A stretch of 64,000 bases of DNA from a virus. Lineage: Duplodnaviria > Heunggongvirae > Uroviricota > Caudoviricetes. Within the stretch, counting starts at the first letter, position 1; each line of letters starts with the position of its first letter. The translations under genes were made by a program, and so were the position numbers. The stretch lies in the IMG/VR virus record IMGVR_UViG_3300042914_002848; one strand, 5' to 3'. Below the pieces are notes generated by a model, which was given only the letters and a program-made list of their open reading frames with translations, was not told the DNA's origin and searched no databases. This document shows, piece after piece, positions 1 through 64,000 of the stretch.

Positions 1-1283
1 TGAACTACCTTTGCTCTAATATCTTTTGACATTTTATTAAGAAAACCAAGTTTCCAACGGTTACGAAATGCATTAGCAGTTTCCGTACCACCGCGGTCAT
101 TGACAAGTACATCATATAGCCAAAGTTGAATTGCGTACTCTAATAATTTATTATCTGGATATCTATCAAGAAGATAATCTCTCAATTTGCTAACTAATAC
201 ACTTTGGAGTGATTGATGAACTCCGGCAAACTTATCAACTGTTACAAAAAATGGTCGAAGTTCTGATTTATCAATCTCACACTCAAGTGTAACATTATTA
301 AGCGATGCTAAGCCAGAAGAACCCCTTAAAGGTAGTCTAAATGCTATTTGATTAGAGCCTTTGTAGTAAACGATTAAGTAGGGACGGTCTGATTCAAATC
401 CATAACCAGCGGGATTTCCATCTCTCTTACCCATTTTAAAATTACTTAATGTAACCATCATATCTTTACCATCAAATGGTAATTCAATTACCAATTCAGT
501 TAGACGAGTTTTGTGTAGAGTTAAATCAGTAAACTCTGCAAACTTTAACGATTTACCCATCTTATTAATCCAATCAATCGTAATTGGTTCAATTGGTTTG
601 CTTAATTCCGAATCAATCGTGCCCGTTTCAAACCCATTTACATTCAGTATATAATCCCTACCAGATGTAATATTTCGATTATCATATACACCAAGAATAT
701 TTCTAAGTGATTCAATAAAACCTTTGTAAGAACTCATTCGTGGGCTATGTGGAATAAACATTTCAATGATAACCCCACTTGTTATATCGTTGTTAAGTTC
801 GGATGTAATTTCACCAGTTTTTACATCCCAAACCTGCCACTCGTCTAATTCAATAGTCTTAACCTTATAGATTAATTTTTTTGTGTAAAGTGATTGTGTA
901 TAAATACCAGTCCCATAGATAGAACTATTGTTAGAACCTTTGTCTACAAATTTACCATCAATAACGATACTCTCATCTAAAAGATTTTCATTGATAGTTT
1001 TAAGTGTAGTTCCATCTCCAATTTGCTTAATTACAACTTCAAACCCATCCCTTACTCTCTGTATATCAATAAATACAGTTTTAACACCTTTAGGAATATT
1101 AGTTAAAACCTCAAACCATAGTTTACTCGGATTTTCACTTAGTTTTTGGTTTTGTTTCATAGATGCAGAACCAACAGATTCCATTGATTTCATACCCTCA
1201 GTTTGTGGTTTTTCATCAAACGAAATTTCTACATTAGGATCTACTACTTTTTTCGACTCCGTCATGATTAAATTTTCATTCAT
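1..1283 (-). CDS. Divergent GHKL/HATPase (MORC/Hsp90-like) domain protein, partial (runs off left end)
   Basis: Hand translation from ATG at 1283 is open to position 3 (>427 aa; absent from the ORF track because there is no stop). Has an N-box-like LWFEVLTN, a G1-like KQIGDG, a G2-like NSSIYGTG and SGVIIEM in GHKL order. A host-type promoter lies upstream. Confidence 0.55.
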   Translation of the reverse strand, partial: MNENLIMTESKKVVDPNVEISFDEKPQTEGMKSMESVGSASMKQNQKLSENPSKLWFEVLTNIPKGVKTVFIDIQRVRDGFEVVIKQIGDGTTLKTINENLLDESIVIDGKFVDKGSNNSSIYGTGIYTQSLYTKKLIYKVKTIELDEWQVWDVKTGEITSELNNDITSGVIIEMFIPHSPRMSSYKGFIESLRNILGVYDNRNITSGRDYILNVNGFETGTIDSELSKPIEPITIDWINKMGKSLKFAEFTDLTLHKTRLTELVIELPFDGKDMMVTLSNFKMGKRDGNPAGYGFESDRPYLIVYYKGSNQIAFRLPLRGSSGLASLNNVTLECEIDKSELRPFFVTVDKFAGVHQSLQSVLVSKLRDYLLDRYPDNKLLEYAIQLWLYDVLVNDRGGTETANAFRNRWKLGFLNKMSKDIRAKVV

Positions 1284-1339
1284 AATAATAAAATTAATTT
1301 TTATGTGAGTGTAGGATGCTCACTTCCCCATTTTTTTTA

Positions 1340-1371
1340 CTAATATACAAAATAAATTTGATATATCCAAA
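1340..1371 (-). promoter_or_regulatory. Bacteroidetes sigma70-type promoter
   Basis: Sense strand TTTG-N20-TATATTAG, one mismatch to the TTTG/TAnnTTTG consensus. Confidence 0.7.
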
Positions 1372-1372
1372 T

Positions 1373-2206
1373 CTAAAACTTATAAATTCCGCCAATATTC
1401 CAAAAAAGAATAGTTCCTTCTAATGTATCAATGTTATTTTCCAGCCAGTGCCATTGTTTAATATCCCAAAACTGATTGCAGGGAAATGGAGTTGAGTATT
1501 CTTTTAAACGATTTTCAAATAAAAATTCCGATTTTCGGATGTTTATTGGAATGTGAATCTTGCTAGATTGTAGTGTCTTTTTAATACTACTTTCCGAAGA
1601 AACGCAAGTCGTCCAAACTTTTCTATTAACTTGTGGAAAAAATTCTTCTAATTCTTTTCGGTAGTATCCACGAACCAACCCACTCAATGTCACACCACTT
1701 CCACTTGATACCACAAGGTTATCAAAGTGTGTATAGGGTTGAATTCTATCTGCCAAATAATCTTTATAAAAATTATGATTAAATGCATAAGGAAGCATTT
1801 GCCAACCTTTTTCTTTTGCTTGACCTTTTAAAGAATTATACATAAGTTGCATCATATTTGGTCTAATTGGATTAAGATGTGTTTTTGGAAACATCTCACA
1901 AATCAGGTTCAAATACTCTTGTGAAATTTTCTTAGAATCTGGATATGATGCATAAAACTCAATATCTAAATCTTCACAAATAGCCGATAAAACCCACGCT
2001 GCCCAACTCCCATCTACTGAAAGGTGGGTAAGTGGTTTATTTCTATCCACATATTTTTTAACAAGTTCATAAACTCCTGCAATCTTTCCCCAAGGTGGAA
2101 GATGAACTCCATCTCCCATCAAATCATCTCGTTTTACCCAAACTTCTCTACCTCTGATGTGGTAAAGTTCGAGTGGAGTATCTTCGTTTAATCCTTTTAA
2201 ACCCAT
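1373..2206 (-). CDS. PLP-dependent enzyme, fold type II (ACC deaminase/D-cysteine desulfhydrase-like)
   Basis: VWVKRDDL, putative Schiff-base Lys in WGKI, phosphate loop VVSSGSGVTLSGL, C-terminal LFWNIGG. Confidence 0.8.
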   Translation of the reverse strand: MGLKGLNEDTPLELYHIRGREVWVKRDDLMGDGVHLPPWGKIAGVYELVKKYVDRNKPLTHLSVDGSWAAWVLSAICEDLDIEFYASYPDSKKISQEYLNLICEMFPKTHLNPIRPNMMQLMYNSLKGQAKEKGWQMLPYAFNHNFYKDYLADRIQPYTHFDNLVVSSGSGVTLSGLVRGYYRKELEEFFPQVNRKVWTTCVSSESSIKKTLQSSKIHIPINIRKSEFLFENRLKEYSTPFPCNQFWDIKQWHWLENNIDTLEGTILFWNIGGIYKF

Positions 2207-3702
2207 CTGTAAATGCCATTATTGTTTCGTTCCAACTCCCCCTTCATCTTTTTATGTGAAAAACCATGTATCTTTTCAAAGTTATCATTGATGACGTGAA
2301 GCATATTCTTTCTACCCTTAAAATTAATTTGGGGGTCTTTCATAATGATATCTTCAATATACCATTTAAAGTTAGTTCCCTTTTGGAATGCCCGTTTTTC
2401 TTGCTCAATTACATCGTGTGGAAGATATTGTCGGAATGCATCTGCAAGTGGTAGTTTCCATTGATTTCCTCTTGAAAGAAACTCATTTGGAAGGTTAGTT
2501 GTATAATCTAAAAAATCAATATCAAAAAACGGACATCTTAATTCAATTGTCCCATAATTCATAAAGATGGTATTTCCACGAAGTAAGTTGCCGTAGTATT
2601 GTTTTTCAAATAACTTTTTACGAATATCACTCCAATCCGGCTTTTTACTAAACATACGAATCATGCCATATGACCCATACGATTCATCAGAACCTTCACC
2701 ACTAAATGCAACTTTGACCCCATCCTTAGCCATTTCTTCTGCGATGAAAGATTGCAGAATACCAACTTGCATCTGAACTGTTGATGGGTATTCAATTACG
2801 CGAATTGATTCCAAGAATCTTTGTTTCAAAAGTTCGGGGTCTCGTGGAATTTCAACTTCTACAAGTGGAACATTAATGTGCTTTGCAACCATTCTTGCAA
2901 AATACAAATCTCGCGAATCCTCATCAAATTTAATTGTATATGATTTGATATCGGGTATCATCGTAGAAAGTAAGTAAGTGATTACCGCAGAATCAATACC
3001 ACCACTCAATGAAGTTGCAATTTTAACATCCGAAAGAATTCTCTTTTCTACTGCACGATGAAGAAGCTTATAGGTTGTTTCTCCAACTTCTTGTTGAGAT
3101 GCAGGTTGTATAGGTTCGGATGAAAAGTTAAAGTAGTAGTTTTTGTGAATATCAATTTTATCAGTATCCAAATCAATTTCTACCAATGAATTTTTAGGAA
3201 CAAATAAACATTCTGCTCCTTTGTGTAGGTGTAGTATAGATTTAATTTCAGATGCAATCACATACCTGGTATTGTGGTAAATGTAAAGAGGTATTTTACC
3301 ACACCAATCACGCGATAAGTAAAGTTTGTTCCTATTGTATAGGACGAATGAAAACATTCCTTCTAAGCGGTTTAATTCACCTTCTTTGTATAGGAACAAA
3401 ATAATTTCGGAATCTGAATTAGATTTAAAAGTATATCCCCTGTCCTCGTATTCTTTACGAAGTTGAGGATAGTTCCAAATTTCACCATTTACTGCCAATT
3501 CAACTCCATCATATTCCATCGGTTGATTACCCACAGGTGAAATATCATTGATGGAAAGGCGGTTGTGTCCTAAATGAATTATGGTATCTTTATACTTAAA
3601 TTCTTTAATTCCACGATTATCCCTACCACGATGTGCGATAACCTCTAACATCTGATTTACATCATCCGTAGTATAACCAATGGTTGCTATGATTCCACAC
3701 AT
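2197..3702 (-). CDS. asnB: Asparagine synthetase B-like glutamine amidotransferase
   Basis: N-terminal MCGI (Ntn Cys), HRGRD, HNRLSI, NGEIWN, PP-loop SLSGGIDS, SGEGSDE, ELRCPF. Confidence 0.85.
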   Translation of the reverse strand: MCGIIATIGYTTDDVNQMLEVIAHRGRDNRGIKEFKYKDTIIHLGHNRLSINDISPVGNQPMEYDGVELAVNGEIWNYPQLRKEYEDRGYTFKSNSDSEIILFLYKEGELNRLEGMFSFVLYNRNKLYLSRDWCGKIPLYIYHNTRYVIASEIKSILHLHKGAECLFVPKNSLVEIDLDTDKIDIHKNYYFNFSSEPIQPASQQEVGETTYKLLHRAVEKRILSDVKIATSLSGGIDSAVITYLLSTMIPDIKSYTIKFDEDSRDLYFARMVAKHINVPLVEVEIPRDPELLKQRFLESIRVIEYPSTVQMQVGILQSFIAEEMAKDGVKVAFSGEGSDESYGSYGMIRMFSKKPDWSDIRKKLFEKQYYGNLLRGNTIFMNYGTIELRCPFFDIDFLDYTTNLPNEFLSRGNQWKLPLADAFRQYLPHDVIEQEKRAFQKGTNFKWYIEDIIMKDPQINFKGRKNMLHVINDNFEKIHGFSHKKMKGELERNNNGIYRWV

Positions 3703-3703
3703 A

Positions 3704-4402
3704 TTATTTATTTAATACGTCTAATAACTTATGAGTTTTTTTAGTTTCATCATTCATCTTACCGATATGACAAGAACACGCTAATACTGATACTTTTTCT
3801 AATTCCATATCACTTTCTTTAGCTAAGAATTTACCCATTTCAACTAATGCGGTATAATCTGCATAACCCGATTTAGATACTCTATTTGAACGAATGATTG
3901 ATGTTAGATAGATTTTACCATTACGAGGTTTAATATCAATTGCTAACATACAAGGTTGTGAGTATGGATTTCTAGCATCTCTACTTGGGTCAAAAATAAT
4001 CAATTCGCACCTCTTAACTGCTTTACCCGTCTTTAAGATTTTTATTACATTTTCAACCTGATTGAATGTACCACCCCATGCAACCATTCTACCCCAATAT
4101 GAATCGTGCCATTTATCTTTGATGAATTTATATTCCAACCCTTCTTCTGCTTGGAAAAATGGACTATCTGAAACAAATGGTTGTGGTTCTAAGAATGTTA
4201 CTGTCTTTGCATAATCAATTCTATCATCACCCATAATTTCTCTAAAATGTGGGTCAAACCAATCATCGGATTCAAACTTTGTGATTTCGGTCATCACATT
4301 TAATTCTTCGGTTAAATCACCTACTTTTACTCCGTTTGCAATAAGATGTTTAGATACCTTTACCCATGCATCACCAGGAGATGTCGCTTCTATTACTGTC
4401 AT
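3704..4402 (-). CDS. Thymidylate synthase-fold enzyme, dCMP hydroxymethylase-like
   Basis: YWGR..NQ, KR, catalytic PC, LTSIIRSN..ADY and SCHI match the TS-fold motif order. Confidence 0.75.
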   Translation of the reverse strand: MTVIEATSPGDAWVKVSKHLIANGVKVGDLTEELNVMTEITKFESDDWFDPHFREIMGDDRIDYAKTVTFLEPQPFVSDSPFFQAEEGLEYKFIKDKWHDSYWGRMVAWGGTFNQVENVIKILKTGKAVKRCELIIFDPSRDARNPYSQPCMLAIDIKPRNGKIYLTSIIRSNRVSKSGYADYTALVEMGKFLAKESDMELEKVSVLACSCHIGKMNDETKKTHKLLDVLNK

Positions 4403-4413
4403 ATTATTTATTT

Positions 4414-5646
4414 TTATAATTTACGCCAAACCCAAATTGGTTCACAAAATGTTTTATCTTTGGCTTCTTCGTTCTTTTTTAATTCCTCTTCGGAAAATCT
4501 TTCCTCATAACCATCTATAATCATTCCAGCACCTGCAGAACCTGGTCTTCTAGCCATTTCCATACCCAAACACCCCTCGTAGTTTGCACCTTCTAAAGTA
4601 CCGATATAATCGTTCATAGGGTTAGTGATTTCTTGTTGATATCTACCATCACCTTTTGATGATGCATATACATCTGCAATGTTTATAGCCAAATAACCAC
4701 CTTTACGAATTGTAGGCCAAACGTTTGCAATGGTTTTATGTAAAAAGTTTGTATTCCAATCATTGATTGTCTTATACCGAATCCAACTTTGTGTATCATC
4801 ATATGAATAACGCTCTACATTGAAATAAGGTGGTGAACTGAATGCAATATCAAAGTATTCTTTATATTCACTTAAATCCAAATCCTCTGCAGGAGATTCA
4901 TAAAAAGTAGACCTCTTTTCGGTTTCAAAGAATCCGGTATTCTTTTCATAGAAATCTGCTTGTTGTCTATAAATTGGATGGTTTTCTTTACGAGGGTCAA
5001 TTCCCACATAATGTTCCCCATGTTCCGATGCGTAGAATCCGCACAATCTATCTCCCCAACCTGCTGAAATATCTAATACATTCTTTGCTTCCACAAAATC
5101 ATATAGAACTTTTGCAACATTTGGTTTAAATTGAGAACAAATATATTTTCTTAGAGATAGACAAGTTCGTAAGGTATTCTTACTTACTTCATCAAATTTT
5201 AGAGTGTACATCCCACCCATAAGGGAGAACATAAAATCAGGATTATTCCAAGTACGATACGGACCAGGTGAAACTGTCCCATCAACACTCCATCTATTTG
5301 CTTGTTGAAAATAATTTGAGGCAGGGTTGCCGACGTTGATTCTTCGGACGAATTGTTGTTTACCTTGAAATGTTAGAGGATAGTGAGATTCCGATGCTTT
5401 TCGCGGCACCCACTCTCCTTCGGTAAATAATTCATGCCAACGGAAACCTTTTAGTTTAAGGTATTCCTTTCTTGCATCTTCTTCGGTAATATCAGCATAT
5501 GGGATTTCATATGTTGCGGCAACTTTAGCAAGAGATTCTTTCACATCTTCTCTATTAAAAGTTTTCTTAATATACTCCCACTCCTCATTACCGATAAAAA
5601 GATACGGTGTCATTCCGTAGAATTTATCAAAATAATCTAAATACAT
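4414..5646 (-). CDS. SAM-dependent amino (N4-C/N6-A) DNA methyltransferase-like protein
   Basis: Motif I VLDISAGWGDR precedes motif IV FSSPPY; about 170-aa N-terminal extension. Confidence 0.8.
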   Translation of the reverse strand: MYLDYFDKFYGMTPYLFIGNEEWEYIKKTFNREDVKESLAKVAATYEIPYADITEEDARKEYLKLKGFRWHELFTEGEWVPRKASESHYPLTFQGKQQFVRRINVGNPASNYFQQANRWSVDGTVSPGPYRTWNNPDFMFSLMGGMYTLKFDEVSKNTLRTCLSLRKYICSQFKPNVAKVLYDFVEAKNVLDISAGWGDRLCGFYASEHGEHYVGIDPRKENHPIYRQQADFYEKNTGFFETEKRSTFYESPAEDLDLSEYKEYFDIAFSSPPYFNVERYSYDDTQSWIRYKTINDWNTNFLHKTIANVWPTIRKGGYLAINIADVYASSKGDGRYQQEITNPMNDYIGTLEGANYEGCLGMEMARRPGSAGAGMIIDGYEERFSEEELKKNEEAKDKTFCEPIWVWRKL

Positions 5647-5702
5647 AACCTTTTATTCTTTTATATTTTATACAGATGCGAAATAAATTCCGTATTTCCA
5701 AA

Positions 5703-5825
5703 TTAAATGTGTATCCACAAGTGAGTGTAGTGATTTTTTACAATCATCTCCTTTGCCACCGATTTACTAATCAACCTTACACAAAATTTGGATACATACG
5801 AATAGTTTTTACCCTCTACTTTCAT
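5703..5825 (-). pseudogene. Truncated Mom-like (GNAT DNA-modification) gene remnant, 40 codons
   Basis: Hand translation MKVEGKNYSYVSKFCVRLISKSVAKEMIVKNHYTHLWIHI*. The AKEMIVKNHYTH.W segment resembles, from memory, the N-terminus of Mom-family proteins. Confidence 0.5.
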
Positions 5826-6009
5826 AAGGCCATGTTAGTATATGTTTCCAAGTATAACCCTTAACGATTTTACGAATATTAGCAGGTGAAACACCATTGT
5901 TCCTTGCAAGGACTTTGATGTTCCTATGCCCAACACTCCATAACTCACGAATTGATTTTACCTGCCCCTCTGTAAGTTTATGCTTTGGATGTGATTCACC
6001 ACACAACAT
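5809..6009 (-). CDS. Stand-alone helix-turn-helix protein of the type found C-terminal to HNH homing endonucleases
   Basis: GESHPKHKLTEGQVKSIR...LARNNGVSPANIRKIVKGYTWKH. ATG at 6009 directly follows the upstream stop. Confidence 0.65.
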   Translation of the reverse strand: MLCGESHPKHKLTEGQVKSIRELWSVGHRNIKVLARNNGVSPANIRKIVKGYTWKHILTWPYESRG

Positions 6010-6010
6010 A

Positions 6011-6445
6011 TTAAATCTCCTCATTAAAAGGAATTTCAATTTGTGAGTTCTCTGCTTCCCAAAATTTATAAACGATTTTTCCAATATCAGGCTTTCTATA
6101 GTTCGGACCTTTTAAGATTTTACCATCCTCTCTATAAATTGGATTACCATTTTCATCCAACTTTGACATATTGGAACTATGAACCTCATCAAATACATCT
6201 TCTATAATATCACCCATCCCATGCTGAAGAATTGTTCCTAATAAGATATACAATTGGTCTGCGAGAGCATCTGCAATACCAACTGGGTCATCGTTTTGGT
6301 TTGCTTCCCTATACTCATTTAATTCTTCTAAACCTAATTTATACCTCAAATCACAAATTTCATCCCATTGAACCATCGGGCTTTTGTAATACTTCTGACC
6401 ATATACCTCGTGAAATTGCTTCACCTGCTCTAATTGCTTTTTCAT
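6011..6445 (-). CDS. MazG-like all-alpha NTP pyrophosphohydrolase (PRA-PH/DR2231-like dNTPase)
   Basis: EELNEY, ADALADQLY, FDEVHSSNMSK, REDGKILKG. Start reassigned to MKKQ at 6445, just downstream of the promoter. Confidence 0.8.
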   Translation of the reverse strand: MKKQLEQVKQFHEVYGQKYYKSPMVQWDEICDLRYKLGLEELNEYREANQNDDPVGIADALADQLYILLGTILQHGMGDIIEDVFDEVHSSNMSKLDENGNPIYREDGKILKGPNYRKPDIGKIVYKFWEAENSQIEIPFNEEI

Positions 6446-6452
6446 AACTATA

Positions 6453-6484
6453 CAAATATACAAAATAATTTTTAAAGTGCCAAA
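6453..6484 (-). promoter_or_regulatory. Bacteroidetes sigma70-type promoter
   Basis: Sense TTTG-N20-TATATTTG (perfect), 7 nt upstream of the ATG at 6445. Confidence 0.75.
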
Positions 6485-6708
6485 TATTCTCCTAAAGATT
6501 TTACTCCGATAATTCTTTTGAACTCTGAACCATCTTTCATCAATATCACCGTTGGAACGCTTCTAATTCCATACGAACTTGCTAATCCGGATTCCGAATC
6601 CACATCAATCTTTTTTACAGGTATAGTTTTAGATACCTCTTCCATAATAGGAGCTAATTGTTTACAAGGTGCGCACCATTTTGCGCTAAAATACCAATAT
6701 TCTATCAT
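6472..6708 (-). CDS. trx: Thioredoxin
   Basis: WCAPC active site, SVPT cis-Pro motif. Confidence 0.9.
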   Translation of the reverse strand: MIEYWYFSAKWCAPCKQLAPIMEEVSKTIPVKKIDVDSESGLASSYGIRSVPTVILMKDGSEFKRIIGVKSLGEYLAL

Positions 6709-6731
6709 TTTTAATCCTTTTTAATTTATTA

Positions 6732-8525
6732 TTAACCATCACAACTTACACAATCGGGGTCAGTTGCTCTTGCTGCTATATCACCCCTTAATACTGATTC
6801 AGTTCTCATATAGTATAAAGTTTTGATTCCTTCTTTCCAAGCTTCCAAGTGAACTTGATTTATCCACTTTGGAGATGCTTGTGATGGGAACGCAAGATTT
6901 AACGATACGGCCTGGTCAATGTATTGTTGCCTAATCCCAGCTTGCTTTATTAATTCTAATTGATTGATTTCTTTGAATGTTTTATACACATCTTTTACCC
7001 AATCAACTTCTTTACTTTGGATTGCAGTTTCGGGAATCTCCTGAATGTTTGTTAGTTTGTTTCCCAAAAATCCCCACTTTTCTAACTCATCAATACCTTG
7101 AACCGAACCACCATCTTCCAAAATCTTATCCCAAGTTTCTTTGTTATTGATTCCAATTTTACGAAGAACCCTTTCCAACTCAGGATTCTTACGAATGAAT
7201 GTTCCTTTTGAGGTTTGCTCCGTAAATACATTCGCTGCCCAAGGTTCAATGCCTGGTGATATGTTACCACTTAACTTTGAATTAGACACAGTTGGTGCTA
7301 TTGCCCTCAAGTGGGTATTCCGCATTTCAGTTCCAACACACCATAGAGGTTCACCATATTCTTTGGCCAAATCTCTACTTGCTCTTTCACTTTCAATCTT
7401 TATTTGTGAGAATATCTTTCTCGTTTCAAATTGAGCAGGTAATCCTTCAAATGAAATACCTCTTTGTTGTAAGTAGGTATGCCACCCAAGAACACCCAAT
7501 CCCAATGCTCTCCCCTTTTCAGCAGAACGAACTGAGTTTTCAAATCCTCTCATATTCTTTGCTTTCTGAATGAACTCTTCTAATACCCCATCCAAAAACC
7601 AGATAGCGGTATAAATCAAATCAGTATCTTTCCACTCATCGTATTTTGCAAGATTGAGTGATGATAAACAACATACAAACGAATGTGATTCATCGGTGTG
7701 TAAAGCGATTTCAGAGCAAATATTGGTCATAAACACCTTCAACCCATTTTTCTTATACGCCTCTGGGTTTTGTTTGTTTACATTTCCCTTATACATAATA
7801 TAAGGTTCACCTGTTGCTTTTCTCTTCTGCAATAACTTACCCCATTTTCTTCTTGCTTCTTCATCCCCATCCTCCAACTTACGCATAAACTTATCACCAA
7901 CAACTGCACATTGATGTAGATTAAGCGACTGGCGATTCACATCCCCCTTTGGTTCTCTGATTTCTAACCACTCTTCAAAATCTTTATGTTCAATGTTTAG
8001 ATTAACTGATGCTGCTCCCCTACGAACTGCTCCCTGATTTGTTGCAAGGATGGTGGAATCAAATATTTTACAAAATGGAACAATACCATCGGATGTTCCG
8101 TTTCCAGTGATTTTACTCCCCGCAGGTCTTATCATATTGACACCAATACCAACACCACCACCATGCTTCGCAAGTAACATCATTTCTAAATTCTTCTGCC
8201 CAATTTCTTGGATAGAATCACCCACATCAATACCAAAACAGGAAATAGGTAATCCCCTATCTGTCCCCGTGTTTGATAAGACAGGTGTAGCAAGGTTTAA
8301 CCAACCACGCCATATATAATCAAAAAACTTTGATGCAAGTTGTGGTTTATCCAACCTCCTTGCTACCGCAGTACATACCCGCCAATACGCATCTTTGGGT
8401 TTCTCTCCTGCTAAAACATAACCTTTTGATATTGTTTTTAGGTAAACTTCAGTATGCCCCCAAGCGGGGTAATCAACTTCTTTTTCCCATCCTAATTCTT
8501 CTGCTATTTTATCTGCTATATTCAT
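6732..8525 (-). CDS. nrdA: Ribonucleotide reductase class I alpha subunit (no ATP cone)
   Basis: ATPVLSN, PISCF, TNICSEI, IAPTVSN, GIKTLYY, C-terminal CVSC. Confidence 0.95.
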   Translation of the reverse strand: MNIADKIAEELGWEKEVDYPAWGHTEVYLKTISKGYVLAGEKPKDAYWRVCTAVARRLDKPQLASKFFDYIWRGWLNLATPVLSNTGTDRGLPISCFGIDVGDSIQEIGQKNLEMMLLAKHGGGVGIGVNMIRPAGSKITGNGTSDGIVPFCKIFDSTILATNQGAVRRGAASVNLNIEHKDFEEWLEIREPKGDVNRQSLNLHQCAVVGDKFMRKLEDGDEEARRKWGKLLQKRKATGEPYIMYKGNVNKQNPEAYKKNGLKVFMTNICSEIALHTDESHSFVCCLSSLNLAKYDEWKDTDLIYTAIWFLDGVLEEFIQKAKNMRGFENSVRSAEKGRALGLGVLGWHTYLQQRGISFEGLPAQFETRKIFSQIKIESERASRDLAKEYGEPLWCVGTEMRNTHLRAIAPTVSNSKLSGNISPGIEPWAANVFTEQTSKGTFIRKNPELERVLRKIGINNKETWDKILEDGGSVQGIDELEKWGFLGNKLTNIQEIPETAIQSKEVDWVKDVYKTFKEINQLELIKQAGIRQQYIDQAVSLNLAFPSQASPKWINQVHLEAWKEGIKTLYYMRTESVLRGDIAARATDPDCVSCDG

Positions 8526-8537
8526 CGTATCCTTAAA

Positions 8538-9530
8538 TTAAAATATATCACCCCAATCTTCACCTTCACCTGCTTTACTATAATCGGTTGGCCTCATAGC
8601 AAAGAAATCAGTATGAGTCAATCCTCCCGTAAGGTGGTAAAACCACTCTAAATTACCTGCACTAACTTTATCATACTCAAATATGGGGTCATAACCTAAT
8701 TCAACCAATTTTTCGTTAGCTCTTTGTTTTATAAACTCTTTTAAATCTACTGCTGACAAGTTTTCTAAATCACCCATCTCAAACATCTTATCAATAAACT
8801 TTAGTTCCATCTCCACCATCAACTTTGCAGCAAACTCTATATCTTTTCTTACCTCACCCAATAGTTCAGGAAATTCTTCACACATATGCCTGAATAACCC
8901 ACATCCCATTTTAGAATGTAAAGATTCATCCCTAACCGACCATTTCATCTGCTGACCTACTCCTTTCAGTAAGTTTCTCATCTGAAATGAATAAAGGACT
9001 GCAAACGATGAATACAAAGATACCCCCTCTGCAAACGCAGAAAAGATTGCCAAACTACGGCCTACCTCTGCTCTTGCTTTTGGATTTGTTTGTAACTCTT
9101 CAGGTGTCCAATTTGCTGATACTTGTGTTAGGAATTCAAATTTTTCTTTGATTTCCGGCTCATGCATAAATGCAGCAAAATCTTCTAATCCCAATGTTTC
9201 ATTAAGATAAGAATACGCAGTTGCATGGATTGTTTCTTGCGAACCAAACGCCATAGCCATCTGCCGTATCTCATGTTTTGGAAACCACTTTGTAACCATC
9301 CCTGTCCAATAATCAGAAACAGCGCATTCGGTTTGAGCGAACCCTAATAAGATATTGCCTACTAAATTCTTTTCATGCTTCTTTAAATTTTCTTTCCAAT
9401 CCTTCACATCCCCTTGCATTGGAATTTCGGTATGTAACCAAAAGGCCTGCATTTGGGGTAGCCATCCATCAGTATAATATTCTGGATATTCAAATGGTTT
9501 AAACGGTATTCTCTCTTCAAATAATCCCAT
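8538..9530 (-). CDS. nrdB: Ribonucleotide reductase class I beta subunit
   Basis: ETIHATAY (metal ligands plus radical Tyr), AEGVSLYSSF, RDESLH, HTDFF. Confidence 0.95.
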   Translation of the reverse strand: MGLFEERIPFKPFEYPEYYTDGWLPQMQAFWLHTEIPMQGDVKDWKENLKKHEKNLVGNILLGFAQTECAVSDYWTGMVTKWFPKHEIRQMAMAFGSQETIHATAYSYLNETLGLEDFAAFMHEPEIKEKFEFLTQVSANWTPEELQTNPKARAEVGRSLAIFSAFAEGVSLYSSFAVLYSFQMRNLLKGVGQQMKWSVRDESLHSKMGCGLFRHMCEEFPELLGEVRKDIEFAAKLMVEMELKFIDKMFEMGDLENLSAVDLKEFIKQRANEKLVELGYDPIFEYDKVSAGNLEWFYHLTGGLTHTDFFAMRPTDYSKAGEGEDWGDIF

Positions 9531-9559
9531 AATAATCTCCTAAAAATTTTGTGTGTAAA

Positions 9560-9567
9560 TATAAATA
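9560..9567 (-). promoter_or_regulatory. Putative late promoter TATTTATA
   Basis: Exact motif copy upstream of nrdB, followed by an AGGAGA SD. Confidence 0.6.
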
Positions 9568-9571
9568 CATT

Positions 9572-10930
9572 TTAAAACCCAATATCACCTTTCATATCTT
9601 TGTATTTTTGTAATAAATTTTTTCTTACCAAAGTTCCCCCATCTTTCATCTCTTTTTGGGTGTTTTGACCATCAATAGAATTATCATTGTATATCAAAAT
9701 TTGCCCATTTGAAAAATTAGCTTTAGAAGGAAATGTCATTCCATCAGGACCAAATCGGTTTTTAATGACATGCCATCTCCCCGTCCCTGCTAACTTATCA
9801 TCAATCTTCCTACTTAATGAAACTACGAAATCAGCAGTCATCAATTTGGAAAAAGAACCTGCAATTGATGTTCCCGTAATTACATCCTGCTCAGCACCAC
9901 TACGATTAATCTGCGACGCGGTATATAATGGAACACCATACTCCCCTGCCATCCCCCTTAAATCCACTATCAACTCTTCTAAAACCTCATACCGTTTTTC
10001 TTTAGCAGAACCTTTTAACAAATCAGCGTAATCCACCACAATTACATCAGGCTTCTTACCCTGCAGTATCATCCTATCTATATGAGCTTTTAAAGTATTC
10101 AAACCAGCAGCACCTGAATTAAATCCTTTAATAACCAAATCACCCTTTAACGAACCTACCACTTTTTCAACCTCTTCAATATTATACTTTAGGTTGGGTA
10201 TGGGTATCCCCGTGAAAAAGGAATCAAATCGTTGCCCCACCCATGTCTCCCATAATTCCAATGTATAATACACTACAATCTTACCACTCTTAACAGCGTT
10301 TGCCGCAACATTAACCAATGACCAGGACTTACCAATACCAGGCGGTGCTGCGAATATTATTAACTCACCCATTCCAAACCCACCTTGTGTAATTTCATCT
10401 ATAACATCCCATCCAGTTGGTATTGGATTTCTTGCCAAATCATCATACCTCTGAGTTACCATTATCTTATACTCATGCCCAACATCCGTTGGTTGACCTG
10501 CTTTCATAGCAGTATCAATGGTTGATTTTATCTTATCATACTTACCCTGCTCTAAAAGTGGTATTGAATCTAAGATAGCTTGTTTAAGTGATTGATTTGT
10601 GCAAAAGTTTAAAGTTTCTTCTTTTACATAATCTAAATCATCTGATTCTAAATCCCGCCAAACCTGCTTTAAGGTATCTATTACTGATGTTTTTAGAATA
10701 TCCCTCTCAATGGGGCTTATCTTCGTTTTAAGAACATCTAATGTTGGTTTGGATTCGTAGGTATCTATGTACTCTAAAATCGTTTTACACAACCATTCTG
10801 ATGCTTCTGAGTCAAAATATTGCGGCTTTAATATATCGTATATCTGTCTACTAAAAACCATATCCGATAATAAAGCGGATAAGATTTTAGTTTGAAACCC
10901 CGTTCCAAATTTACTTCCAAATTTTTCCAT
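9572..10930 (-). CDS. gp41: Replicative DnaB-like helicase (T4 gp41-like)
   Basis: Walker A APPGIGKS, IVVDYADLL, TASQINR, KNRFG. Confidence 0.9.
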   Translation of the reverse strand: MEKFGSKFGTGFQTKILSALLSDMVFSRQIYDILKPQYFDSEASEWLCKTILEYIDTYESKPTLDVLKTKISPIERDILKTSVIDTLKQVWRDLESDDLDYVKEETLNFCTNQSLKQAILDSIPLLEQGKYDKIKSTIDTAMKAGQPTDVGHEYKIMVTQRYDDLARNPIPTGWDVIDEITQGGFGMGELIIFAAPPGIGKSWSLVNVAANAVKSGKIVVYYTLELWETWVGQRFDSFFTGIPIPNLKYNIEEVEKVVGSLKGDLVIKGFNSGAAGLNTLKAHIDRMILQGKKPDVIVVDYADLLKGSAKEKRYEVLEELIVDLRGMAGEYGVPLYTASQINRSGAEQDVITGTSIAGSFSKLMTADFVVSLSRKIDDKLAGTGRWHVIKNRFGPDGMTFPSKANFSNGQILIYNDNSIDGQNTQKEMKDGGTLVRKNLLQKYKDMKGDIGF

Positions 10931-10936
10931 ATGATA

Positions 10937-10967
10937 CTAATATACAACCTTATTTGGTTTTTTCAAA
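10937..10967 (-). promoter_or_regulatory. Bacteroidetes sigma70-type promoter
   Basis: Sense TTTG-N19-TATATTAG, 6 nt upstream of the helicase ATG. Confidence 0.7.
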
Positions 10968-12005
10968 ATTATTTTTTAAAAGATTATCCAATCTCATAAA
11001 ACTATTCCGTAACCACAAATCTACATTCGCAAAAGCAGTATATAACTTATCATACATAAACATTTTTTTAAACTCCAATAAATTTAACTTTGGATGATGA
11101 TTATCTAAAATATCTCTCGTATTTGAAATAATTGATGTTGATATTTCAGGTAATTTTAATTGCATCAAATCGTAGTTTAATTCTATGGTTTCTACTGATT
11201 CCAATAATTTTTTTGATAGTTTATCATCGCACCGTTCTTTAATTCCAGTGATAAACTCATTATAATCTAACTCCCCATCGTTTAAGAAATCCATTTTACC
11301 TAAAATAGTTTTCTTACCAATCCCATTCACACCTTTAATGTTATCCGATGAATCGCCCATAATAACCCTATACCAAATAAGGTTTTGAGGCATTACACCC
11401 CACTCTTCTTTGACAATTGATTCATCATACATTATTTTCTTAATAGGTGAATAAACTTTAATTCGTTCATTCACCAATTGTAAAAAATCTTTATCAGATG
11501 ATAGTAATATCACCTCATTTTTAAAATAGTGGTTAGCCATCCAAGCCATCAAATCATCTGCTTCCACATAATCCACCTGCAAAAGAGTTACGGGTAGGTT
11601 TTGAAGATACTCATACAAACGAATGAATTGCTTACGCATAGATTCCTGCTGGTCCTCTATATCTTCATATCCCTGCAATCTATTCAGTCGTGTAAGGCCT
11701 GTTCTACCACCTTTATAATCGGAGTACATTTTTTTCCTCCGGTGCGAACCACCCTTACCATCAAATACAATGATAACACGAGTAGGGTTCAAATTTCTAA
11801 TAGTGGCTGCGGTGGATAACAGAAAGCCTGTTATACCACCACAGTGTTCACCATCATCGTTGAGAGCAGGGACTGCTCCGAAAACTCGAATGTACATATT
11901 CAACCCATCAATGATAAGGACTTTATCATTTAAGTTTTGATTTAAAACCGGTTGGTTTTCTTGTCCCAACTTACTCAACAAATCTTTGTAATTCTTAGTC
12001 ATCAA
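10950..12005 (-). CDS. rnh: 5'-3' exonuclease / T4 RNase H (FEN-like)
   Basis: IIDGLN, VFDGKGGS..R, YKGGR, EADD, SSDKDFLQL, GDSSDNIKGVNGIGKKT. Confidence 0.9.
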   Translation of the reverse strand: MMTKNYKDLLSKLGQENQPVLNQNLNDKVLIIDGLNMYIRVFGAVPALNDDGEHCGGITGFLLSTAATIRNLNPTRVIIVFDGKGGSHRRKKMYSDYKGGRTGLTRLNRLQGYEDIEDQQESMRKQFIRLYEYLQNLPVTLLQVDYVEADDLMAWMANHYFKNEVILLSSDKDFLQLVNERIKVYSPIKKIMYDESIVKEEWGVMPQNLIWYRVIMGDSSDNIKGVNGIGKKTILGKMDFLNDGELDYNEFITGIKERCDDKLSKKLLESVETIELNYDLMQLKLPEISTSIISNTRDILDNHHPKLNLLEFKKMFMYDKLYTAFANVDLWLRNSFMRLDNLLKNNFEKTK

Positions 12006-13128
12006 AATCGGATAGTTCTATATTATCAACATTTGCTTCATCGGATGCTTCTTTGTACGAAAGAATGTAAGAATTACAAATTTCGTTGTAGATTTTTTCC
12101 TTCACATCAGCACGAGTCTGAAGAATATCAGGAAAATTCTTTGCTTGAAACTTTATTTCTTCACCAGTTTCGTTATCCACCCAAGTATACCACGCACCAC
12201 TTTGATTGGCTAATTTATAGGTTTTCATCATTTCTAACCAAGAACCTAAGTTATCAATACCACTATCAAAGTAAATATCGTAATCAATTGAGCGTAATGG
12301 TGGGCCCATTCGGTTTTTAATAACCTGTGCTCGGGTTTTAATACCAATCACCTGTTCCACACCACCAACTTTTGCTTTCAACTGGCCCATTTGTTTCAAA
12401 CGGATTCTACAACTTGAATGGAATGCGATTGCCTTACCACCAGATGTAGTCCAAGGGTCGCCAAAACTTACCCCCATCCTGGTCCTTAATTGATTTGTAA
12501 AGATAAGAGTGATTCTTTCTCTACCAATTAAGTTGGTGATTTTACGCATTGCTTTTGAAATGATAATTGCTTTTTGAGTCGCGTATCCCGCCTGGTCATA
12601 ATCGGCTGAAATCTCAACCTTTGTTGATGCACCTGCTACGGAATCCACTACAATTGTAACCAATTTCTTTTTATCAGATTTTCTTACCGAATCAATAATT
12701 GAATCAATTGCTTCAAAAATATCTTCCACCGTTTCCAATGGAACATACAGCATCTTTTTCAAATCAACACCAATCGCTGCCAAAAACTCCTGATTAAGTG
12801 CGTTTTCAGTATCAATGTACACACCCAATCCACCCCTCTTTTGCGTATCCGCAATTGAGTGGGCCGCTACTAACGATTTACCACTACCTTCCAGCCCTGT
12901 AATTTCACAAATTCTTCCAACAGGTAAACCACCATTGGTTCGGTTTGAAATAGCCAAATCTAACATTTCAGAGCCAGTAGACACCCACTCGTCTAAGTCG
13001 GTGGGTGTCTGCTCTGAACCATCTAAATAATAAGCTACTTTGTGTTGGGATTTGAATTTTTTATTAAGATTATCAGCGAGTATGGTAGATAGTTCATCAC
13101 GAACTATATCTACTTTAGGTTTACTCAT
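11995..13128 (-). CDS. uvsX: RecA/UvsX recombinase
   Basis: GLEGSGKS Walker A, YIDTENA, IVVDSVA, NQLR, GGKAIAF, KNR. Confidence 0.92.
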   Translation of the reverse strand: MSKPKVDIVRDELSTILADNLNKKFKSQHKVAYYLDGSEQTPTDLDEWVSTGSEMLDLAISNRTNGGLPVGRICEITGLEGSGKSLVAAHSIADTQKRGGLGVYIDTENALNQEFLAAIGVDLKKMLYVPLETVEDIFEAIDSIIDSVRKSDKKKLVTIVVDSVAGASTKVEISADYDQAGYATQKAIIISKAMRKITNLIGRERITLIFTNQLRTRMGVSFGDPWTTSGGKAIAFHSSCRIRLKQMGQLKAKVGGVEQVIGIKTRAQVIKNRMGPPLRSIDYDIYFDSGIDNLGSWLEMMKTYKLANQSGAWYTWVDNETGEEIKFQAKNFPDILQTRADVKEKIYNEICNSYILSYKEASDEANVDNIELSDFDD

Positions 13129-13133
13129 ACTGA

Positions 13134-13895
13134 TTAATCGTTAAAAAGGTCGTCAAATGCTTCTTTTACTGAACTAGCTTTCGTTGTTGTTGGTGTGGAT
13201 TCTACAACTGCAGGTTGTTCTGCTTTTGCTTCTTCTTTTACCTCACCAGTTTCCAACCAAACCTCCAACATAACCTTCAACTCATCATAGGTATATCTTT
13301 TGAAAATGGTTGTTAAATCAGCTTGATTTTTTACCAACTGAACGATATTCTTATCTTCAGTCATAGGTGTGGTATTTGGTTTTACCCTAATAAATGTTTC
13401 AGGATAAGATTTACCAACCTCTGCAGCTGATTTGAATTCTACAGTGATATCCCTACCACTCATTGGGTCGGTCAAATCACCATAATCTGGGTCTGCGAAG
13501 AACGCAAGGATTTCTTGGTAAACCTGCTTACCAAAGCCCCAAAATTTTACACCCTCTGATTCCTCACCTCTTACCAAAATAGGAACATAAGTTCTCATCT
13601 TTGGTGTCAACTTCTTAGAGAGATTGTAATCTTCCCTATCCTTTGTTGCTTTCAATTGCTCTGAAAATTCAACGATAGGGTCTTTCTCACCAAAAGAAAT
13701 GGGTGATAGAATCGTCTTACCACCAAAATCAAAGTGGAAATACAACTCAATAAAAGGGTTTTCTTTGTTGTGCACATAAGGCACTAATCGGATTTGCTGT
13801 TTACCTGGATTCGGTTTCCATAAGGTATCAGTCTTTTGTACTTTTGTTTGAAGTGAATTCAAACGGTTTCGGATTGCATTTAAGTCAATTGCCAT
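13134..13895 (-). CDS. gp32: Single-stranded DNA-binding protein (T4 gp32-like)
   Basis: WKP, IRLVP, FWGFGK, DLTDPMSGRD, acidic C-terminus FDDLFND. Start MAIDL has a GGAG SD. Confidence 0.85.
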   Translation of the reverse strand: MAIDLNAIRNRLNSLQTKVQKTDTLWKPNPGKQQIRLVPYVHNKENPFIELYFHFDFGGKTILSPISFGEKDPIVEFSEQLKATKDREDYNLSKKLTPKMRTYVPILVRGEESEGVKFWGFGKQVYQEILAFFADPDYGDLTDPMSGRDITVEFKSAAEVGKSYPETFIRVKPNTTPMTEDKNIVQLVKNQADLTTIFKRYTYDELKVMLEVWLETGEVKEEAKAEQPAVVESTPTTTKASSVKEAFDDLFND

Positions 13896-13937
13896 AATTA
13901 CTCCATTTTTTAATAGGTTAAACAAAAATTATAGTCA

Positions 13938-13969
13938 CTAATATACAACATTTAGTTGACAATTCCAAA
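13938..13969 (-). promoter_or_regulatory. Bacteroidetes sigma70-type promoter
   Basis: Sense TTTG-N20-TATATTAG upstream of gp32. Confidence 0.7.
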
Positions 13970-14001
13970 TGTTTTTTCAAAAAAATTATTTTTTATTTTT
14001 T

Positions 14002-14391
14002 TTAATCTAAATTCTCTACTCTATAAATAGTAGTTCGCATGAATTTAAAACTATCATCAGAGGTTAATAATACCCCATTTTTATAATCATCCCAATTCAA
14101 CATATAGTTTTTATCTAAGATACCACCATTTAACGATTGAATAAGCCTGTTAAGGGCGTTTATCGTATATAAGGTGTTTGTTTCTCTTTTTCTATGAACC
14201 ATAATTGTATTTGGTAAAAATTTTGATGATGGTGATGGGATGATATTATAGCTGATAACCAACTCTTCTGAATTTTCTAAAGTCAATACGAATATCTTCT
14301 TACTGAAAAGAGTAAATCCATTTTTTATAGTACCTAAATCAGAATCGCATTTAAGTTCGGTTGTAAATGTTATCAGTAATTGTGTTTTCAC
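14002..14391 (-). CDS. Conserved-looking hypothetical protein
   Basis: 129-aa ORF, GTG start with a GGAG SD, HRKRETNTLYTINALN segment. Confidence 0.65.
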   Translation of the reverse strand: MKTQLLITFTTELKCDSDLGTIKNGFTLFSKKIFVLTLENSEELVISYNIIPSPSSKFLPNTIMVHRKRETNTLYTINALNRLIQSLNGGILDKNYMLNWDDYKNGVLLTSDDSFKFMRTTIYRVENLD

Positions 14392-14402
14392 TCATAGCTC
14401 CG

Positions 14403-16577
14403 TTATTTTTGTCTTTTACTATCTACTTTTTTAGAAATACAGCTTCTCATATCTTTTCCAAACCCACTTGCTACCTTTTGGGCAGTTCCCGCAGTTCTCC
14501 AAGTATCCTCAGCAATAGAGCGAGTCCCATTTTCATCTTTAATAAAGATTGAACCTGAAGATGCATCTATTTTACATTTTTCTCTTAAATATTTTTTTAA
14601 ATCAGCTTTACCTTTTGATGTTGAAGTATCCCCTTTGAATCCAGTTTGTTCAGCCAAACAACTACGAATATTTTCGGGTTGTGCACCTCTAATACCCATT
14701 TGTAAAATCATTTTACCATCACCACCATCTATGTATGAATCAAAATGCATTGCATCCATTACGGTTGAAATGTATCCTTGCGTATGTGGCCCGTTTATAC
14801 CATCCTTTGGATAACCGGCTTCGGCATCTGCATTATTAATAGTATCCACCAATTTTTTATGAGATGCATTGACAATATCCTTTTCCGACTCTTTTGTATC
14901 AATAGAATCCAAAACCGATTTATCATCAAAATTAATTTTTGGATATTTTTTCTTAAAATTTGCCTTTTGAGCAAATTCTCCAATTTTAATGGTAATCTTA
15001 CCGTATGGTTCATATGCCGGGGTTTTTCCGTTAGCAATCAAATCACGAGAGCGATTTTGCATCTCAACTAATAATTCTTTACTTGATAGTTTATTCACAT
15101 CAAGACCTTTATCTTGAAGATGTTTTAAGTATCCTTTATTAGATTTTAGTTTATTCATATATTTTTTCATTTCGGGAGTATCACATATTTTAGCAAATGA
15201 ATCGCTAATTTCAATATCATTGGTACGATTAACAGTTGCCTTCTTAACATCCGATACCTCAGAAATACTCCTATCAAGTGATTTGACTACCGTATTCGCA
15301 ACATCGTTACCATATTGTTCTTTAATGATTTTAAATCGGTTTGCAGGAGTGGTATTATTTTGTGGGTCACGTAACGAACTATCTTTTTTATTGGATATTG
15401 ATACAATAGTCATATTGCCGTTTTTATCCTCACCAATTACATATGTATCGTGATACTCTCTATACTTACTAAAAGATTTTATTTCATCTTCATAGTGTTT
15501 AATTGCGTTTTTATCACCACTTAATTTGGCGTTTTTTAATTTATTCTCTAAAATAGATTGAGTCTTATTATCAAGTTCAGTTGTAGATTGTACAGTGGTA
15601 TGCGGTTTTGATGTATCTAATGAAGTATTTTCTTTTAGAATTTTTCTTGTAGCCAAAGTACCATCATACGCGGTTCGAGCCCATTCTTTATACGCCTCTT
15701 CGTTTTCTTCAAACCCAGCTTTTCCTTTTAAGTAAAAAACCGAACCCTTAATACCTTTTATTCTTTCTAACTCTTTTTCTGCAAATATTTCACGAGTTGC
15801 AATATATTCGGCGGCGTCATCTGAATCAGGATTTAATCCTAACGCTTTTAAATCACGAGCGTTGTTAGCAGTTAATTTTGATTTTTTAAACTTTTCTTTT
15901 TTAGCATCAATAGCTTCTCTATTTTCAGACTTGAATTTTTCTTCATCATAGGTATTCATCGTATTACAATAACGAGATTCACCTTGCGATGCAACCGGAC
16001 CACCTGCACCTGCAATACCCATATCTCTATCTCTCTCAAGAGAGGCCTGTTCCTCTTTCATTTGAGATTGAACTTTTAAATTTGGAAAATCTGAATCGGA
16101 GTTTGAATCTCCACTATCCGATTTTTCTTTTTCTGCTTTTGCTATATCACTTTTGGTTGCTGTGTCTTGTGTTGTTTTATTAAATTTTTTAACCTGATAT
16201 ACTGAACCTGATTTTTTATTCTTAACCCAAACATCTTCTTCTAAATCCATTGTACCCGATTGTTCCATCTCCTGCTTCTTTTTCAGATATGCTTCTTTTT
16301 CAACATCGGTCATCATACCAAATTTAATCGCATCCAAATCCTTTTCTAATGGATTTTCCTCTTTAGGTTTTTCTTCCGTTGGAGGTGTTGGGGATTGCTC
16401 TAACAAACTTTTACGAAATTCATAAGCAATATCACTACCATACAATTCCTCTATTACCTGAGTAATCGCATTAATAGATTTTGTGCTATGTGGGTTTGTG
16501 AGTTCACCCCTTATTTCATTCCAAGTAAGTTGGGTTATTTCATTCAGTATATTATCTATAAAACTATTATTCTCCAT
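14403..16577 (-). CDS. Large hypothetical, probably late/virion-associated protein
   Basis: 724-aa ORF; TATTTATA 3 nt upstream; N-terminal ..ILNE leader; possible PD-(D/E)xK-like E..D..ISNK. Confidence 0.6.
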   Translation of the reverse strand: MENNSFIDNILNEITQLTWNEIRGELTNPHSTKSINAITQVIEELYGSDIAYEFRKSLLEQSPTPPTEEKPKEENPLEKDLDAIKFGMMTDVEKEAYLKKKQEMEQSGTMDLEEDVWVKNKKSGSVYQVKKFNKTTQDTATKSDIAKAEKEKSDSGDSNSDSDFPNLKVQSQMKEEQASLERDRDMGIAGAGGPVASQGESRYCNTMNTYDEEKFKSENREAIDAKKEKFKKSKLTANNARDLKALGLNPDSDDAAEYIATREIFAEKELERIKGIKGSVFYLKGKAGFEENEEAYKEWARTAYDGTLATRKILKENTSLDTSKPHTTVQSTTELDNKTQSILENKLKNAKLSGDKNAIKHYEDEIKSFSKYREYHDTYVIGEDKNGNMTIVSISNKKDSSLRDPQNNTTPANRFKIIKEQYGNDVANTVVKSLDRSISEVSDVKKATVNRTNDIEISDSFAKICDTPEMKKYMNKLKSNKGYLKHLQDKGLDVNKLSSKELLVEMQNRSRDLIANGKTPAYEPYGKITIKIGEFAQKANFKKKYPKINFDDKSVLDSIDTKESEKDIVNASHKKLVDTINNADAEAGYPKDGINGPHTQGYISTVMDAMHFDSYIDGGDGKMILQMGIRGAQPENIRSCLAEQTGFKGDTSTSKGKADLKKYLREKCKIDASSGSIFIKDENGTRSIAEDTWRTAGTAQKVASGFGKDMRSCISKKVDSKRQK

Positions 16578-16580
16578 AGG

Positions 16581-16588
16581 TATAAATA
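16581..16588 (-). promoter_or_regulatory. Putative late promoter TATTTATA
   Basis: Exact copy, 3 nt from the ATG at 16577. Confidence 0.55.
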
Positions 16589-16594
16589 TCTTTA

Positions 16595-17797
16595 TTATAT
16601 AGTAAACATATTCTTATAGTCATCTCCAACCTCTACCTTTACAGGATATCCACCCCACTCCATAATCTCTTTTACCTTTTGTGGATATGTATCTATTTCA
16701 TCTTCGGATACATCAAATAGGATTGAGTCATAAGTGTAAAGAACAGGTACTGATTTATAACCCTCTAATTGTTTACTTAGTTTATTTATAATAAGTATGT
16801 TTCTTTCCGTTTCTAATGCTTGTAAAATATAGTTAAATAGTTTATTTTTGTTCATTTCCGGCAGTTTTCTAATAAGCCGTTTAAATATTGGTGTTTCAAC
16901 CCCAGCATTAAACAAATATTCATCCCATAACCTATCAATTACGATAGAAACCGATTCGTAGAATGGTATGTGTTTATACTCATCCTGCACCCCACCATAG
17001 AGTTGTCTAAAGGTTATTGGTTTTGCTTGCTCCATAGGTACTCCATACTGTTGACCTAACCAATTGTGAGCGGACATGTCCATTGGTATGGGGTTTCCTA
17101 TTAAACCTCCAATTAATCGGATGTGATACCCATCATAATCAAAACTGAATAACTTGCCCCCAACAAATCGGGATACAAACCTGCTTCGGGTATCATCCCC
17201 CTTTTTCAATGCAGCGTAATTAATACCATTGAAAGCATTGGAAGGGCGGGAGGTGGATGTTAAAAAATTATATTGTGTCATTTCCAACCCATCTTTGGAT
17301 TGAAATCCATTCTTTTCTATATTATAAAGTGAGTGTGGGTATAGTGTAGAAAATTTTGTAGGTTCTACATTGGTTGATTTAAATAATTTTTTCCATTCAC
17401 CAAAGAACTCATAGTGTTTTAGTATAGGTATTAAATCTCCTACCTTTGGAATTCCCCTTCGTCTGAAAACATTGTGAATAGGTAACTCATTCACACTATA
17501 TTCTAATCCCAAATGAAATAGGTATGCTTGTAAATCATAAAGGTTATCAGTTTTGTAATGATATAAAAACGATTTTAAATCTACCACAAATACCTTCTTA
17601 AATCTACTCAAGTCTAATTCCCCACCAAATGGTTCTACATCCAAGTTTTTGTAGTTGATACAGCAATCAATCTCCCCATCGGAAATGAATAGGCAAGATA
17701 ATTCCGTTTGAGCAGAGTGTTTGCTCAAAGAACTATATATTGGATACACCAAAACCCTGTCCGCAGACAGGGTGGTTGAGATTTCATTAAAAATCAT
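16595..17797 (-). CDS. Minimal family A DNA polymerase
   Basis: TSTSRPSN, motif A FDYDGYHIRL, motif B KPITFRQLYG, NYILQALETE, motif C YTYDSILFD. Confidence 0.8.
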   Translation of the reverse strand: MIFNEISTTLSADRVLVYPIYSSLSKHSAQTELSCLFISDGEIDCCINYKNLDVEPFGGELDLSRFKKVFVVDLKSFLYHYKTDNLYDLQAYLFHLGLEYSVNELPIHNVFRRRGIPKVGDLIPILKHYEFFGEWKKLFKSTNVEPTKFSTLYPHSLYNIEKNGFQSKDGLEMTQYNFLTSTSRPSNAFNGINYAALKKGDDTRSRFVSRFVGGKLFSFDYDGYHIRLIGGLIGNPIPMDMSAHNWLGQQYGVPMEQAKPITFRQLYGGVQDEYKHIPFYESVSIVIDRLWDEYLFNAGVETPIFKRLIRKLPEMNKNKLFNYILQALETERNILIINKLSKQLEGYKSVPVLYTYDSILFDVSEDEIDTYPQKVKEIMEWGGYPVKVEVGDDYKNMFTI

Positions 17798-17801
17798 TCA
17801 A

Positions 17802-17832
17802 CAAATATACAAAAGAAATTTGATATTACAAA
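17802..17832 (-). promoter_or_regulatory. Bacteroidetes sigma70-type promoter
   Basis: Sense TTTG-N19-TATATTTG (perfect), 4 nt upstream of the PolA ATG. Confidence 0.75.
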
Positions 17833-17987
17833 TAGAGAACTTCAATATTGTAGCCCGAAACACGATAAACTGAACTAAACAACCCACCCTCAGTCTTTGT
17901 TACTTTGTAACCAAGCGCTTTCATCCTACGGGCGAAAAGGAGTTGCGAATAAAATGGGACTTTGAATTTTTTCCAATATTTTTTCAT
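17826..17987 (-). CDS. Small basic hypothetical protein (53 aa)
   Basis: Hand translation MKKYWKKFKVPFYSQLLFARRMKALGYKVTKTEGGLFSSVYRVSGYNIEVLYL*. Fills the gap and has its own promoter. Confidence 0.55.
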   Translation of the reverse strand: MKKYWKKFKVPFYSQLLFARRMKALGYKVTKTEGGLFSSVYRVSGYNIEVLYL

Positions 17988-18022
17988 AGTGTGGGAGTTA
18001 GTTTCTCAATCATCTTACATAG

Positions 18023-18054
18023 TAAAGATACGAAAGAAACCCCATATTTCCAAG
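18023..18054 (-). promoter_or_regulatory. Bacteroidetes sigma70-type promoter (variant)
   Basis: Sense CTTG-N20-TATCTTTA. Confidence 0.55.
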
Positions 18055-18106
18055 CTTTTGGGATTAAATTTTCATTAAAGTTATCCACATTTTGCTCTAA
18101 ACCCAC

Positions 18107-18130
18107 GAAAACTGTCCAATTTATTGGACA
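18107..18130 (-). terminator. Intrinsic terminator ending the baseplate operon
   Basis: Sense TGTCCAAT-AA-ATTGGACA followed by GTTTT, immediately after the stop at 18131. Confidence 0.6.
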
Positions 18131-18688
18131 CTATTGGGAGAACTGGGTTAGATTGGTTAAAAACCTGTCAATTTGTGGTATATCAGATTTTAGGACAGAA
18201 ATAACCTTTTTATTCATCTCCTTTACACGCCCATCACTTACAAATGGTTTTTCAATCTTCCACCTAAATTCTTTCTTAATATACAAAGAATTATCCAATT
18301 CTCCAAAATTTTTTTGGGAAACTTCGTATATGTTTGGGTAATTAAACTGAGAAACAATATACCTTATCATATAACCACGATTATAATCTTCTGCTGTAGG
18401 TGTGGGTGTAATTGGTATAGGTGTTTTGTATTTATCCTTAAAACTATTGTTTGTTAGTTTGTCATATTCAAATATATTTTTATTGTTTGTATCACCCAAA
18501 TTTTTATAGGGGATGAGTGGCTTTGATACACCATTTAAATAGGTGGATTCGGTATATACCTCCCCCGTACTTTTATATTGATGATATGGGCCAATATATT
18601 CTTTACCATCCTCAAACATCCATTGTTTTTGTAATGAAATGCCTGATACGGAATCACCTGGTACATAATATAGTTTTTTTCTTGCCAT
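18131..18688 (-). CDS. Hypothetical protein, baseplate region
   Basis: 185-aa ORF at the end of the baseplate operon. Confidence 0.6.
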   Translation of the reverse strand: MARKKLYYVPGDSVSGISLQKQWMFEDGKEYIGPYHQYKSTGEVYTESTYLNGVSKPLIPYKNLGDTNNKNIFEYDKLTNNSFKDKYKTPIPITPTPTAEDYNRGYMIRYIVSQFNYPNIYEVSQKNFGELDNSLYIKKEFRWKIEKPFVSDGRVKEMNKKVISVLKSDIPQIDRFLTNLTQFSQ

Positions 18689-18703
18689 ATTATTAAATAT
18701 TAT

Positions 18704-20539
18704 CTAAAGACTATTAGAAATCCCACCGGCAGCAGGAGCAGCCTCTTCAGCTGTTCGTGACTCAGAGCGAGTCGGTGGTGGTATAGCAACCGCTCCAGCA
18801 ATTGGATCAAAACCCTCATTCGGCTTAGCACCATCACTTATATCAAACATCATTTGCCCTTCCAAATCCATTGTCCAGTCACCATTTGAAAATTTATGCC
18901 CTTGTTTTAAAACAATAAAATAAACATTTGCTTTAGTTAGCATTGATGGTAGCCCTTTAACTTTAAATACTTTTCCAAACAAATGGCTTGGATAACCATC
19001 AACAGTAATCGTAATGGTAACGCCATACTTATACCCAATCATTTGTGGTAATTCGGTATTACATATTTTTTTTAATGTTTGAACACAATCACCTATTATA
19101 GTTTCATCCAATTCAACAAATGATTGATACATAGTTAATAGTTGATTTTTATCTTCTTCAACCTTTGGTAAAGCTGGTTTACACCCGAAAACACCTTGAA
19201 CAACTCCTTGATTTTTTCCACTCTGTGCAGCAGATAATGCAATGGAAGCTATTTCAGAATCAATTGTTGATTGGACACTTATATTTCTAATTGTTGATTT
19301 TACATCTAATGGATTAGCATCAGTAGCATTAATTTTTTTTATAAAAGTTTTTCTATCAACTATTTCATATCCATGTTTAGTAGATTTACCAGATTGACCA
19401 TATGGTATCATTTCCAATTTAATAGATTCACCCAAACATGAGTTTATTTCATCCAAAACACGTTTAATAAATTGAATAAGTGTATTTTTGGTAGGATGTG
19501 GGTTATCGGATTTATCATCTATTAATTCTTTTTGTATTTTTTCTAATGTATCAAATGATATAAAATACATCACACCACTGCCGTCCCAACGAAAGTTTGC
19601 GCCTACGGCATAGTTAGCAGATTCACCACCACTACCTTGATTTAAAACTGAAACTGGGTTTGCTGATTTTATTTTTGTTGTAACTCTCGTTGCTGACTCA
19701 ATGTTTTTAAATATGCCCTCAAAACCATTTAGTTTTACTAAATTATCATTAATTGTTTCAATTAGTTTTGATAAAGAAACATAATAAACTTCCTTGTCCT
19801 CTTTAAAAAATATCCAACTGGTAGTATTTAATTTAAATTTTGCAACACCATATGATGCGTCACCATGTGCGTGTGTACCGTCTGGAACTTTTGGAAATTC
19901 AGTCATTGCCCTTGCTTTTAAAGCCCCTATTATAGATTGTGGTTTTAGTTGTAATGTTCCGAGTTGAGTAGTTGTATTAGACTCTTTTAAATTTAAATCA
20001 AAAGCCGTAGAAGCTTCTATTGGCAATCCTGTAAATGTAACTGAACAATCGTAATGTAATTTTTCATTTATTGAGAATTGATAATCTATTATAGTTCCAT
20101 TTATAGTAACAGAGTTTGTTTCATTTCCCGTTAACCAACCTAAAGTCAATTTAACTTTATTAAAATGTTGAAAAAATGATATATCAAAACTATCAAATTG
20201 TTCAGGACTATAACAAGTAAAACTAACCGTTGCTTTCCATAAATAACCATCATAGATATCATTTGCTCCATCGGATGACCAATCAATGGATGTTAGTGAT
20301 GGTGGTGGAACTAATCTTGGCCCAGATAAAATAGATTCATATGAATTTGATGTAACTATTTTACTCTCAATTCTTCCTGCGGTAGCACCACAAACACCCT
20401 CACCAGTAGAAGTAAATATGGCGTATGCTCGTCTTTCTGCAACAATTTTAGATGCAGATTGACCTAATTCATTATTAAAAAACACATCCGCAGGTACAGG
20501 CTCAGTTCCAAATTCTAATTTACTCTCTAATTTACTCAT
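18704..20539 (-). CDS. Putative baseplate hub/tail protein
   Basis: 611-aa beta-rich ORF directly downstream of the gp53-like LysM gene; function assigned from synteny only. Confidence 0.45.
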   Translation of the reverse strand: MSKLESKLEFGTEPVPADVFFNNELGQSASKIVAERRAYAIFTSTGEGVCGATAGRIESKIVTSNSYESILSGPRLVPPPSLTSIDWSSDGANDIYDGYLWKATVSFTCYSPEQFDSFDISFFQHFNKVKLTLGWLTGNETNSVTINGTIIDYQFSINEKLHYDCSVTFTGLPIEASTAFDLNLKESNTTTQLGTLQLKPQSIIGALKARAMTEFPKVPDGTHAHGDASYGVAKFKLNTTSWIFFKEDKEVYYVSLSKLIETINDNLVKLNGFEGIFKNIESATRVTTKIKSANPVSVLNQGSGGESANYAVGANFRWDGSGVMYFISFDTLEKIQKELIDDKSDNPHPTKNTLIQFIKRVLDEINSCLGESIKLEMIPYGQSGKSTKHGYEIVDRKTFIKKINATDANPLDVKSTIRNISVQSTIDSEIASIALSAAQSGKNQGVVQGVFGCKPALPKVEEDKNQLLTMYQSFVELDETIIGDCVQTLKKICNTELPQMIGYKYGVTITITVDGYPSHLFGKVFKVKGLPSMLTKANVYFIVLKQGHKFSNGDWTMDLEGQMMFDISDGAKPNEGFDPIAGAVAIPPPTRSESRTAEEAAPAAGGISNSL

Positions 20540-20541
20540 AA

Positions 20542-20841
20542 CTATAAATTATTTAATGCACTATATTCTTCTATGATAGATGTTATTTCAGTTGGTATTC
20601 TTATTTGTTTCCCCACAGGCACTAACAGGTCTCCTTTTCCGATATTGTTTGCCTCTGCGATTATCCACCATAAGGTTGGGTCTTTATAATATGCGTATGC
20701 CAAATTATCTAATCTATCTGAAAAAGAACCTATAATATATACATCGGTTGTTTTTTCTACTATCGTTGGATATCTAAAAGTTGGATAGTATTTTTTTCCA
20801 CTATCGGTTGATAATCTATTTGGTGTATTGTATCTGTTCAT
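20542..20841 (-). CDS. LysM-like baseplate wedge protein (gp53/tail X-like)
   Basis: DRLDNLAYAYYKDPTLWWIIAEANN...VGKQIRIP. Confidence 0.8.
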   Translation of the reverse strand: MNRYNTPNRLSTDSGKKYYPTFRYPTIVEKTTDVYIIGSFSDRLDNLAYAYYKDPTLWWIIAEANNIGKGDLLVPVGKQIRIPTEITSIIEEYSALNNL

Positions 20842-20865
20842 AGTGTTGGTTTATTATTTAAAATA

Positions 20866-23547
20866 TTATAATGCTAAAGTACCTACGGCTGTTCTACGCA
20901 TCTCTTGAATATCTTCCATAGTAGTACCCAAAACGCCCTCTCTACTTCGTTCAAAATCATAAATTTTCGTTGTGTCTGCAGTATTATGTAATGTTTTATT
21001 TAATAACTTTAATCCAATTGTAACATCTACACCCATTGGGAGTACATTATCGCTTGCCCCTTGATTTAATCCAATTTCCCAAGTAAATTCATCAGGAATT
21101 GCGTATTGTAAGGATGAAATTAGTGCAGGAAAATTCTTATACATAGTTCCTAATGTGAACTTTGTTATATTTCCACGATAACCAGAACTTACATAGGTGG
21201 GCATTGTCATTTTTCCTAATTTTTCCAATCTTACCCACATTGGTTGAAGTTCACCAACAGAATATGCGTAAACCCTAAATCCAAAGTTTAATTCTCTAGT
21301 AAATGTATCATACAAATAAGCGTTTTCTGCTCTTCCACTGTATTTTATTTCTGTCCAATTAGGTGTAAATGTTTCGCTTATTGAATTAACAGTTCCTCTG
21401 AATTGAACTCTGGTATCAATTGTTTGAAAAATAAGTGGTATTAAATCGTCATAATCGTTTTCCGCCGTGTTTGGGCCTTGGGTGTTGGTACTATTATTAT
21501 ACGATTTTCCGATTGTTGCATCAGAATTAGCAAATCCAAATTTCTTTTCTATATTAAACTCTTCATAATATTTTCCATCAGGATTATCTTTGTAATGTCT
21601 TATTTTGGCATCTAACGAAGATTTTTTTCCCGGAAACATTAGGGGTTTATCTTTATACTTAGACCTAAAATCATTATATTTAGTTTTCTTTTCTCCCAAT
21701 TTTTTAGAGAAATCACTTATTTCACTGTAATTTAAAAATTCATTATTATCAGTTATAAGCTGTGGCTTATTTTTACCAAAAGTATCAAAATTTTCAACAC
21801 CAGGAACTTTTATTAATTTGGATGTACTTCTGGTATAGGTTGTATTACCAATACCATAAACACTATCAGGCCCCCCCTTTCCATCTTTTAAAGTTAAAAA
21901 CTCATCATTTGTAATAGCAGAAAATGCAGGAGATTGAATTTCTTTTAGTAATTCCTCCAATTTAGTTTTATAACCTGTTCTAACAAAGTTTTCATAATTA
22001 CCATTATCGGGCCCAAATGGTAACAACCCATGTCTTTTAGGTTTTAATCCAATGTGTTGTCCGCCAACAGCAGCTAATAAATTTATAGGAGTCCATACTT
22101 TATTATATCTGTTGGTTCTTTGCATACCAACCTGCATTACAGACCAAACTAATCCTTTTGGTGATAGTATAAATTGCCCTATTCTTGCAACATCCACCAA
22201 TGCTCTTTCGGTTGATGTAACTACACCACCTCTGATTAAATCAATCCCCATTATACTATCAATATTTAAACCTAATCCCCACTTTTGTGGTTCTTTTTTG
22301 TTTTTTCTTTGTATTCCCCTTAAAATAAAAGGTTGTCTGAAAAATAAGGGGTATGGGTTAAAAGAATCATCTTGTAAATTAAATTGTCCATATACTTTTG
22401 TTAAGTATGATGGTGAGTTTTCTCTTATTAATAAATCACCAATACTCACATAGTTATCTTCGTATCGTTTACCGCCAGGCTGCCACTTTTGATTACCTGT
22501 ACCATAATACTTTGCAGCAGAGCCTTCTAATTTTATTTTATTTCCTGGTAAAAATGAAAGTCCAAAATCACCACCAAAGGTTACTTTGGGAGATGTAAAT
22601 GTTTCTCCACTAATACCTGTAAATTGTGATTTTGTTTTATCAACAAAGTTTTTTGTAAATCCACCCGCATCATCATTTGGAAAAAAGTTTACTAATCCCA
22701 ATTTTGAATTAAGAGTTCTTTCCGTAAAAATACTTTGGTCACGATTAATATCAACAAACTGAGATGGAACTTGTTTTATTTTAGAAGTAAACCCTTTCGC
22801 ATCTATATTTGGTATAAAATCTACATTACCTAAGTTTGGTGTTGTAAATTGTGGTGTAAATGTAAAGTTAGTTGGGGTTGTAGCTGTAAATTGTGGTGTA
22901 AATGTAAAGTTGGTTGGAGTTGTAGCTGTAAATTGTGGTGTAAATGCAAAGTTGGTTGGGGTTGTTTGTCCTTTAAACTTTTCAGTATCATCTACCTCAT
23001 TTGGCGTTGTCTGTCCTTTAAACTTTTCAGCATCATCTACCTCATTTGGCGTTGTCTGCCCTTTAAACTTTTCAGTATTATCTACTGGAGTTGGTGTTGT
23101 TTGACCTAAAAATTTAGATTCTAAACTTAATCTATTTGGGTCAGTCTCTCCCAAAAACTTTCCTTCCAATGTCATTGGAGTTGGTGAACTCAACGATGAA
23201 AAATTAAAACGAGATTCTCTCATTCGGGCCGTGAATCCATCCGCATTGGTGTTTGGAAAAAAATCAACATTACTTAATTTTGGAGTTGTAAATTCAGGAG
23301 AAAACTCAAAGTTATTTGGAGTTGTTTGGCCTTTAAACTTTTCAGTAGTATCAAATGGTTTTGGTGTTACTACACTTTTTGTCGGTGTTTCTTTCAAAGG
23401 AGCTGGAGATGTTATTCCAGCCGATAAGTTAGAAATGGGTGTAAGATTACTCTTACGAGTTATTTCAACCGACTGGTTCTCTATTATAGGTCTTTCAATA
23501 GGCCTTCTAAACTTTGATAAATCTGATTTTAATTCGGTTAATGCCAT
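20866..23547 (-). CDS. Baseplate/tail-tube initiator-like protein with repetitive N-terminal half
   Basis: C-terminal tube-like domain (QFRGTVNSISETFTPNW..YSGR..YLYDTFTRELNFGF); lies between tape measure and LysM genes. Confidence 0.6.
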   Translation of the reverse strand: MALTELKSDLSKFRRPIERPIIENQSVEITRKSNLTPISNLSAGITSPAPLKETPTKSVVTPKPFDTTEKFKGQTTPNNFEFSPEFTTPKLSNVDFFPNTNADGFTARMRESRFNFSSLSSPTPMTLEGKFLGETDPNRLSLESKFLGQTTPTPVDNTEKFKGQTTPNEVDDAEKFKGQTTPNEVDDTEKFKGQTTPTNFAFTPQFTATTPTNFTFTPQFTATTPTNFTFTPQFTTPNLGNVDFIPNIDAKGFTSKIKQVPSQFVDINRDQSIFTERTLNSKLGLVNFFPNDDAGGFTKNFVDKTKSQFTGISGETFTSPKVTFGGDFGLSFLPGNKIKLEGSAAKYYGTGNQKWQPGGKRYEDNYVSIGDLLIRENSPSYLTKVYGQFNLQDDSFNPYPLFFRQPFILRGIQRKNKKEPQKWGLGLNIDSIMGIDLIRGGVVTSTERALVDVARIGQFILSPKGLVWSVMQVGMQRTNRYNKVWTPINLLAAVGGQHIGLKPKRHGLLPFGPDNGNYENFVRTGYKTKLEELLKEIQSPAFSAITNDEFLTLKDGKGGPDSVYGIGNTTYTRSTSKLIKVPGVENFDTFGKNKPQLITDNNEFLNYSEISDFSKKLGEKKTKYNDFRSKYKDKPLMFPGKKSSLDAKIRHYKDNPDGKYYEEFNIEKKFGFANSDATIGKSYNNSTNTQGPNTAENDYDDLIPLIFQTIDTRVQFRGTVNSISETFTPNWTEIKYSGRAENAYLYDTFTRELNFGFRVYAYSVGELQPMWVRLEKLGKMTMPTYVSSGYRGNITKFTLGTMYKNFPALISSLQYAIPDEFTWEIGLNQGASDNVLPMGVDVTIGLKLLNKTLHNTADTTKIYDFERSREGVLGTTMEDIQEMRRTAVGTLAL
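22844..23105. repeat. In-frame tandem repeats: 3 x 42 bp plus about 3.5 x 45 bp
   Basis: 42-bp units start at 22844/22886/22928 (TTPTNFTFTPQFTA); 45-bp units start at 22961/23006/23051/23096 (TTPNEVDDTEKFKGQ). Confidence 0.9.
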
Positions 23548-23560
23548 TATTCATCCCCAA

Positions 23561-25672
23561 TTATTTGTTTACATAACTATTAATTGCACGAGAACCTTTA
23601 TTTATTTCACCAACAATTTTACCATTTAAGACAACATTGATTGGTTGAGATTTAATATCTGCTCTTAACCCTTTAATTTCTTCTAATAATGGGTCGGATT
23701 GTTTTGTGTTGGTTGTTGTAGTTTCGGATGAACCACCTGTTATATCGGCTCCAAATTTTGATACCAATTGCATTGCGGGTGCTGCCAATAAACCAACAAT
23801 AGCAAATTCTGCTAATTTAGCAGTAAGCATTGAAAGCCCTTCTACAAAAGCAAATGTTGCTGGTAATTGAGAAAAAATTTGAAGAGATTGTGCTATGGAT
23901 TCTAAACCTGCACCCAAAACTATCAGCGCTGCCCCCAATAGTAGAAATCCAACTACACCTGCCCCGAAAATAGCCGCGCCTGGTCCAGCAATTAATGCGC
24001 CTAATCCAAACATAGCAGCTGTAAAAACGGTCAAGGCGATGACCGCATTTAGCAACCCCCCCAATATATCATCACCAGTAAACAATTGAATTGCTTTACC
24101 CAAAACATATAATGCGGCTGCCATAACTAACATTGCTGCAGCACCTTTTAGTAAACTTGTTGCGTTAATACCACCCATAGCCTTAGCCGGCCCGGCAGCT
24201 GCTGGTTTTGGTGTGGTACTACCACCATCAGCACCACCACCGCCTCCACCCAATTTCCCAAATTTCAAATTACCCATACCAAAACTTCCAGTCATAACTT
24301 TATTAAAAATCATAGCCTGAGCAGTCATTTTTACAAGCTCTAACAGAGCAGAACCAAAACCAGCCCCAACCGATTGAACACCTGCAAACATTGCACCTAT
24401 AGCAGCGTTACCTTCTTCAACTAATTTATTATTATTTTTTTGAGCGATATTTGCGTTATACTTTGCTATTAATTCTTCTTCGCTTATTTTCAAAGTTTCT
24501 AAAAGAGTTCGTTTTTTTATTTCAGACATACCATTTAAACCACCCATTGAATCAACTTCTTTTCTTAAAAGTTTTGCGTAGTTTTCTTCTGCTTCTGCTT
24601 TATTTTTTATTCCTTCGGCAGTATCAACTGCTAATGCGGCGGACATTAATTCAGATACATTCATCTGCTTACCAGTTAGTAATGCAAGTTTATTTGCGTT
24701 ATTAATCGTACTTTCAATATCCAATACTCCTTGAGCTGACTCTAATATTTGTTTTCTGGTAGTTCCTTGTTTAACTAATGCAGCGTTGTGTTTTGCTATC
24801 AAATTTAATTCTTGCTTTGTAGCACCCAACATTAAAAATTGGTTATCAGCCATTTCCTTTGCTATTTTAGTGGCAGTAACACCCGTCTTTGAACCTATAT
24901 CTTTTAGTATAGAATCAACCTCATCAACAGCAACACCTGCATTTTGAAATGGTAGTGCTAACGCCACCGCAGATGCTGCATCACCAGTTAACTGAGAAAG
25001 TTCAGTAACACCTAAAACCATGTCATCGGTTGCCATATTAACATTACCAAATTGGTCTACCAATGCTTTTGACGCGTTTGCAAAATCTTCGCCATCATAA
25101 AATAATCCGGCCATACTAATTCGTGCTTTACCTATTTCCCCCGCCAATATAGCACCTTCTTTCGCACTTATACCCATCGTTTTATACATCTCAAACGCAG
25201 TTCCAAAAGTAGTGGAAAAGGCGTCTGATATAGCTTGTGTTGAATTTAAAAATGCTTTGGCCCCTGCTGCTAAAATACCACCTGTTTTAAAAATATCGGC
25301 TATTTCTTCGGTAGCACCGAATTGGTCTAAAACAGCATCTTTAATATCTTTTTCTAAATTTAATTGTTTTTCTTTAAGTTTTAAAAGTTCAATTTCAGCA
25401 TCAAGCCTAGCAATTGCATTTTTAGAAATTTTACGTCCAGCAGCGACTTCGTTTTCTATAAACTCATCTCTTGCTTGAACAAGTTGGGTTATTTGGTCTG
25501 ATATATCTGCCTGCCCTTTTAATGAACCAACAATATCTTTCATTTTTTGTTTTGTTGATTCGGATATATTGTTCATCCGCATAAATTCATCGGCAAGATT
25601 ATTACTCAAAGAACGAGCATCTTCTAATTGTTTAAGATAATCTTTTCCAAGCAAATCGCTATCAGCAGGCAT
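23561..25672 (-). CDS. Tape measure protein
   Basis: 703-aa Ala/Gly-rich helical protein with hydrophobic segments, downstream of tube and chaperone genes. Confidence 0.75.
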   Translation of the reverse strand: MPADSDLLGKDYLKQLEDARSLSNNLADEFMRMNNISESTKQKMKDIVGSLKGQADISDQITQLVQARDEFIENEVAAGRKISKNAIARLDAEIELLKLKEKQLNLEKDIKDAVLDQFGATEEIADIFKTGGILAAGAKAFLNSTQAISDAFSTTFGTAFEMYKTMGISAKEGAILAGEIGKARISMAGLFYDGEDFANASKALVDQFGNVNMATDDMVLGVTELSQLTGDAASAVALALPFQNAGVAVDEVDSILKDIGSKTGVTATKIAKEMADNQFLMLGATKQELNLIAKHNAALVKQGTTRKQILESAQGVLDIESTINNANKLALLTGKQMNVSELMSAALAVDTAEGIKNKAEAEENYAKLLRKEVDSMGGLNGMSEIKKRTLLETLKISEEELIAKYNANIAQKNNNKLVEEGNAAIGAMFAGVQSVGAGFGSALLELVKMTAQAMIFNKVMTGSFGMGNLKFGKLGGGGGGADGGSTTPKPAAAGPAKAMGGINATSLLKGAAAMLVMAAALYVLGKAIQLFTGDDILGGLLNAVIALTVFTAAMFGLGALIAGPGAAIFGAGVVGFLLLGAALIVLGAGLESIAQSLQIFSQLPATFAFVEGLSMLTAKLAEFAIVGLLAAPAMQLVSKFGADITGGSSETTTTNTKQSDPLLEEIKGLRADIKSQPINVVLNGKIVGEINKGSRAINSYVNK

Positions 25673-25680
25673 TTATTACT

Positions 25681-25926
25681 TTATTTAGGTTGTATATAGT
25701 TTCCATCTTCATCAAAATTAAAATACTTTTTTCTCCAATCAGGAACTTTATCCCAAGAACCATATATTTGTATTAATTGATTTTTTATATCGGAATTAAC
25801 AGCATCTAATTTTTTTCTAAGTCCTTGTACAATAGATTTTTTTGTTCTGAATAAAGAGTCAAAAATACCTTCATTCAAACCGTGCTTTTTAAACACTTCC
25901 CTAAGCTTAGATACTTTTATTTTCAT
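25681..25926 (-). CDS. Small hypothetical late protein
   Basis: Start reassigned to MKIKVSKLREVFKKHGLNE (leader shared with other late proteins); TATTTATA at 25948. Confidence 0.55.
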   Translation of the reverse strand: MKIKVSKLREVFKKHGLNEGIFDSLFRTKKSIVQGLRKKLDAVNSDIKNQLIQIYGSWDKVPDWRKKYFNFDEDGNYIQPK

Positions 25927-25947
25927 AGTTATCCCTAATTGATATAA

Positions 25948-25955
25948 TATAAATA
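25948..25955 (-). promoter_or_regulatory. Putative late promoter TATTTATA
   Basis: Exact intergenic copy. Confidence 0.55.
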
Positions 25956-25990
25956 TAGAAATACCCAATATTCCTATTGGGTATCTCATA

Positions 25991-26218
25991 CTATCTTTTT
26001 CTTGTTTGTGATTTTATTCTTGCAGCCTCTTTATCATGTGCCTTTTTTTCCTCATTCTTAAACTCAATAATTTTGGTTATGTAAAAAGTTCTCATCCACA
26101 CAGGCATATTATATACATCAGACCAGGTGAATCCACCATTGCCGTGATATATTAAATCAAAGATTTGGGAATGTAATAACTTTCTATACTCAGGTTGATG
26201 GCCAAAAAAAGGAAACAT
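25991..26218 (-). CDS. gp51-like/gpT-like tail assembly chaperone segment, possibly reached by frameshift
   Basis: QIFDLIYHGNGGFTWSDVYNMPVWMRTFY; overlaps the 3' end of the upstream gene in the +1 frame. Confidence 0.6.
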   Translation of the reverse strand: MFPFFGHQPEYRKLLHSQIFDLIYHGNGGFTWSDVYNMPVWMRTFYITKIIEFKNEEKKAHDKEAARIKSQTRKR

Positions 26219-27062
26219 CCATAGGTAGACTGATTTCCCTCCTCTCCCCGGTTTCATCGGAAATAAACTCATACATCAAGTCTATATCAGGTGTTACCTC
26301 ATTTATATATTTTCTTAGCTCCTTTGAATCTCTTGCAAATAACTCATTGTCTACAAAGTGATTTATTTTTTGTTGGTTGTATTCCCCATCAACTGAAAGA
26401 ATTATTGTTTTTAATCTTGTAGTTAATTCTCGTGAAACATCATCCTTCAATTTTTTATTAACCCTTTTTAATTCTTCCAAATCATATTTTACTTTTCGTT
26501 CCTTTGATTCTGTCATTGCCATAAAAGTAATCTTGCGTTTTGAAGCGGGTAATTCAAACTCAAATTCGTTTTTGTTTAATTCCACCTGAGCCGAACCATC
26601 GTATGGTTTATTTTCAAATTGAGTTAAATCAATACTCTCTTTTTGTTTTTTATTTGTAAATGGGTCGGTAATCTCAACCTCATAATCTTTACCATAACCT
26701 AAGATGCGGCTTGCAATCATTATTGCGTTTTTATCACCTACTGATAAATCAACATACTTAATAGGTTCACCATTTCCATTTGATACAATAAGCGATTGGA
26801 ATAACTTATCCAACACCGAACCATCTTTAATGTAAGATTGGGTAGTTAAAATATCCTCTTCCTTTGCAGTCATATATTTTAATTCCACCTTACCTGATGA
26901 TAGGGGGTTATCCTTACTATAAATTAAACCTCGTGAAGGTAATTCTATAATTTCAGTTGGAAAATTGTGCTCTTTTAGTTTTTGGGTTTCGTAGGCTTGT
27001 TTAATACTATCTACAACCTCTTTATTACTTTGTTGATAATCATCCGTTAGATTTTGGCTCAT
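26190..27062 (-). CDS. T4 gp26-like baseplate hub assembly/tail chaperone
   Basis: IELPSRGLIY, VELKYMTAKEEDIL, GDKNAIMIASRILGYGKDY, ends in FFWP. Confidence 0.75.
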   Translation of the reverse strand: MSQNLTDDYQQSNKEVVDSIKQAYETQKLKEHNFPTEIIELPSRGLIYSKDNPLSSGKVELKYMTAKEEDILTTQSYIKDGSVLDKLFQSLIVSNGNGEPIKYVDLSVGDKNAIMIASRILGYGKDYEVEITDPFTNKKQKESIDLTQFENKPYDGSAQVELNKNEFEFELPASKRKITFMAMTESKERKVKYDLEELKRVNKKLKDDVSRELTTRLKTIILSVDGEYNQQKINHFVDNELFARDSKELRKYINEVTPDIDLMYEFISDETGERREISLPMDVSFFWPST

Positions 27063-27079
27063 AACTTTTCTCCTTTATA

Positions 27080-27087
27080 TATAAATA
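27080..27087 (-). promoter_or_regulatory. Putative late promoter TATTTATA
   Basis: Exact copy followed by an AAGGAG SD. Confidence 0.6.
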
Positions 27088-27107
27088 CAAAATTGAGATA
27101 TTTTTAA

Positions 27108-27138
27108 TAAAACAAAAACCCCCCAAAATTGGGGGGTT
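27108..27138 (-). terminator. Intrinsic terminator after tail tube gene
   Basis: Sense AACCCCCC-AATTTT-GGGGGGTT followed by TTTGTTTT. Confidence 0.85.
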
Positions 27139-27179
27139 CACATTTTTCAATTTATATTTTTTACAATCCGAAAAATCAA

Positions 27180-27671
27180 TTAATATTGTAGCACGGCGTA
27201 ATCATAGGATAATCCCAATTCCACATTTGCTAATTCTGAATCTGATGTATAATCCATATCTGAAAATTTGGCTCTAGTAATAAAAGCCCCCTTCAATGTC
27301 CATTCTTCAACTTTATCGCCAACCGGCCCTAATGAATTAAATGTAATCTCTTTTTTATAAAAATCAGAATAACCATCTCTACCTGTTACTGATTCGTGAT
27401 GTAGGCGAACCCATTCCATAACGGCTTGTGCGCCAGATGGAACAATCGGGTCATAAAGTGTAATGGTTAATTCCTGCCATTCAGACCTACCCTTTACATA
27501 TCTCCTAACATTGACATGGTCAACTGTTATTCTATTTTGTTGTAGTTCAGGCCTATTTGCTGCTTTAATTAAATACGCAGGAATTCCCTCAATATACATA
27601 ATAAATCGATTAGCAACTTTGGGTTCAAAGTTGGTAAACATTATTTCTTGAGGTGTTAATAATTGTGCCAT
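27180..27671 (-). CDS. gp19: Tail tube protein
   Basis: FEPKVANRF, W..LTITLYDP, GRDGYSDFYKK, LSYDYA. Confidence 0.9.
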   Translation of the reverse strand: MAQLLTPQEIMFTNFEPKVANRFIMYIEGIPAYLIKAANRPELQQNRITVDHVNVRRYVKGRSEWQELTITLYDPIVPSGAQAVMEWVRLHHESVTGRDGYSDFYKKEITFNSLGPVGDKVEEWTLKGAFITRAKFSDMDYTSDSELANVELGLSYDYAVLQY

Positions 27672-27689
27672 TTATTTCTCCTAATTTAC

Positions 27690-27697
27690 TATAAATA
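27690..27697 (-). promoter_or_regulatory. Putative late promoter TATTTATA
   Basis: Exact copy followed by an AGGAGA SD. Confidence 0.6.
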
Positions 27698-27711
27698 TAC
27701 CCTATCCGAAA

Positions 27712-30114
27712 TTATCCTTCAGGGAATGCTGCTCCAGTTGGTAATACACTAAAGTCTAATACAATGAATTCAGCAGTTTTCGCTGGTTGTAAGAAGATAT
27801 CACCTTTTAAGATGTTTCTATCAATTACATCAGGCGTATTGTTTGATTCATCCATTATAACTCTGAATGCGTACAAACCATTTCTTTGTTGAATTGATTC
27901 CAAGTAAGGATTAACAATGGATAAGAAACGATTTCGGGTTGCTGCTGTGTTATTTTCAAAAACCAAATATCTCGAAGAAGATGCGATAAACTTCTTAACT
28001 GCAATCAACAATCTTCTTACATTGATTCTATCCAACGCAGATGGTTTAGCTTGTAGGGTTTTCTGTCCAAATACAGTTGCTCCCTGACCAGGGAATGTTG
28101 CGATTGGATTCACTCTACCAACATATAATTCATCTCTCTCATCGTGCGTTAATCTTGTCTTAACCTCAATTACATTTGATAATCCACCACGATTCAATCC
28201 AGCAGGTGCGTACCATTCGGCTGCAACCTGGTCATTGAATGCGATAACGCCAGGTAGAACTACGGATGGTGGGACCCAAACAGGCTTATTCTTATCCGTA
28301 TCCAATATCTTAACCCAAGGGTGGTATGTTGCTACATAGTTGGAATCAAACGAAGAAAGTGAATTTACAACGGTTGATATATTATCACTCCAAGCACCAC
28401 CATCCATTACAAAGAATGTATCACCTCTATCTTCACAAAGGTCTTTTGCGTATGTGGTTACTGAAGAGTGTAATCTATTAATTACACCAGGAATAACAAT
28501 CATATTCATATCAAACTCATCAGGATTTGATACTGCGTTTATTGCTTTTCTCAATGCAACAGTTCCTGCTGAGGTTGCTGATGTACAATCTAATCCCTGT
28601 GTGTTTCCTGTTACAATATCATTACCAACTAATACTTTTCTATTAGGTTGGAATCCATCAAAACCACCTTGAAATGGTATCATAAATTTCCTAGCATCCA
28701 ATTGAGCGGTTGTGGCACTATCAGTTAAAGAAATGGTAGTACTATTTGATTCACAAGTAGCCAAATCAAAATCAGAACCAACCGTAGTAGTGCTTGCATC
28801 GGGAAGTGGATTCAAAAAGTTTAAGTTATCAGTTGTAACAAAATCAAAAGAATAACCTAAATATACATTTTTATTGTATGAACCCGCCAATGATTGAGAT
28901 GCTACATAAGTAGGGGATGGAACAGTATAAGTTGATGGTATTGGTGATGTTAAAGCGCCAAATCCAAAAGGTAATAGCGACGAATCTATTGCTGCTGCGT
29001 CTACATCCGAATCAACTTCTACTCTAATGTAAACTGAATTGTTTGCATAATCACCATTTGTAGATAATTTTCCATTTGCATCTACAGTAATAAATCTATC
29101 ACCAATTACTCTTTTGATATAATTTGGTGAATTTGGGTCTAAGTTTACATTGTTGAATTCCTCTAAAGTATTAGGACGAGTGTCCGAATCTTGTACTCCT
29201 TGTCCAAAAATTGAATAAGGAATTTTAGAGGTATCTACTCTTCTTACTACAACAGTAAATGTACCATAGTCAGAACCTGGAACATCTGCCGCAGTTTTAA
29301 TATCTCTGATACCCACTTTGATTTCATAGTTCGTTGAATTACCATGCGATAATGTATGGAACTTAAATAAGTTTACAGCAGTTCCACCAATCTTTTGTGA
29401 TTTAATAAAAGGTGTTGATGCTACTGAATATTCTTCTGAAAAATCAAATGTTGCAAATGATGCGGTTTGAACAAATACAATGTTACCACCAGTTTCTGCT
29501 GCAAAAGAAGCCGATTGGAATGTATTAAAGTTTAGGTATGTATATGCTTGTTTACTACTTTTCGGTAAGTATCCAAATGTTTTTGTAAAGTAATTTGCAC
29601 TAGTTGGATTTAAGGAAGATGTTGTAGTGTTATTCCCCGTAAATGCCGAACCTGATAGAATTAATCCAAATGATGATGCGGTTACATTCGTTGTTGCACC
29701 ACCTACCAAATTTCTAACAAAAGATGTTTGAAACAAATCACCAGTAGCACTCGGAATAGAACCACTCAAAGATGGATAAAGAACCGCTGCTACTCTATTT
29801 CCTTGTGAAGAGGAAATGTTTAAAACTAATGGTTTAGCAAATGTGTACCCATCAGTTCCTAATACCCTAACAATTGTTGCATTAGGAGCATCCTGCAAAT
29901 AAGCTTGAGCGGTATAAGGAAGGTATGAATCCTCCGTTAAACCACCAAACTTTTGTTGGAACTCATTAAATGATTCAACCCGCGTTGGTACAAACGCAGG
30001 TCCTTTGATAGTTTGTCCGATAAGGACAGCACCTATTTCTGCTACCCCTTGAGGTAAAAACGATAAGTCCTTTTCTCGTGTAAAAACACCCGGACTAACA
30101 ATTCTTTCAGCCAT
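27712..30114 (-). CDS. gp18: Tail sheath protein
   Basis: SPGVFTRE, PAGLNRG, GQKTLQ, LDRINVRRL, PAKTAEFI. Confidence 0.95.
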   Translation of the reverse strand: MAERIVSPGVFTREKDLSFLPQGVAEIGAVLIGQTIKGPAFVPTRVESFNEFQQKFGGLTEDSYLPYTAQAYLQDAPNATIVRVLGTDGYTFAKPLVLNISSSQGNRVAAVLYPSLSGSIPSATGDLFQTSFVRNLVGGATTNVTASSFGLILSGSAFTGNNTTTSSLNPTSANYFTKTFGYLPKSSKQAYTYLNFNTFQSASFAAETGGNIVFVQTASFATFDFSEEYSVASTPFIKSQKIGGTAVNLFKFHTLSHGNSTNYEIKVGIRDIKTAADVPGSDYGTFTVVVRRVDTSKIPYSIFGQGVQDSDTRPNTLEEFNNVNLDPNSPNYIKRVIGDRFITVDANGKLSTNGDYANNSVYIRVEVDSDVDAAAIDSSLLPFGFGALTSPIPSTYTVPSPTYVASQSLAGSYNKNVYLGYSFDFVTTDNLNFLNPLPDASTTTVGSDFDLATCESNSTTISLTDSATTAQLDARKFMIPFQGGFDGFQPNRKVLVGNDIVTGNTQGLDCTSATSAGTVALRKAINAVSNPDEFDMNMIVIPGVINRLHSSVTTYAKDLCEDRGDTFFVMDGGAWSDNISTVVNSLSSFDSNYVATYHPWVKILDTDKNKPVWVPPSVVLPGVIAFNDQVAAEWYAPAGLNRGGLSNVIEVKTRLTHDERDELYVGRVNPIATFPGQGATVFGQKTLQAKPSALDRINVRRLLIAVKKFIASSSRYLVFENNTAATRNRFLSIVNPYLESIQQRNGLYAFRVIMDESNNTPDVIDRNILKGDIFLQPAKTAEFIVLDFSVLPTGAAFPEG

Positions 30115-30177
30115 TACATTCTCCTAATAGTTTTTGTTTCTATATAATAAATACAAAAAAATTAGGGAAACCTATAC

Positions 30178-30459
30178 TTATTGAACTGATGTGAAAGTGT
30201 TTGTATCAATATCGTAAGAACCTACACCATACTTTTGTGTCAATTCTTTACCAAATTCGTTTTGTGACTTAACTAATTCTTTATAAGTTGATATTAACTC
30301 TTCTTTTTCAGCTCTTAAATTAGCGAAAATTTCCTCTAACTCTTTGGATTGTATTTCAATTTCTCCAAGCCGTGCCGTAACTGCAATACTTTTTTGACGA
30401 AATTCTAAAAGCTTTTCTCTTTCAGTTTCTTCAAATTGTTTTACTACTTTTTCTTCCAT
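30178..30459 (-). CDS. Small coiled-coil hypothetical protein
   Basis: 93-aa helical ORF ending KYGVGSYD; late motif at 30494. Confidence 0.65.
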   Translation of the reverse strand: MEEKVVKQFEETEREKLLEFRQKSIAVTARLGEIEIQSKELEEIFANLRAEKEELISTYKELVKSQNEFGKELTQKYGVGSYDIDTNTFTSVQ

Positions 30460-30493
30460 AGATTTTGTTTTTAAGTTGTTTAACTAATGTATA

Positions 30494-30501
30494 TATAAAT
30501 A
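30494..30501 (-). promoter_or_regulatory. Putative late promoter TATTTATA
   Basis: Exact intergenic copy. Confidence 0.55.
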
Positions 30502-30510
30502 TCTAAAAAA

Positions 30511-31347
30511 TTATATAAAATCGTTTTGTGGGTTTGTTTGACCACTTAATTGTGGGTTTTCCGTAAAAGAAATTTTTCCAACTGAATAAACTTTTCTATT
30601 GTTTGGATTCATTCCCGCAAACTCAGGCACAATGTACGCTTTTGATACCAAAGTAATACTTGCTCTTACTATTCTATCATCTCCCGCATCGGTTATTGTT
30701 TCAAAGTTGTATCCATCACCTTTTATTTGGAATTTGAATCTATCACCAAATGACCTACCTTGAAAGAAAATGATTTGTTCAACTACTTTGTTTAGTTGTT
30801 CCATATAATCACACCATATGTTCATTTCATATTGAACATCTAAGTAATCAGGTCTTTCAACAGCAATATATTCTTTTACAGGAGTTTGTCCAGTCAATAT
30901 AGAAAATTGGTCATATCTATTTGCTTTTGTGTATTTCCGCTCAAATGGTTGGTGTGCATCTTCGGAATTTAAAACCTTTAACTTTGCAGCCTGTTGATTG
31001 GTTGATAAGGAGGTTCTTTTAAATACAATTACAGGTGTTTGTATTTTCCCGTTTGCATCTCGCATAAACCCATCTCTTTGAGCCGATACCCATTTTTCGG
31101 GATTTGCATAAATTACTGGGATAGGTATGATTTGCCCATCATCCACTACAAATGGTTTTACATCTTTTACTAAAAAATCTTTGAAAGCCAAGTCAATATC
31201 ATAGATACCAATGGATATATTTTGTGTATTATCCGTGTCCCGTCTAACCTGCTTTGCCTTATTTAACTTAGGATTTTCCGATGTAGATGACATCGTCTGC
31301 TTTAAATCAGGCTTTTCAGAGTTTATATCTCTATATGTGTTACCCAT
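30511..31347 (-). CDS. Tail terminator/sheath stabiliser (gp15-like)
   Basis: IPVIYANPEKW, PVIVFKRT, PDYLDVQYEMNIW; neck-to-sheath synteny. Confidence 0.7.
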   Translation of the reverse strand: MGNTYRDINSEKPDLKQTMSSTSENPKLNKAKQVRRDTDNTQNISIGIYDIDLAFKDFLVKDVKPFVVDDGQIIPIPVIYANPEKWVSAQRDGFMRDANGKIQTPVIVFKRTSLSTNQQAAKLKVLNSEDAHQPFERKYTKANRYDQFSILTGQTPVKEYIAVERPDYLDVQYEMNIWCDYMEQLNKVVEQIIFFQGRSFGDRFKFQIKGDGYNFETITDAGDDRIVRASITLVSKAYIVPEFAGMNPNNRKVYSVGKISFTENPQLSGQTNPQNDFI

Positions 31348-31348
31348 C

Positions 31349-31879
31349 TTATAATCCTACTGGTAAATAACTATCATTTGTTGTAGAGTTTCCATATCTT
31401 ACATCAATCAACTTAATGGATGTTTGGCGGGTAACATGCGTAAGGCATGATATGGAAATTGATGTTCCGTGTCCATCACCACCATCCCAAGTTTCAGGAT
31501 TCTTACCTACAAACAATCGGTTTTCATTTACATTATCAACCATATAATATTCATTATCCCATTGTATGATATCACCAACATCTGGTTTAACATCTTTATC
31601 ATCTTTTAAAGTATCCCTTAAAAAGTTGAATGTAGCTGTATGTGCGTATGATTGTCCAAAATCATCTGAAACCGCTTCAGTATCCTGTCTATCAATTAAG
31701 CAGGGGATTTTAACAGGATTATAAAAAACTTTATCTTTTGATTCCCCATAAAGATTTACCAACGATTCATCCAATACAGGCTTATAATAATACACTTCTG
31801 TATCAATTATTTCATTGATGAGTTCTTTGTTTAACCTTCTGATTAAACTAATATCTCTTGCCGAACCAAATAATGCCAT
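31349..31879 (-). CDS. Neck protein (gp14-like)
   Basis: VYYYK...NLYGE...PDVGDIIQWDNEYY; follows the gp13-like gene. Confidence 0.7.
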   Translation of the reverse strand: MALFGSARDISLIRRLNKELINEIIDTEVYYYKPVLDESLVNLYGESKDKVFYNPVKIPCLIDRQDTEAVSDDFGQSYAHTATFNFLRDTLKDDKDVKPDVGDIIQWDNEYYMVDNVNENRLFVGKNPETWDGGDGHGTSISISCLTHVTRQTSIKLIDVRYGNSTTNDSYLPVGL

Positions 31880-31883
31880 TGGA

Positions 31884-33047
31884 TTATCCTATATAAATTG
31901 GCATTGGGACACGATTAAGTGTTGATTCTAAAAATTCAGTTTCATCCTTTTTGGCTTCTAAAAGCGACCTTCTGCTTGTTGCTTCTAACATCTCTTTAAT
32001 TTGTGTTATTAACTGCTCTTTTTCAGTTGCGGCTTGGGTTCTTAAATCTGAACCATCCAATGTAACTTCAGCGCCAGGGATTGGAATTGAACTAAATTTA
32101 GAACGAACTGTCCCCAATACCTCTTTTACCAATACCAATGTATATTTAAATATCCACTGTCTACCATGCGCATTTATATCACAATAATCTAATCTACCAA
32201 ATGGAGCATTTGAAAAATCGGATACAACATTTTCTTTAGCCACTGGATTATTTCTCTCCGAATCCAATGTATATTCAAAGTGAATTTTTAACCCATCGTA
32301 TAAATCCGTTGGAAATGGAAATATACGAATCCTTTTACCATACAACTTAAACCCATATTGAGATTTTCTAATCAAGTCGTTAAATTCAATCGCCTGTAAA
32401 CGAAGAAGGTCATCATACATAGGTTGCATCATAAACGATACACCCGGTGAGTAATTACCCCAACCAAAGGTTTCCATCATTTGTTGCGAACCTAAGCCTG
32501 TTCCAATGAACGGGTCAAAGTAACGAACAATCGCAGGTGGGTTCTCGTGGTGCATTTTACGAATAGTTATAGAATCGGTTGATAAATTACCTGCTTCTAA
32601 ACTTGCCACCGAGCTATCACCCAAATCATAAATTTGTACTCCGGTTACCATTGTAAATGAGCCTGTATAGTGAGTTAATCTACCACCACTCCCCGCTTCA
32701 GTTCCATAATCAGATGCGATATTTACTACCCCACCAAAGTTATTGTTCAACAATTTTTTGGTAAAGTTGCTGGTTAGCGATGAACCCTGAATACTTAATA
32801 AGTTTTCTTTGGTTCGGTATTGGTTTAATTGGGATGAAAATTCATCTACTGCTTCTTCAAAGCACGCATAAAAATCTATATCTTGCAGTTCTATATCCAC
32901 AATAGGATAACCAAGCCTCAGAGAACACCACTTTGTTACTGAGTCTGCATCAACTTGGAAATCATAATCATTATCAAACCATCCAAAGGGTGTTTTACCA
33001 GGAAAGAATGATGATGAACCAGGATATATTGGAATATTAACTGCCAT
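31884..33047 (-). CDS. Neck protein/head-tail adaptor (gp13-like)
   Basis: LRLGYPIVDIEL, WIFKYTL..KEVLG, PGAEVTLDG. Confidence 0.8.
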   Translation of the reverse strand: MAVNIPIYPGSSSFFPGKTPFGWFDNDYDFQVDADSVTKWCSLRLGYPIVDIELQDIDFYACFEEAVDEFSSQLNQYRTKENLLSIQGSSLTSNFTKKLLNNNFGGVVNIASDYGTEAGSGGRLTHYTGSFTMVTGVQIYDLGDSSVASLEAGNLSTDSITIRKMHHENPPAIVRYFDPFIGTGLGSQQMMETFGWGNYSPGVSFMMQPMYDDLLRLQAIEFNDLIRKSQYGFKLYGKRIRIFPFPTDLYDGLKIHFEYTLDSERNNPVAKENVVSDFSNAPFGRLDYCDINAHGRQWIFKYTLVLVKEVLGTVRSKFSSIPIPGAEVTLDGSDLRTQAATEKEQLITQIKEMLEATSRRSLLEAKKDETEFLESTLNRVPMPIYIG

Positions 33048-33052
33048 TTTTG

Positions 33053-33400
33053 TTATTCTCCGCTACCGTCGGTTGTTGGTTCGGTTGGTTCTACAACCAC
33101 AGGTTTTACATAATGTTCAAATATTGCCGCAGCGTTTACATCGTTTGCGGTTTTAAGGTTATTAATAACATAGGTTTCTAACGCATCAATTAGTTTTGAA
33201 TAACCATCCGTAATTTCGGAGTTATACACTAATTCATTTTTATCAATTGAATGATATGCTACCGTTCCACCTCCGCTGATATGAACATCCATCTGTAATT
33301 GTCCTGCGTATTGTAAATGCGGAACAAGTGTTAGTAGTGGTGATTCGTGAATCAGGCCTGTTGTTGGGTTTTTGAAATACCCTGTTACTTTTATTGCCAT
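33053..33400 (-). CDS. Hypothetical virion-region protein
   Basis: 115-aa ORF with a GGAG SD and late motif at 33420. Confidence 0.6.
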   Translation of the reverse strand: MAIKVTGYFKNPTTGLIHESPLLTLVPHLQYAGQLQMDVHISGGGTVAYHSIDKNELVYNSEITDGYSKLIDALETYVINNLKTANDVNAAAIFEHYVKPVVVEPTEPTTDGSGE

Positions 33401-33419
33401 AATACTTTTCTCCGTTTTA

Positions 33420-33427
33420 TATAAATA
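33420..33427 (-). promoter_or_regulatory. Putative late promoter TATTTATA
   Basis: Exact intergenic copy. Confidence 0.55.
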
Positions 33428-33450
33428 GTTTTATTTTTGATTATGTGGTT

Positions 33451-33963
33451 TTAATATAATGCGTTCCAAGAAGAACCATTCCAAAAATAAGGTTTTAAAT
33501 TTGCACCACTACCACTCGTTGCGAATGATGCGGATGGAACATTACTTGTTGGTAGGGGATGGAGTGGTGATAGGGTAAATAATGCGTTTGCTCCTGTAAT
33601 GTGTAACTGAGATTGTGGGGTAGTAGTTCCTATACCTACATTACCACTCGAACTTACAAATAAAAATGTAGATGAACCACTTTGTACTTTAAAAGTATCT
33701 GTTCCTATATTTACAGAAGCAGTTATACTGCCTGTAGTTATTTGATTAGTAATTGCAGTTCCTGCATTGCCCATATCCCCTTTATCACCCTTATCACCTT
33801 TAGGGCCTTTAGATGCTACAGTAACAACTGTTGTTTCTTTTTGTGTTACATTAACAGATGTATCTCGGTTCTTATCAGAGATTACAATCGTGTTTTCGTT
33901 TTTGGTTAATTCTACTGAATTTTGATTTGGTACAACTTTTACATTTAGTCTATCATTATTCAC
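33451..33963 (-). CDS. Fibre-like protein with short collagen-like stretch
   Basis: GPKGDKGDKGDMGNAG plus the SSSGNVGIGTTTP module shared with the tail-fibre genes. Confidence 0.6.
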   Translation of the reverse strand: MNNDRLNVKVVPNQNSVELTKNENTIVISDKNRDTSVNVTQKETTVVTVASKGPKGDKGDKGDMGNAGTAITNQITTGSITASVNIGTDTFKVQSGSSTFLFVSSSGNVGIGTTTPQSQLHITGANALFTLSPLHPLPTSNVPSASFATSGSGANLKPYFWNGSSWNALY

Positions 33964-34349
33964 CTAGTTACCTCTTTTGAAAGTTTTACTATACCTTCCA
34001 ATAATCTTGTAACCACACCTGTAGAGGATTCTAATTCTATATCGTAAACCCCCTCCGTAAAACTTAATCCAGATGATGTTGCTGCAGAAATAAATAAACC
34101 AACACTACCTGATGTTCTTGGTAATGTTAGTGATGCGGAGGTTGGTGTTAAGTTTAAACCCGTACCATCGGATGCGGTAACACTTGTTATTGATAGATGT
34201 GTTGTAGATGAATCTATCGTTGGTCTTATTTGCATCCTTGCCGTATATCCACTTAAATCAACAGGATTTCCATTAGAATCTTTATATTCCAACAATAAAT
34301 CAGTAGTTGCTCCCTGCTCTATGGTTAATAAGTATCTTCCTGCTGCCAT
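33960..34349 (-). CDS. Beta-sandwich virion adaptor protein (BppU-like)
   Basis: LTIEQGAT...DLSGYTARMQIR...GVYDIEL...RLLEG. Confidence 0.55.
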   Translation of the reverse strand: MAAGRYLLTIEQGATTDLLLEYKDSNGNPVDLSGYTARMQIRPTIDSSTTHLSITSVTASDGTGLNLTPTSASLTLPRTSGSVGLFISAATSSGLSFTEGVYDIELESSTGVVTRLLEGIVKLSKEVTR

Positions 34350-34371
34350 TTTTTTACTCCTCTATTATTAA

Positions 34372-34379
34372 TATAAATA
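34372..34379 (-). promoter_or_regulatory. Putative late promoter TATTTATA
   Basis: Exact copy followed by a GAGGAG SD. Confidence 0.55.
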
Positions 34380-34380
34380 T

Positions 34381-35040
34381 CTAATATTCGTATAATAGTT
34401 TAAATATTTCATCCAACGCTGGGTGTCTATGATTATCTTTTAAAGTTACAGTGTAAACATACCCACTTGGTTTTAATTTTGCTACCTCATGAATAGCAGA
34501 ATCGTTTGCGGATTTTAAATCTATCTGTTGTGGGTCTCCACATAATATCATCTTTGAATTCTTACCCAATCTCCCCAATACCATCGCAAGTTGGGATTTT
34601 GTAAGATTCTGAAACTCATCAACAATACAAACACAATCATCAAAGGTTCTACCTCTAAAGTGTGTAAGCGATACCAACTCTACTTTTTCATCCTGCTCCA
34701 TCTTATCTAATACAGAAGATTTATCATACACCTTTCGCATATTAGAACGAATAGGGACTAACCACGGCTCTAATTTTTCTTCTAAAGAACCAGGTAAAAA
34801 TCCATTATCTTCATTGGATACCGTTGGTCTTGTAACAACAATTTTGTTATAATCCCTTTTAAAAAAAGAATCTAATGCGATTTGGCAGGCAAGAAGTGTT
34901 TTACCACTACCCGCTTTTCCCATTACAAAATTAAATGGGTGTTGAAGAATATTTTGTTTTGCCTGCTTTTGTTCATCAGAAAGTGTGATTGAGAACTTTA
35001 TATCTCCCTTTGGGACTCGTTTTTCTATGTTTTCAGTCAT
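34381..35040 (-). CDS. phoH: PhoH-family ATPase
   Basis: GKAGSGKT, VTRP, GFLPGSL, HFRGRTF, VDEFQN, GDPQQIDL. Confidence 0.92.
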   Translation of the reverse strand: MTENIEKRVPKGDIKFSITLSDEQKQAKQNILQHPFNFVMGKAGSGKTLLACQIALDSFFKRDYNKIVVTRPTVSNEDNGFLPGSLEEKLEPWLVPIRSNMRKVYDKSSVLDKMEQDEKVELVSLTHFRGRTFDDCVCIVDEFQNLTKSQLAMVLGRLGKNSKMILCGDPQQIDLKSANDSAIHEVAKLKPSGYVYTVTLKDNHRHPALDEIFKLLYEY

Positions 35041-35063
35041 AATTGTAACCCATTTAAGTTTAC

Positions 35064-35071
35064 TATAAATA
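35064..35071 (-). promoter_or_regulatory. Putative late promoter TATTTATA
   Basis: Exact copy upstream of phoH, just after the capsid terminator. Confidence 0.55.
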
Positions 35072-35078
35072 TCCCCAT

Positions 35079-35116
35079 AAAAAACAAAAGGGGAAGGTTT
35101 TCACCCTCCCCCTTTG
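35079..35116 (-). terminator. Intrinsic terminator after major capsid gene
   Basis: Sense AAAGGGGGAGG-GTGAAAA-CCTTCCCCTTT followed by TGTTTTTT. Confidence 0.85.
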
Positions 35117-35138
35117 AATTTATAATCCTTCAATCAGA

Positions 35139-36806
35139 TTATTGACCGGAGATAGTCTCCAATCCGTTCACATACACTTTACCATAGAACTCACCTCTCA
35201 CCATTTCTTTGGCGTAGCGGGTCATAACACCCTTACGAGGAGTAAAGTTCTTATAGTCATACACAAGCGGAGTCATAATTAATGGAATGTATGGAGCGTA
35301 AACAGCACCAGTTTCCAAGAATTGTGTTCCTTTGTAACCCAACAACACAAGGTTTTCTTGCATATATGGATTCTTATACACTTTGTAACGCTGAGCGAAA
35401 GAACCTACACGGGTTAAACCGAATGCGAATTCTCTCTCAGCACCAGTTCCATCAGCTACATAGCCAGGAATTGATTCTAACACAGTTGCAACATCAGGAG
35501 ATACTACTAAGAAGTTTGCACCACCACGCATTGTCTTAGCGTGAATTTGGTTAGAAACTCTTTGTAATACAGTTCCGAATGTAGCGAACCAAGTTCCCTG
35601 AATGTAAGCTTGTCCGTTCAAGTTAGTATCTTGTACGAATGCACTACCATTCCAAACTTGTCCGATTTTTGCAGACCAGTAACCTGTAGTCAATGCGTTT
35701 TGAATTAACATATCCAAGATTTCAAAATCAATCTCTTGTGATACATATTCAGATAACATTGAAGTTAATTCTGCTTCTGCATCAATAGAGTGATATGCGT
35801 TCAAGTCCTGCGCAAATTCAGGTGTCCATTGTGCTTTCAACTTACGAGTCTTAGCAACAATCGGAATTGAACGCATCTCAATGTTCAATTCTGGCACATT
35901 CAAATCGGTTTCAGGATTTACTTCCATTGCAGATTTAGTTGTTTCAAAATCACCACGAGTATCAGATGTTGGTTGTTTTTGGTATTTTACAATAAGGTTT
36001 TGTTGAGCACCTGCTGCTGTCAACGAACCACTTACAATAAACGAAATGGTTGTATCGTTTACAATTTTTGTAAATTGTGGGAAGAACGCAGATACACCAG
36101 TACCTTCAATTGTAAAGGCACGAACACCTTCCAAATCAGGTCTTGTCAAACCAGCAACTGCAAGTGTTACTTTGTTAAACGCGGCTGAGGCACTGTAAGT
36201 AGTAGTAAATGCTGAATCCCAATTAAACTCATCATCATCAGATGCTTTAGCAGGAATTACTGATGTGATAGAACCCGTTGTGGTTGCTGGTGCGAATGAA
36301 CCAGAAACTCTAATAGTTGCTGAATCATCATTGATGGTGTAACCGAAACGGCCAGCACCATATAGACCACCTGAAGACTGGTTAGCAGTTTCGGTGATAC
36401 CAAATACTGAGTCGGCTTGTGAATCTTTACCTGAACCAGTTGTGAAACCTGGCTGACCTGTTCCATACTTAAAATCTAAGTAGAAAATAAGACCGGAAGG
36501 AAGGTTCATTGGTTGTACTGAAACGAACTCTTTCGCAGCGATTTCAGAGAAAATACGACGAACAAGCGGAAGAGCTACACCATTCCACTCTTCACCATTT
36601 GCACCAAACATATTGGTTGCAGTTGCTTCAGTTACTAATTGTTTTGCTTGGTTTTCCAAAAGTTGTGCCATATTGGAAATTTCAGTCTCATTAGAAATTC
36701 CTTCTAAAAGACCTGTTTTTTTCCACTTAGCAACTAAACCTTTGGCTTCTTTACGAAGCACTCTTTCAAATCCAGCGCTTTCGTTTAAAATGCTTTTTAT
36801 ATTCAT
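35139..36806 (-). CDS. gp23: Major capsid protein
   Basis: VQPMNLPSGLIFYL, AKTRKLKAQWTPEFAQDLNAYHSIDAEAEL, YAPYIPL, MTRY. Confidence 0.95.
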   Translation of the reverse strand: MNIKSILNESAGFERVLRKEAKGLVAKWKKTGLLEGISNETEISNMAQLLENQAKQLVTEATATNMFGANGEEWNGVALPLVRRIFSEIAAKEFVSVQPMNLPSGLIFYLDFKYGTGQPGFTTGSGKDSQADSVFGITETANQSSGGLYGAGRFGYTINDDSATIRVSGSFAPATTTGSITSVIPAKASDDDEFNWDSAFTTTYSASAAFNKVTLAVAGLTRPDLEGVRAFTIEGTGVSAFFPQFTKIVNDTTISFIVSGSLTAAGAQQNLIVKYQKQPTSDTRGDFETTKSAMEVNPETDLNVPELNIEMRSIPIVAKTRKLKAQWTPEFAQDLNAYHSIDAEAELTSMLSEYVSQEIDFEILDMLIQNALTTGYWSAKIGQVWNGSAFVQDTNLNGQAYIQGTWFATFGTVLQRVSNQIHAKTMRGGANFLVVSPDVATVLESIPGYVADGTGAEREFAFGLTRVGSFAQRYKVYKNPYMQENLVLLGYKGTQFLETGAVYAPYIPLIMTPLVYDYKNFTPRKGVMTRYAKEMVRGEFYGKVYVNGLETISGQ

Positions 36807-36832
36807 TTTTATCCTTTATTTTGGTTATACGA

Positions 36833-37972
36833 TTATTTTTTGATATTAGCGAGTTTTTGGAATCTCATTGCCAATGAAGAACCTTCGGTAATGATACCAG
36901 CAGGCTTTGTTCCTTTAGTTGGTCTTGATGCAAATGATTCTTTTACAACTCTATTTTGTGTTTTTCTTGCAACATTAAGATTTTCACCCAATGTAGCGAA
37001 AACTAATTTTACTTCTCTCAAAGATGAAGCACGGTCAAAGTTTTCAACAACTTTAACTTTTTGCTTTTCATTCAAATCAAAGTTTCTGAAAAGTTTGTTA
37101 GTGTATAAAAGTTTTGCATTTAAAAGGTTTACCTCATTGATGGTATTCTTCAATGATTTGATAACTTTATATGCTTCTTCTAAATCACTCTTCATTTCAT
37201 CAGCTTCTTCTTCGGTCATACCAGCAGTATCTTCTTCATCTTCAGCAGGTACATCACCATTCATTTCTCTAAGGGCTCTGATAACCTCATCTAAATTAAC
37301 TTCTTCATCACCATCTTCTTCTTCTGCAACAAAATCACCTTCTTCAGGATATTCAGTACCACCAGTTAAATCATCTACTTTGTTATCACCAGTTCCAATT
37401 GCAGAAGATTCCAATTCAGTTAATCTCTTACTGATTCTTTCACGAATTCTTTTTAATTCGGTGATTTCAGGATTTTCCATTTCTTCCTCTTCTTCAGTTG
37501 TGATGGTTTCATCTTCTTCACCACCCATTTCAGCTTCCAATTCTTTGATAATTGATTCTAAATCCAAATCCGACATATCCTCTTCTTCACCACCCATTTC
37601 ATCCTCATCATCTTCTTCTTCGGCTTCTTCACCACCCATAGTACCCATCATCATTTCATCTTCTTCTTCAGTTGTCATAGTGTCATCTTCTTCACTACCC
37701 ATTTCATCTTCTTCAGTTGTCATGGTTTCATCTTCTTCACCTTCGTAGCCTTCACCATATCCTTCTTCAGTACCCATCATCATCTCATCTTCTTCGGTTG
37801 CAAGAGTTTCATCATCTTCTAACTCTTCGGCCAATTTGTGAGACAACATAGACTGTAGTCTTGGTGTGAATGCTTCCTCAAGGGCGATTTTTGCATTTGC
37901 TAATGCGGTTTCCTTAACGGCTTTAGCATCGGCGATTGCTTCTTTAAGCAAATCTTTTTTGCCTGTTTTCAT
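36833..37972 (-). CDS. Prohead core/scaffold protein (gp22-like)
   Basis: LLKEAIADAKAVKE, very acidic middle, NEVNLLNAKLLYTNKLF; directly upstream of the capsid gene. Confidence 0.85.
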   Translation of the reverse strand: MKTGKKDLLKEAIADAKAVKETALANAKIALEEAFTPRLQSMLSHKLAEELEDDETLATEEDEMMMGTEEGYGEGYEGEEDETMTTEEDEMGSEEDDTMTTEEEDEMMMGTMGGEEAEEEDDEDEMGGEEEDMSDLDLESIIKELEAEMGGEEDETITTEEEEEMENPEITELKRIRERISKRLTELESSAIGTGDNKVDDLTGGTEYPEEGDFVAEEEDGDEEVNLDEVIRALREMNGDVPAEDEEDTAGMTEEEADEMKSDLEEAYKVIKSLKNTINEVNLLNAKLLYTNKLFRNFDLNEKQKVKVVENFDRASSLREVKLVFATLGENLNVARKTQNRVVKESFASRPTKGTKPAGIITEGSSLAMRFQKLANIKK

Positions 37973-38072
37973 TTAATCTCCTAAATTTTTTGGAAAAATA
38001 AGATTATTAAAAATCTTAATAAGTGTTATAATAATGTTAGCCCCACAATTAGTATTAGGGCATTAATTTAAC

Positions 38073-38080
38073 AATAAATA
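38073..38080 (-). promoter_or_regulatory. Putative late promoter variant TATTTATT
   Basis: Upstream of the scaffold-capsid operon. Confidence 0.5.
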
Positions 38081-38111
38081 TAGTAATTTTTTTGAAAACA
38101 CTAAAAAGTTG

Positions 38112-38369
38112 TTATTTTTCTAAACTTTTTAAATATTGTTTTCTTTTTGCTAATTCTAATTGTTTTCTTTTTGAAATAGATTTAGGAACAAATTCAGTTC
38201 TTTCCCTTAATTCATCCATTATTCCACTATCTTTAACCATTTTTTTAAAAAGCCTCATTGCAGCATCTACATTGTTTTCTACTACTTTTACTGCAATTCC
38301 CCCACCGGGTTTATACATTAATTCTCTTCTGACTTTTTTCTTTTTTGGTCTTTCTTCGTTTTCACTCAT
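38112..38369 (-). CDS. rpsU: Phage-encoded 30S ribosomal protein bS21
   Basis: VKVVENNVDAAMRLFKKMVKDSGIMDELRERTEFVPKSISKR matches the bS21 pattern. Confidence 0.9.
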   Translation of the reverse strand: MSENEERPKKKKVRRELMYKPGGGIAVKVVENNVDAAMRLFKKMVKDSGIMDELRERTEFVPKSISKRKQLELAKRKQYLKSLEK

Positions 38370-38389
38370 CGTAACTTTGTTTAAATTGT

Positions 38390-38710
38390 TTATTGTATAA
38401 CTTCTAAGTTTTGAATGGATTCTTCTATTAATCCACCTTTTGTTCTTACTATTGCAGTTTTATTGTTTATTTCCATTACAACCCCACCCGTATTTTTGCC
38501 CTTAACAAAAACAGGTGAACCAACTTCAACAGTTGGACCAGCTACTTTTACATTTTCAGATATATCATCCAATACAACTTTAAATGCACGGATTGCTTTA
38601 GAAATACCCTGTTGTTGTTTTCTTGGTAATTTACCAATATCTTTTAGATTATCTTTTATAAAGTCAGAAAACTTTAAAGATATGTTTTGTATAATGTCTA
38701 TTGCTGGCAT
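38390..38710 (-). CDS. Hypothetical protein with C-terminal KOW/SH3-like strand set
   Basis: VEVGSPVFVKGKNTGGVVMEINNKTAIVRT. Confidence 0.55.
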   Translation of the reverse strand: MPAIDIIQNISLKFSDFIKDNLKDIGKLPRKQQQGISKAIRAFKVVLDDISENVKVAGPTVEVGSPVFVKGKNTGGVVMEINNKTAIVRTKGGLIEESIQNLEVIQ

Positions 38711-38725
38711 AGTATGTGTTACCTT

Positions 38726-40216
38726 TTATTTTTTGTGTGATTGATATCCCTTACCCTTCATCCACCAAGCCAATGCCCAAGGATTATCAATACCCGGTTC
38801 ATCTTTCATTGCTTTTACTGTCTTTTCCCATCCTTCGGGTGCAACTTCATTTTTTAGTTTGTTATTCTCCATAAATGGTTTAAATGCCGATGTAACTTTA
38901 TCTATACTCATTCCATCAAATTTGTTCTGCATCTTAACATCACCTGAATTATATAGTTTTAACAACTTCTCTGCGGTTTTCTTATCAACTTTGGTAGAAC
39001 CAATACGAGAGGTTGAACCATTAGCCACCTGCTTTAATAAATCAGATAATCTTGCGGTTGCCTCACTTAACGACTTTTTTTTTAAAAGACTTGTTAATCT
39101 CATAGATTCATTGGTAAATTCCTCTGCATTCTTTTTATCGGCTGGGTCTACATCAGTTACTTTGTAAGTTTTCCCATCAACAGTAAAACTATCTTTGCCT
39201 GCTGCTATTGCCTTTGCTCTTTCTGCACCAAACTCATTACCTTCTTCTATTTCAACATCGTTTAATGATTCTTTAATAGAATACTTCATATGAGATGGCG
39301 CTGAACTTTGCAATGCTTTCATAGCAATTAACAAATCACCCTTACCTTTACCAGATAATACTTCGTATCTCTCACCGGTCTTTTCATTGTAAACAATTAC
39401 TTTTGCTTCATTCACATTCTCTTTTAACTTTTTTGCTAAAACATCATCGGTATAGTATTGAGTTCTACCACCACCTTGAAACTTATAGCTGTATTTATCT
39501 TCTTTTGGTAAATAATCAATTGATACCAATTTCATTTTTACAGGTTTTACCATCCCAGAACCATCCCCACCTACCATCATAGTAGCTCCAACTTTCATTA
39601 GTTTATCATTTGCTTCATTAACTCTTTTTTTGTTTTTGAGGAATGAACCCAATTTCATATTACTCATATTTTCTCCTACGAACTCTTCTGCGTTCTTTTT
39701 ATCTTCTGAATCTACACCTGTTACTTTGAAACTTTTACCACCTACATTAAAGGTATCATCACCCGATGCTATTGCTTTTGCTCTTTCTGCACCAAACTCA
39801 TTACCTTCTTTAATTTCATAATATTTACCTAACACCTCACCAATCTCATCATACGATGATTCTAATCTTTGTTGAAGAGTTGCTACTTCTTTAATTGTGC
39901 TTGAAAAAATCTTAAATGATTCATTCATTGATTTCATATGGCGATTAACCGTTACTTTATCAAACCAATCACCAGTTTCTTTTAAGGTTAATTTTTCAGC
40001 GGTTTCTACGATGTTTTTAATATTCTCATAGGCCTCCATCAAATTACCATTGTGATAAATTGCTTCACCGATTTTTCTATAAGATGCCACCGCTTCAATA
40101 AAAGCACGCTTTTCATCAGGTGTCATTGATGTATCATCTAAATCTTCCTCACCTATGTTTAATCTACGATAATCTAAGTGTTGAGATTCTTTAAGTAAAT
40201 TTAATAATTTTTTCAT
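38726..40216 (-). CDS. Modular head-associated protein with xNE/xxE linkers
   Basis: Duplicated EGNEFGAERAKAIA module, multiple VNE/LKE/LSE sites; located in the head module. Confidence 0.6.
   Translation of the reverse strand: MKKLLNLLKESQHLDYRRLNIGEEDLDDTSMTPDEKRAFIEAVASYRKIGEAIYHNGNLMEAYENIKNIVETAEKLTLKETGDWFDKVTVNRHMKSMNESFKIFSSTIKEVATLQQRLESSYDEIGEVLGKYYEIKEGNEFGAERAKAIASGDDTFNVGGKSFKVTGVDSEDKKNAEEFVGENMSNMKLGSFLKNKKRVNEANDKLMKVGATMMVGGDGSGMVKPVKMKLVSIDYLPKEDKYSYKFQGGGRTQYYTDDVLAKKLKENVNEAKVIVYNEKTGERYEVLSGKGKGDLLIAMKALQSSAPSHMKYSIKESLNDVEIEEGNEFGAERAKAIAAGKDSFTVDGKTYKVTDVDPADKKNAEEFTNESMRLTSLLKKKSLSEATARLSDLLKQVANGSTSRIGSTKVDKKTAEKLLKLYNSGDVKMQNKFDGMSIDKVTSAFKPFMENNKLKNEVAPEGWEKTVKAMKDEPGIDNPWALAWWMKGKGYQSHKK
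39203..39810. repeat. 44-nt near-identical direct repeat pair (39203-39246 and 39767-39810)
   Basis: One mismatch between copies; encodes EGNEFGAERAKAIA. Confidence 0.9.
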
Positions 40217-40242
40217 TGTAGTGACCTTTTTTATTTCAGTTA

Positions 40243-41631
40243 TTAATAAATATCTAATTTTCCATTATTAGATATGCGGGCAACTTTGATAAATGTAGAT
40301 TTTTTTGCCGATTCTTTGATTACAACAATTCCATTCTCATCACCTCTTTTAGCAGTTTTAATACCACCCTCAATTGAATCTAATTTATGTCTTACTTTGT
40401 TTGAGCCTTTTACATTACCATTTTTATCCGATGGAACTAATGTTGCCGAAAAATCATCCATATCCACAATTTTATAATATCGGCCACCTTCAATTCCTTT
40501 TAACATAGTAAATCCCTGTCCCAATATTACCGAACCTATTTTTAAGTCAGTTGGATATTTGGCTTCGTTTACTGATTCAGTTGTTATCTTTTTTGATTTA
40601 AAATATGCAATTACATCTTTACCAGTATCAAATGCTTTTTGACCTCTCCAAGAAGAATGATACATCCAATATGAATTGCTTCCATCTTCCCAATCAAAAT
40701 CACCCGAAGATATTTCTCTACCATCATAGGTTAAATACCCAACACCTTGTTTAGAATAAAAACGATATTTACCATCTCTAAAATTAACATCTTCGTTTAC
40801 CGATTCGGTTTTACGCTTACTAACTACAACTCTTTGATGTCTAATTTCATCTTTAATTGTATTAATCAATGAGTTCATATCTTTGTGGTCCGATACTTTA
40901 GTTTCTTCGTAATTACTTTTACCATCATCACCTTTCCAGTTAAACCCAACATAGTCTTTATTTTTTCCAACATATTTTATTTCAACTCTAGTATTACCAA
41001 CTTTAATAGTAGAACCATCCTTTGGTAATTCTGCTTCGTTTACTGATTCACTCATCTTAAAATAGAAATATTTTCTCATATAGTCCAATGACTTTATGAT
41101 ATCTTGTAATTCTCTTTTACCCTTTGGTCCAAGTTCCGCATCTTTCAAATATGCACTTAAAACTGCATATGCTCCATTTACAAATTGGTATGGGTTTTCA
41201 GCTTTTACAGTATATGAAGCCTCATTTACTGATTCTAAATTCAAACTTCTTTGTGCGTTAGTCAAACCACTAATGATAGATTTTAATCCACCCTTAACAC
41301 CTTCAGTATCTTTAGCTTGAACTTTTTTGTCCAAAATTTTGGTGTTCATTTTTAAAAAGTTGATGATTGCGTTTTGAACTGCGTTCCAATTTAAATCAGC
41401 TTCGTTTACTGATTCGGATACATTAGAATCCCTAAGAATAGACTGAGCCATAGTTGAAACAAAGTTTATTTTAGCTTTAGATAGTGTTTCTAAATCATCT
41501 TTTGATAACTTCTTTAAAGCCATCATAAGTTTTTTAACGGCCGGAGAATTTGGGTTTATTTTTTTAATATCACCGTAAGTTGCTTTTAACAAATTTATTT
41601 GATTCTGATTAATAGATTCTTTTAATCTCAT
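40243..41631 (-). CDS. Modular head-associated protein with five ESVNE linkers
   Basis: Unrelated 60-80 aa modules separated by (S/T/L)ESVNE(A/D); adjacent to the prohead protease. Confidence 0.65.
   Translation of the reverse strand: MRLKESINQNQINLLKATYGDIKKINPNSPAVKKLMMALKKLSKDDLETLSKAKINFVSTMAQSILRDSNVSESVNEADLNWNAVQNAIINFLKMNTKILDKKVQAKDTEGVKGGLKSIISGLTNAQRSLNLESVNEASYTVKAENPYQFVNGAYAVLSAYLKDAELGPKGKRELQDIIKSLDYMRKYFYFKMSESVNEAELPKDGSTIKVGNTRVEIKYVGKNKDYVGFNWKGDDGKSNYEETKVSDHKDMNSLINTIKDEIRHQRVVVSKRKTESVNEDVNFRDGKYRFYSKQGVGYLTYDGREISSGDFDWEDGSNSYWMYHSSWRGQKAFDTGKDVIAYFKSKKITTESVNEAKYPTDLKIGSVILGQGFTMLKGIEGGRYYKIVDMDDFSATLVPSDKNGNVKGSNKVRHKLDSIEGGIKTAKRGDENGIVVIKESAKKSTFIKVARISNNGKLDIY
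40563..41415. repeat. Five dispersed 16-nt direct repeats (sense GAATCAGTAAACGAAG)
   Basis: Copies at 40563, 40791, 41034, 41220 and 41400 (three identical, two variants); spacings 228/243/186/180. Confidence 0.85.
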
Positions 41632-42266
41632 TTTATTTCTCCAAAATTACATTCGCAATATCCACCAATTTCACAAATAATATCTCTCATAATATCGTTT
41701 GCCTTTTGATATTTATTAACATTATTAACATTACGATTAACACCTTCATTAACAGGCTTTAAAAACGCACCATAGGTTGATGGGTTACTTACAAAATCCC
41801 AACATATTAAATCAAAATCACCCTCAACTGCAACTGTCCCATCTTCTTTGATTTGGCGAACCGAACCCATACCCCGTGATGATATACCAACTGTACACCC
41901 TGCTTCTACTAGCTCTTTAAGTATTCTACCCGCTGGGGTATTAAGTATTTCTACTTTCCCAACTACATCTGTACCATCCCACCAAATATCTCTAATAATG
42001 TGCGATGTGTTCTTTAATTCAACTACAGAAGATTCTGGGTGGTCTAATTCTCCATAAGCACGATTTTCTTTGATTTCCCTACCTTTGTATTTTAAAACTT
42101 CACGCTTTAATATACTTTCGGGATATACTCTACCATTTTGGTTTTTTTCGTTTGCTCTTTGTAGAACACCACTTACGATAAGTCTACCATCACCCTTCAT
42201 CGCAGCTTCTTTGAGCTGCTGGGGTTTTACATCAAATACAATAGTATCAACTAATAGCTGTTTCAT
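41628..42266 (-). CDS. gp21: Prohead core protease
   Basis: NQNGRVYP, GELDHP, GISSRGMGS, WDFVSNPS. Confidence 0.95.
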   Translation of the reverse strand: MKQLLVDTIVFDVKPQQLKEAAMKGDGRLIVSGVLQRANEKNQNGRVYPESILKREVLKYKGREIKENRAYGELDHPESSVVELKNTSHIIRDIWWDGTDVVGKVEILNTPAGRILKELVEAGCTVGISSRGMGSVRQIKEDGTVAVEGDFDLICWDFVSNPSTYGAFLKPVNEGVNRNVNNVNKYQKANDIMRDIICEIGGYCECNFGEIK

Positions 42267-42269
42267 TTT

Positions 42270-42794
42270 CTATGCACCCAATTGTTTAATCTTATATGAA
42301 ATACGATTTAATCTTTCTGATATTTTGGAAAAATTGTTTCTTGTCTTTTTCCAATATGCGTTGGATGAAACACCCATTTCGGTTTTTAATTTTATATTTT
42401 GATTTACCAAGTGCTCTACTTCGTAAATTTTTCTATTAATTTCTTTGATTGCTTTATTGATTTTTAACTGGGGAGAACCCATTTCATCTTTTCGGTATTG
42501 GCGATAATTTAATTCATTAATAGCATCTTCAATACCCTGCTCCCATCTCTCCAAAAAATTTCTTTTTACACTTTTTATTTTTTTATACCCCAATACTTCA
42601 ATATGGTCATCATCCATATCCTTTTCACTTTTCGCAAAAGCGTATGGAGTTTTGGGTGGGCCAGCCCCACCATCCAAATTAGAGGTAACATTTTGTTCTT
42701 CCAGCTCTGCATCTTTTTCATCCTGCGGCTGTTCATCAATTTCTTCTAGCTGCTTGAATTTTTTATCAAGCTCCTCAATTAGAAATCTACTCAT
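42270..42794 (-). CDS. Hypothetical prohead-region protein
   Basis: 174-aa ORF between portal and protease genes. Confidence 0.6.
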   Translation of the reverse strand: MSRFLIEELDKKFKQLEEIDEQPQDEKDAELEEQNVTSNLDGGAGPPKTPYAFAKSEKDMDDDHIEVLGYKKIKSVKRNFLERWEQGIEDAINELNYRQYRKDEMGSPQLKINKAIKEINRKIYEVEHLVNQNIKLKTEMGVSSNAYWKKTRNNFSKISERLNRISYKIKQLGA

Positions 42795-42795
42795 A

Positions 42796-43626
42796 TTAAA
42801 TACCTTTTAATTCGTTTAATAATTGGTGATATCTTAAAAGACCTAATGCCTGATTTTCAGATACAATTTTAGAATTTGATAAGCCATCAATTAAATTGAC
42901 AACTTCTTTAAGTTTTATAGTGGAAACTTTATCTGAAATTTTTATTTTGGAAAATTCTTTTTTAAGCTTTTCACTTTCTCTTAAAATAAACCTTTTTAGG
43001 TTATCTGAATTATCAACATTGTTAATATAGTTTCTAAGTACCGATTTTTGCTCGGTAGTTAAACCCTTATATTTTTCATTAAATTTATCAACTAAAAATT
43101 TGTATGCTAATAATCTTACATCTTTTGATTCATTTACATATTCACTATTTATCTCAAGCTCAGCTTTGGGTTTTTTTGTTACATTTTCTAATATAACATT
43201 TTTACATTCAACCCATTCTTTTGGAGATGTACCTTCACCATTTTCAAACAATTTGTAAATAGATGCAAGGGATTTGTAATTGGATACTCTATATTTGAAA
43301 AAATCGTTTGTAGTAAAGCGTTCATTAATTGTTTTAATTAAATTATACTTCTCACGCTTCAATACACCATCATTTAATTTTTTTCTTTCCGATAAAACAA
43401 TATTTAAAAACTCTTGTGCTTTATAAGAATTATCAAAGTTTTCTTTTACTAAATACTGATATAGTTTTAGTTCTTTATTTAGTTCACTTCCAGTTTTAAA
43501 GTGTTTTTTAATGATAGAAAGGGCAGGTGAGTTCTTTTCGTTCAATGTATCAGATGCGATTTGTCTGACCAATAGTTCAAACAAAACGCCTGTATTTTTA
43601 AATTTTGAATGCCTAAGTTTATTCAT
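42796..43626 (-). CDS. Hypothetical prohead-region protein
   Basis: 276-aa ORF (HSKFKNTGVLFELLVRQ) downstream of portal; late motif variant at 43654. Confidence 0.6.
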   Translation of the reverse strand: MNKLRHSKFKNTGVLFELLVRQIASDTLNEKNSPALSIIKKHFKTGSELNKELKLYQYLVKENFDNSYKAQEFLNIVLSERKKLNDGVLKREKYNLIKTINERFTTNDFFKYRVSNYKSLASIYKLFENGEGTSPKEWVECKNVILENVTKKPKAELEINSEYVNESKDVRLLAYKFLVDKFNEKYKGLTTEQKSVLRNYINNVDNSDNLKRFILRESEKLKKEFSKIKISDKVSTIKLKEVVNLIDGLSNSKIVSENQALGLLRYHQLLNELKGI

Positions 43627-43673
43627 TTTTGTTTTTACCCCTATATATCATTTAATAAATATACTAAAATTGA

Positions 43674-45587
43674 TTAAACCATATCATTTAGTATGTTTTT
43701 CTCATCTAACATACCAACTTCATTAACTTCATCATCAGTTGAAAGCGATTCAATTATCATTTTTTTGGTTTTAATTTTTGATTTTTGCAAACTTGCTTTC
43801 AATTGTACACCTTCAATTGATAATGGCGATTTTCTATAATTGTGATATGTTGATTCAGGTGATATATTTTTTTCATATCCCAATGGGTTTCTTCCAAAGT
43901 TACTTTCATCCGTTCCAGTTGTACTTCCCTTTTGTGGAGCACCTGCGCCAGGAAACCCACCTTCAGGTGAACCACCCTCAGGTCCTACTTCACCATTTGT
44001 TGGAGCGGGTGCTTGTTGCCCACCACCTTCAGCGGATTGTTGAGATACAACAGCCATATCATGTGGTGTTCCAAATGATTCACCTGTTTTGACTGGGTCA
44101 TTACCTTCATTTTCAATTTGATTCTGTCTAAACCCTAACTTCAAATCATCAATAACTTTTTGTTGTTCAGCTTTCCACTCATCATCGGACATATTAAATA
44201 TATTCTTATATATCCACTCTTGTGATAGTAATTTTGATGTTTTAATATCGCTTGCCAATCTAACATTCTCAACCCATAATGCAACTTTTTCTTGCTGATA
44301 AACAATTGATGGTGGGGTTAGTTCTAACCAAAAGTTTGCTAAATCCTCATTCTCATACCCTTGAGCGTAAAGATGGATAATTGCTATTTTGGTTAATTCC
44401 GATAAAACGATTTTTTGTACTCTTTCAATACTTCGTGCAAAACGAATATCTTGTTGTGCAAGTGTTGCTTTACCGTCCACACCCTCTTCATATCCAATAA
44501 ATGCTTTTGGAACTTTAAGAGCGGCCATCATTCGGTTTTTTAAATAATTTATATCTTCAATCCCCGTAAATTCCATACCACTTAAAGTATCAATTTGAGT
44601 ACCAGACTGACCACCTCTGACGGGTAAGTAATAATCTTCTAACATATTTTGAATGTTGAATTTAAGATTATAATCTCCAGTTTGTTGGTCTACATAAGGA
44701 ATTTTTTTCATTTGGTCAATAATATTTCTAATGTGCTGGTCAACCTCATTTGGTGGAATATTACCAACATCAATTTTAAAGACCCTCTTTTCAGGTGCTC
44801 TCATAATACGATGAATTAACATCGCATCTTCCATAAGGGTTAATTGCTTCCAAGTTTTTCTTGCAGGCTCTAAAAGTGAACGGCCGTATGGTAAAAAGTT
44901 TGTATCTGAAAATAATCTAAAATGTGCTATTTTATAAAACGGAATATAATTATGAAAATCATTTTGAGATTTTTGGTAATTAAATCCTGTAGCACCACCA
45001 CCAAAGGTTGTCATTTTAAAACGAACTTCAAATGGATTATCTTCGTTAAACCCTTCTTCTCTCTCAACCTCATATGCTGATATGGGTGATACATTTACAA
45101 TTCCAACACCCTCTTCTATATCCAAATTTAAATAATAATCACCATATTTGTTCATCCCCCTAATCCATGCCCATAAATTAAATTCAATATTTAAAACATC
45201 GTAAAAAAGGTTGTGTAGTATTTTTTTGATATTTTCATCATCGGAGTTAATTCGTAAAACATCGCCTACATCGTTTTTAAGAGTGCACTCATCCGAATAT
45301 ATATCTAACACCGATGCGATAATTGAATCTTTATCCATTGCTTCATAATCGGTATATAGCTCTAATCTATTGGATGAATAATTGTATTGGTTATTGTATG
45401 TTTCCCAATTTTGACGGGTACTATGCAATCTACCAAATCTATCGTAGTAAGATGTTCCTTTTATGTTACCTTGTGATTGTAATCTTTGTGTGTCAATTGC
45501 ACGGGTCTTACCCTTACCAATTCTCCTTATAACAACTTGCGTTGAAAAAAGTCTTTGCAATCTACCGAATAATGATTTATCTGCCAT
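43674..45587 (-). CDS. gp20: Portal protein
   Basis: LMEDAMLIHRIMRAPEKRVFKIDVGN, EDYYLPVRGG, ALKVPKAF, DIRF. Confidence 0.95.
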   Translation of the reverse strand: MADKSLFGRLQRLFSTQVVIRRIGKGKTRAIDTQRLQSQGNIKGTSYYDRFGRLHSTRQNWETYNNQYNYSSNRLELYTDYEAMDKDSIIASVLDIYSDECTLKNDVGDVLRINSDDENIKKILHNLFYDVLNIEFNLWAWIRGMNKYGDYYLNLDIEEGVGIVNVSPISAYEVEREEGFNEDNPFEVRFKMTTFGGGATGFNYQKSQNDFHNYIPFYKIAHFRLFSDTNFLPYGRSLLEPARKTWKQLTLMEDAMLIHRIMRAPEKRVFKIDVGNIPPNEVDQHIRNIIDQMKKIPYVDQQTGDYNLKFNIQNMLEDYYLPVRGGQSGTQIDTLSGMEFTGIEDINYLKNRMMAALKVPKAFIGYEEGVDGKATLAQQDIRFARSIERVQKIVLSELTKIAIIHLYAQGYENEDLANFWLELTPPSIVYQQEKVALWVENVRLASDIKTSKLLSQEWIYKNIFNMSDDEWKAEQQKVIDDLKLGFRQNQIENEGNDPVKTGESFGTPHDMAVVSQQSAEGGGQQAPAPTNGEVGPEGGSPEGGFPGAGAPQKGSTTGTDESNFGRNPLGYEKNISPESTYHNYRKSPLSIEGVQLKASLQKSKIKTKKMIIESLSTDDEVNEVGMLDEKNILNDMV

Positions 45588-45590
45588 AAA

Positions 45591-45598
45591 TATAAATA
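45591..45598 (-). promoter_or_regulatory. Putative late promoter TATTTATA
   Basis: Exact copy, 3 nt from the portal ATG. Confidence 0.55.
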
Positions 45599-45606
45599 TA
45601 AATTTT

Positions 45607-47193
45607 TTACAATAACCAACTCAAGTCAACATCGTTACCACGAACATCCTTCATCAAGTACGGGTTTTGTGTTTGATTTCTGCTTGAAAATACTCCTGTC
45701 TGAGTTGAAGATATTTTAGTAATATGTGTTAATGCACTTCGGGTTAAATCCATCCCCTGCTGTCTTAATTTAAGAGCCGTATCTCTCACCCAAAGACCTG
45801 TAGAAAAGGATATAACCAAGTCATCATTGTAACCTCGTTGTGCTTCTGCTTTTGGCCCATTCCAAATAAACACAAACAATTCATCTAATAACCTTTTAGA
45901 ACGAATTATGGGAGATTTCTCTCTCATATAAGTATCTAACTTTGATATAATTAATGGACGGGTTTTTTGTGTTATTGAAAACCCTGGCACCATATCTTCT
46001 TTTTGTTTTAAATCCCACCCACGCCTTAAGTGGATGTCCTCATCTACATACCCCAACTCTCTATACGAATAGTAAAGGTTTTGATAATTACGGTCAATGG
46101 CTTCTTGAATTACCGCCCACCCAATGTTTGCGTTTTCAATTACCAAAAGAGCGTTGTTCCACTCCGTTGCAACTGATGTTAGAAAAGCCCCATATTGTTT
46201 TGTTTCTATCTTACCCCTATACTCTGCTACCTGTTCAATTCTTTCAACATCTATGACATGAAATGCGGAATAGTCTGCACCATCACCCCTAGCAACGTCG
46301 GCAACAACAATATAGTTTTTTTCATAGTTTGGGTAATCCCATATCCAATAATTCGCATCAAACCCGCGCTTTTCAACGGGTTCGGTAATATGGGTTTCAC
46401 TATACCACTCTAACACACTACCATCAACAACGGTGTAACCTGATGATATAAAGTCGGTATCACATTCTTGTGCAGCACCTTTCTCACCCAATAATCGGGT
46501 TTGTTCATCTCTCCATCGTTGATTTCTTTCGGGGTGAACTGTCCAATGTAATCTTGTTGGATGCCATTTATCACCTTGCTCACCCTGCAACCAAACTTTA
46601 TGAAAGAAATTACCTACACCATTTGGTGTTGAAAGAACGATAGCACCACCACCAGTTGAAAGTGTTGATTGTGCTGATAACCATATCTCTTCAATACCTT
46701 TGATAAATGCAGCCTCATCAATAATCAATAATGAAAGTGCTTCAGAACGGCCTGCTGTTTCAGTTGCAGAAACTGCTTTAATCTGAGAACCATTCTTTAA
46801 TCTAAGTGATAATTTGTTATCTTCTGCCGCAGGGACTTTTAACCAACTTGGTAGGTTATCATACATAAACCTAACTTTGGTTACAAGGTTTTTTGCTACA
46901 TCCTGTGTGGTGGCAATTACAAGTATGTTCTTATCTCTATGAAACAACATTAACCAAGTAGCATATCCAGCACTAATAGTGGATATACCTAATTGGCGTG
47001 ATTTAAGAATAACATTGAAACGATGTTCTTTAAAACTATCAATCAATCCCTCTTGGAAATCATAAAGATTAAATAGTATTTTCCCTCTATGGGGATGTTG
47101 TATGTAACAGTATTTTTTAAAAAAATATACCGGGTCTTTTGCACACTTTACATACTCATCGGATATTAATTCCTTTAAAGTTTTAGTAGCCAT
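45607..47193 (-). CDS. gp17: Terminase large subunit
   Basis: KSRQLGIST, LLIIDEAAF, STPNG, ADVARG, NDDLVIS. Confidence 0.95.
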   Translation of the reverse strand: MATKTLKELISDEYVKCAKDPVYFFKKYCYIQHPHRGKILFNLYDFQEGLIDSFKEHRFNVILKSRQLGISTISAGYATWLMLFHRDKNILVIATTQDVAKNLVTKVRFMYDNLPSWLKVPAAEDNKLSLRLKNGSQIKAVSATETAGRSEALSLLIIDEAAFIKGIEEIWLSAQSTLSTGGGAIVLSTPNGVGNFFHKVWLQGEQGDKWHPTRLHWTVHPERNQRWRDEQTRLLGEKGAAQECDTDFISSGYTVVDGSVLEWYSETHITEPVEKRGFDANYWIWDYPNYEKNYIVVADVARGDGADYSAFHVIDVERIEQVAEYRGKIETKQYGAFLTSVATEWNNALLVIENANIGWAVIQEAIDRNYQNLYYSYRELGYVDEDIHLRRGWDLKQKEDMVPGFSITQKTRPLIISKLDTYMREKSPIIRSKRLLDELFVFIWNGPKAEAQRGYNDDLVISFSTGLWVRDTALKLRQQGMDLTRSALTHITKISSTQTGVFSSRNQTQNPYLMKDVRGNDVDLSWLL

Positions 47194-47197
47194 TAGT

Positions 47198-47800
47198 TTA
47201 TTTACTTATTTGCCAATAAATCTTTCCCGTAAAGTTTGGACTTAGTTGATTATCTATCCCAGCACCGATTGCAAATGCCTTTCTTTTTTTGGTTCTGATT
47301 AATAATTCACCATTAGCAATCATATAATTTCTACTCCCCACGAAACCACCACCCAAATAGATTTCTCTTTTGTTTATTAAAATACTATGAGTAACAGTCT
47401 TAGTAGGAATAACAACATTTGTTATAGATTGGCGTGATTGAATTTGATTTTGTGAAATTGTATCTTTTAATACTACATATCCAAATGTATCTACTGCAAT
47501 GGTGTCCTGATAATAATATTTTGAATAGTAATCTGTTAAAAGAGCCATTGTATCAATTGGTTCGGTTTGATTTACTATAAAACTATCAATATCAATTACA
47601 ACTCTATCTTGCCATTTCGGCACATAAACTTTTGATTCATTGGTAATAGTATCGTATTTGTATGCCACCGTTGTTATGGTGTCTATGGTAGGTTCGTTGT
47701 TAAAAATTCCTTTAACAAAGCCCATAGGTAATTTATCCCTAAGTAAAAATAGGGCAATTAATACTACTATTACTAGTCCAAAAATTTTAGATATTTTCAT
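47198..47800 (-). CDS. Membrane-anchored hypothetical protein (possibly lysis-related)
   Basis: Start MKISKIFGLVIVVLIALFLL (N-terminal TM), Thr/Asp-rich middle, beta-rich C-terminus. Confidence 0.5.
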   Translation of the reverse strand: MKISKIFGLVIVVLIALFLLRDKLPMGFVKGIFNNEPTIDTITTVAYKYDTITNESKVYVPKWQDRVVIDIDSFIVNQTEPIDTMALLTDYYSKYYYQDTIAVDTFGYVVLKDTISQNQIQSRQSITNVVIPTKTVTHSILINKREIYLGGGFVGSRNYMIANGELLIRTKKRKAFAIGAGIDNQLSPNFTGKIYWQISK

Positions 47801-48095
47801 TGTTCTTCTTCTGCTTTTTTTGTTTCGCTCTGTAGTTATTTCTTCTTTTTGGTTTTGGTTTTTGTTCAACAACAGCTTCGGCTTTAGGTTCTTCGGCAAC
47901 AGGTGTTGCTTTTTTAGCTTCAGCTTTTAGCTCCTCAGCGATTGCTCCTACCCCCGTTGGTGATAATGCACCAACATATCTTACCGATGATGAAAAAATT
48001 GATTCTTCTGGATATGGATGTATCACTGTTTCAACCTTCTTTGGTTCGGTTTTTTGACCAAAAATTAAACGAAATAATCTTTTTAAAATGTTCAT
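47787..48095 (-). CDS. Small hypothetical protein, basic C-terminus
   Basis: 102-aa ORF with an AGGAGG SD and late motif at 48114. Confidence 0.6.
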   Translation of the reverse strand: MNILKRLFRLIFGQKTEPKKVETVIHPYPEESIFSSSVRYVGALSPTGVGAIAEELKAEAKKATPVAEEPKAEAVVEQKPKPKRRNNYRAKQKKQKKNNENI

Positions 48096-48113
48096 AACTT
48101 TTCCTCCTATTTT

Positions 48114-48121
48114 TATAAATA
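48114..48121 (-). promoter_or_regulatory. Putative late promoter TATTTATA
   Basis: Exact copy heading the terminase operon. Confidence 0.55.
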
Positions 48122-48136
48122 TTGATTTTAATTTTA

Positions 48137-49072
48137 TTAAAGTAATTTTGATATTAAATACGATGCTTTATCAATTAACAACCGATTGTATGGGCTGGAT
48201 GTTATTATTGGTAATGCGTTTACAATATCCATTTTTGATTTTATATACATCTTTGATTTAGGGTCATTTTCAAACTTTTTAGCACCCCAAAGGTGATATA
48301 TTGATTGATTCAATAGTTTATGAGCATCTTCTGATTCGGAATCTAAATCAAATGTATAAAAAGATTGATTGGTATAAACTACAGGCACCAATGCTTTTGT
48401 TTTAATTTTTTTTAATTGTTTTGAAAGTGCTGCCAAAAACCATTGCTCCATTATTATTTGCGGCGATGAGTCAGCATACAATAACTCTTTTTCTTTTGTC
48501 ATATTTTTTACTTCACCACTTGCCCCCAATACAAATTCAAAGTATTGAGTTACATATTCTGTCTTAAATTTTTCATCGAACATTCCAACAACAGCACAAT
48601 TCATTGGAAAAGAATCTTTAAAAGAAATTATTCGTTTTTTATCCCATTTCCAATTATCTGAATGTTCTATATCCAATGGATTACCATATGTGGTTGGTGA
48701 TTCTCTATGAAGATATAATAAATCACATCCAACCGATTCTTTCTTTAAATTTTTATACAAAACCAAATCAGTATCATAGACAACAAATGGAGTTTTTAAT
48801 TTTGACATTGCCCATATTTTTGGAGATGCCCAAAAGTTGGGTGATACTTTATCGTATGGATAATCATCAAAATAATCAGTAATAACCCCATCGTAAAGTG
48901 GAGTTATATTCCAACTATCGTAAAATTCTTTTGATTTTTTATCGGTTATTAAATAAAGTGGTGTATCAGCATTATGAGTTTTGTGAACAATACACGAATA
49001 CATCTGAACTAATAACTCAAAAGAGCCGGGCGGTCTATTTTCATTAACCAAAAAGACATGGTATGAATTCAT
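48137..49072 (-). CDS. GT-A fold glycosyltransferase-like protein
   Basis: WASPKIWAM...PFVVYDTDL (DxD), NCAVVG, EQWFL, YHLWG. Confidence 0.6.
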   Translation of the reverse strand: MNSYHVFLVNENRPPGSFELLVQMYSCIVHKTHNADTPLYLITDKKSKEFYDSWNITPLYDGVITDYFDDYPYDKVSPNFWASPKIWAMSKLKTPFVVYDTDLVLYKNLKKESVGCDLLYLHRESPTTYGNPLDIEHSDNWKWDKKRIISFKDSFPMNCAVVGMFDEKFKTEYVTQYFEFVLGASGEVKNMTKEKELLYADSSPQIIMEQWFLAALSKQLKKIKTKALVPVVYTNQSFYTFDLDSESEDAHKLLNQSIYHLWGAKKFENDPKSKMYIKSKMDIVNALPIITSSPYNRLLIDKASYLISKLL

Positions 49073-49109
49073 CGTAACTTATTTATAATAAATATAGAAT
49101 TGATATCTA

Positions 49110-49379
49110 TTAATTCAATAATTTGATATTTACTTCAAGTGGCGTATTTCCACGTATGATTCTATGATAAGTTTCTTTTTTAATTTTAAATTTATCACCA
49201 GGCTTTAATTCAATTGGTAGTTGATTATCAGATTGAAACATCCACCCATTACCACTTACAACTTCTACTAACCTATCTTCCCTATCTCTATGCCACACCA
49301 ATTCTGAATTATCTACATTTGGTTTAAATACCCTACGAAGATTATTTTGTGACCTGACTTCAGAATAAGGTCTTTTCAT
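49110..49379 (-). CDS. Small cupin-like protein
   Basis: LVWHRDREDR...WMFQSDN...IKKETYHRII. Confidence 0.55.
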   Translation of the reverse strand: MKRPYSEVRSQNNLRRVFKPNVDNSELVWHRDREDRLVEVVSGNGWMFQSDNQLPIELKPGDKFKIKKETYHRIIRGNTPLEVNIKLLN

Positions 49380-49380
49380 A

Positions 49381-50835
49381 TTACCAATATGAGTTTATAT
49401 CCTCACCACCACCGATTTTAGACCAATGACGGGGTAGGTTGCAAGACCAATAACCTGGCGATGTTTTATCGGTTTTTTCAGGACAGTTATGTCTATCTGA
49501 AAACGCTTTCCTTGCCTCTGGGTCATTTATTTTCGCAGTTAATCCACCCTTTACATCCCCAAAGGTTACTTTTCTGATGTTATCACTTGATGGGTCTTTT
49601 ACATATACCACATACTTTTTACCTTCATCTGGATTTCTTTTTGGTGAATTTAATTCTACTTCCCTTTCCTGATACTCTGCTTCAGCCAACATTGGGAAAT
49701 CTAATAAAACTTTCTTACCCTCATACACTGCAACCTTACCCAAATCAGAATCTAAAAACCATTCATCACTTTCGTTCATCGGCATGAACTGACCTTTTCT
49801 CCACAAGTTCCTACACTCATTTACTAACTTAAAAAATTTGGGAGAACCATATCTAAACACATTTTCAGAAAGTGGTTTTTTATTTTTCAAATGCCATTCC
49901 AACCCTTCACTAATTCTTTTCTTACTCTCACCCAAAGGATTACCATTTACATTCAACTCACCATTCAAATAATGTTTTGCATTTACCATCAACTCTTTTG
50001 CACGAACAATATCAGATTGCCACCAATGAGGAAAATCAATCTCTTCATCGGATTTATCAAATTGATTTAACATTTCATAAAGTTCTTTTGCGTATTTTGC
50101 AATACGAAACAAATCAGCTTTTAACATATTAGGTTCATCATCCTGGTGCCCTACATCAATATCTTCAGTTAAACTTTTTAACTTTTTTAATTTAGTTGTT
50201 AAATCGGCCATATTTTTTAAATGGGCCTTTTGTGCGGCAGTTCTTTTATTTTGAGGTATCTTACTATAAGCAGCAGTATCTTTAGCATTATCTTTTAATG
50301 TTTTCTGAATACTTAACATTTCCTTTTTTTGTGCTGCTTGTTCTTTACCAGCTTTTTTAACGGATGATGTACCAGGTTCATCATCATCATCAACTTCGGT
50401 TATTACAGGATATTTTTTTCCGTTGAATTCAAACTCTTTTAATCCTTCTTTTCTTGCATTATAAAGCGCTCCAGTGAATGCATTACCTTCATTTATATTA
50501 TCTTGTGCAAGAATTTGAATATCTTTTATATCACCCACAAATGGGCCTTGAAGGGTTCTGATGGTTACTTTATTACCCTGAATTTTTAGAACCATCCCAG
50601 TTTTATTTTTTGATTTAAAGTGAACAAAATCACCAACTTCAAATCCTAAATTTTGTTTGGCTTCATCTACAGATTCTTCGGTTTTCCAACCACCACCTGC
50701 TGCTTTATATTGTTTTGCAGCCCAACCGTTGGCGTAGGCACTTGGGTAAACGTCAAACTTTTTCTTTGCTTGAGATTTATAATAAGACCATTTTGCTGGG
50801 TCTGTTGGAACATTCTTTTCTACTATTAATTTCAT
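49381..50835 (-). CDS. Modular probable internal virion protein
   Basis: Several small domains (YPSAYANGW; KOW-like; EGNAF; HQDDEP; RHNC..GYWSC) separated by VDE/INE/ITE/LTE/LAE linkers. Confidence 0.6.
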   Translation of the reverse strand: MKLIVEKNVPTDPAKWSYYKSQAKKKFDVYPSAYANGWAAKQYKAAGGGWKTEESVDEAKQNLGFEVGDFVHFKSKNKTGMVLKIQGNKVTIRTLQGPFVGDIKDIQILAQDNINEGNAFTGALYNARKEGLKEFEFNGKKYPVITEVDDDDEPGTSSVKKAGKEQAAQKKEMLSIQKTLKDNAKDTAAYSKIPQNKRTAAQKAHLKNMADLTTKLKKLKSLTEDIDVGHQDDEPNMLKADLFRIAKYAKELYEMLNQFDKSDEEIDFPHWWQSDIVRAKELMVNAKHYLNGELNVNGNPLGESKKRISEGLEWHLKNKKPLSENVFRYGSPKFFKLVNECRNLWRKGQFMPMNESDEWFLDSDLGKVAVYEGKKVLLDFPMLAEAEYQEREVELNSPKRNPDEGKKYVVYVKDPSSDNIRKVTFGDVKGGLTAKINDPEARKAFSDRHNCPEKTDKTSPGYWSCNLPRHWSKIGGGEDINSYW

Positions 50836-50848
50836 TTCTTACCTCAAA

Positions 50849-51367
50849 TTATGGAACATATTTTGGAATATTCATCTTAACAAATTGTTCAAAATCCTTT
50901 GGGTCCGGTCCATTTGCACGAATTTCAAATCCTGTAAGGTTTTTGTTTCCTAAAATTAAATAACCTTTTGATGTTTCCCAATTTTCAGGTTTATCATCAT
51001 CCATATTATCAAATTGATTTGGTAGATAGGTAACTAACACATTAAATATAACATGATGTCCACCAACAATCGAACTCATTGTTGGTTTAACTGGGGTGTT
51101 CCCAACTCTGAATTTTCTAATCATTATCCCGTATCCTTTGCCGGGATTTTCGTATCTTCTAAACCAATTATCGGTTTCTAAACGATATATTGCGGTGTTG
51201 CTTGTAACTTTTCTCATCAGGATTAACCTAACAGCTGTATCGTTATAAGAATCTCCTGGCTTATTTCTTAACTCTTTAACTGTAATATCAGTTGAATAAA
51301 CCCCTTCGTTGGTTAATTCGGATTTTACAGCTTTATTAATTAACTGCTTTAATTCGTTTAGTTTCAT
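50849..51367 (-). CDS. Hypothetical protein with MK..LK.LI...LTNE leader
   Basis: 172-aa ORF, AAGGA SD. Confidence 0.6.
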   Translation of the reverse strand: MKLNELKQLINKAVKSELTNEGVYSTDITVKELRNKPGDSYNDTAVRLILMRKVTSNTAIYRLETDNWFRRYENPGKGYGIMIRKFRVGNTPVKPTMSSIVGGHHVIFNVLVTYLPNQFDNMDDDKPENWETSKGYLILGNKNLTGFEIRANGPDPKDFEQFVKMNIPKYVP

Positions 51368-51393
51368 TGTTTGATTCCTTTTTGATTTACATT

Positions 51394-51645
51394 TTAATAG
51401 TGTTTATCATCGTATCCGCCTAGCATTCTTGCCTCATGAATAATATCAGCAACTAGACTACCCAAGTTCTTCCAATCCCAATTTATATTTTTTTGCTTAC
51501 CAATTTTCATTAAGTAAGTTTCTAAGTTAGCAACCGAATCTTTAAGATCTTTTTCATTTATGTGTGTTGTGGTTACAAGTGGCCCTTCATTTAAAGCCTT
51601 TTTGGCTTCCTCTCTGATTAACTTTCTTAGTTGTGATACTTTCAT
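51394..51645 (-). CDS. Hypothetical protein with MK..LRKLI...LNE leader
   Basis: 83-aa ORF; late motif at 51675. Confidence 0.6.
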   Translation of the reverse strand: MKVSQLRKLIREEAKKALNEGPLVTTTHINEKDLKDSVANLETYLMKIGKQKNINWDWKNLGSLVADIIHEARMLGGYDDKHY

Positions 51646-51674
51646 TGTTTGTTTCCTTTTTGTGATTTATATTA

Positions 51675-51682
51675 TATAAATA
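51675..51682 (-). promoter_or_regulatory. Putative late promoter TATTTATA
   Basis: Exact intergenic copy. Confidence 0.55.
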
Positions 51683-51712
51683 TAGTGTTTGTTTATTTCC
51701 AATATCGATGTA

Positions 51713-52063
51713 CTAAGCACCAGTCTTAACAAAAACCGGCTTTTGACCTTTTGATTGTTCACCACCCTTTTTAGCATCTCCAGCTTTCTTTTGGGCTGCT
51801 CTTTTCCTTTTTACAAATGATGCTCTTCCTTCAGGCCCTAACTTATTAGCCTTTTCTTTAGAAAGACATGCTGAATAAGATTCTCCCTCTTCAGCATCAC
51901 CACACTTTCCCAATTTTTCACCTGTAGTTGAATATCTATCCCAACCACCGCCTGTGGTTGAACCGGTCTTACCCTTACCAAACCACCCTCTTAAATCTTC
52001 GTTGATAATCTCTCTTACCACACTTCGGATTAATTCTCTAAGCTGTTGTTGTTTGTTCTTCAA
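51713..52063 (-). CDS. Basic hypothetical protein
   Basis: Probable TTG start (MKNKQQQLRELIRSVVREIINE) gives the shared leader, then DLRGWF...KCG...ACL. Confidence 0.55.
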   Translation of the reverse strand: MKNKQQQLRELIRSVVREIINEDLRGWFGKGKTGSTTGGGWDRYSTTGEKLGKCGDAEEGESYSACLSKEKANKLGPEGRASFVKRKRAAQKKAGDAKKGGEQSKGQKPVFVKTGA

Positions 52064-52646
52064 GTTCTTGCTCCAATTTTTGGATATAATCTTTACGCAA
52101 CTTTTCAAAATCAGAATCTACTTTTGATAAAAGTTCATCCATATTAAACCCATTCCATTCTTCAACCGAACCATTCTCGTTGATGAACTTCATTTTTAAC
52201 GCAACTTTAAGGGCTTCTTTTTCAAATTCAGCCTGCTTTAACCATGCTTTCGCATTCTCAAGCATTTTCTTTTTTTCATATCTATCATACTCCCCACTCA
52301 TTCGTAATTTTGATTCCATACTTAATACACAATCAAAACACATCCCGTGAAAAGCACGCATTTTTTCATCCAACCTTTTTGGGTTTTTACAGTCGCAAGT
52401 TTCCTTCACACAATTAGGGAACTTTTTCAAGTCCTGCCTAAGTTGGTGAAGCTTACCGAGTTTTACTTTATACCCAGCTTTCTGCTCCCACATATCCCCA
52501 TTTTCATCCTGCCATTGTTCACCGATTTCTCTGCGAACATAAGTAGGATTTTCTTCAAAACCAATGGTTGTTCGTGTTTGGGTTTTATGTGTACCCGCCA
52601 ACATTTCAGTAACCGCTTTTGTGTTTTTTAATTTACTACTTTTCAT
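52038..52646 (-). CDS. Hypothetical protein with putative Zn-binding Cys cluster
   Basis: CVKETCDC...MCFDC; late motif at 52659. Confidence 0.6.
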   Translation of the reverse strand: MKSSKLKNTKAVTEMLAGTHKTQTRTTIGFEENPTYVRREIGEQWQDENGDMWEQKAGYKVKLGKLHQLRQDLKKFPNCVKETCDCKNPKRLDEKMRAFHGMCFDCVLSMESKLRMSGEYDRYEKKKMLENAKAWLKQAEFEKEALKVALKMKFINENGSVEEWNGFNMDELLSKVDSDFEKLRKDYIQKLEQELEEQTTTA

Positions 52647-52658
52647 AACTTATTTTAA

Positions 52659-52666
52659 TATAAATA
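52659..52666 (-). promoter_or_regulatory. Putative late promoter TATTTATA
   Basis: Exact intergenic copy. Confidence 0.55.
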
Positions 52667-52672
52667 TCTAAA

Positions 52673-55078
52673 TCAATAGAATAAACCCAATATCTGATTT
52701 AATGGTGCGAAACTTCCAGTTAATTTTAAAGTCATACCCTTAAATACAAAAACGATTCCCTCATTGGGAACAATTTTATCAACACCACCCAATGCAGCCA
52801 TTCTCTCAAGCTCTAATTGTAATTTCTTTATCTTTTTTTCATCCCCACCGGCTTTAACATCTTTAATGGTTTGGTCCAATCGTTGCTTCATATTACGAAC
52901 TGCTTCATCAGGATTTGCAGTCAGTACTGAACTCATAAGCGATAACACTTCCGCACCTACGCCCAAGAATATATCTTCAAATGGGCGGATATTATCCTTT
53001 GATATTTTTTGATGGTCGTTTTTATCTACACCCATCGCCCAATCTAATACTTTTTGGGATTTGATGTTATTTTTATTCAATGTAAAACTTTTATCAAAAA
53101 ATGCCCATCTTTTTATCAAACCTTCTCGTGTTGATTTATCCAATTTTTCAGGAGTATTTTTATCTACATAATCACCCCACCAAGCTTGATGATACTCTGC
53201 CATTCCATCACTATCTTTTAAACCAAATTTAGATTGTAAGTTTTTTAACATACCCAAGTATTTTGGTTGTAATTTTTCTAAATTTACATCTTTTGGTAAT
53301 TGTGTAATTGGTGGTCCTTGTATCTTATACTTTTCTTGTACATCCTGGTTGATTTGTTTAATCATTCCCGCCAATATCTTTGCATCGGATTGTTCTGCTC
53401 CAACAGCTACACCCGATTCATCGTATTCAGTTGTGTTATGAAACACCAAAAGTGCCTGTCCATAAGGTATCACATTTACGGAGGTTGGATAGATAACTTC
53501 CAAATTCATAAACTTTTTACCTTGCGCAAATATCTTATCCCTCTGTGCTTTTGATAACCCCTTTATTGCCACTTCTAAGTCCCTCATAGCAAAGTTGTAA
53601 GCATCGGTTAGTCCACCCCTACCTCCAAACTTTGAAGCAACATCAGCGATTGACATTGCTTTCTCACCCATGTTGGCGAGGTGCCCTTTGTTCCTTGCAG
53701 CAATTAACCCTCTATCATCTCGCCAACTAATAGCAATCGCTTGCCCATCGGTCTTTTCGCGTGTCAATTCTAAATCACCTTTTAAGGCTTTTGTTATTAT
53801 GTTTTTTAAATCACCAAAAGTTAAATCCAATTCCATATCAAATGGGTGATTCATGTGTCCGTATGCCCCTCCGCATAAAAGTAATATACGATTATCTGAT
53901 GTGTGTTGTAAATTATGATCACCCAACAAAAACTTAGAAAACTTTCTACCAATTTTTTCTAATAATCTAAATTGTCTATCGTTAATTCTCTTTACTTTAG
54001 TGTTGGTAGACCACTCAACTATTTCATATCCTAATTTTGCGTAAGCTTCCTGTAACTCTTCATCCTTTACCCCAGTAATATCTACAGTGTTATCAAGTGG
54101 AGCATCAGGCGGCGCTGCATCTAATGGTGAGGTCGCTGTATCAGCCGTTACAAAATCTTCGGTTTCAGGAATATCTAAAAGGTCATCCATTGTGAAAACT
54201 TTTCTAGTGCTACTATATTGATAGAAATCTCCCGTACCTTTTGCGGATTTGCTGACCATTACATCTGCTTTTGGAAAATCTACTTGTACATATCCACCAC
54301 TAACAAACCAATAATCTCTTTTTTGTGCCTGCGACCCTAACCCCAAAACTCTTCGTTTATTGGGAACTACATACATTGCATCAGGTTCACCTGAGTCTGC
54401 TCCGTATCCACCACTTAATGTTGATTCAGTCAGTGCTTTTATATCAAATGTCTTAAAGAAATGTTCCATCAAAGATTCTACCGCTATCAATTTCTTTGTT
54501 ATCAGATTGTATATTTGTGGGTTGAATTTTGGATATGCTTTTTTAAATCCTGCTTTTCTTTTAGATTCATCTCCCACCGATAACCACTTTCTTACATCCG
54601 TTCCACTTATCGCATTTGGTTGTGCGGGTGATGCGTAAACATAGCCATTTTCTTCATACCCAGTAGCAGGTTTGAATCCTGCTCCATTGTGAAACTTTTT
54701 GAAATATTTACCACCCAATCTTGCAGCATCCTTTTCTCCAACCACAGTTACAAATGCGGTTGTTTTTGGTGAGAATCCACTTAATACTTCAGTTGGATTG
54801 TATGGGTTTTTTACTTGAACTACTTTATTTGCTGGGATACCAAACATTGTAGTCATTATTTTTTTCTTCTCTAAAAAGTTAAAAGGGTCTTTCGGCCCAC
54901 CACTTTTGTTGGATGTTCCAATCCAAACATTATTTTCGCCAAACTTTTGAACTAAATGTGAATAAGTTGTGTAATGTCCTTTGTGAAAAGGTTGAAATCT
55001 TCCAGCATATACAACCACTATATCTTTTATTTCTTCGGTTAATACACCTTTAATCCATTCTTTTATTAAATTTCCCAT
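52673..55078 (-). CDS. Fusion of HxGH nucleotidyltransferase (NMNAT/cytidylyltransferase-like) and ligase-like domains
   Basis: N-terminal GRFQPFHKGH and ISGTDVR; C-terminal EKTDG, NLEV, EGIVF, KLTG (covalent nucleotidyltransferase motifs I, III, IV, V). Confidence 0.7.
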   Translation of the reverse strand: MGNLIKEWIKGVLTEEIKDIVVVYAGRFQPFHKGHYTTYSHLVQKFGENNVWIGTSNKSGGPKDPFNFLEKKKIMTTMFGIPANKVVQVKNPYNPTEVLSGFSPKTTAFVTVVGEKDAARLGGKYFKKFHNGAGFKPATGYEENGYVYASPAQPNAISGTDVRKWLSVGDESKRKAGFKKAYPKFNPQIYNLITKKLIAVESLMEHFFKTFDIKALTESTLSGGYGADSGEPDAMYVVPNKRRVLGLGSQAQKRDYWFVSGGYVQVDFPKADVMVSKSAKGTGDFYQYSSTRKVFTMDDLLDIPETEDFVTADTATSPLDAAPPDAPLDNTVDITGVKDEELQEAYAKLGYEIVEWSTNTKVKRINDRQFRLLEKIGRKFSKFLLGDHNLQHTSDNRILLLCGGAYGHMNHPFDMELDLTFGDLKNIITKALKGDLELTREKTDGQAIAISWRDDRGLIAARNKGHLANMGEKAMSIADVASKFGGRGGLTDAYNFAMRDLEVAIKGLSKAQRDKIFAQGKKFMNLEVIYPTSVNVIPYGQALLVFHNTTEYDESGVAVGAEQSDAKILAGMIKQINQDVQEKYKIQGPPITQLPKDVNLEKLQPKYLGMLKNLQSKFGLKDSDGMAEYHQAWWGDYVDKNTPEKLDKSTREGLIKRWAFFDKSFTLNKNNIKSQKVLDWAMGVDKNDHQKISKDNIRPFEDIFLGVGAEVLSLMSSVLTANPDEAVRNMKQRLDQTIKDVKAGGDEKKIKKLQLELERMAALGGVDKIVPNEGIVFVFKGMTLKLTGSFAPLNQILGLFY

Positions 55079-55120
55079 ATAGATAAATATAGAATTTATT
55101 TTTGATTATGTAGTTTTAAT

Positions 55121-55687
55121 TTAGATTACTTTTGTATGTTGTCTTAAACTCCAATATTCTTCTCCGCCATAATAGGTGCATATTTCTTCGCCTTCTTCTA
55201 TATCTCTAATAGATACAAAATTAAATGCTTTCCATTCGGGATGATCTACCCAATCTGCATTTGGTGTATTTGAATGATTATAAATACACCCCAATCCTAA
55301 TGGAATAACAAACTCTGAGCCTGTATTTTTGGGGTACATAAATCTATAATCTTCCAATGTATTAGAATCGGAAGAAACATTTAGTGTTATCAAATGACAA
55401 GTTTCTATTACTTCCCCTTTTAATATTTTTTCAGTAGCAAATACACCTAAACCTTTACCAATAGATTCATACACTCTAACTTTAGTAGGTGGTAAGAAAT
55501 TAGCGGGTGGTAATTTTTTACTAATATTAGAAGGTGTTATTGAATTTACTTTTAACACTACATCTTCTTTTTTTAATAATTTACCATCAGATGCTATTTT
55601 CTGAAATTCATCCATACTTAATTTGATAAGGGGTTTACCACTATCTTTGATTTGTTGTAGGAGTTGGGGTGTGGGTTTAAGAAACAT
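55121..55687 (-). CDS. SET-domain (lysine methyltransferase) protein
   Basis: KGLGVFAT, IYNHSNTPNA, RDIEEGEEICTYYG. Confidence 0.85.
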   Translation of the reverse strand: MFLKPTPQLLQQIKDSGKPLIKLSMDEFQKIASDGKLLKKEDVVLKVNSITPSNISKKLPPANFLPPTKVRVYESIGKGLGVFATEKILKGEVIETCHLITLNVSSDSNTLEDYRFMYPKNTGSEFVIPLGLGCIYNHSNTPNADWVDHPEWKAFNFVSIRDIEEGEEICTYYGGEEYWSLRQHTKVI

Positions 55688-55691
55688 AGTA

Positions 55692-57584
55692 TTATGCAGG
55701 TAAGTAACAAGGAACTAAAACAATAACCCCATCTAATTTTATTTCCATCCAATAATCAGGTTCTGCTAAATAATAAGAATTAGTTGTAATACCGTAACCG
55801 GTTTTGGCGGAGGCTGCTGTAAGAGGTGGAGGATTACTAGTTTGTGTTGCGTCAATATTAATATAGTGCCCTCCACCAGGTTCGGAATGTAAATGTATAG
55901 TATCAGATGGGGTAGCTTGTAATCCAACACGACCGGTAGCATCATCTATTTGGATTTGATTATTTTCTCCTAATGTAGAAGTTCCGGCTGAAATAAAACT
56001 AAATAAAGGGCCGCTAAATGAACCTTGATTGTTGTTGTATAAATTAAGAGAGTGAGAAGCGGCGGCATTCCTTTTAGAAAGGTGCCAATAATTATTTTGA
56101 GTACCACTACCACTAGTTCCTATATTAAAAGCTGCAAATTTATCACCCACAGTAACAATTGATAATTGAGCTTGAGCACTTGTACTACTACCACTATTAA
56201 CAATCTGCAGCCCAGTAGAAGGTGTTAAACCATCTCCTGAGCCGGAGTTTTGGAATATAGTAAATGTTGAAATATTACCACCAAGAAAACCAGCAGATGA
56301 TGTAGTGTTTATTCCAACTCTACCACTACCTGTTACAAATAATATGTTAGCGTTTGTTGGTGAACCTACTCGTAATAAGGTAATATTACTAGCACCACTT
56401 ATATGTAGTTCTGCGGTTGGTGTTGTAGTTCCTATACCCACCTCAGTTGTTGGAGTTATTTTAACATTATTTGTAAATGTAGAGCCATTCCAACTTCTTA
56501 GTAACATACCACCATCCGCACTATCACGATGAATGTTAGGGAATGTAGCGCCACCTGCATTTATACTAACACCAGTGTTTCCATCAACAACTAAATTATG
56601 AACAGGCGTTGCTGTGCCTATACCAACATTACCACTACCTGATACGAATAAAGCAGAAGGTGCGGTGGATGAAGATACTATTAATAATGCTTCATTATTA
56701 GCACCCGATATATGTAATCTTGCGTTTGGGGATGTGGTATTTATACCTATAAGACCTGATGTGTTGTTTATTTGAAATCGCACCGTACTATATGAGACAT
56801 CTTCGATTGTAAAGTTAGAATTAGGAACAACGCCCATTCTCCAACTATAACTGCTACCTCTATTAAATCTAATTGCACTTCCCTGCGATGCATCCCCTAT
56901 CAAATGCACTAACTCATTTGTAGCGGATGTTCCACTTATATGCAATCTTACAGTTGGTGTTGTCGTACCTATACCTACATTACCACTACTACTTACATAA
57001 AGATGTGATGTATTAAATGCAGATGTACCATCATTCAGCATAGTTAGCAATGCTGTTGCTGCGGAATTTTCTACTCTAAGTGCGGTTGTTACAGAGGTTG
57101 CTCCACTACCCCTAATTTCTAATTTTGCCGATGGAGATGTTTCACCAATACCCACAAACCCAGTAGAACCTACCATCCTCATTATTTCAGATGGGGCTGC
57201 AATACCATTTGTGGATGTAAAAAATCTTAAATCATTTGTACCCCCTCCAAAAATATCGGGATAAGCAATTGAATCCATATAAGCAGAGCCTCTAAATCCA
57301 AAACTTGCGCTTTGTAAAAACCCTAACCCATCATTATGATATGTTATGAATGATGTATATGTACCTACAAAATTACCACCTATACCACGACCGGCGCCAA
57401 TGTTTATATTCCCACCTTCTACAGTAAGTGTGGATAGTGGTGATGTAGTACCTATACCGACCCTACCACTACCACTAATAAAAAAAGCCGATGCGGCTGA
57501 AGGTGAAGATACTTGTAACAAACTGGCGTTATTTGAGCCAGTTATTATAGCATTATCTATTATGGTGGGTGAAAATATATCCAT
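55692..57584 (-). CDS. Tail fibre-like protein with repeated VGIGTTxP modules
   Basis: At least six (N/R/F)VGIGT/IGINT repeats with LHISG; no C-terminal peptidase S74 evident. Confidence 0.7.
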   Translation of the reverse strand: MDIFSPTIIDNAIITGSNNASLLQVSSPSAASAFFISGSGRVGIGTTSPLSTLTVEGGNINIGAGRGIGGNFVGTYTSFITYHNDGLGFLQSASFGFRGSAYMDSIAYPDIFGGGTNDLRFFTSTNGIAAPSEIMRMVGSTGFVGIGETSPSAKLEIRGSGATSVTTALRVENSAATALLTMLNDGTSAFNTSHLYVSSSGNVGIGTTTPTVRLHISGTSATNELVHLIGDASQGSAIRFNRGSSYSWRMGVVPNSNFTIEDVSYSTVRFQINNTSGLIGINTTSPNARLHISGANNEALLIVSSSTAPSALFVSGSGNVGIGTATPVHNLVVDGNTGVSINAGGATFPNIHRDSADGGMLLRSWNGSTFTNNVKITPTTEVGIGTTTPTAELHISGASNITLLRVGSPTNANILFVTGSGRVGINTTSSAGFLGGNISTFTIFQNSGSGDGLTPSTGLQIVNSGSSTSAQAQLSIVTVGDKFAAFNIGTSGSGTQNNYWHLSKRNAAASHSLNLYNNNQGSFSGPLFSFISAGTSTLGENNQIQIDDATGRVGLQATPSDTIHLHSEPGGGHYINIDATQTSNPPPLTAASAKTGYGITTNSYYLAEPDYWMEIKLDGVIVLVPCYLPA

Positions 57585-57587
57585 TTA

Positions 57588-60389
57588 TTAATAGAATATT
57601 AGGGTTCTAAAATGTGGTGTATCGTTACTCCTCAAATAGTATAAATAATCTAATCCATCCTCACTCGTTTTTAATATCATTCTCTGAGATTGTCTTGCGG
57701 TTGAGTTACCTGCGGGCAATGTAGTTGCACCATTTTCCATAATATCTCTATCAGTATCTATGTAAACGAACTGAGCAGAAACGTTAGGTTGGATATAAAT
57801 ACGATTTTTACCATCGTAACTTATATTTGTTCCATCGGTTAAGTTAAAGTTGGTAGCGTGATGCCAAGATGGTATAAACGAATACTCATACATCATCGTT
57901 GCTATGTTGTATTTTACAAATCTCAATGTGGAGTTTGCTTCAAACATATAAATGTATTTTCCCAATGAGCTAGTAGGAGTTAAGTTACTACCACTTTCTC
58001 TACCATATATCCATTTCATATCAGCCCCCCCAGCACCTGATGTTGTTGAAGTTGTATTTCTTCTACCAGTTGGTAAAATACTATATACAGTTGTTGTATC
58101 AGGAGTTGCCGTTGTACCAGCAGCAGTATTTGTAGTACTAAATGTTATTGTATTATTGGTATTTGATGAAATTGTTGTTTCTTGCCCCACACCCGTTCCT
58201 GCTAAAAATCTAATTTGTGCACCCACCCAAAAGTTGGTAGGCCAGTTTTTAGTTGCATCAACAAGAGTAGATGCAGTACCACCTGTCGCAGTACCAAAAC
58301 CACGAGATGATGATAATTCAAATGCTATTATAACATTGTTTTGGGTTGAGGCTGCGTTTGCTGAAAGTGATGCGGTTATAAATCCTCCCGATGCGGTTTG
58401 AAATGAACGGAATTGTGATGCAGCAGTAATACCACTACCCGTTATAGGTGAACCAATGGGAACTTGTGATAATGTACCAAATTGAGATGCACTTATATAA
58501 AGGAATGGTTGTCCACTAACAGTACTACCAGTTAAGTAAAAGCTACTTGTACCAGTTGTTATACCAGTATCTAATCCATAACTTGCTCCAAATGCTTGGT
58601 CACTTAATATGTTATATCCCCATACGGCTGTATTACCTGTTAAGGTGGTAGCGGATGCTTGTGCTGTTGCCAATGTTAGAGATTGTGAGGTATTTGCTGT
58701 AATTCTTGAATAGTTAGTCGTAGGTCCGGTTGGTGAACTACTCCATACTTGCACTATATCACCTACCCACTCATTTGTTACCCAGTTTTTAGATGTATCA
58801 AATAATAGTGTAGTTGTATGTGTGTTTAACACCGCGTTTGCTGAAGGTGTACTACCCATTGCATAAGTGAATGCGGTTGGTTGTGAAGTACCCGTTAAAG
58901 TAGCTGAAAGCGGGTATGATGATGTTGCTATAAATGTTCCATTATAAATTGCTGCATCAGCACCAGTTGCACCGCTGATTGTTATTCTATCTCCCGTCTC
59001 AAATGGATGTCCTGTAATTGTGGTTACAGTGGCTACATTGCCGGTTCTTGTAATTGCTGATATAGGAATCTGAAAACTAAAGGATGAAGAATATCTAACT
59101 GAAGCAACGTTTGCTACACCTTCATCTAATCTTTGTGATGGGTAAAATGAATTGTTTAAGTTGGAGAATTGCCCAACGGTAGCAAAATTACCACCATTTA
59201 TATAAGATTTATCATCATCTACTATAATTTGGTATTGATTTGAACCGCTTGGTGCTACATCTAAATCAGCTGCAAATTGTAGAGTATTAGGTGTATTAGA
59301 TACTATTAATCTTTCAATTCCATTTGTTTTATTTACAAACCTATAATTTCTCCATTGATTAACGCTCCAGTTTTGTGTTGTGTCTACTGCTGAACGAAGT
59401 GAACCACTTGTTAAAGACCCCGTAACAAATGGTGAAGTTAATTCAGATGAAAGGGGTTCATATTGTAGGGTAGTTAAAGCTAAAAAGTTAGGCATTACAC
59501 CTGTTTGACTATGTAATGGAAACCAGTTAGAATATAATGGATCGTATCTATATGCTAAAAAGAATGCATTAGTAGATATATTTTGAACACTAACCAATGA
59601 ACCAATGATTATTTCAAATCTTGAACTCTTATCTAAATTAGTGGTCCAAGGGGTATCTACCGTAATAGTGCTTCGTTGAATAACACATCGGGTCGCAGTT
59701 CCTATTGAAATTGAGTTTGCATCATATACATGGTTATATGCCTGATTTGGGTCGGTTACATGCCACTCTGCATTAGCAAAGAATAGAGTATCATTGTTAT
59801 TATATAATACCCTTCTAACAAAGTATTGTTGCGCCGTTCCTAGATATGCTTTTACTTGATAACCTCTCCATTGATTAGGCACCCATTTTTTAGTGGTATC
59901 AGTTATTGAAGTTACACCTGTTGAGGTGTTTGTATAAGTTGCAGTCGGAGTTAAATATTCCAAGTTTTCGGGTTGAGTACAAGCAGTAATAGTTCTTTCT
60001 TGCCCTCTACCCAATCCTGCTATTACTTTTATTTTCAACCCTACCACAGCACTTTCGTTGATAAATCCACCTGTTGCGGTTGAACTACCACTTGCCCCTG
60101 CTATAAAATTACCATAGTGCCCCTGACTTAAATCCCACGAACCATTTACAGTTGATGCTGGTGAGTTGGGTAGTAAACCACCTAATGTTGTCCAAGAATC
60201 ACCATAAGTGTCATATAGGTACATTGTTGTGGCCGAAGTGTGGAATGTATATCTATTATACCTACTACCCGTTGCTGCTGCTGGGAAATTGTAAACACAT
60301 GCGGCTGCTGCGGTAGTATAAGGTGAATACCTCATCCATTCCCATACGGGTTGGTCTACCATTGTTTTTAATCGTTTTGTTAGTGCCAT
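57588..60389 (-). CDS. Large beta-rich virion/tail protein
   Basis: 933 aa; four D.T.(N/K)W..N.W repeats; propeller-like termini; ISAITRTGNVATVT..GH module. Confidence 0.6.
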   Translation of the reverse strand: MALTKRLKTMVDQPVWEWMRYSPYTTAAAACVYNFPAAATGSRYNRYTFHTSATTMYLYDTYGDSWTTLGGLLPNSPASTVNGSWDLSQGHYGNFIAGASGSSTATGGFINESAVVGLKIKVIAGLGRGQERTITACTQPENLEYLTPTATYTNTSTGVTSITDTTKKWVPNQWRGYQVKAYLGTAQQYFVRRVLYNNNDTLFFANAEWHVTDPNQAYNHVYDANSISIGTATRCVIQRSTITVDTPWTTNLDKSSRFEIIIGSLVSVQNISTNAFFLAYRYDPLYSNWFPLHSQTGVMPNFLALTTLQYEPLSSELTSPFVTGSLTSGSLRSAVDTTQNWSVNQWRNYRFVNKTNGIERLIVSNTPNTLQFAADLDVAPSGSNQYQIIVDDDKSYINGGNFATVGQFSNLNNSFYPSQRLDEGVANVASVRYSSSFSFQIPISAITRTGNVATVTTITGHPFETGDRITISGATGADAAIYNGTFIATSSYPLSATLTGTSQPTAFTYAMGSTPSANAVLNTHTTTLLFDTSKNWVTNEWVGDIVQVWSSSPTGPTTNYSRITANTSQSLTLATAQASATTLTGNTAVWGYNILSDQAFGASYGLDTGITTGTSSFYLTGSTVSGQPFLYISASQFGTLSQVPIGSPITGSGITAASQFRSFQTASGGFITASLSANAASTQNNVIIAFELSSSRGFGTATGGTASTLVDATKNWPTNFWVGAQIRFLAGTGVGQETTISSNTNNTITFSTTNTAAGTTATPDTTTVYSILPTGRRNTTSTTSGAGGADMKWIYGRESGSNLTPTSSLGKYIYMFEANSTLRFVKYNIATMMYEYSFIPSWHHATNFNLTDGTNISYDGKNRIYIQPNVSAQFVYIDTDRDIMENGATTLPAGNSTARQSQRMILKTSEDGLDYLYYLRSNDTPHFRTLIFY

Positions 60390-60392
60390 AAT

Positions 60393-60911
60393 TTAACTGA
60401 ATTCTAATTGGTTTCTTAAAGTTGCGTATGCTATTCTGGATTGTAGCACGAATACTGATTCGGGTGCTGATATAGTTGAAACTCCTGAAGGCCCATTTAT
60501 AAATGTTTCTCCACGAGTTAGTACGGTTCCTGAACTGCCCCCAATATCTACTTGTTGTCTACCAACAGAGTCTTGTCTTGATATTGGTTCTAATAATTTA
60601 ACCATTCTACCTAACAATGCCGTTTGGTCACTCAAGTATTGAAGAGTTTCTTGTGATGCGGGGGTGTATTGGTTTTCTAAAAATATCTGTAAACTATCAC
60701 TATCACTCATTAGTGATGTATTATATGTTAATGTTAATACATTATTTGTTATAGTCCCCCCATAATTAGGGTCTGCAAAATTGTAGACAATAAGATTATC
60801 CGTTACATTTGTTATTAGTAACAACTGCGGTAATGTTATCGTCTCCGATGTATTAAATGTAATTTGCTTTGCAGCTGCATTAAATGTGTAATCTTCAAAT
60901 AGTATTTTCAT
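60393..60911 (-). CDS. Hypothetical virion-region protein
   Basis: 172-aa ORF; YTFNAAAKQITF...LLLITNVTDN. Confidence 0.55.
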   Translation of the reverse strand: MKILFEDYTFNAAAKQITFNTSETITLPQLLLITNVTDNLIVYNFADPNYGGTITNNVLTLTYNTSLMSDSDSLQIFLENQYTPASQETLQYLSDQTALLGRMVKLLEPISRQDSVGRQQVDIGGSSGTVLTRGETFINGPSGVSTISAPESVFVLQSRIAYATLRNQLEFS

Positions 60912-60920
60912 AACCCCTTC

Positions 60921-61103
60921 CTATTTTTTTATAATTCTACATAATTTTGGATAATTTTCAATTTGTAGTTTTTCCATATATCTCTCAGCCTCATCATACG
61001 AAGGAAAAAGATGTATTGGGTTATTTTCCGCATCAACTAATGAAGCCCACATAGAGCTGTTACCCTCTAAAAATTGTATTTGTATTTCGTATAGTTCGTT
61101 CAT
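60921..61103 (-). CDS. Small hypothetical protein
   Basis: 60-aa ORF, 3 nt downstream of TATTTATA (61107). Confidence 0.5.
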   Translation of the reverse strand: MNELYEIQIQFLEGNSSMWASLVDAENNPIHLFPSYDEAERYMEKLQIENYPKLCRIIKK

Positions 61104-61106
61104 AGA

Positions 61107-61114
61107 TATAAATA
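61107..61114 (-). promoter_or_regulatory. Putative late promoter TATTTATA
   Basis: Exact intergenic copy. Confidence 0.55.
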
Positions 61115-61124
61115 TTAAAAAATG

Positions 61125-62900
61125 TTAAAGAACAATTGCATACGCAAGTGACAGTGCCAATGAGTTATTTTGTGCTATACTACCAATTGTAGCACTTGCA
61201 AAACCCGATTTTGGTGTTGAAAATGTTATAACTGATTGATTTGTGGATGTTCCTTGAATTGAATCCGGTATAACAACCTCATAATTATTATCATAAACAG
61301 TAATTACAGGTGTTCTGAAATCAAGATTATGATTAAATGTCCAAGTGGTTGATGCGGCCGATTGTGTAAATGTAGCAAAATTTTGTCCAGAGAAATATGA
61401 TGCTGTTAATGCAAACGATGATGTTTTTGAGTTTTCCGCCCAACTCGATGTTCCAAAAAGAGAACCAGTAAATGATGTTGCAGTTACACCCCCGTTTACT
61501 TGAAGAGTATTTGTTGGGGTTGTTGTACCTATACCTACATTACCCGATGAGGAAATGAATACTCGTGTTGTATTGTTAGTTTCTAATTGTAAATTATTGG
61601 TATCGGTTGTACCAATAGTCATAGTAGTACCTAATGTGTTACCATCGTTTAGGATTACTGCGCTTGAACTATAAAATAACCTATTAGATGAATTTGTCCA
61701 TAGGAATGTAGAACCGGGAGCAGTGGTTTGTTCTGATAATGAAAAGTTAATTCCTCTATGGTCAAACCCCGCCGAAGCTTTAAGAACATTCTCAAAAACA
61801 ACCGGTCCACCACCAGGTGCGACTTGACTCCTATAAAAATTACTTGTAAAAGAACCTGTTGTTATTATCCCCAATATCGGGTCTTGAACCGTTTTGGTAT
61901 CTACGCCAATGGCATTAAAGTTAGACCCAGTAACATTCCCATTAAATGTTGTATTTCCGTATATTGAAAATCCCTGAGGAGGAGCAGAAGTTTGTGTAAA
62001 TGTAGAACCTACATCTATTTTTACTGCTTTATATGTTGACCCTATACCTCCATATACTTCTAATAAATTGCCCCTGCTGCTAAGAGGTGTATTAGCTGTA
62101 CCTCCACCTACTACAAATAAATGGTCAGGACTATTTAATGGAAAATTAAAATGGCCTATTGTGACTTGACCTGAAGCTGAAGCAATAGTACCTATACCCA
62201 TTGCTACTGATGAATCTCCTCTTGCCCACGAACCCGACCCTGCTGCAAACGAAGCCATACCATCTGCATCGGTTTCTATACCCATACTGAATGCTGCCTG
62301 TCCACTTGCGGTTGTATTGATACCTGCGGCGTGTGAAGCAAGTCCTGAAGCAAGTGTACCAATGCCTTCTGCTATGGAAGCCGTTCCCAATGTTCTACTA
62401 CCCGAACCAAAAACGGATGAGTTTGGAGCACCAACAGCGGTTATTGAAGGATTTACACCTGATAAGATTGATACTGCTTCCAATGTTGTTGATACACTCG
62501 CATAAGGTGATGCGAGAGATGGTATCTTAATAGCAAAATCCGTAAAGGGTTCTGCGCTACTACTTGCTATTTCACAATACCAATCTTCATCCGTATTTAA
62601 ACTAAATGAACCAGTGGACATTCCACTTGCGGTGATGCTTAATATAACATCGTTTGTGTTTACTACCCAATTGGATAGTGTGTACATACCAATGTTTAGG
62701 TTTCCATCCTGTTGTAGAAAAACTAAACTATCTACAGATGATGTTCCTGCATTTACATTTTTTATAGTACATCCACCAGGAACAACAAGTTTTAAAGAAA
62801 CTGCTCCAAGTTGAACGGATGAAGTATTACTTAATATGGAAAAAGCATAATTATCAACTGTTGTATTTAGTGAGCCGGATGTGGTTAATGTTAATGCCAT
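61125..62900 (-). CDS. Tail fibre/adhesin-like protein with YadA/Hep_Hag-type head repeats
   Basis: 14-aa period ASG..S.A.G repeats (ASGLASHAAGINTT ASGQAAFSMGIETD), VGIGTTTP, W..NHNL module. Confidence 0.7.
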   Translation of the reverse strand: MALTLTTSGSLNTTVDNYAFSILSNTSSVQLGAVSLKLVVPGGCTIKNVNAGTSSVDSLVFLQQDGNLNIGMYTLSNWVVNTNDVILSITASGMSTGSFSLNTDEDWYCEIASSSAEPFTDFAIKIPSLASPYASVSTTLEAVSILSGVNPSITAVGAPNSSVFGSGSRTLGTASIAEGIGTLASGLASHAAGINTTASGQAAFSMGIETDADGMASFAAGSGSWARGDSSVAMGIGTIASASGQVTIGHFNFPLNSPDHLFVVGGGTANTPLSSRGNLLEVYGGIGSTYKAVKIDVGSTFTQTSAPPQGFSIYGNTTFNGNVTGSNFNAIGVDTKTVQDPILGIITTGSFTSNFYRSQVAPGGGPVVFENVLKASAGFDHRGINFSLSEQTTAPGSTFLWTNSSNRLFYSSSAVILNDGNTLGTTMTIGTTDTNNLQLETNNTTRVFISSSGNVGIGTTTPTNTLQVNGGVTATSFTGSLFGTSSWAENSKTSSFALTASYFSGQNFATFTQSAASTTWTFNHNLDFRTPVITVYDNNYEVVIPDSIQGTSTNQSVITFSTPKSGFASATIGSIAQNNSLALSLAYAIVL

Positions 62901-62934
62901 ATTTTATTTCTCGTTCTTTTTGTATAGGGGTGGT

Positions 62935-64000
62935 TTATAATGTAGATGGTGTATAAGAACCGTTGACATCCCCATAAGCAAGAGCTTTTAGGTTTTTATT
63001 AATAGGTGTGCCATTCCACACAACAGATTGTGTTTCATATACCCAGTTCCCCACATTAAATGAAGATATTCCACCGCTAAAACGACGGTTGGCTGTCAAA
63101 GCATCCAAAGAATTGATGGTGTTGGAGCCGTTTACATCAGCTGCTTTAAGTCGGAGCCCCGTCAAAGGAGTCGCACCGGTGAAGTGTCTCGTAATAGCCA
63201 ATGCATCCGACCCATTCACACCACCCCATGGTTTGGTGGTGCGACCAACCAAATAGTATTCTCCAATCGGTAGTGGAACTGGGTTCATACCGGGGGTGAC
63301 CAAAACATTCTGAACATCCATTGTATAATTACCAGCACTATTGGTTTGTACGCTTATAAGCGGAATAGTACTACCAGTTGGATAAAGGCGAACTTCACTA
63401 AAAGTCATTGGTGTTCCTGCAGTATTATCATATTTAAAACTGCCGCTAATTATGTATGTTGATGTAGATAGAACCTCTATAGTACCTGATACTGTACACC
63501 CATCTGTATTTGAAATTGTGTATGTGTATGTTTGTGCGTTTGCGTTAGCATCGATAGTACCACCAATTGTTATTGTATGTGGTGAGGTTGGGGCAACTGA
63601 ATAAGTAATCCCTGCAGGTAACCCAGACACAGTTATTATCGGGTCATCGTTATTATAAACTATATTTGTGATAGGGGATGATTGTAATACTGATTGGTTA
63701 TCATATCCTGATGATAGGAATAGTCTGGTATTGCATGGTGGTGGTGGTGCGGTCCCTTCTAAGCTAGATGAAAAATAATAAATTTGACCTGTAGCTTCAT
63801 CATATGTTAAAACATGATTTCTATAGCTTTGAGATAAATACTGAAATTTTACATCAGCGAATAGAAATGAATTGTTATAATTAGGATTGGGTGTAACACT
63901 AAAACTACCCGTTATTTGAACTTGAGGAGCGATACCTGCCATAGCACCACCATAGGCTACTAATGTGTTACTTCGATTGCCAGGATCAGAACCATTACCA
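62935..64000 (-). CDS. Virion protein with Ig-like, Cna-B-like and dockerin-like domains, partial (starts beyond right end)
   Basis: Frame stays open upstream of 63942 (GNGSDPGNRSNTLVAYGGA). Contains ITVSGLPAGITY, QTNSAGNYT, GGVNGSDAL, AADVNGSNTINSLDAL and GDVNGSY. Confidence 0.7.
   Translation of the reverse strand, partial: GNGSDPGNRSNTLVAYGGAMAGIAPQVQITGSFSVTPNPNYNNSFLFADVKFQYLSQSYRNHVLTYDEATGQIYYFSSSLEGTAPPPPCNTRLFLSSGYDNQSVLQSSPITNIVYNNDDPIITVSGLPAGITYSVAPTSPHTITIGGTIDANANAQTYTYTISNTDGCTVSGTIEVLSTSTYIISGSFKYDNTAGTPMTFSEVRLYPTGSTIPLISVQTNSAGNYTMDVQNVLVTPGMNPVPLPIGEYYLVGRTTKPWGGVNGSDALAITRHFTGATPLTGLRLKAADVNGSNTINSLDALTANRRFSGGISSFNVGNWVYETQSVVWNGTPINKNLKALAYGDVNGSYTPSTL

What the first reader, a model, noticed from the sequence alone, without database searches (positions are those of the whole stretch)
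38112..38400. Phage bS21 as a possible Shine-Dalgarno switch for late genes in a Bacteroidetes host
Seen: many late genes carry SD motifs (AGGAGA at scaffold, sheath, tube and nrdB; AAGGAG at gp26; AGGAGG at 48095; GAGGAG at 34349). The bS21 gene itself has none (sense AAACAAAGTTACGATG), and three host-promoter genes are nearly leaderless. Known: Bacteroidia mRNAs generally lack SDs because the anti-SD is sequestered by bS21/bS18/bS6, with F. johnsoniae bS21 Tyr54 contributing. bS21-encoding freshwater jumbo phages with the gene in the head module have been reported. By my recalled alignment (host KAAY vs phage LAKR) the phage protein has Arg at the Tyr54 position. Inference: host ribosomes translate the SD-less phage bS21, which displaces host bS21, frees the anti-SD and redirects ribosomes to SD-led virion mRNAs.
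Basis: partly seen in the sequence, partly recalled or inferred. Interest (0 to 1): 0.8.

Follow-up and report, generated by a model that had tools for sequence, protein, structure and literature searches.

The report
Phage bS21 tracks Shine-Dalgarno-led late genes
A T4-like phage of Bacteroidota carries its own ribosomal protein bS21 among its head genes, and across 94 related phages only those with this gene put classical ribosome-binding sites in front of their virion genes, which suggests, without proving, that the phage protein lets ribosomes that normally ignore such sites read them.

Summary
Window 38112-38369 (-) is a real bS21 gene (Pfam E 2e-11) with no Shine-Dalgarno (SD) site. It lies in a late-type operon between the prohead protease and the scaffold gene. 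SD 4-mers peak at -13 to -9 before the start codons.

Alignment to F. johnsoniae bS21 puts an invariant Arg76 at Tyr54. A conserved Tyr/Trp sits three residues further on.

A Bacteroidota host is supported. Close relatives encode type IX secretion (T9SS) cargo, the window has TTTG-N19/20-TAnnTTTG promoters, and early genes lack SD sites.

In 94 related head modules, 47 with bS21 have SD sites on 29.6% of genes. The 47 without bS21, including cultured Flavobacterium phage immuto, have 2.1%. There were no exceptions, but the tree shows only about four independent events.

Two clades whose bS21 keeps Tyr54 also have SD-led late genes. The Tyr54-to-Arg change is therefore not the deciding feature. 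bS21 is itself a late gene, so it would act as feed-forward rather than as a switch that precedes late expression.

The link between bS21 and SD sites is correlative. I found no paper that reports it. Earlier notes of this scan recorded phage bS21 on other DNA as already known, and none of those shown mentioned SD sites.

The parts
38112..38369 (-). Phage bS21 gene, 85 aa. It has a 24-aa basic N-terminal extension, then the S21 core. In the C-terminal helix Arg76 sits at the Tyr54 position and Tyr79 lies three residues further on.
   Evidence: Pfam PF01165 E 2.3e-11. phmmer matches ribosome chains 9t0z_U and 7jil_z. The AF2 model has helices at 34-48, 50-58 and 63-84.
38370..38389 (-). 20-nt spacer before bS21 with no SD site (A at -3, -12 and -13).
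   Evidence: Sequence read directly. The bS21 start region also lacks an SD site in every type I, III and IV relative.
38390..38710 (-). 106-aa ORF of unknown function in the same operon.
   Evidence: ORF list. Only one Pfam hit, below threshold. No PHROG match.
38726..40216 (-). 496-aa protein with internal repeats, first gene of the bS21 operon. It co-occurs with bS21 across relatives.
   Evidence: tblastn finds it in 35 of 38 bS21+ loci and 8 of 41 bS21- loci. No family assignment.
40246..40253 (-). Late-promoter-like motif ATATTTAT, 29 nt before the ATG of the 496-aa ORF. It is the presumed promoter of the bS21 operon.
   Evidence: The motif occurs 17 times on the coding strand and once on the other. 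Shuffles give a mean of 5.6. 13 of the 17 lie within 60 nt of a start codon.
38074..38081 (-). Second ATATTTAT motif, just after the bS21 stop codon, ahead of the scaffold and MCP genes.
   Evidence: No terminator-like site lies between bS21 and the scaffold gene.
36833..37972 (-). Acidic scaffold-like protein with the SD site AGGAGA at 37977-37982.
   Evidence: Its position next to the MCP matches immuto and Mel-JY01.
35139..36806 (-). Major capsid protein (T4 gp23-like) with the weak SD site AAAGGA.
   Evidence: phrog_138 E 3.6e-70. tblastn identity is 57.6% to Mel-JY01 and 51.1% to immuto.
41628..42266 (-). Prohead protease.
   Evidence: phrog_207 E 1.3e-54.
43674..45587 (-). Portal protein. 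ATATTTAT ends 4 nt before its ATG, so the mRNA would be leaderless or nearly so.
   Evidence: phrog_213 E 1.1e-68. Promoter position.
27712..30114 (-). Tail sheath, SD site AGGAGA.
   Evidence: phrog_23 E 2.1e-70. Start region.
27180..27671 (-). Tail tube, SD site AGGAGA, 19 nt after an ATATTTAT motif.
   Evidence: phrog_4542 E 4.9e-23..
26190..27062 (-). Baseplate-hub-like protein, SD site AAAGGAG.
   Evidence: phrog_150 E 5.4e-12..
47787..48095 (-). 102-aa ORF preceded by ATATTTAT and the SD site AGGAGG.
8538..9530 (-). Ribonucleotide reductase small subunit (nrdB), SD site AGGAGA. This is an SD-led gene outside the virion block.
   Evidence: phrog_86 E 1.9e-71..
17802..17832 (-). Bacteroidota-type promoter (TTTG-N19-TATATTTG) ending 4 nt before an ATG.
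6453..6484 (-). Bacteroidota-type promoter (TTTG-N20-TATATTTG) ending 7 nt before an ATG.

Best explanation
The gene is a genuine phage copy of ribosomal protein bS21. It sits in the prohead-core slot, between protease and scaffold, of a T4-like phage of roughly 180-190 kb that infects a Bacteroidota host.

It is transcribed from a late-type promoter (ATATTTAT) together with two unknown genes. It is translated from a host-style start region without an SD site.

Most likely, the protein enters host 30S subunits in place of, or in competition with, host bS21. Ribosomes that carry it then recognise SD sequences, which Bacteroidia ribosomes normally cannot do because bS21, bS18 and bS6 bury the anti-SD tail. 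That would raise translation of the SD-led virion genes (scaffold, capsid, sheath, tube, hub) as bS21 builds up, a feed-forward loop inside the late phase.

Shown here: gene identity, operon layout, the SD pattern, the Arg at position 54, the indicators of a Bacteroidota host, and the strict co-occurrence of bS21 with SD-led late genes.

Inferred: incorporation into host ribosomes, release of the anti-SD, and the translational benefit. The part of the protein responsible is unknown. The basic N-terminal extension shared by all three Bacteroidota-type phage bS21 forms is a better candidate than residue 54.
For: Identity and layout
- Identity of the gene.
- Late operon: an ATATTTAT motif lies 29 nt before the first gene. 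The gaps between genes are 15 and 20 nt. No terminator-like site was found.

SD pattern
- SD peak at -13 to -9 in the window and in relative G002.
- In G002, 18 of 98 genes between 20 and 120 kb are SD-led, against 1 of 113 elsewhere.
- Homologues of the window's late genes carry SD sites more often than other genes: 26% against 7% in G002 (p 8e-4) and 25% against 10% in G007.

Host
- T9SS C-terminal sorting domain above Pfam's cut-off in G002, G003, G006, G007 and G012. In G002 it sits on a protein that also has a signal peptide.
- Host-type promoters.
- Start regions without SD share A at -12/-13 and T at -1 with cultured Flavobacterium phage immuto.

Comparative evidence
- 94 non-identical head modules. 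The 47 with bS21 have SD on 269 of 910 genes (lowest locus 0.09). The 47 without have SD on 16 of 774 (highest locus 0.10).
- Absence of bS21 was confirmed by six-frame HMM search and by Pfam on the whole immuto genome.
- The one apparent exception was a gene-calling miss.
- The MCP gene has an SD or weak SD site in 47 of 53 bS21+ loci and 3 of 11 bS21- loci. One of those 11 is L086, which later showed to encode bS21, so the corrected figures are 48 of 54 and 2 of 10.
- The bS21 gene lacks an SD site in all type I, III and IV loci, although about a quarter of its neighbours have one.

Literature
- F. johnsoniae bS21 mutants Y54A and deltaC raise translation of strong-SD reporters 3- to 5-fold (PMC9976891). 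A change in bS21 alone can therefore unmask the anti-SD.
Against: - The co-occurrence rests on only about four changes on the MCP tree, three of them on well-supported branches. A sign test cannot reach 0.05.
- Clades with a Tyr54-type bS21 (types III and IV) have SD-led genes too. By the published model a Tyr54 bS21 should still occlude the anti-SD (PMC9723584).
- Some SD-led genes are not virion genes (nrdA, nrdB, 13134, 14002).
- At least four late genes look leaderless.
- The host is inferred, not known. The closest cultured relative that has bS21 in the same slot, Mel-JY01, is recorded on Microcystis. It uses SD sites genome-wide.
Confidence: 0.45

Rival explanations
1. The phage bS21 takes over or maintains ribosomes in a way unrelated to SD recognition, for example by attracting phage mRNAs through its divergent N-terminal helix or by countering a host translation-stalling defence, as Chen et al. 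2022 proposed. On this view SD sites and bS21 travel together only through shared descent.
For: - Only about four independent events underlie the co-occurrence.
- Tyr54-type phage bS21 should still occlude the anti-SD.
- bS21 also occurs in clades that probably infect SD-using hosts (types II and V).
Against: - SD sites are kept at orthologous genes across deep divergence (MCP identity 54-86%). This argues that they are under selection.
- All four lineages without bS21 lost the SD peak.
- In immuto, SD-like words before start codons are rarer than at control positions (3 of 222 against 10-20).
Confidence: 0.25
2. Hosts of the bS21-carrying clades recognise SD sites natively. The SD sites then simply mirror host usage and bS21 is incidental.
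For: - Mel-JY01 and G010 have SD sites throughout their genomes and no T9SS cargo.
- No T9SS cargo was found in five long type IV contigs.
Against: - Genomes of the window's clade encode T9SS cargo and carry Bacteroidota-type promoters.
- Their early regions have SD sites at or below background: 1 of 113 in G002, about 5-6% in G006 and G007 against controls of 4-6%.
- Types III and IV carry the Tyr54 signature, which the literature describes as unique to Bacteroidia.
Confidence: 0.15
3. bS21 is packaged in the capsid as an internal head protein and injected with the DNA to act at the start of the next infection. Chen et al. 2022 raised this possibility.
For: - The gene lies in the prohead-core slot between protease and scaffold, ending 1.07-1.36 kb (42 loci) or 2.4-3.9 kb (10 loci) before the MCP start in 52 loci.
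- It has a late promoter.
- It has a conserved N-terminal extension that could serve as a capsid-targeting peptide.
Against: - Early genes are the SD-less ones, so an injected factor that favours SD sites would have no early targets.
- I saw no T4-type L/I-x-E protease site in the extension (my own reading of the sequence).
- The number of copies per virion would be small compared with the number of ribosomes (general knowledge).
Confidence: 0.1
4. The GGAG-type motif before late genes does not pair with the anti-SD. Instead it is a site for a phage RNA-binding or RNA-processing factor, as with T4 RegB, which cuts GGAG.
For: The motif is short, and several copies follow directly after late promoters.
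Against: - The spacing is the canonical SD spacing and the peak is sharp.
- The extended forms AAAGGAG, AGGAGG and GAGGT all complement the 16S tail.
Confidence: 0.05

Closest known systems
bS21-encoding freshwater phages, clades a-e (Chen et al. 2022, ISME Commun 2:31, PMC9723584)
   Same: - bS21 is embedded among terminase, portal, protease and capsid genes.
- Predicted Bacteroidota hosts.
- Association with late expression.
- The proposal that phage bS21 replaces host bS21.
   Different: - Those genes lie on the reverse strand of genomes up to 331 kb, and their bS21 keeps Tyr54 or another aromatic residue.
- Here the gene is on the coding strand of T4-like genomes; complete or near-complete relatives measure 157-216 kb.
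- Position 54 is Arg and there is a 24-aa basic N-terminal extension.
- That paper did not analyse ribosome-binding sites.
F. johnsoniae bS21 and anti-SD occlusion (Jha et al. 2021, PMC7797042; McNutt et al. 2023, PMC9976891)
   Same: - Same protein family and same three-helix core.
- Mutating or depleting bS21 switches ribosomes toward strong-SD mRNAs. That is the behaviour proposed here.
   Different: - Host bS21 is 64 aa, has Tyr54, and its gene carries an extended SD site for autoregulation.
- The phage protein has Arg at position 54 and an N-terminal extension, and its gene has no SD site.
RpsU of Microcystis phage Mel-JY01 (PP395634)
   Same: - Closest cultured relative by MCP (57.6% identity).
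- bS21 lies in the same slot between protease and scaffold on the coding strand.
   Different: - Only about 27% identical to the window's bS21.
- The C-terminus is basic with no aromatic residue, and there is no basic extension.
- SD sites are used genome-wide and there is no T9SS cargo.
- The recorded host is a cyanobacterium.
Flavobacterium phage vB_FspM_immuto (NC_055915)
   Same: - Related T4-like head and tail modules (MCP 51% identical).
- Same late-promoter-like motif ATATTTAT (31 on the coding strand against 4 on the other).
- T9SS cargo present, and similar G+C content.
   Different: - No bS21 anywhere in the genome.
- No SD peak: 3 of 222 genes.
bS21 of Pelagibacter phage HTVC008M and other viral bS21 (Mizuno et al. 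2019, PMC6375957)
   Same: A virus-encoded bS21. According to the literature cited, that protein can enter E. coli ribosomes.
   Different: Different phage lineage and host. tblastn with the window protein found no match in the 50,697 phage records at E 1e-3.

Membership tests
Ribosomal protein bS21 (Pfam PF01165) | Profile match above the curated cut-off | tested here: met
   E 2.3e-11, 43.7 bits against a cut-off of 27, covering profile positions 2-55 of 55.
Ribosomal protein bS21 (Pfam PF01165) | Sequence similarity to bS21 chains in solved ribosomes | tested here: met
   phmmer hits 30 bS21 chains. The best are 9t0z_U (E 4e-6) and 7jil_z (E 3.8e-5).
Ribosomal protein bS21 (Pfam PF01165) | Small, basic, helical protein | tested here: met
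   85 aa. The AF2 model has three helices (34-48, 50-58, 63-84) with mean pLDDT 75. Foldseek on the isolated model found no match, so the fold itself is not confirmed independently.
Ribosomal protein bS21 (Pfam PF01165) | Incorporation into the 30S subunit | not testable with these tools
   Needs biochemistry or cryo-EM.
Bacteroidia-type, anti-SD-occluding bS21 | Tyr at position 54 (F. johnsoniae numbering) | tested here: not met
   Arg76 aligns with Tyr54 in phmmer and in two MAFFT alignments. It is invariant in the window's clade.
Bacteroidia-type, anti-SD-occluding bS21 | rpsU start region with an extended SD site (autoregulation; described for many Flavobacteriales) | tested here: not met
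   No SD site before the gene in the window or in any type I, III or IV relative.
Bacteroidia-type, anti-SD-occluding bS21 | C-terminal part less basic than in other phyla | tested here: inconclusive
   The window's C-terminal helix is rich in Lys and Arg and aligns best with proteobacterial KRY/KRH-type tails. I made no quantitative comparison with a Bacteroidia set.
Chen et al. 2022 bS21 phage clades a-e | bS21 on the reverse strand inside the head-gene block | tested here: not met
   Same strand as all neighbours in the window and in all 52 bS21+ loci of the first sample.
Chen et al. 2022 bS21 phage clades a-e | Large genomes (curated genomes up to 331 kb) | tested here: not met
   Complete or near-complete relatives measure 157-216 kb.
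Chen et al. 2022 bS21 phage clades a-e | Bacteroidota host | tested here: met
   By inference only: T9SS cargo in five genomes of the clade and host-type promoters.
T4-like (gp23-type) myophage head-tail module | Portal, prohead protease, scaffold, gp23-like MCP, sheath and tube in one co-oriented block | tested here: met
   PHROG matches. MCP tblastn to 2,585 T4-like records.

The most novel reading that the evidence does not exclude
Phage bS21 is a portable factor that confers SD competence. In T4-like phages of Bacteroidota its presence decides whether late genes can use SD sites, and its loss forces the whole genome onto SD-less start regions. The active part would be the basic N-terminal extension shared by the Arg54 and Tyr54 forms, not residue 54. 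It would hold or free the 16S 3' tail so that the SD-anti-SD helix can form on ribosomes that otherwise bury it.
Probability: 0.35. Interest if true: 0.85.

Novelty: new variant of a known kind. Interest (0 to 1): 0.72.

Why it matters
Phage-encoded bS21 is the commonest virus-encoded ribosomal protein, and its function is still unknown. Bacteroidia ribosomes are the best-studied case of ribosomes that carry an anti-SD but cannot use it.

A strict co-occurrence of phage bS21 with SD-led virion genes gives a concrete, testable function: the phage changes which mRNAs the ribosome selects. The published F. johnsoniae reporter and ribosome assays can test this directly.

The result also has a practical side. 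Gene callers tuned for Bacteroidota start regions without SD sites will handle these phages differently depending on whether they carry bS21.

Tried and rejected
- Duplex free energies against a 14-nt 16S tail did not separate true start regions from controls in this AT-rich DNA. I used positional counts of motifs instead.
- The generic sigma-70 and terminator scan near bS21 gave nothing above shuffles. The 5' leader of the scaffold gene does not fold significantly (z -1.5).
- Megablast of the region and tblastn of bS21 against 50,697 phage records found nothing.
- A scan of bacterial genome contigs with the bS21 alignment found no relative, so the bacterial source of this bS21 form is unknown.
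- The search of 1.84 billion protein representatives gave 1,524 hits but no names. Cluster look-ups gave no taxonomy.
- Foldseek against PDB with the AF2 model gave no match. This is expected for an extended helical ribosomal protein modelled alone.
- The ESM Atlas gave nothing for the 496-aa neighbour.
- An alignment of 14 Tyr54-type bS21 proteins was too diverse for a locus scan. A 5-sequence alignment worked.
- L086 first looked like a locus without bS21 that still had SD sites. tblastn showed that my gene caller had missed its bS21.
- No phage homologue of bS18 or bS6 exists in five large relatives.
- I did not run complex prediction, because no host partner sequence from the true host is available.

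Full report
**What is there.** All 64 called genes of the window lie on the minus strand. The ORF at 38112-38369 encodes an 85-aa protein. It matches Pfam Ribosomal_S21 over the whole profile (E 2.3e-11) and matches bS21 chains of solved ribosomes. An AF2 model gives the expected three helices.

The gene lies in the head module. PHROG matches give this order: terminase large subunit 45607-47193, portal 43674-45587, two unknown genes, prohead protease 41628-42266, three unknown genes (462, 496 and 106 aa), bS21, an acidic scaffold-like protein 36833-37972, MCP 35139-36806 and PhoH.

The closest cultured phages by MCP are Microcystis phage Mel-JY01 (57.6% identity) and Flavobacterium phage immuto (51.1%). 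Mel-JY01 has an annotated RpsU in the same slot. Immuto does not.

Every quoted SD motif is present. Start codons were chosen without reference to SD motifs. With those starts, GGAG/GAGG/AGGA words begin at -13 to -9 in 27 cases and almost nowhere else between -40 and +16. 14 of 64 genes have GGAG or GAGG in the SD position and 8 more have AGGA. Shifted control positions give 0-5.

The SD-led genes include the scaffold, MCP (weak), sheath, tube, a hub-like protein and several head-tail joining genes. nrdA and nrdB are SD-led too. The bS21 gene has no SD site.

Alignment to F. johnsoniae bS21 (7jil_z) has no gaps and puts Arg76 at Tyr54. MAFFT alignments with 150 representatives and with 46 related phage bS21 proteins agree. 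Arg76 is invariant in the clade. A Tyr or Trp at position 79 is also conserved, and it aligns with the His/Tyr of the proteobacterial KRH/KRY motif.

**Transcription layout.** The motif ATATTTAT occurs 17 times on the coding strand and once on the other strand. Shuffles give a mean of 5.6, and 13 copies lie within 60 nt of a start codon. The same strand bias is seen in immuto (31 against 4). I read the motif as this group's late promoter, by analogy with T4's TATAAATA. That reading is an inference.

One copy lies 29 nt before the 496-aa ORF, which heads the run 496 aa, 106 aa, bS21. The gaps between these genes are 15 and 20 nt. The next copy, just after bS21, heads the scaffold and MCP genes. 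No terminator-like site was found. bS21 is therefore a late gene.

Four late motifs end 4 nt before an ATG. Two Bacteroidota-type promoters (TTTG-N19/20-TATATTTG) end 4 and 7 nt before an ATG. Those mRNAs would be leaderless or nearly so.

**Host.** The window's own assembly is not held. Close relatives from IMG/VR are: G002 (161.6 kb, bS21 82% identical), G003, G006, G007 and G012.

- All five encode a protein with the type IX secretion C-terminal sorting domain above Pfam's cut-off. In G002 this is a 518-aa protein with a signal peptide and the domain at the extreme C-terminus. Immuto has one as well. Mel-JY01, G008, G009 and G010 do not.
- Start regions without SD in G002 share an A peak at -12/-13 and T at -1 with immuto. 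Mel-JY01 and G010 lack this pattern.

Earlier notes of this scan on the same genome (T9SS cargo, Bacteroidota-type promoters) pointed the same way. I tested both ideas here, on relatives and on this window.

**Early and late genes.** In G002, 18 of 98 genes between 20 and 120 kb are SD-led, against 1 of 113 elsewhere. The table compares homologues of the window's late block with all other genes.

| Genome | Late-block homologues with SD | Other genes with SD | Fisher p |
|---|---|---|---|
| G002 | 26% | 7% | 8e-4 |
| G007 | 25% | 10% | 0.029 |
| G006 | 21% | 12% | 0.14 |
| immuto | 0% | 1% | 1 |

Enrichment on late genes is therefore real but not exclusive.

**The comparative result.** I collected head-module loci around MCP relatives in two IMG/VR scans, one centred on the window's group and one on immuto. 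I kept loci with at least 4 kb upstream of the MCP and at least 10 genes, which gave 94 non-identical loci.

| Group | Loci | Genes with SD | Range per locus |
|---|---|---|---|
| bS21 present | 47 | 269 of 910 (29.6%) | lowest 0.09 |
| bS21 absent | 47 | 16 of 774 (2.1%) | highest 0.10 |

- Where present, bS21 is always on the coding strand. In the 52 bS21+ loci of the first sample it ended 1.07-1.36 kb (42 loci) or 2.4-3.9 kb (10 loci) before the MCP start.
- Absence of bS21 was checked by six-frame HMM search and by a Pfam search of the whole immuto genome.
- The only apparent exception, L086, does encode bS21. My gene caller had missed it.
- On the MCP tree the bS21 character needs four changes, three of them forced by well-supported branches. 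The SD character changes with it each time. So few events cannot give a significant sign test. The raw Mann-Whitney p of 3e-17 is not corrected for phylogeny.

**Residue 54 is not the discriminator.** The phage bS21 proteins in this slot fall into five forms.

| Type | Clade | Residue at position 54 | N-terminal extension | Genes with strong SD (control) |
|---|---|---|---|---|
| I | window's clade | Arg, with Tyr/Trp at 57 | 22 aa, basic | 25.9% (4.2%) |
| II | Mel-JY01 | Lys/Arg, no aromatic | about 11 aa, not basic | 35.3% (2.8%) |
| III | G009 | Tyr | about 17 aa, basic | 25.8% (4.6%) |
| IV | L104 | Tyr or Phe, often KAAYIQ as in F. johnsoniae | about 16 aa, basic | 17.1% (1.2%) |
| V | G010 | Leu | none | 46.2% (3.9%) |

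- Types III and IV show the same SD peak as type I. A further 41 loci related to type IV give 18.9% strong and 18.8% weak SD, against controls of 2.1% and 3.6%.
- The bS21 gene itself lacks an SD site in every type I, III and IV locus. In type V most loci carry a GAGGT-type SD site on a TTG or GTG start, and two others a GGGGG run that my motif rule did not count. In type II most loci have a weak AGGA.
- Types II and V also lack the T at -1 signature and use SD sites genome-wide. They probably infect hosts that recognise SD sites.

**Interpretation.** The published work shows that altering bS21 alone (Y54A, deltaC or depletion) makes F. johnsoniae ribosomes favour strong-SD mRNAs (PMC9976891). 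The papers I read propose that phage bS21 replaces host bS21. Neither Chen et al. 2022 nor McNutt et al. 2023 connects this to SD sites in phage genes, and Chen et al. did not examine ribosome-binding sites. My searches found no other paper that makes the connection.

The data fit a model with four steps:
1. Unmodified, SD-blind ribosomes make the SD-less bS21.
2. bS21 enters 30S subunits.
3. Those subunits gain SD recognition.
4. Translation of SD-led virion genes rises.

The model explains three things. SD sites persist under selection in these phages. They vanish each time bS21 is lost. The bS21 gene itself avoids them.

The model does not explain how a Tyr54-type phage bS21 would free the anti-SD. 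The shared basic N-terminal extension is the obvious candidate, but that is an inference. No phage bS18 or bS6 accompanies bS21.

**Caveats.**
- The number of independent evolutionary events is small.
- Hosts are inferred.
- Host shifts could produce the same pattern if the clades with bS21 infect SD-competent bacteria. The T9SS cargo, the promoters and the SD-free early regions of the window's clade argue against this.
- My gene calls are home-made. The positional peaks, and the contrast with immuto under the same caller, argue that they are adequate.
- No expression data could be examined.

**Verdict.** The gene belongs to a known kind, phage bS21 in a head module, but is a distinct variant. 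The co-occurrence with SD-led genes appears to be unreported.

Noticed in passing
window 61108-61115, 55083-55090, 45592-45599, 16582-16589 (minus strand): Four copies of the late-promoter-like motif ATATTTAT end exactly 4 nt before an ATG. The genes are a 60-aa ORF, an 801-aa protein, the portal and a 724-aa protein. This arrangement is conserved in relative G002. These late mRNAs would be leaderless or nearly so, a third kind of start region beside the SD-led and A-rich ones.
   Followed up: partly
window 38726-40216 (-): A 496-aa protein with two internal repeats (EGNEFGAERAKAIA..GK.FKVT..D..DKKNAEEF) heads the bS21 operon. tblastn finds it in 35 of 38 bS21+ loci but only 8 of 41 bS21- loci. 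No family or Atlas match was found. It could work together with bS21, or it could simply be an extra prohead-core protein.
   Followed up: partly
L022 / PP395634 (Microcystis phage Mel-JY01): This phage is recorded on Microcystis, yet it has 34% G+C. It shares the TTTG-N17-21-GTATATTT promoter-like element with the window's clade (6 on the coding strand, 1 on the other). It has bS21 in the same slot. Unlike the window's clade it uses SD sites genome-wide and has no T9SS cargo.
   Followed up: partly
window 47198-48095 (-): The 102-aa ORF 47787-48095, with a late motif and AGGAGG, overlaps the upstream part of a TTG-start ORF at 47198-47899. The true start of the downstream gene is probably further in. 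My simple gene caller chose the longer ORF and missed the SD-led one.
   Followed up: no
window 36833-37972 (-): The scaffold-like protein is extremely acidic, with many near-repeats of the EEDDETMTTEEDEM type. Immuto's homologue is annotated, probably wrongly, as 'DNA polymerase phi-like protein'.
   Followed up: no
L024 (G002 131487-133043, minus strand): A 518-aa phage protein has a signal peptide and a type A T9SS sorting domain at its extreme C-terminus. Similar cargo proteins occur in G003, G006, G007, G012 and immuto.
   Followed up: partly
immuto genome (L026-L033): SD-like words are rarer just before start codons (3 of 222 genes) than at control positions inside or between genes (10-20 of 222). 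This suggests selection against SD-like sequences in start regions of a phage without bS21 that infects Flavobacterium.
   Followed up: partly
L053-L067 and other type I loci, 15-28 nt before the bS21 ATG: Many type I relatives have a conserved GGTGTATTTTTTT-like element just before bS21, which the window lacks. It might be an internal promoter or an RNA element specific to bS21.
   Followed up: no
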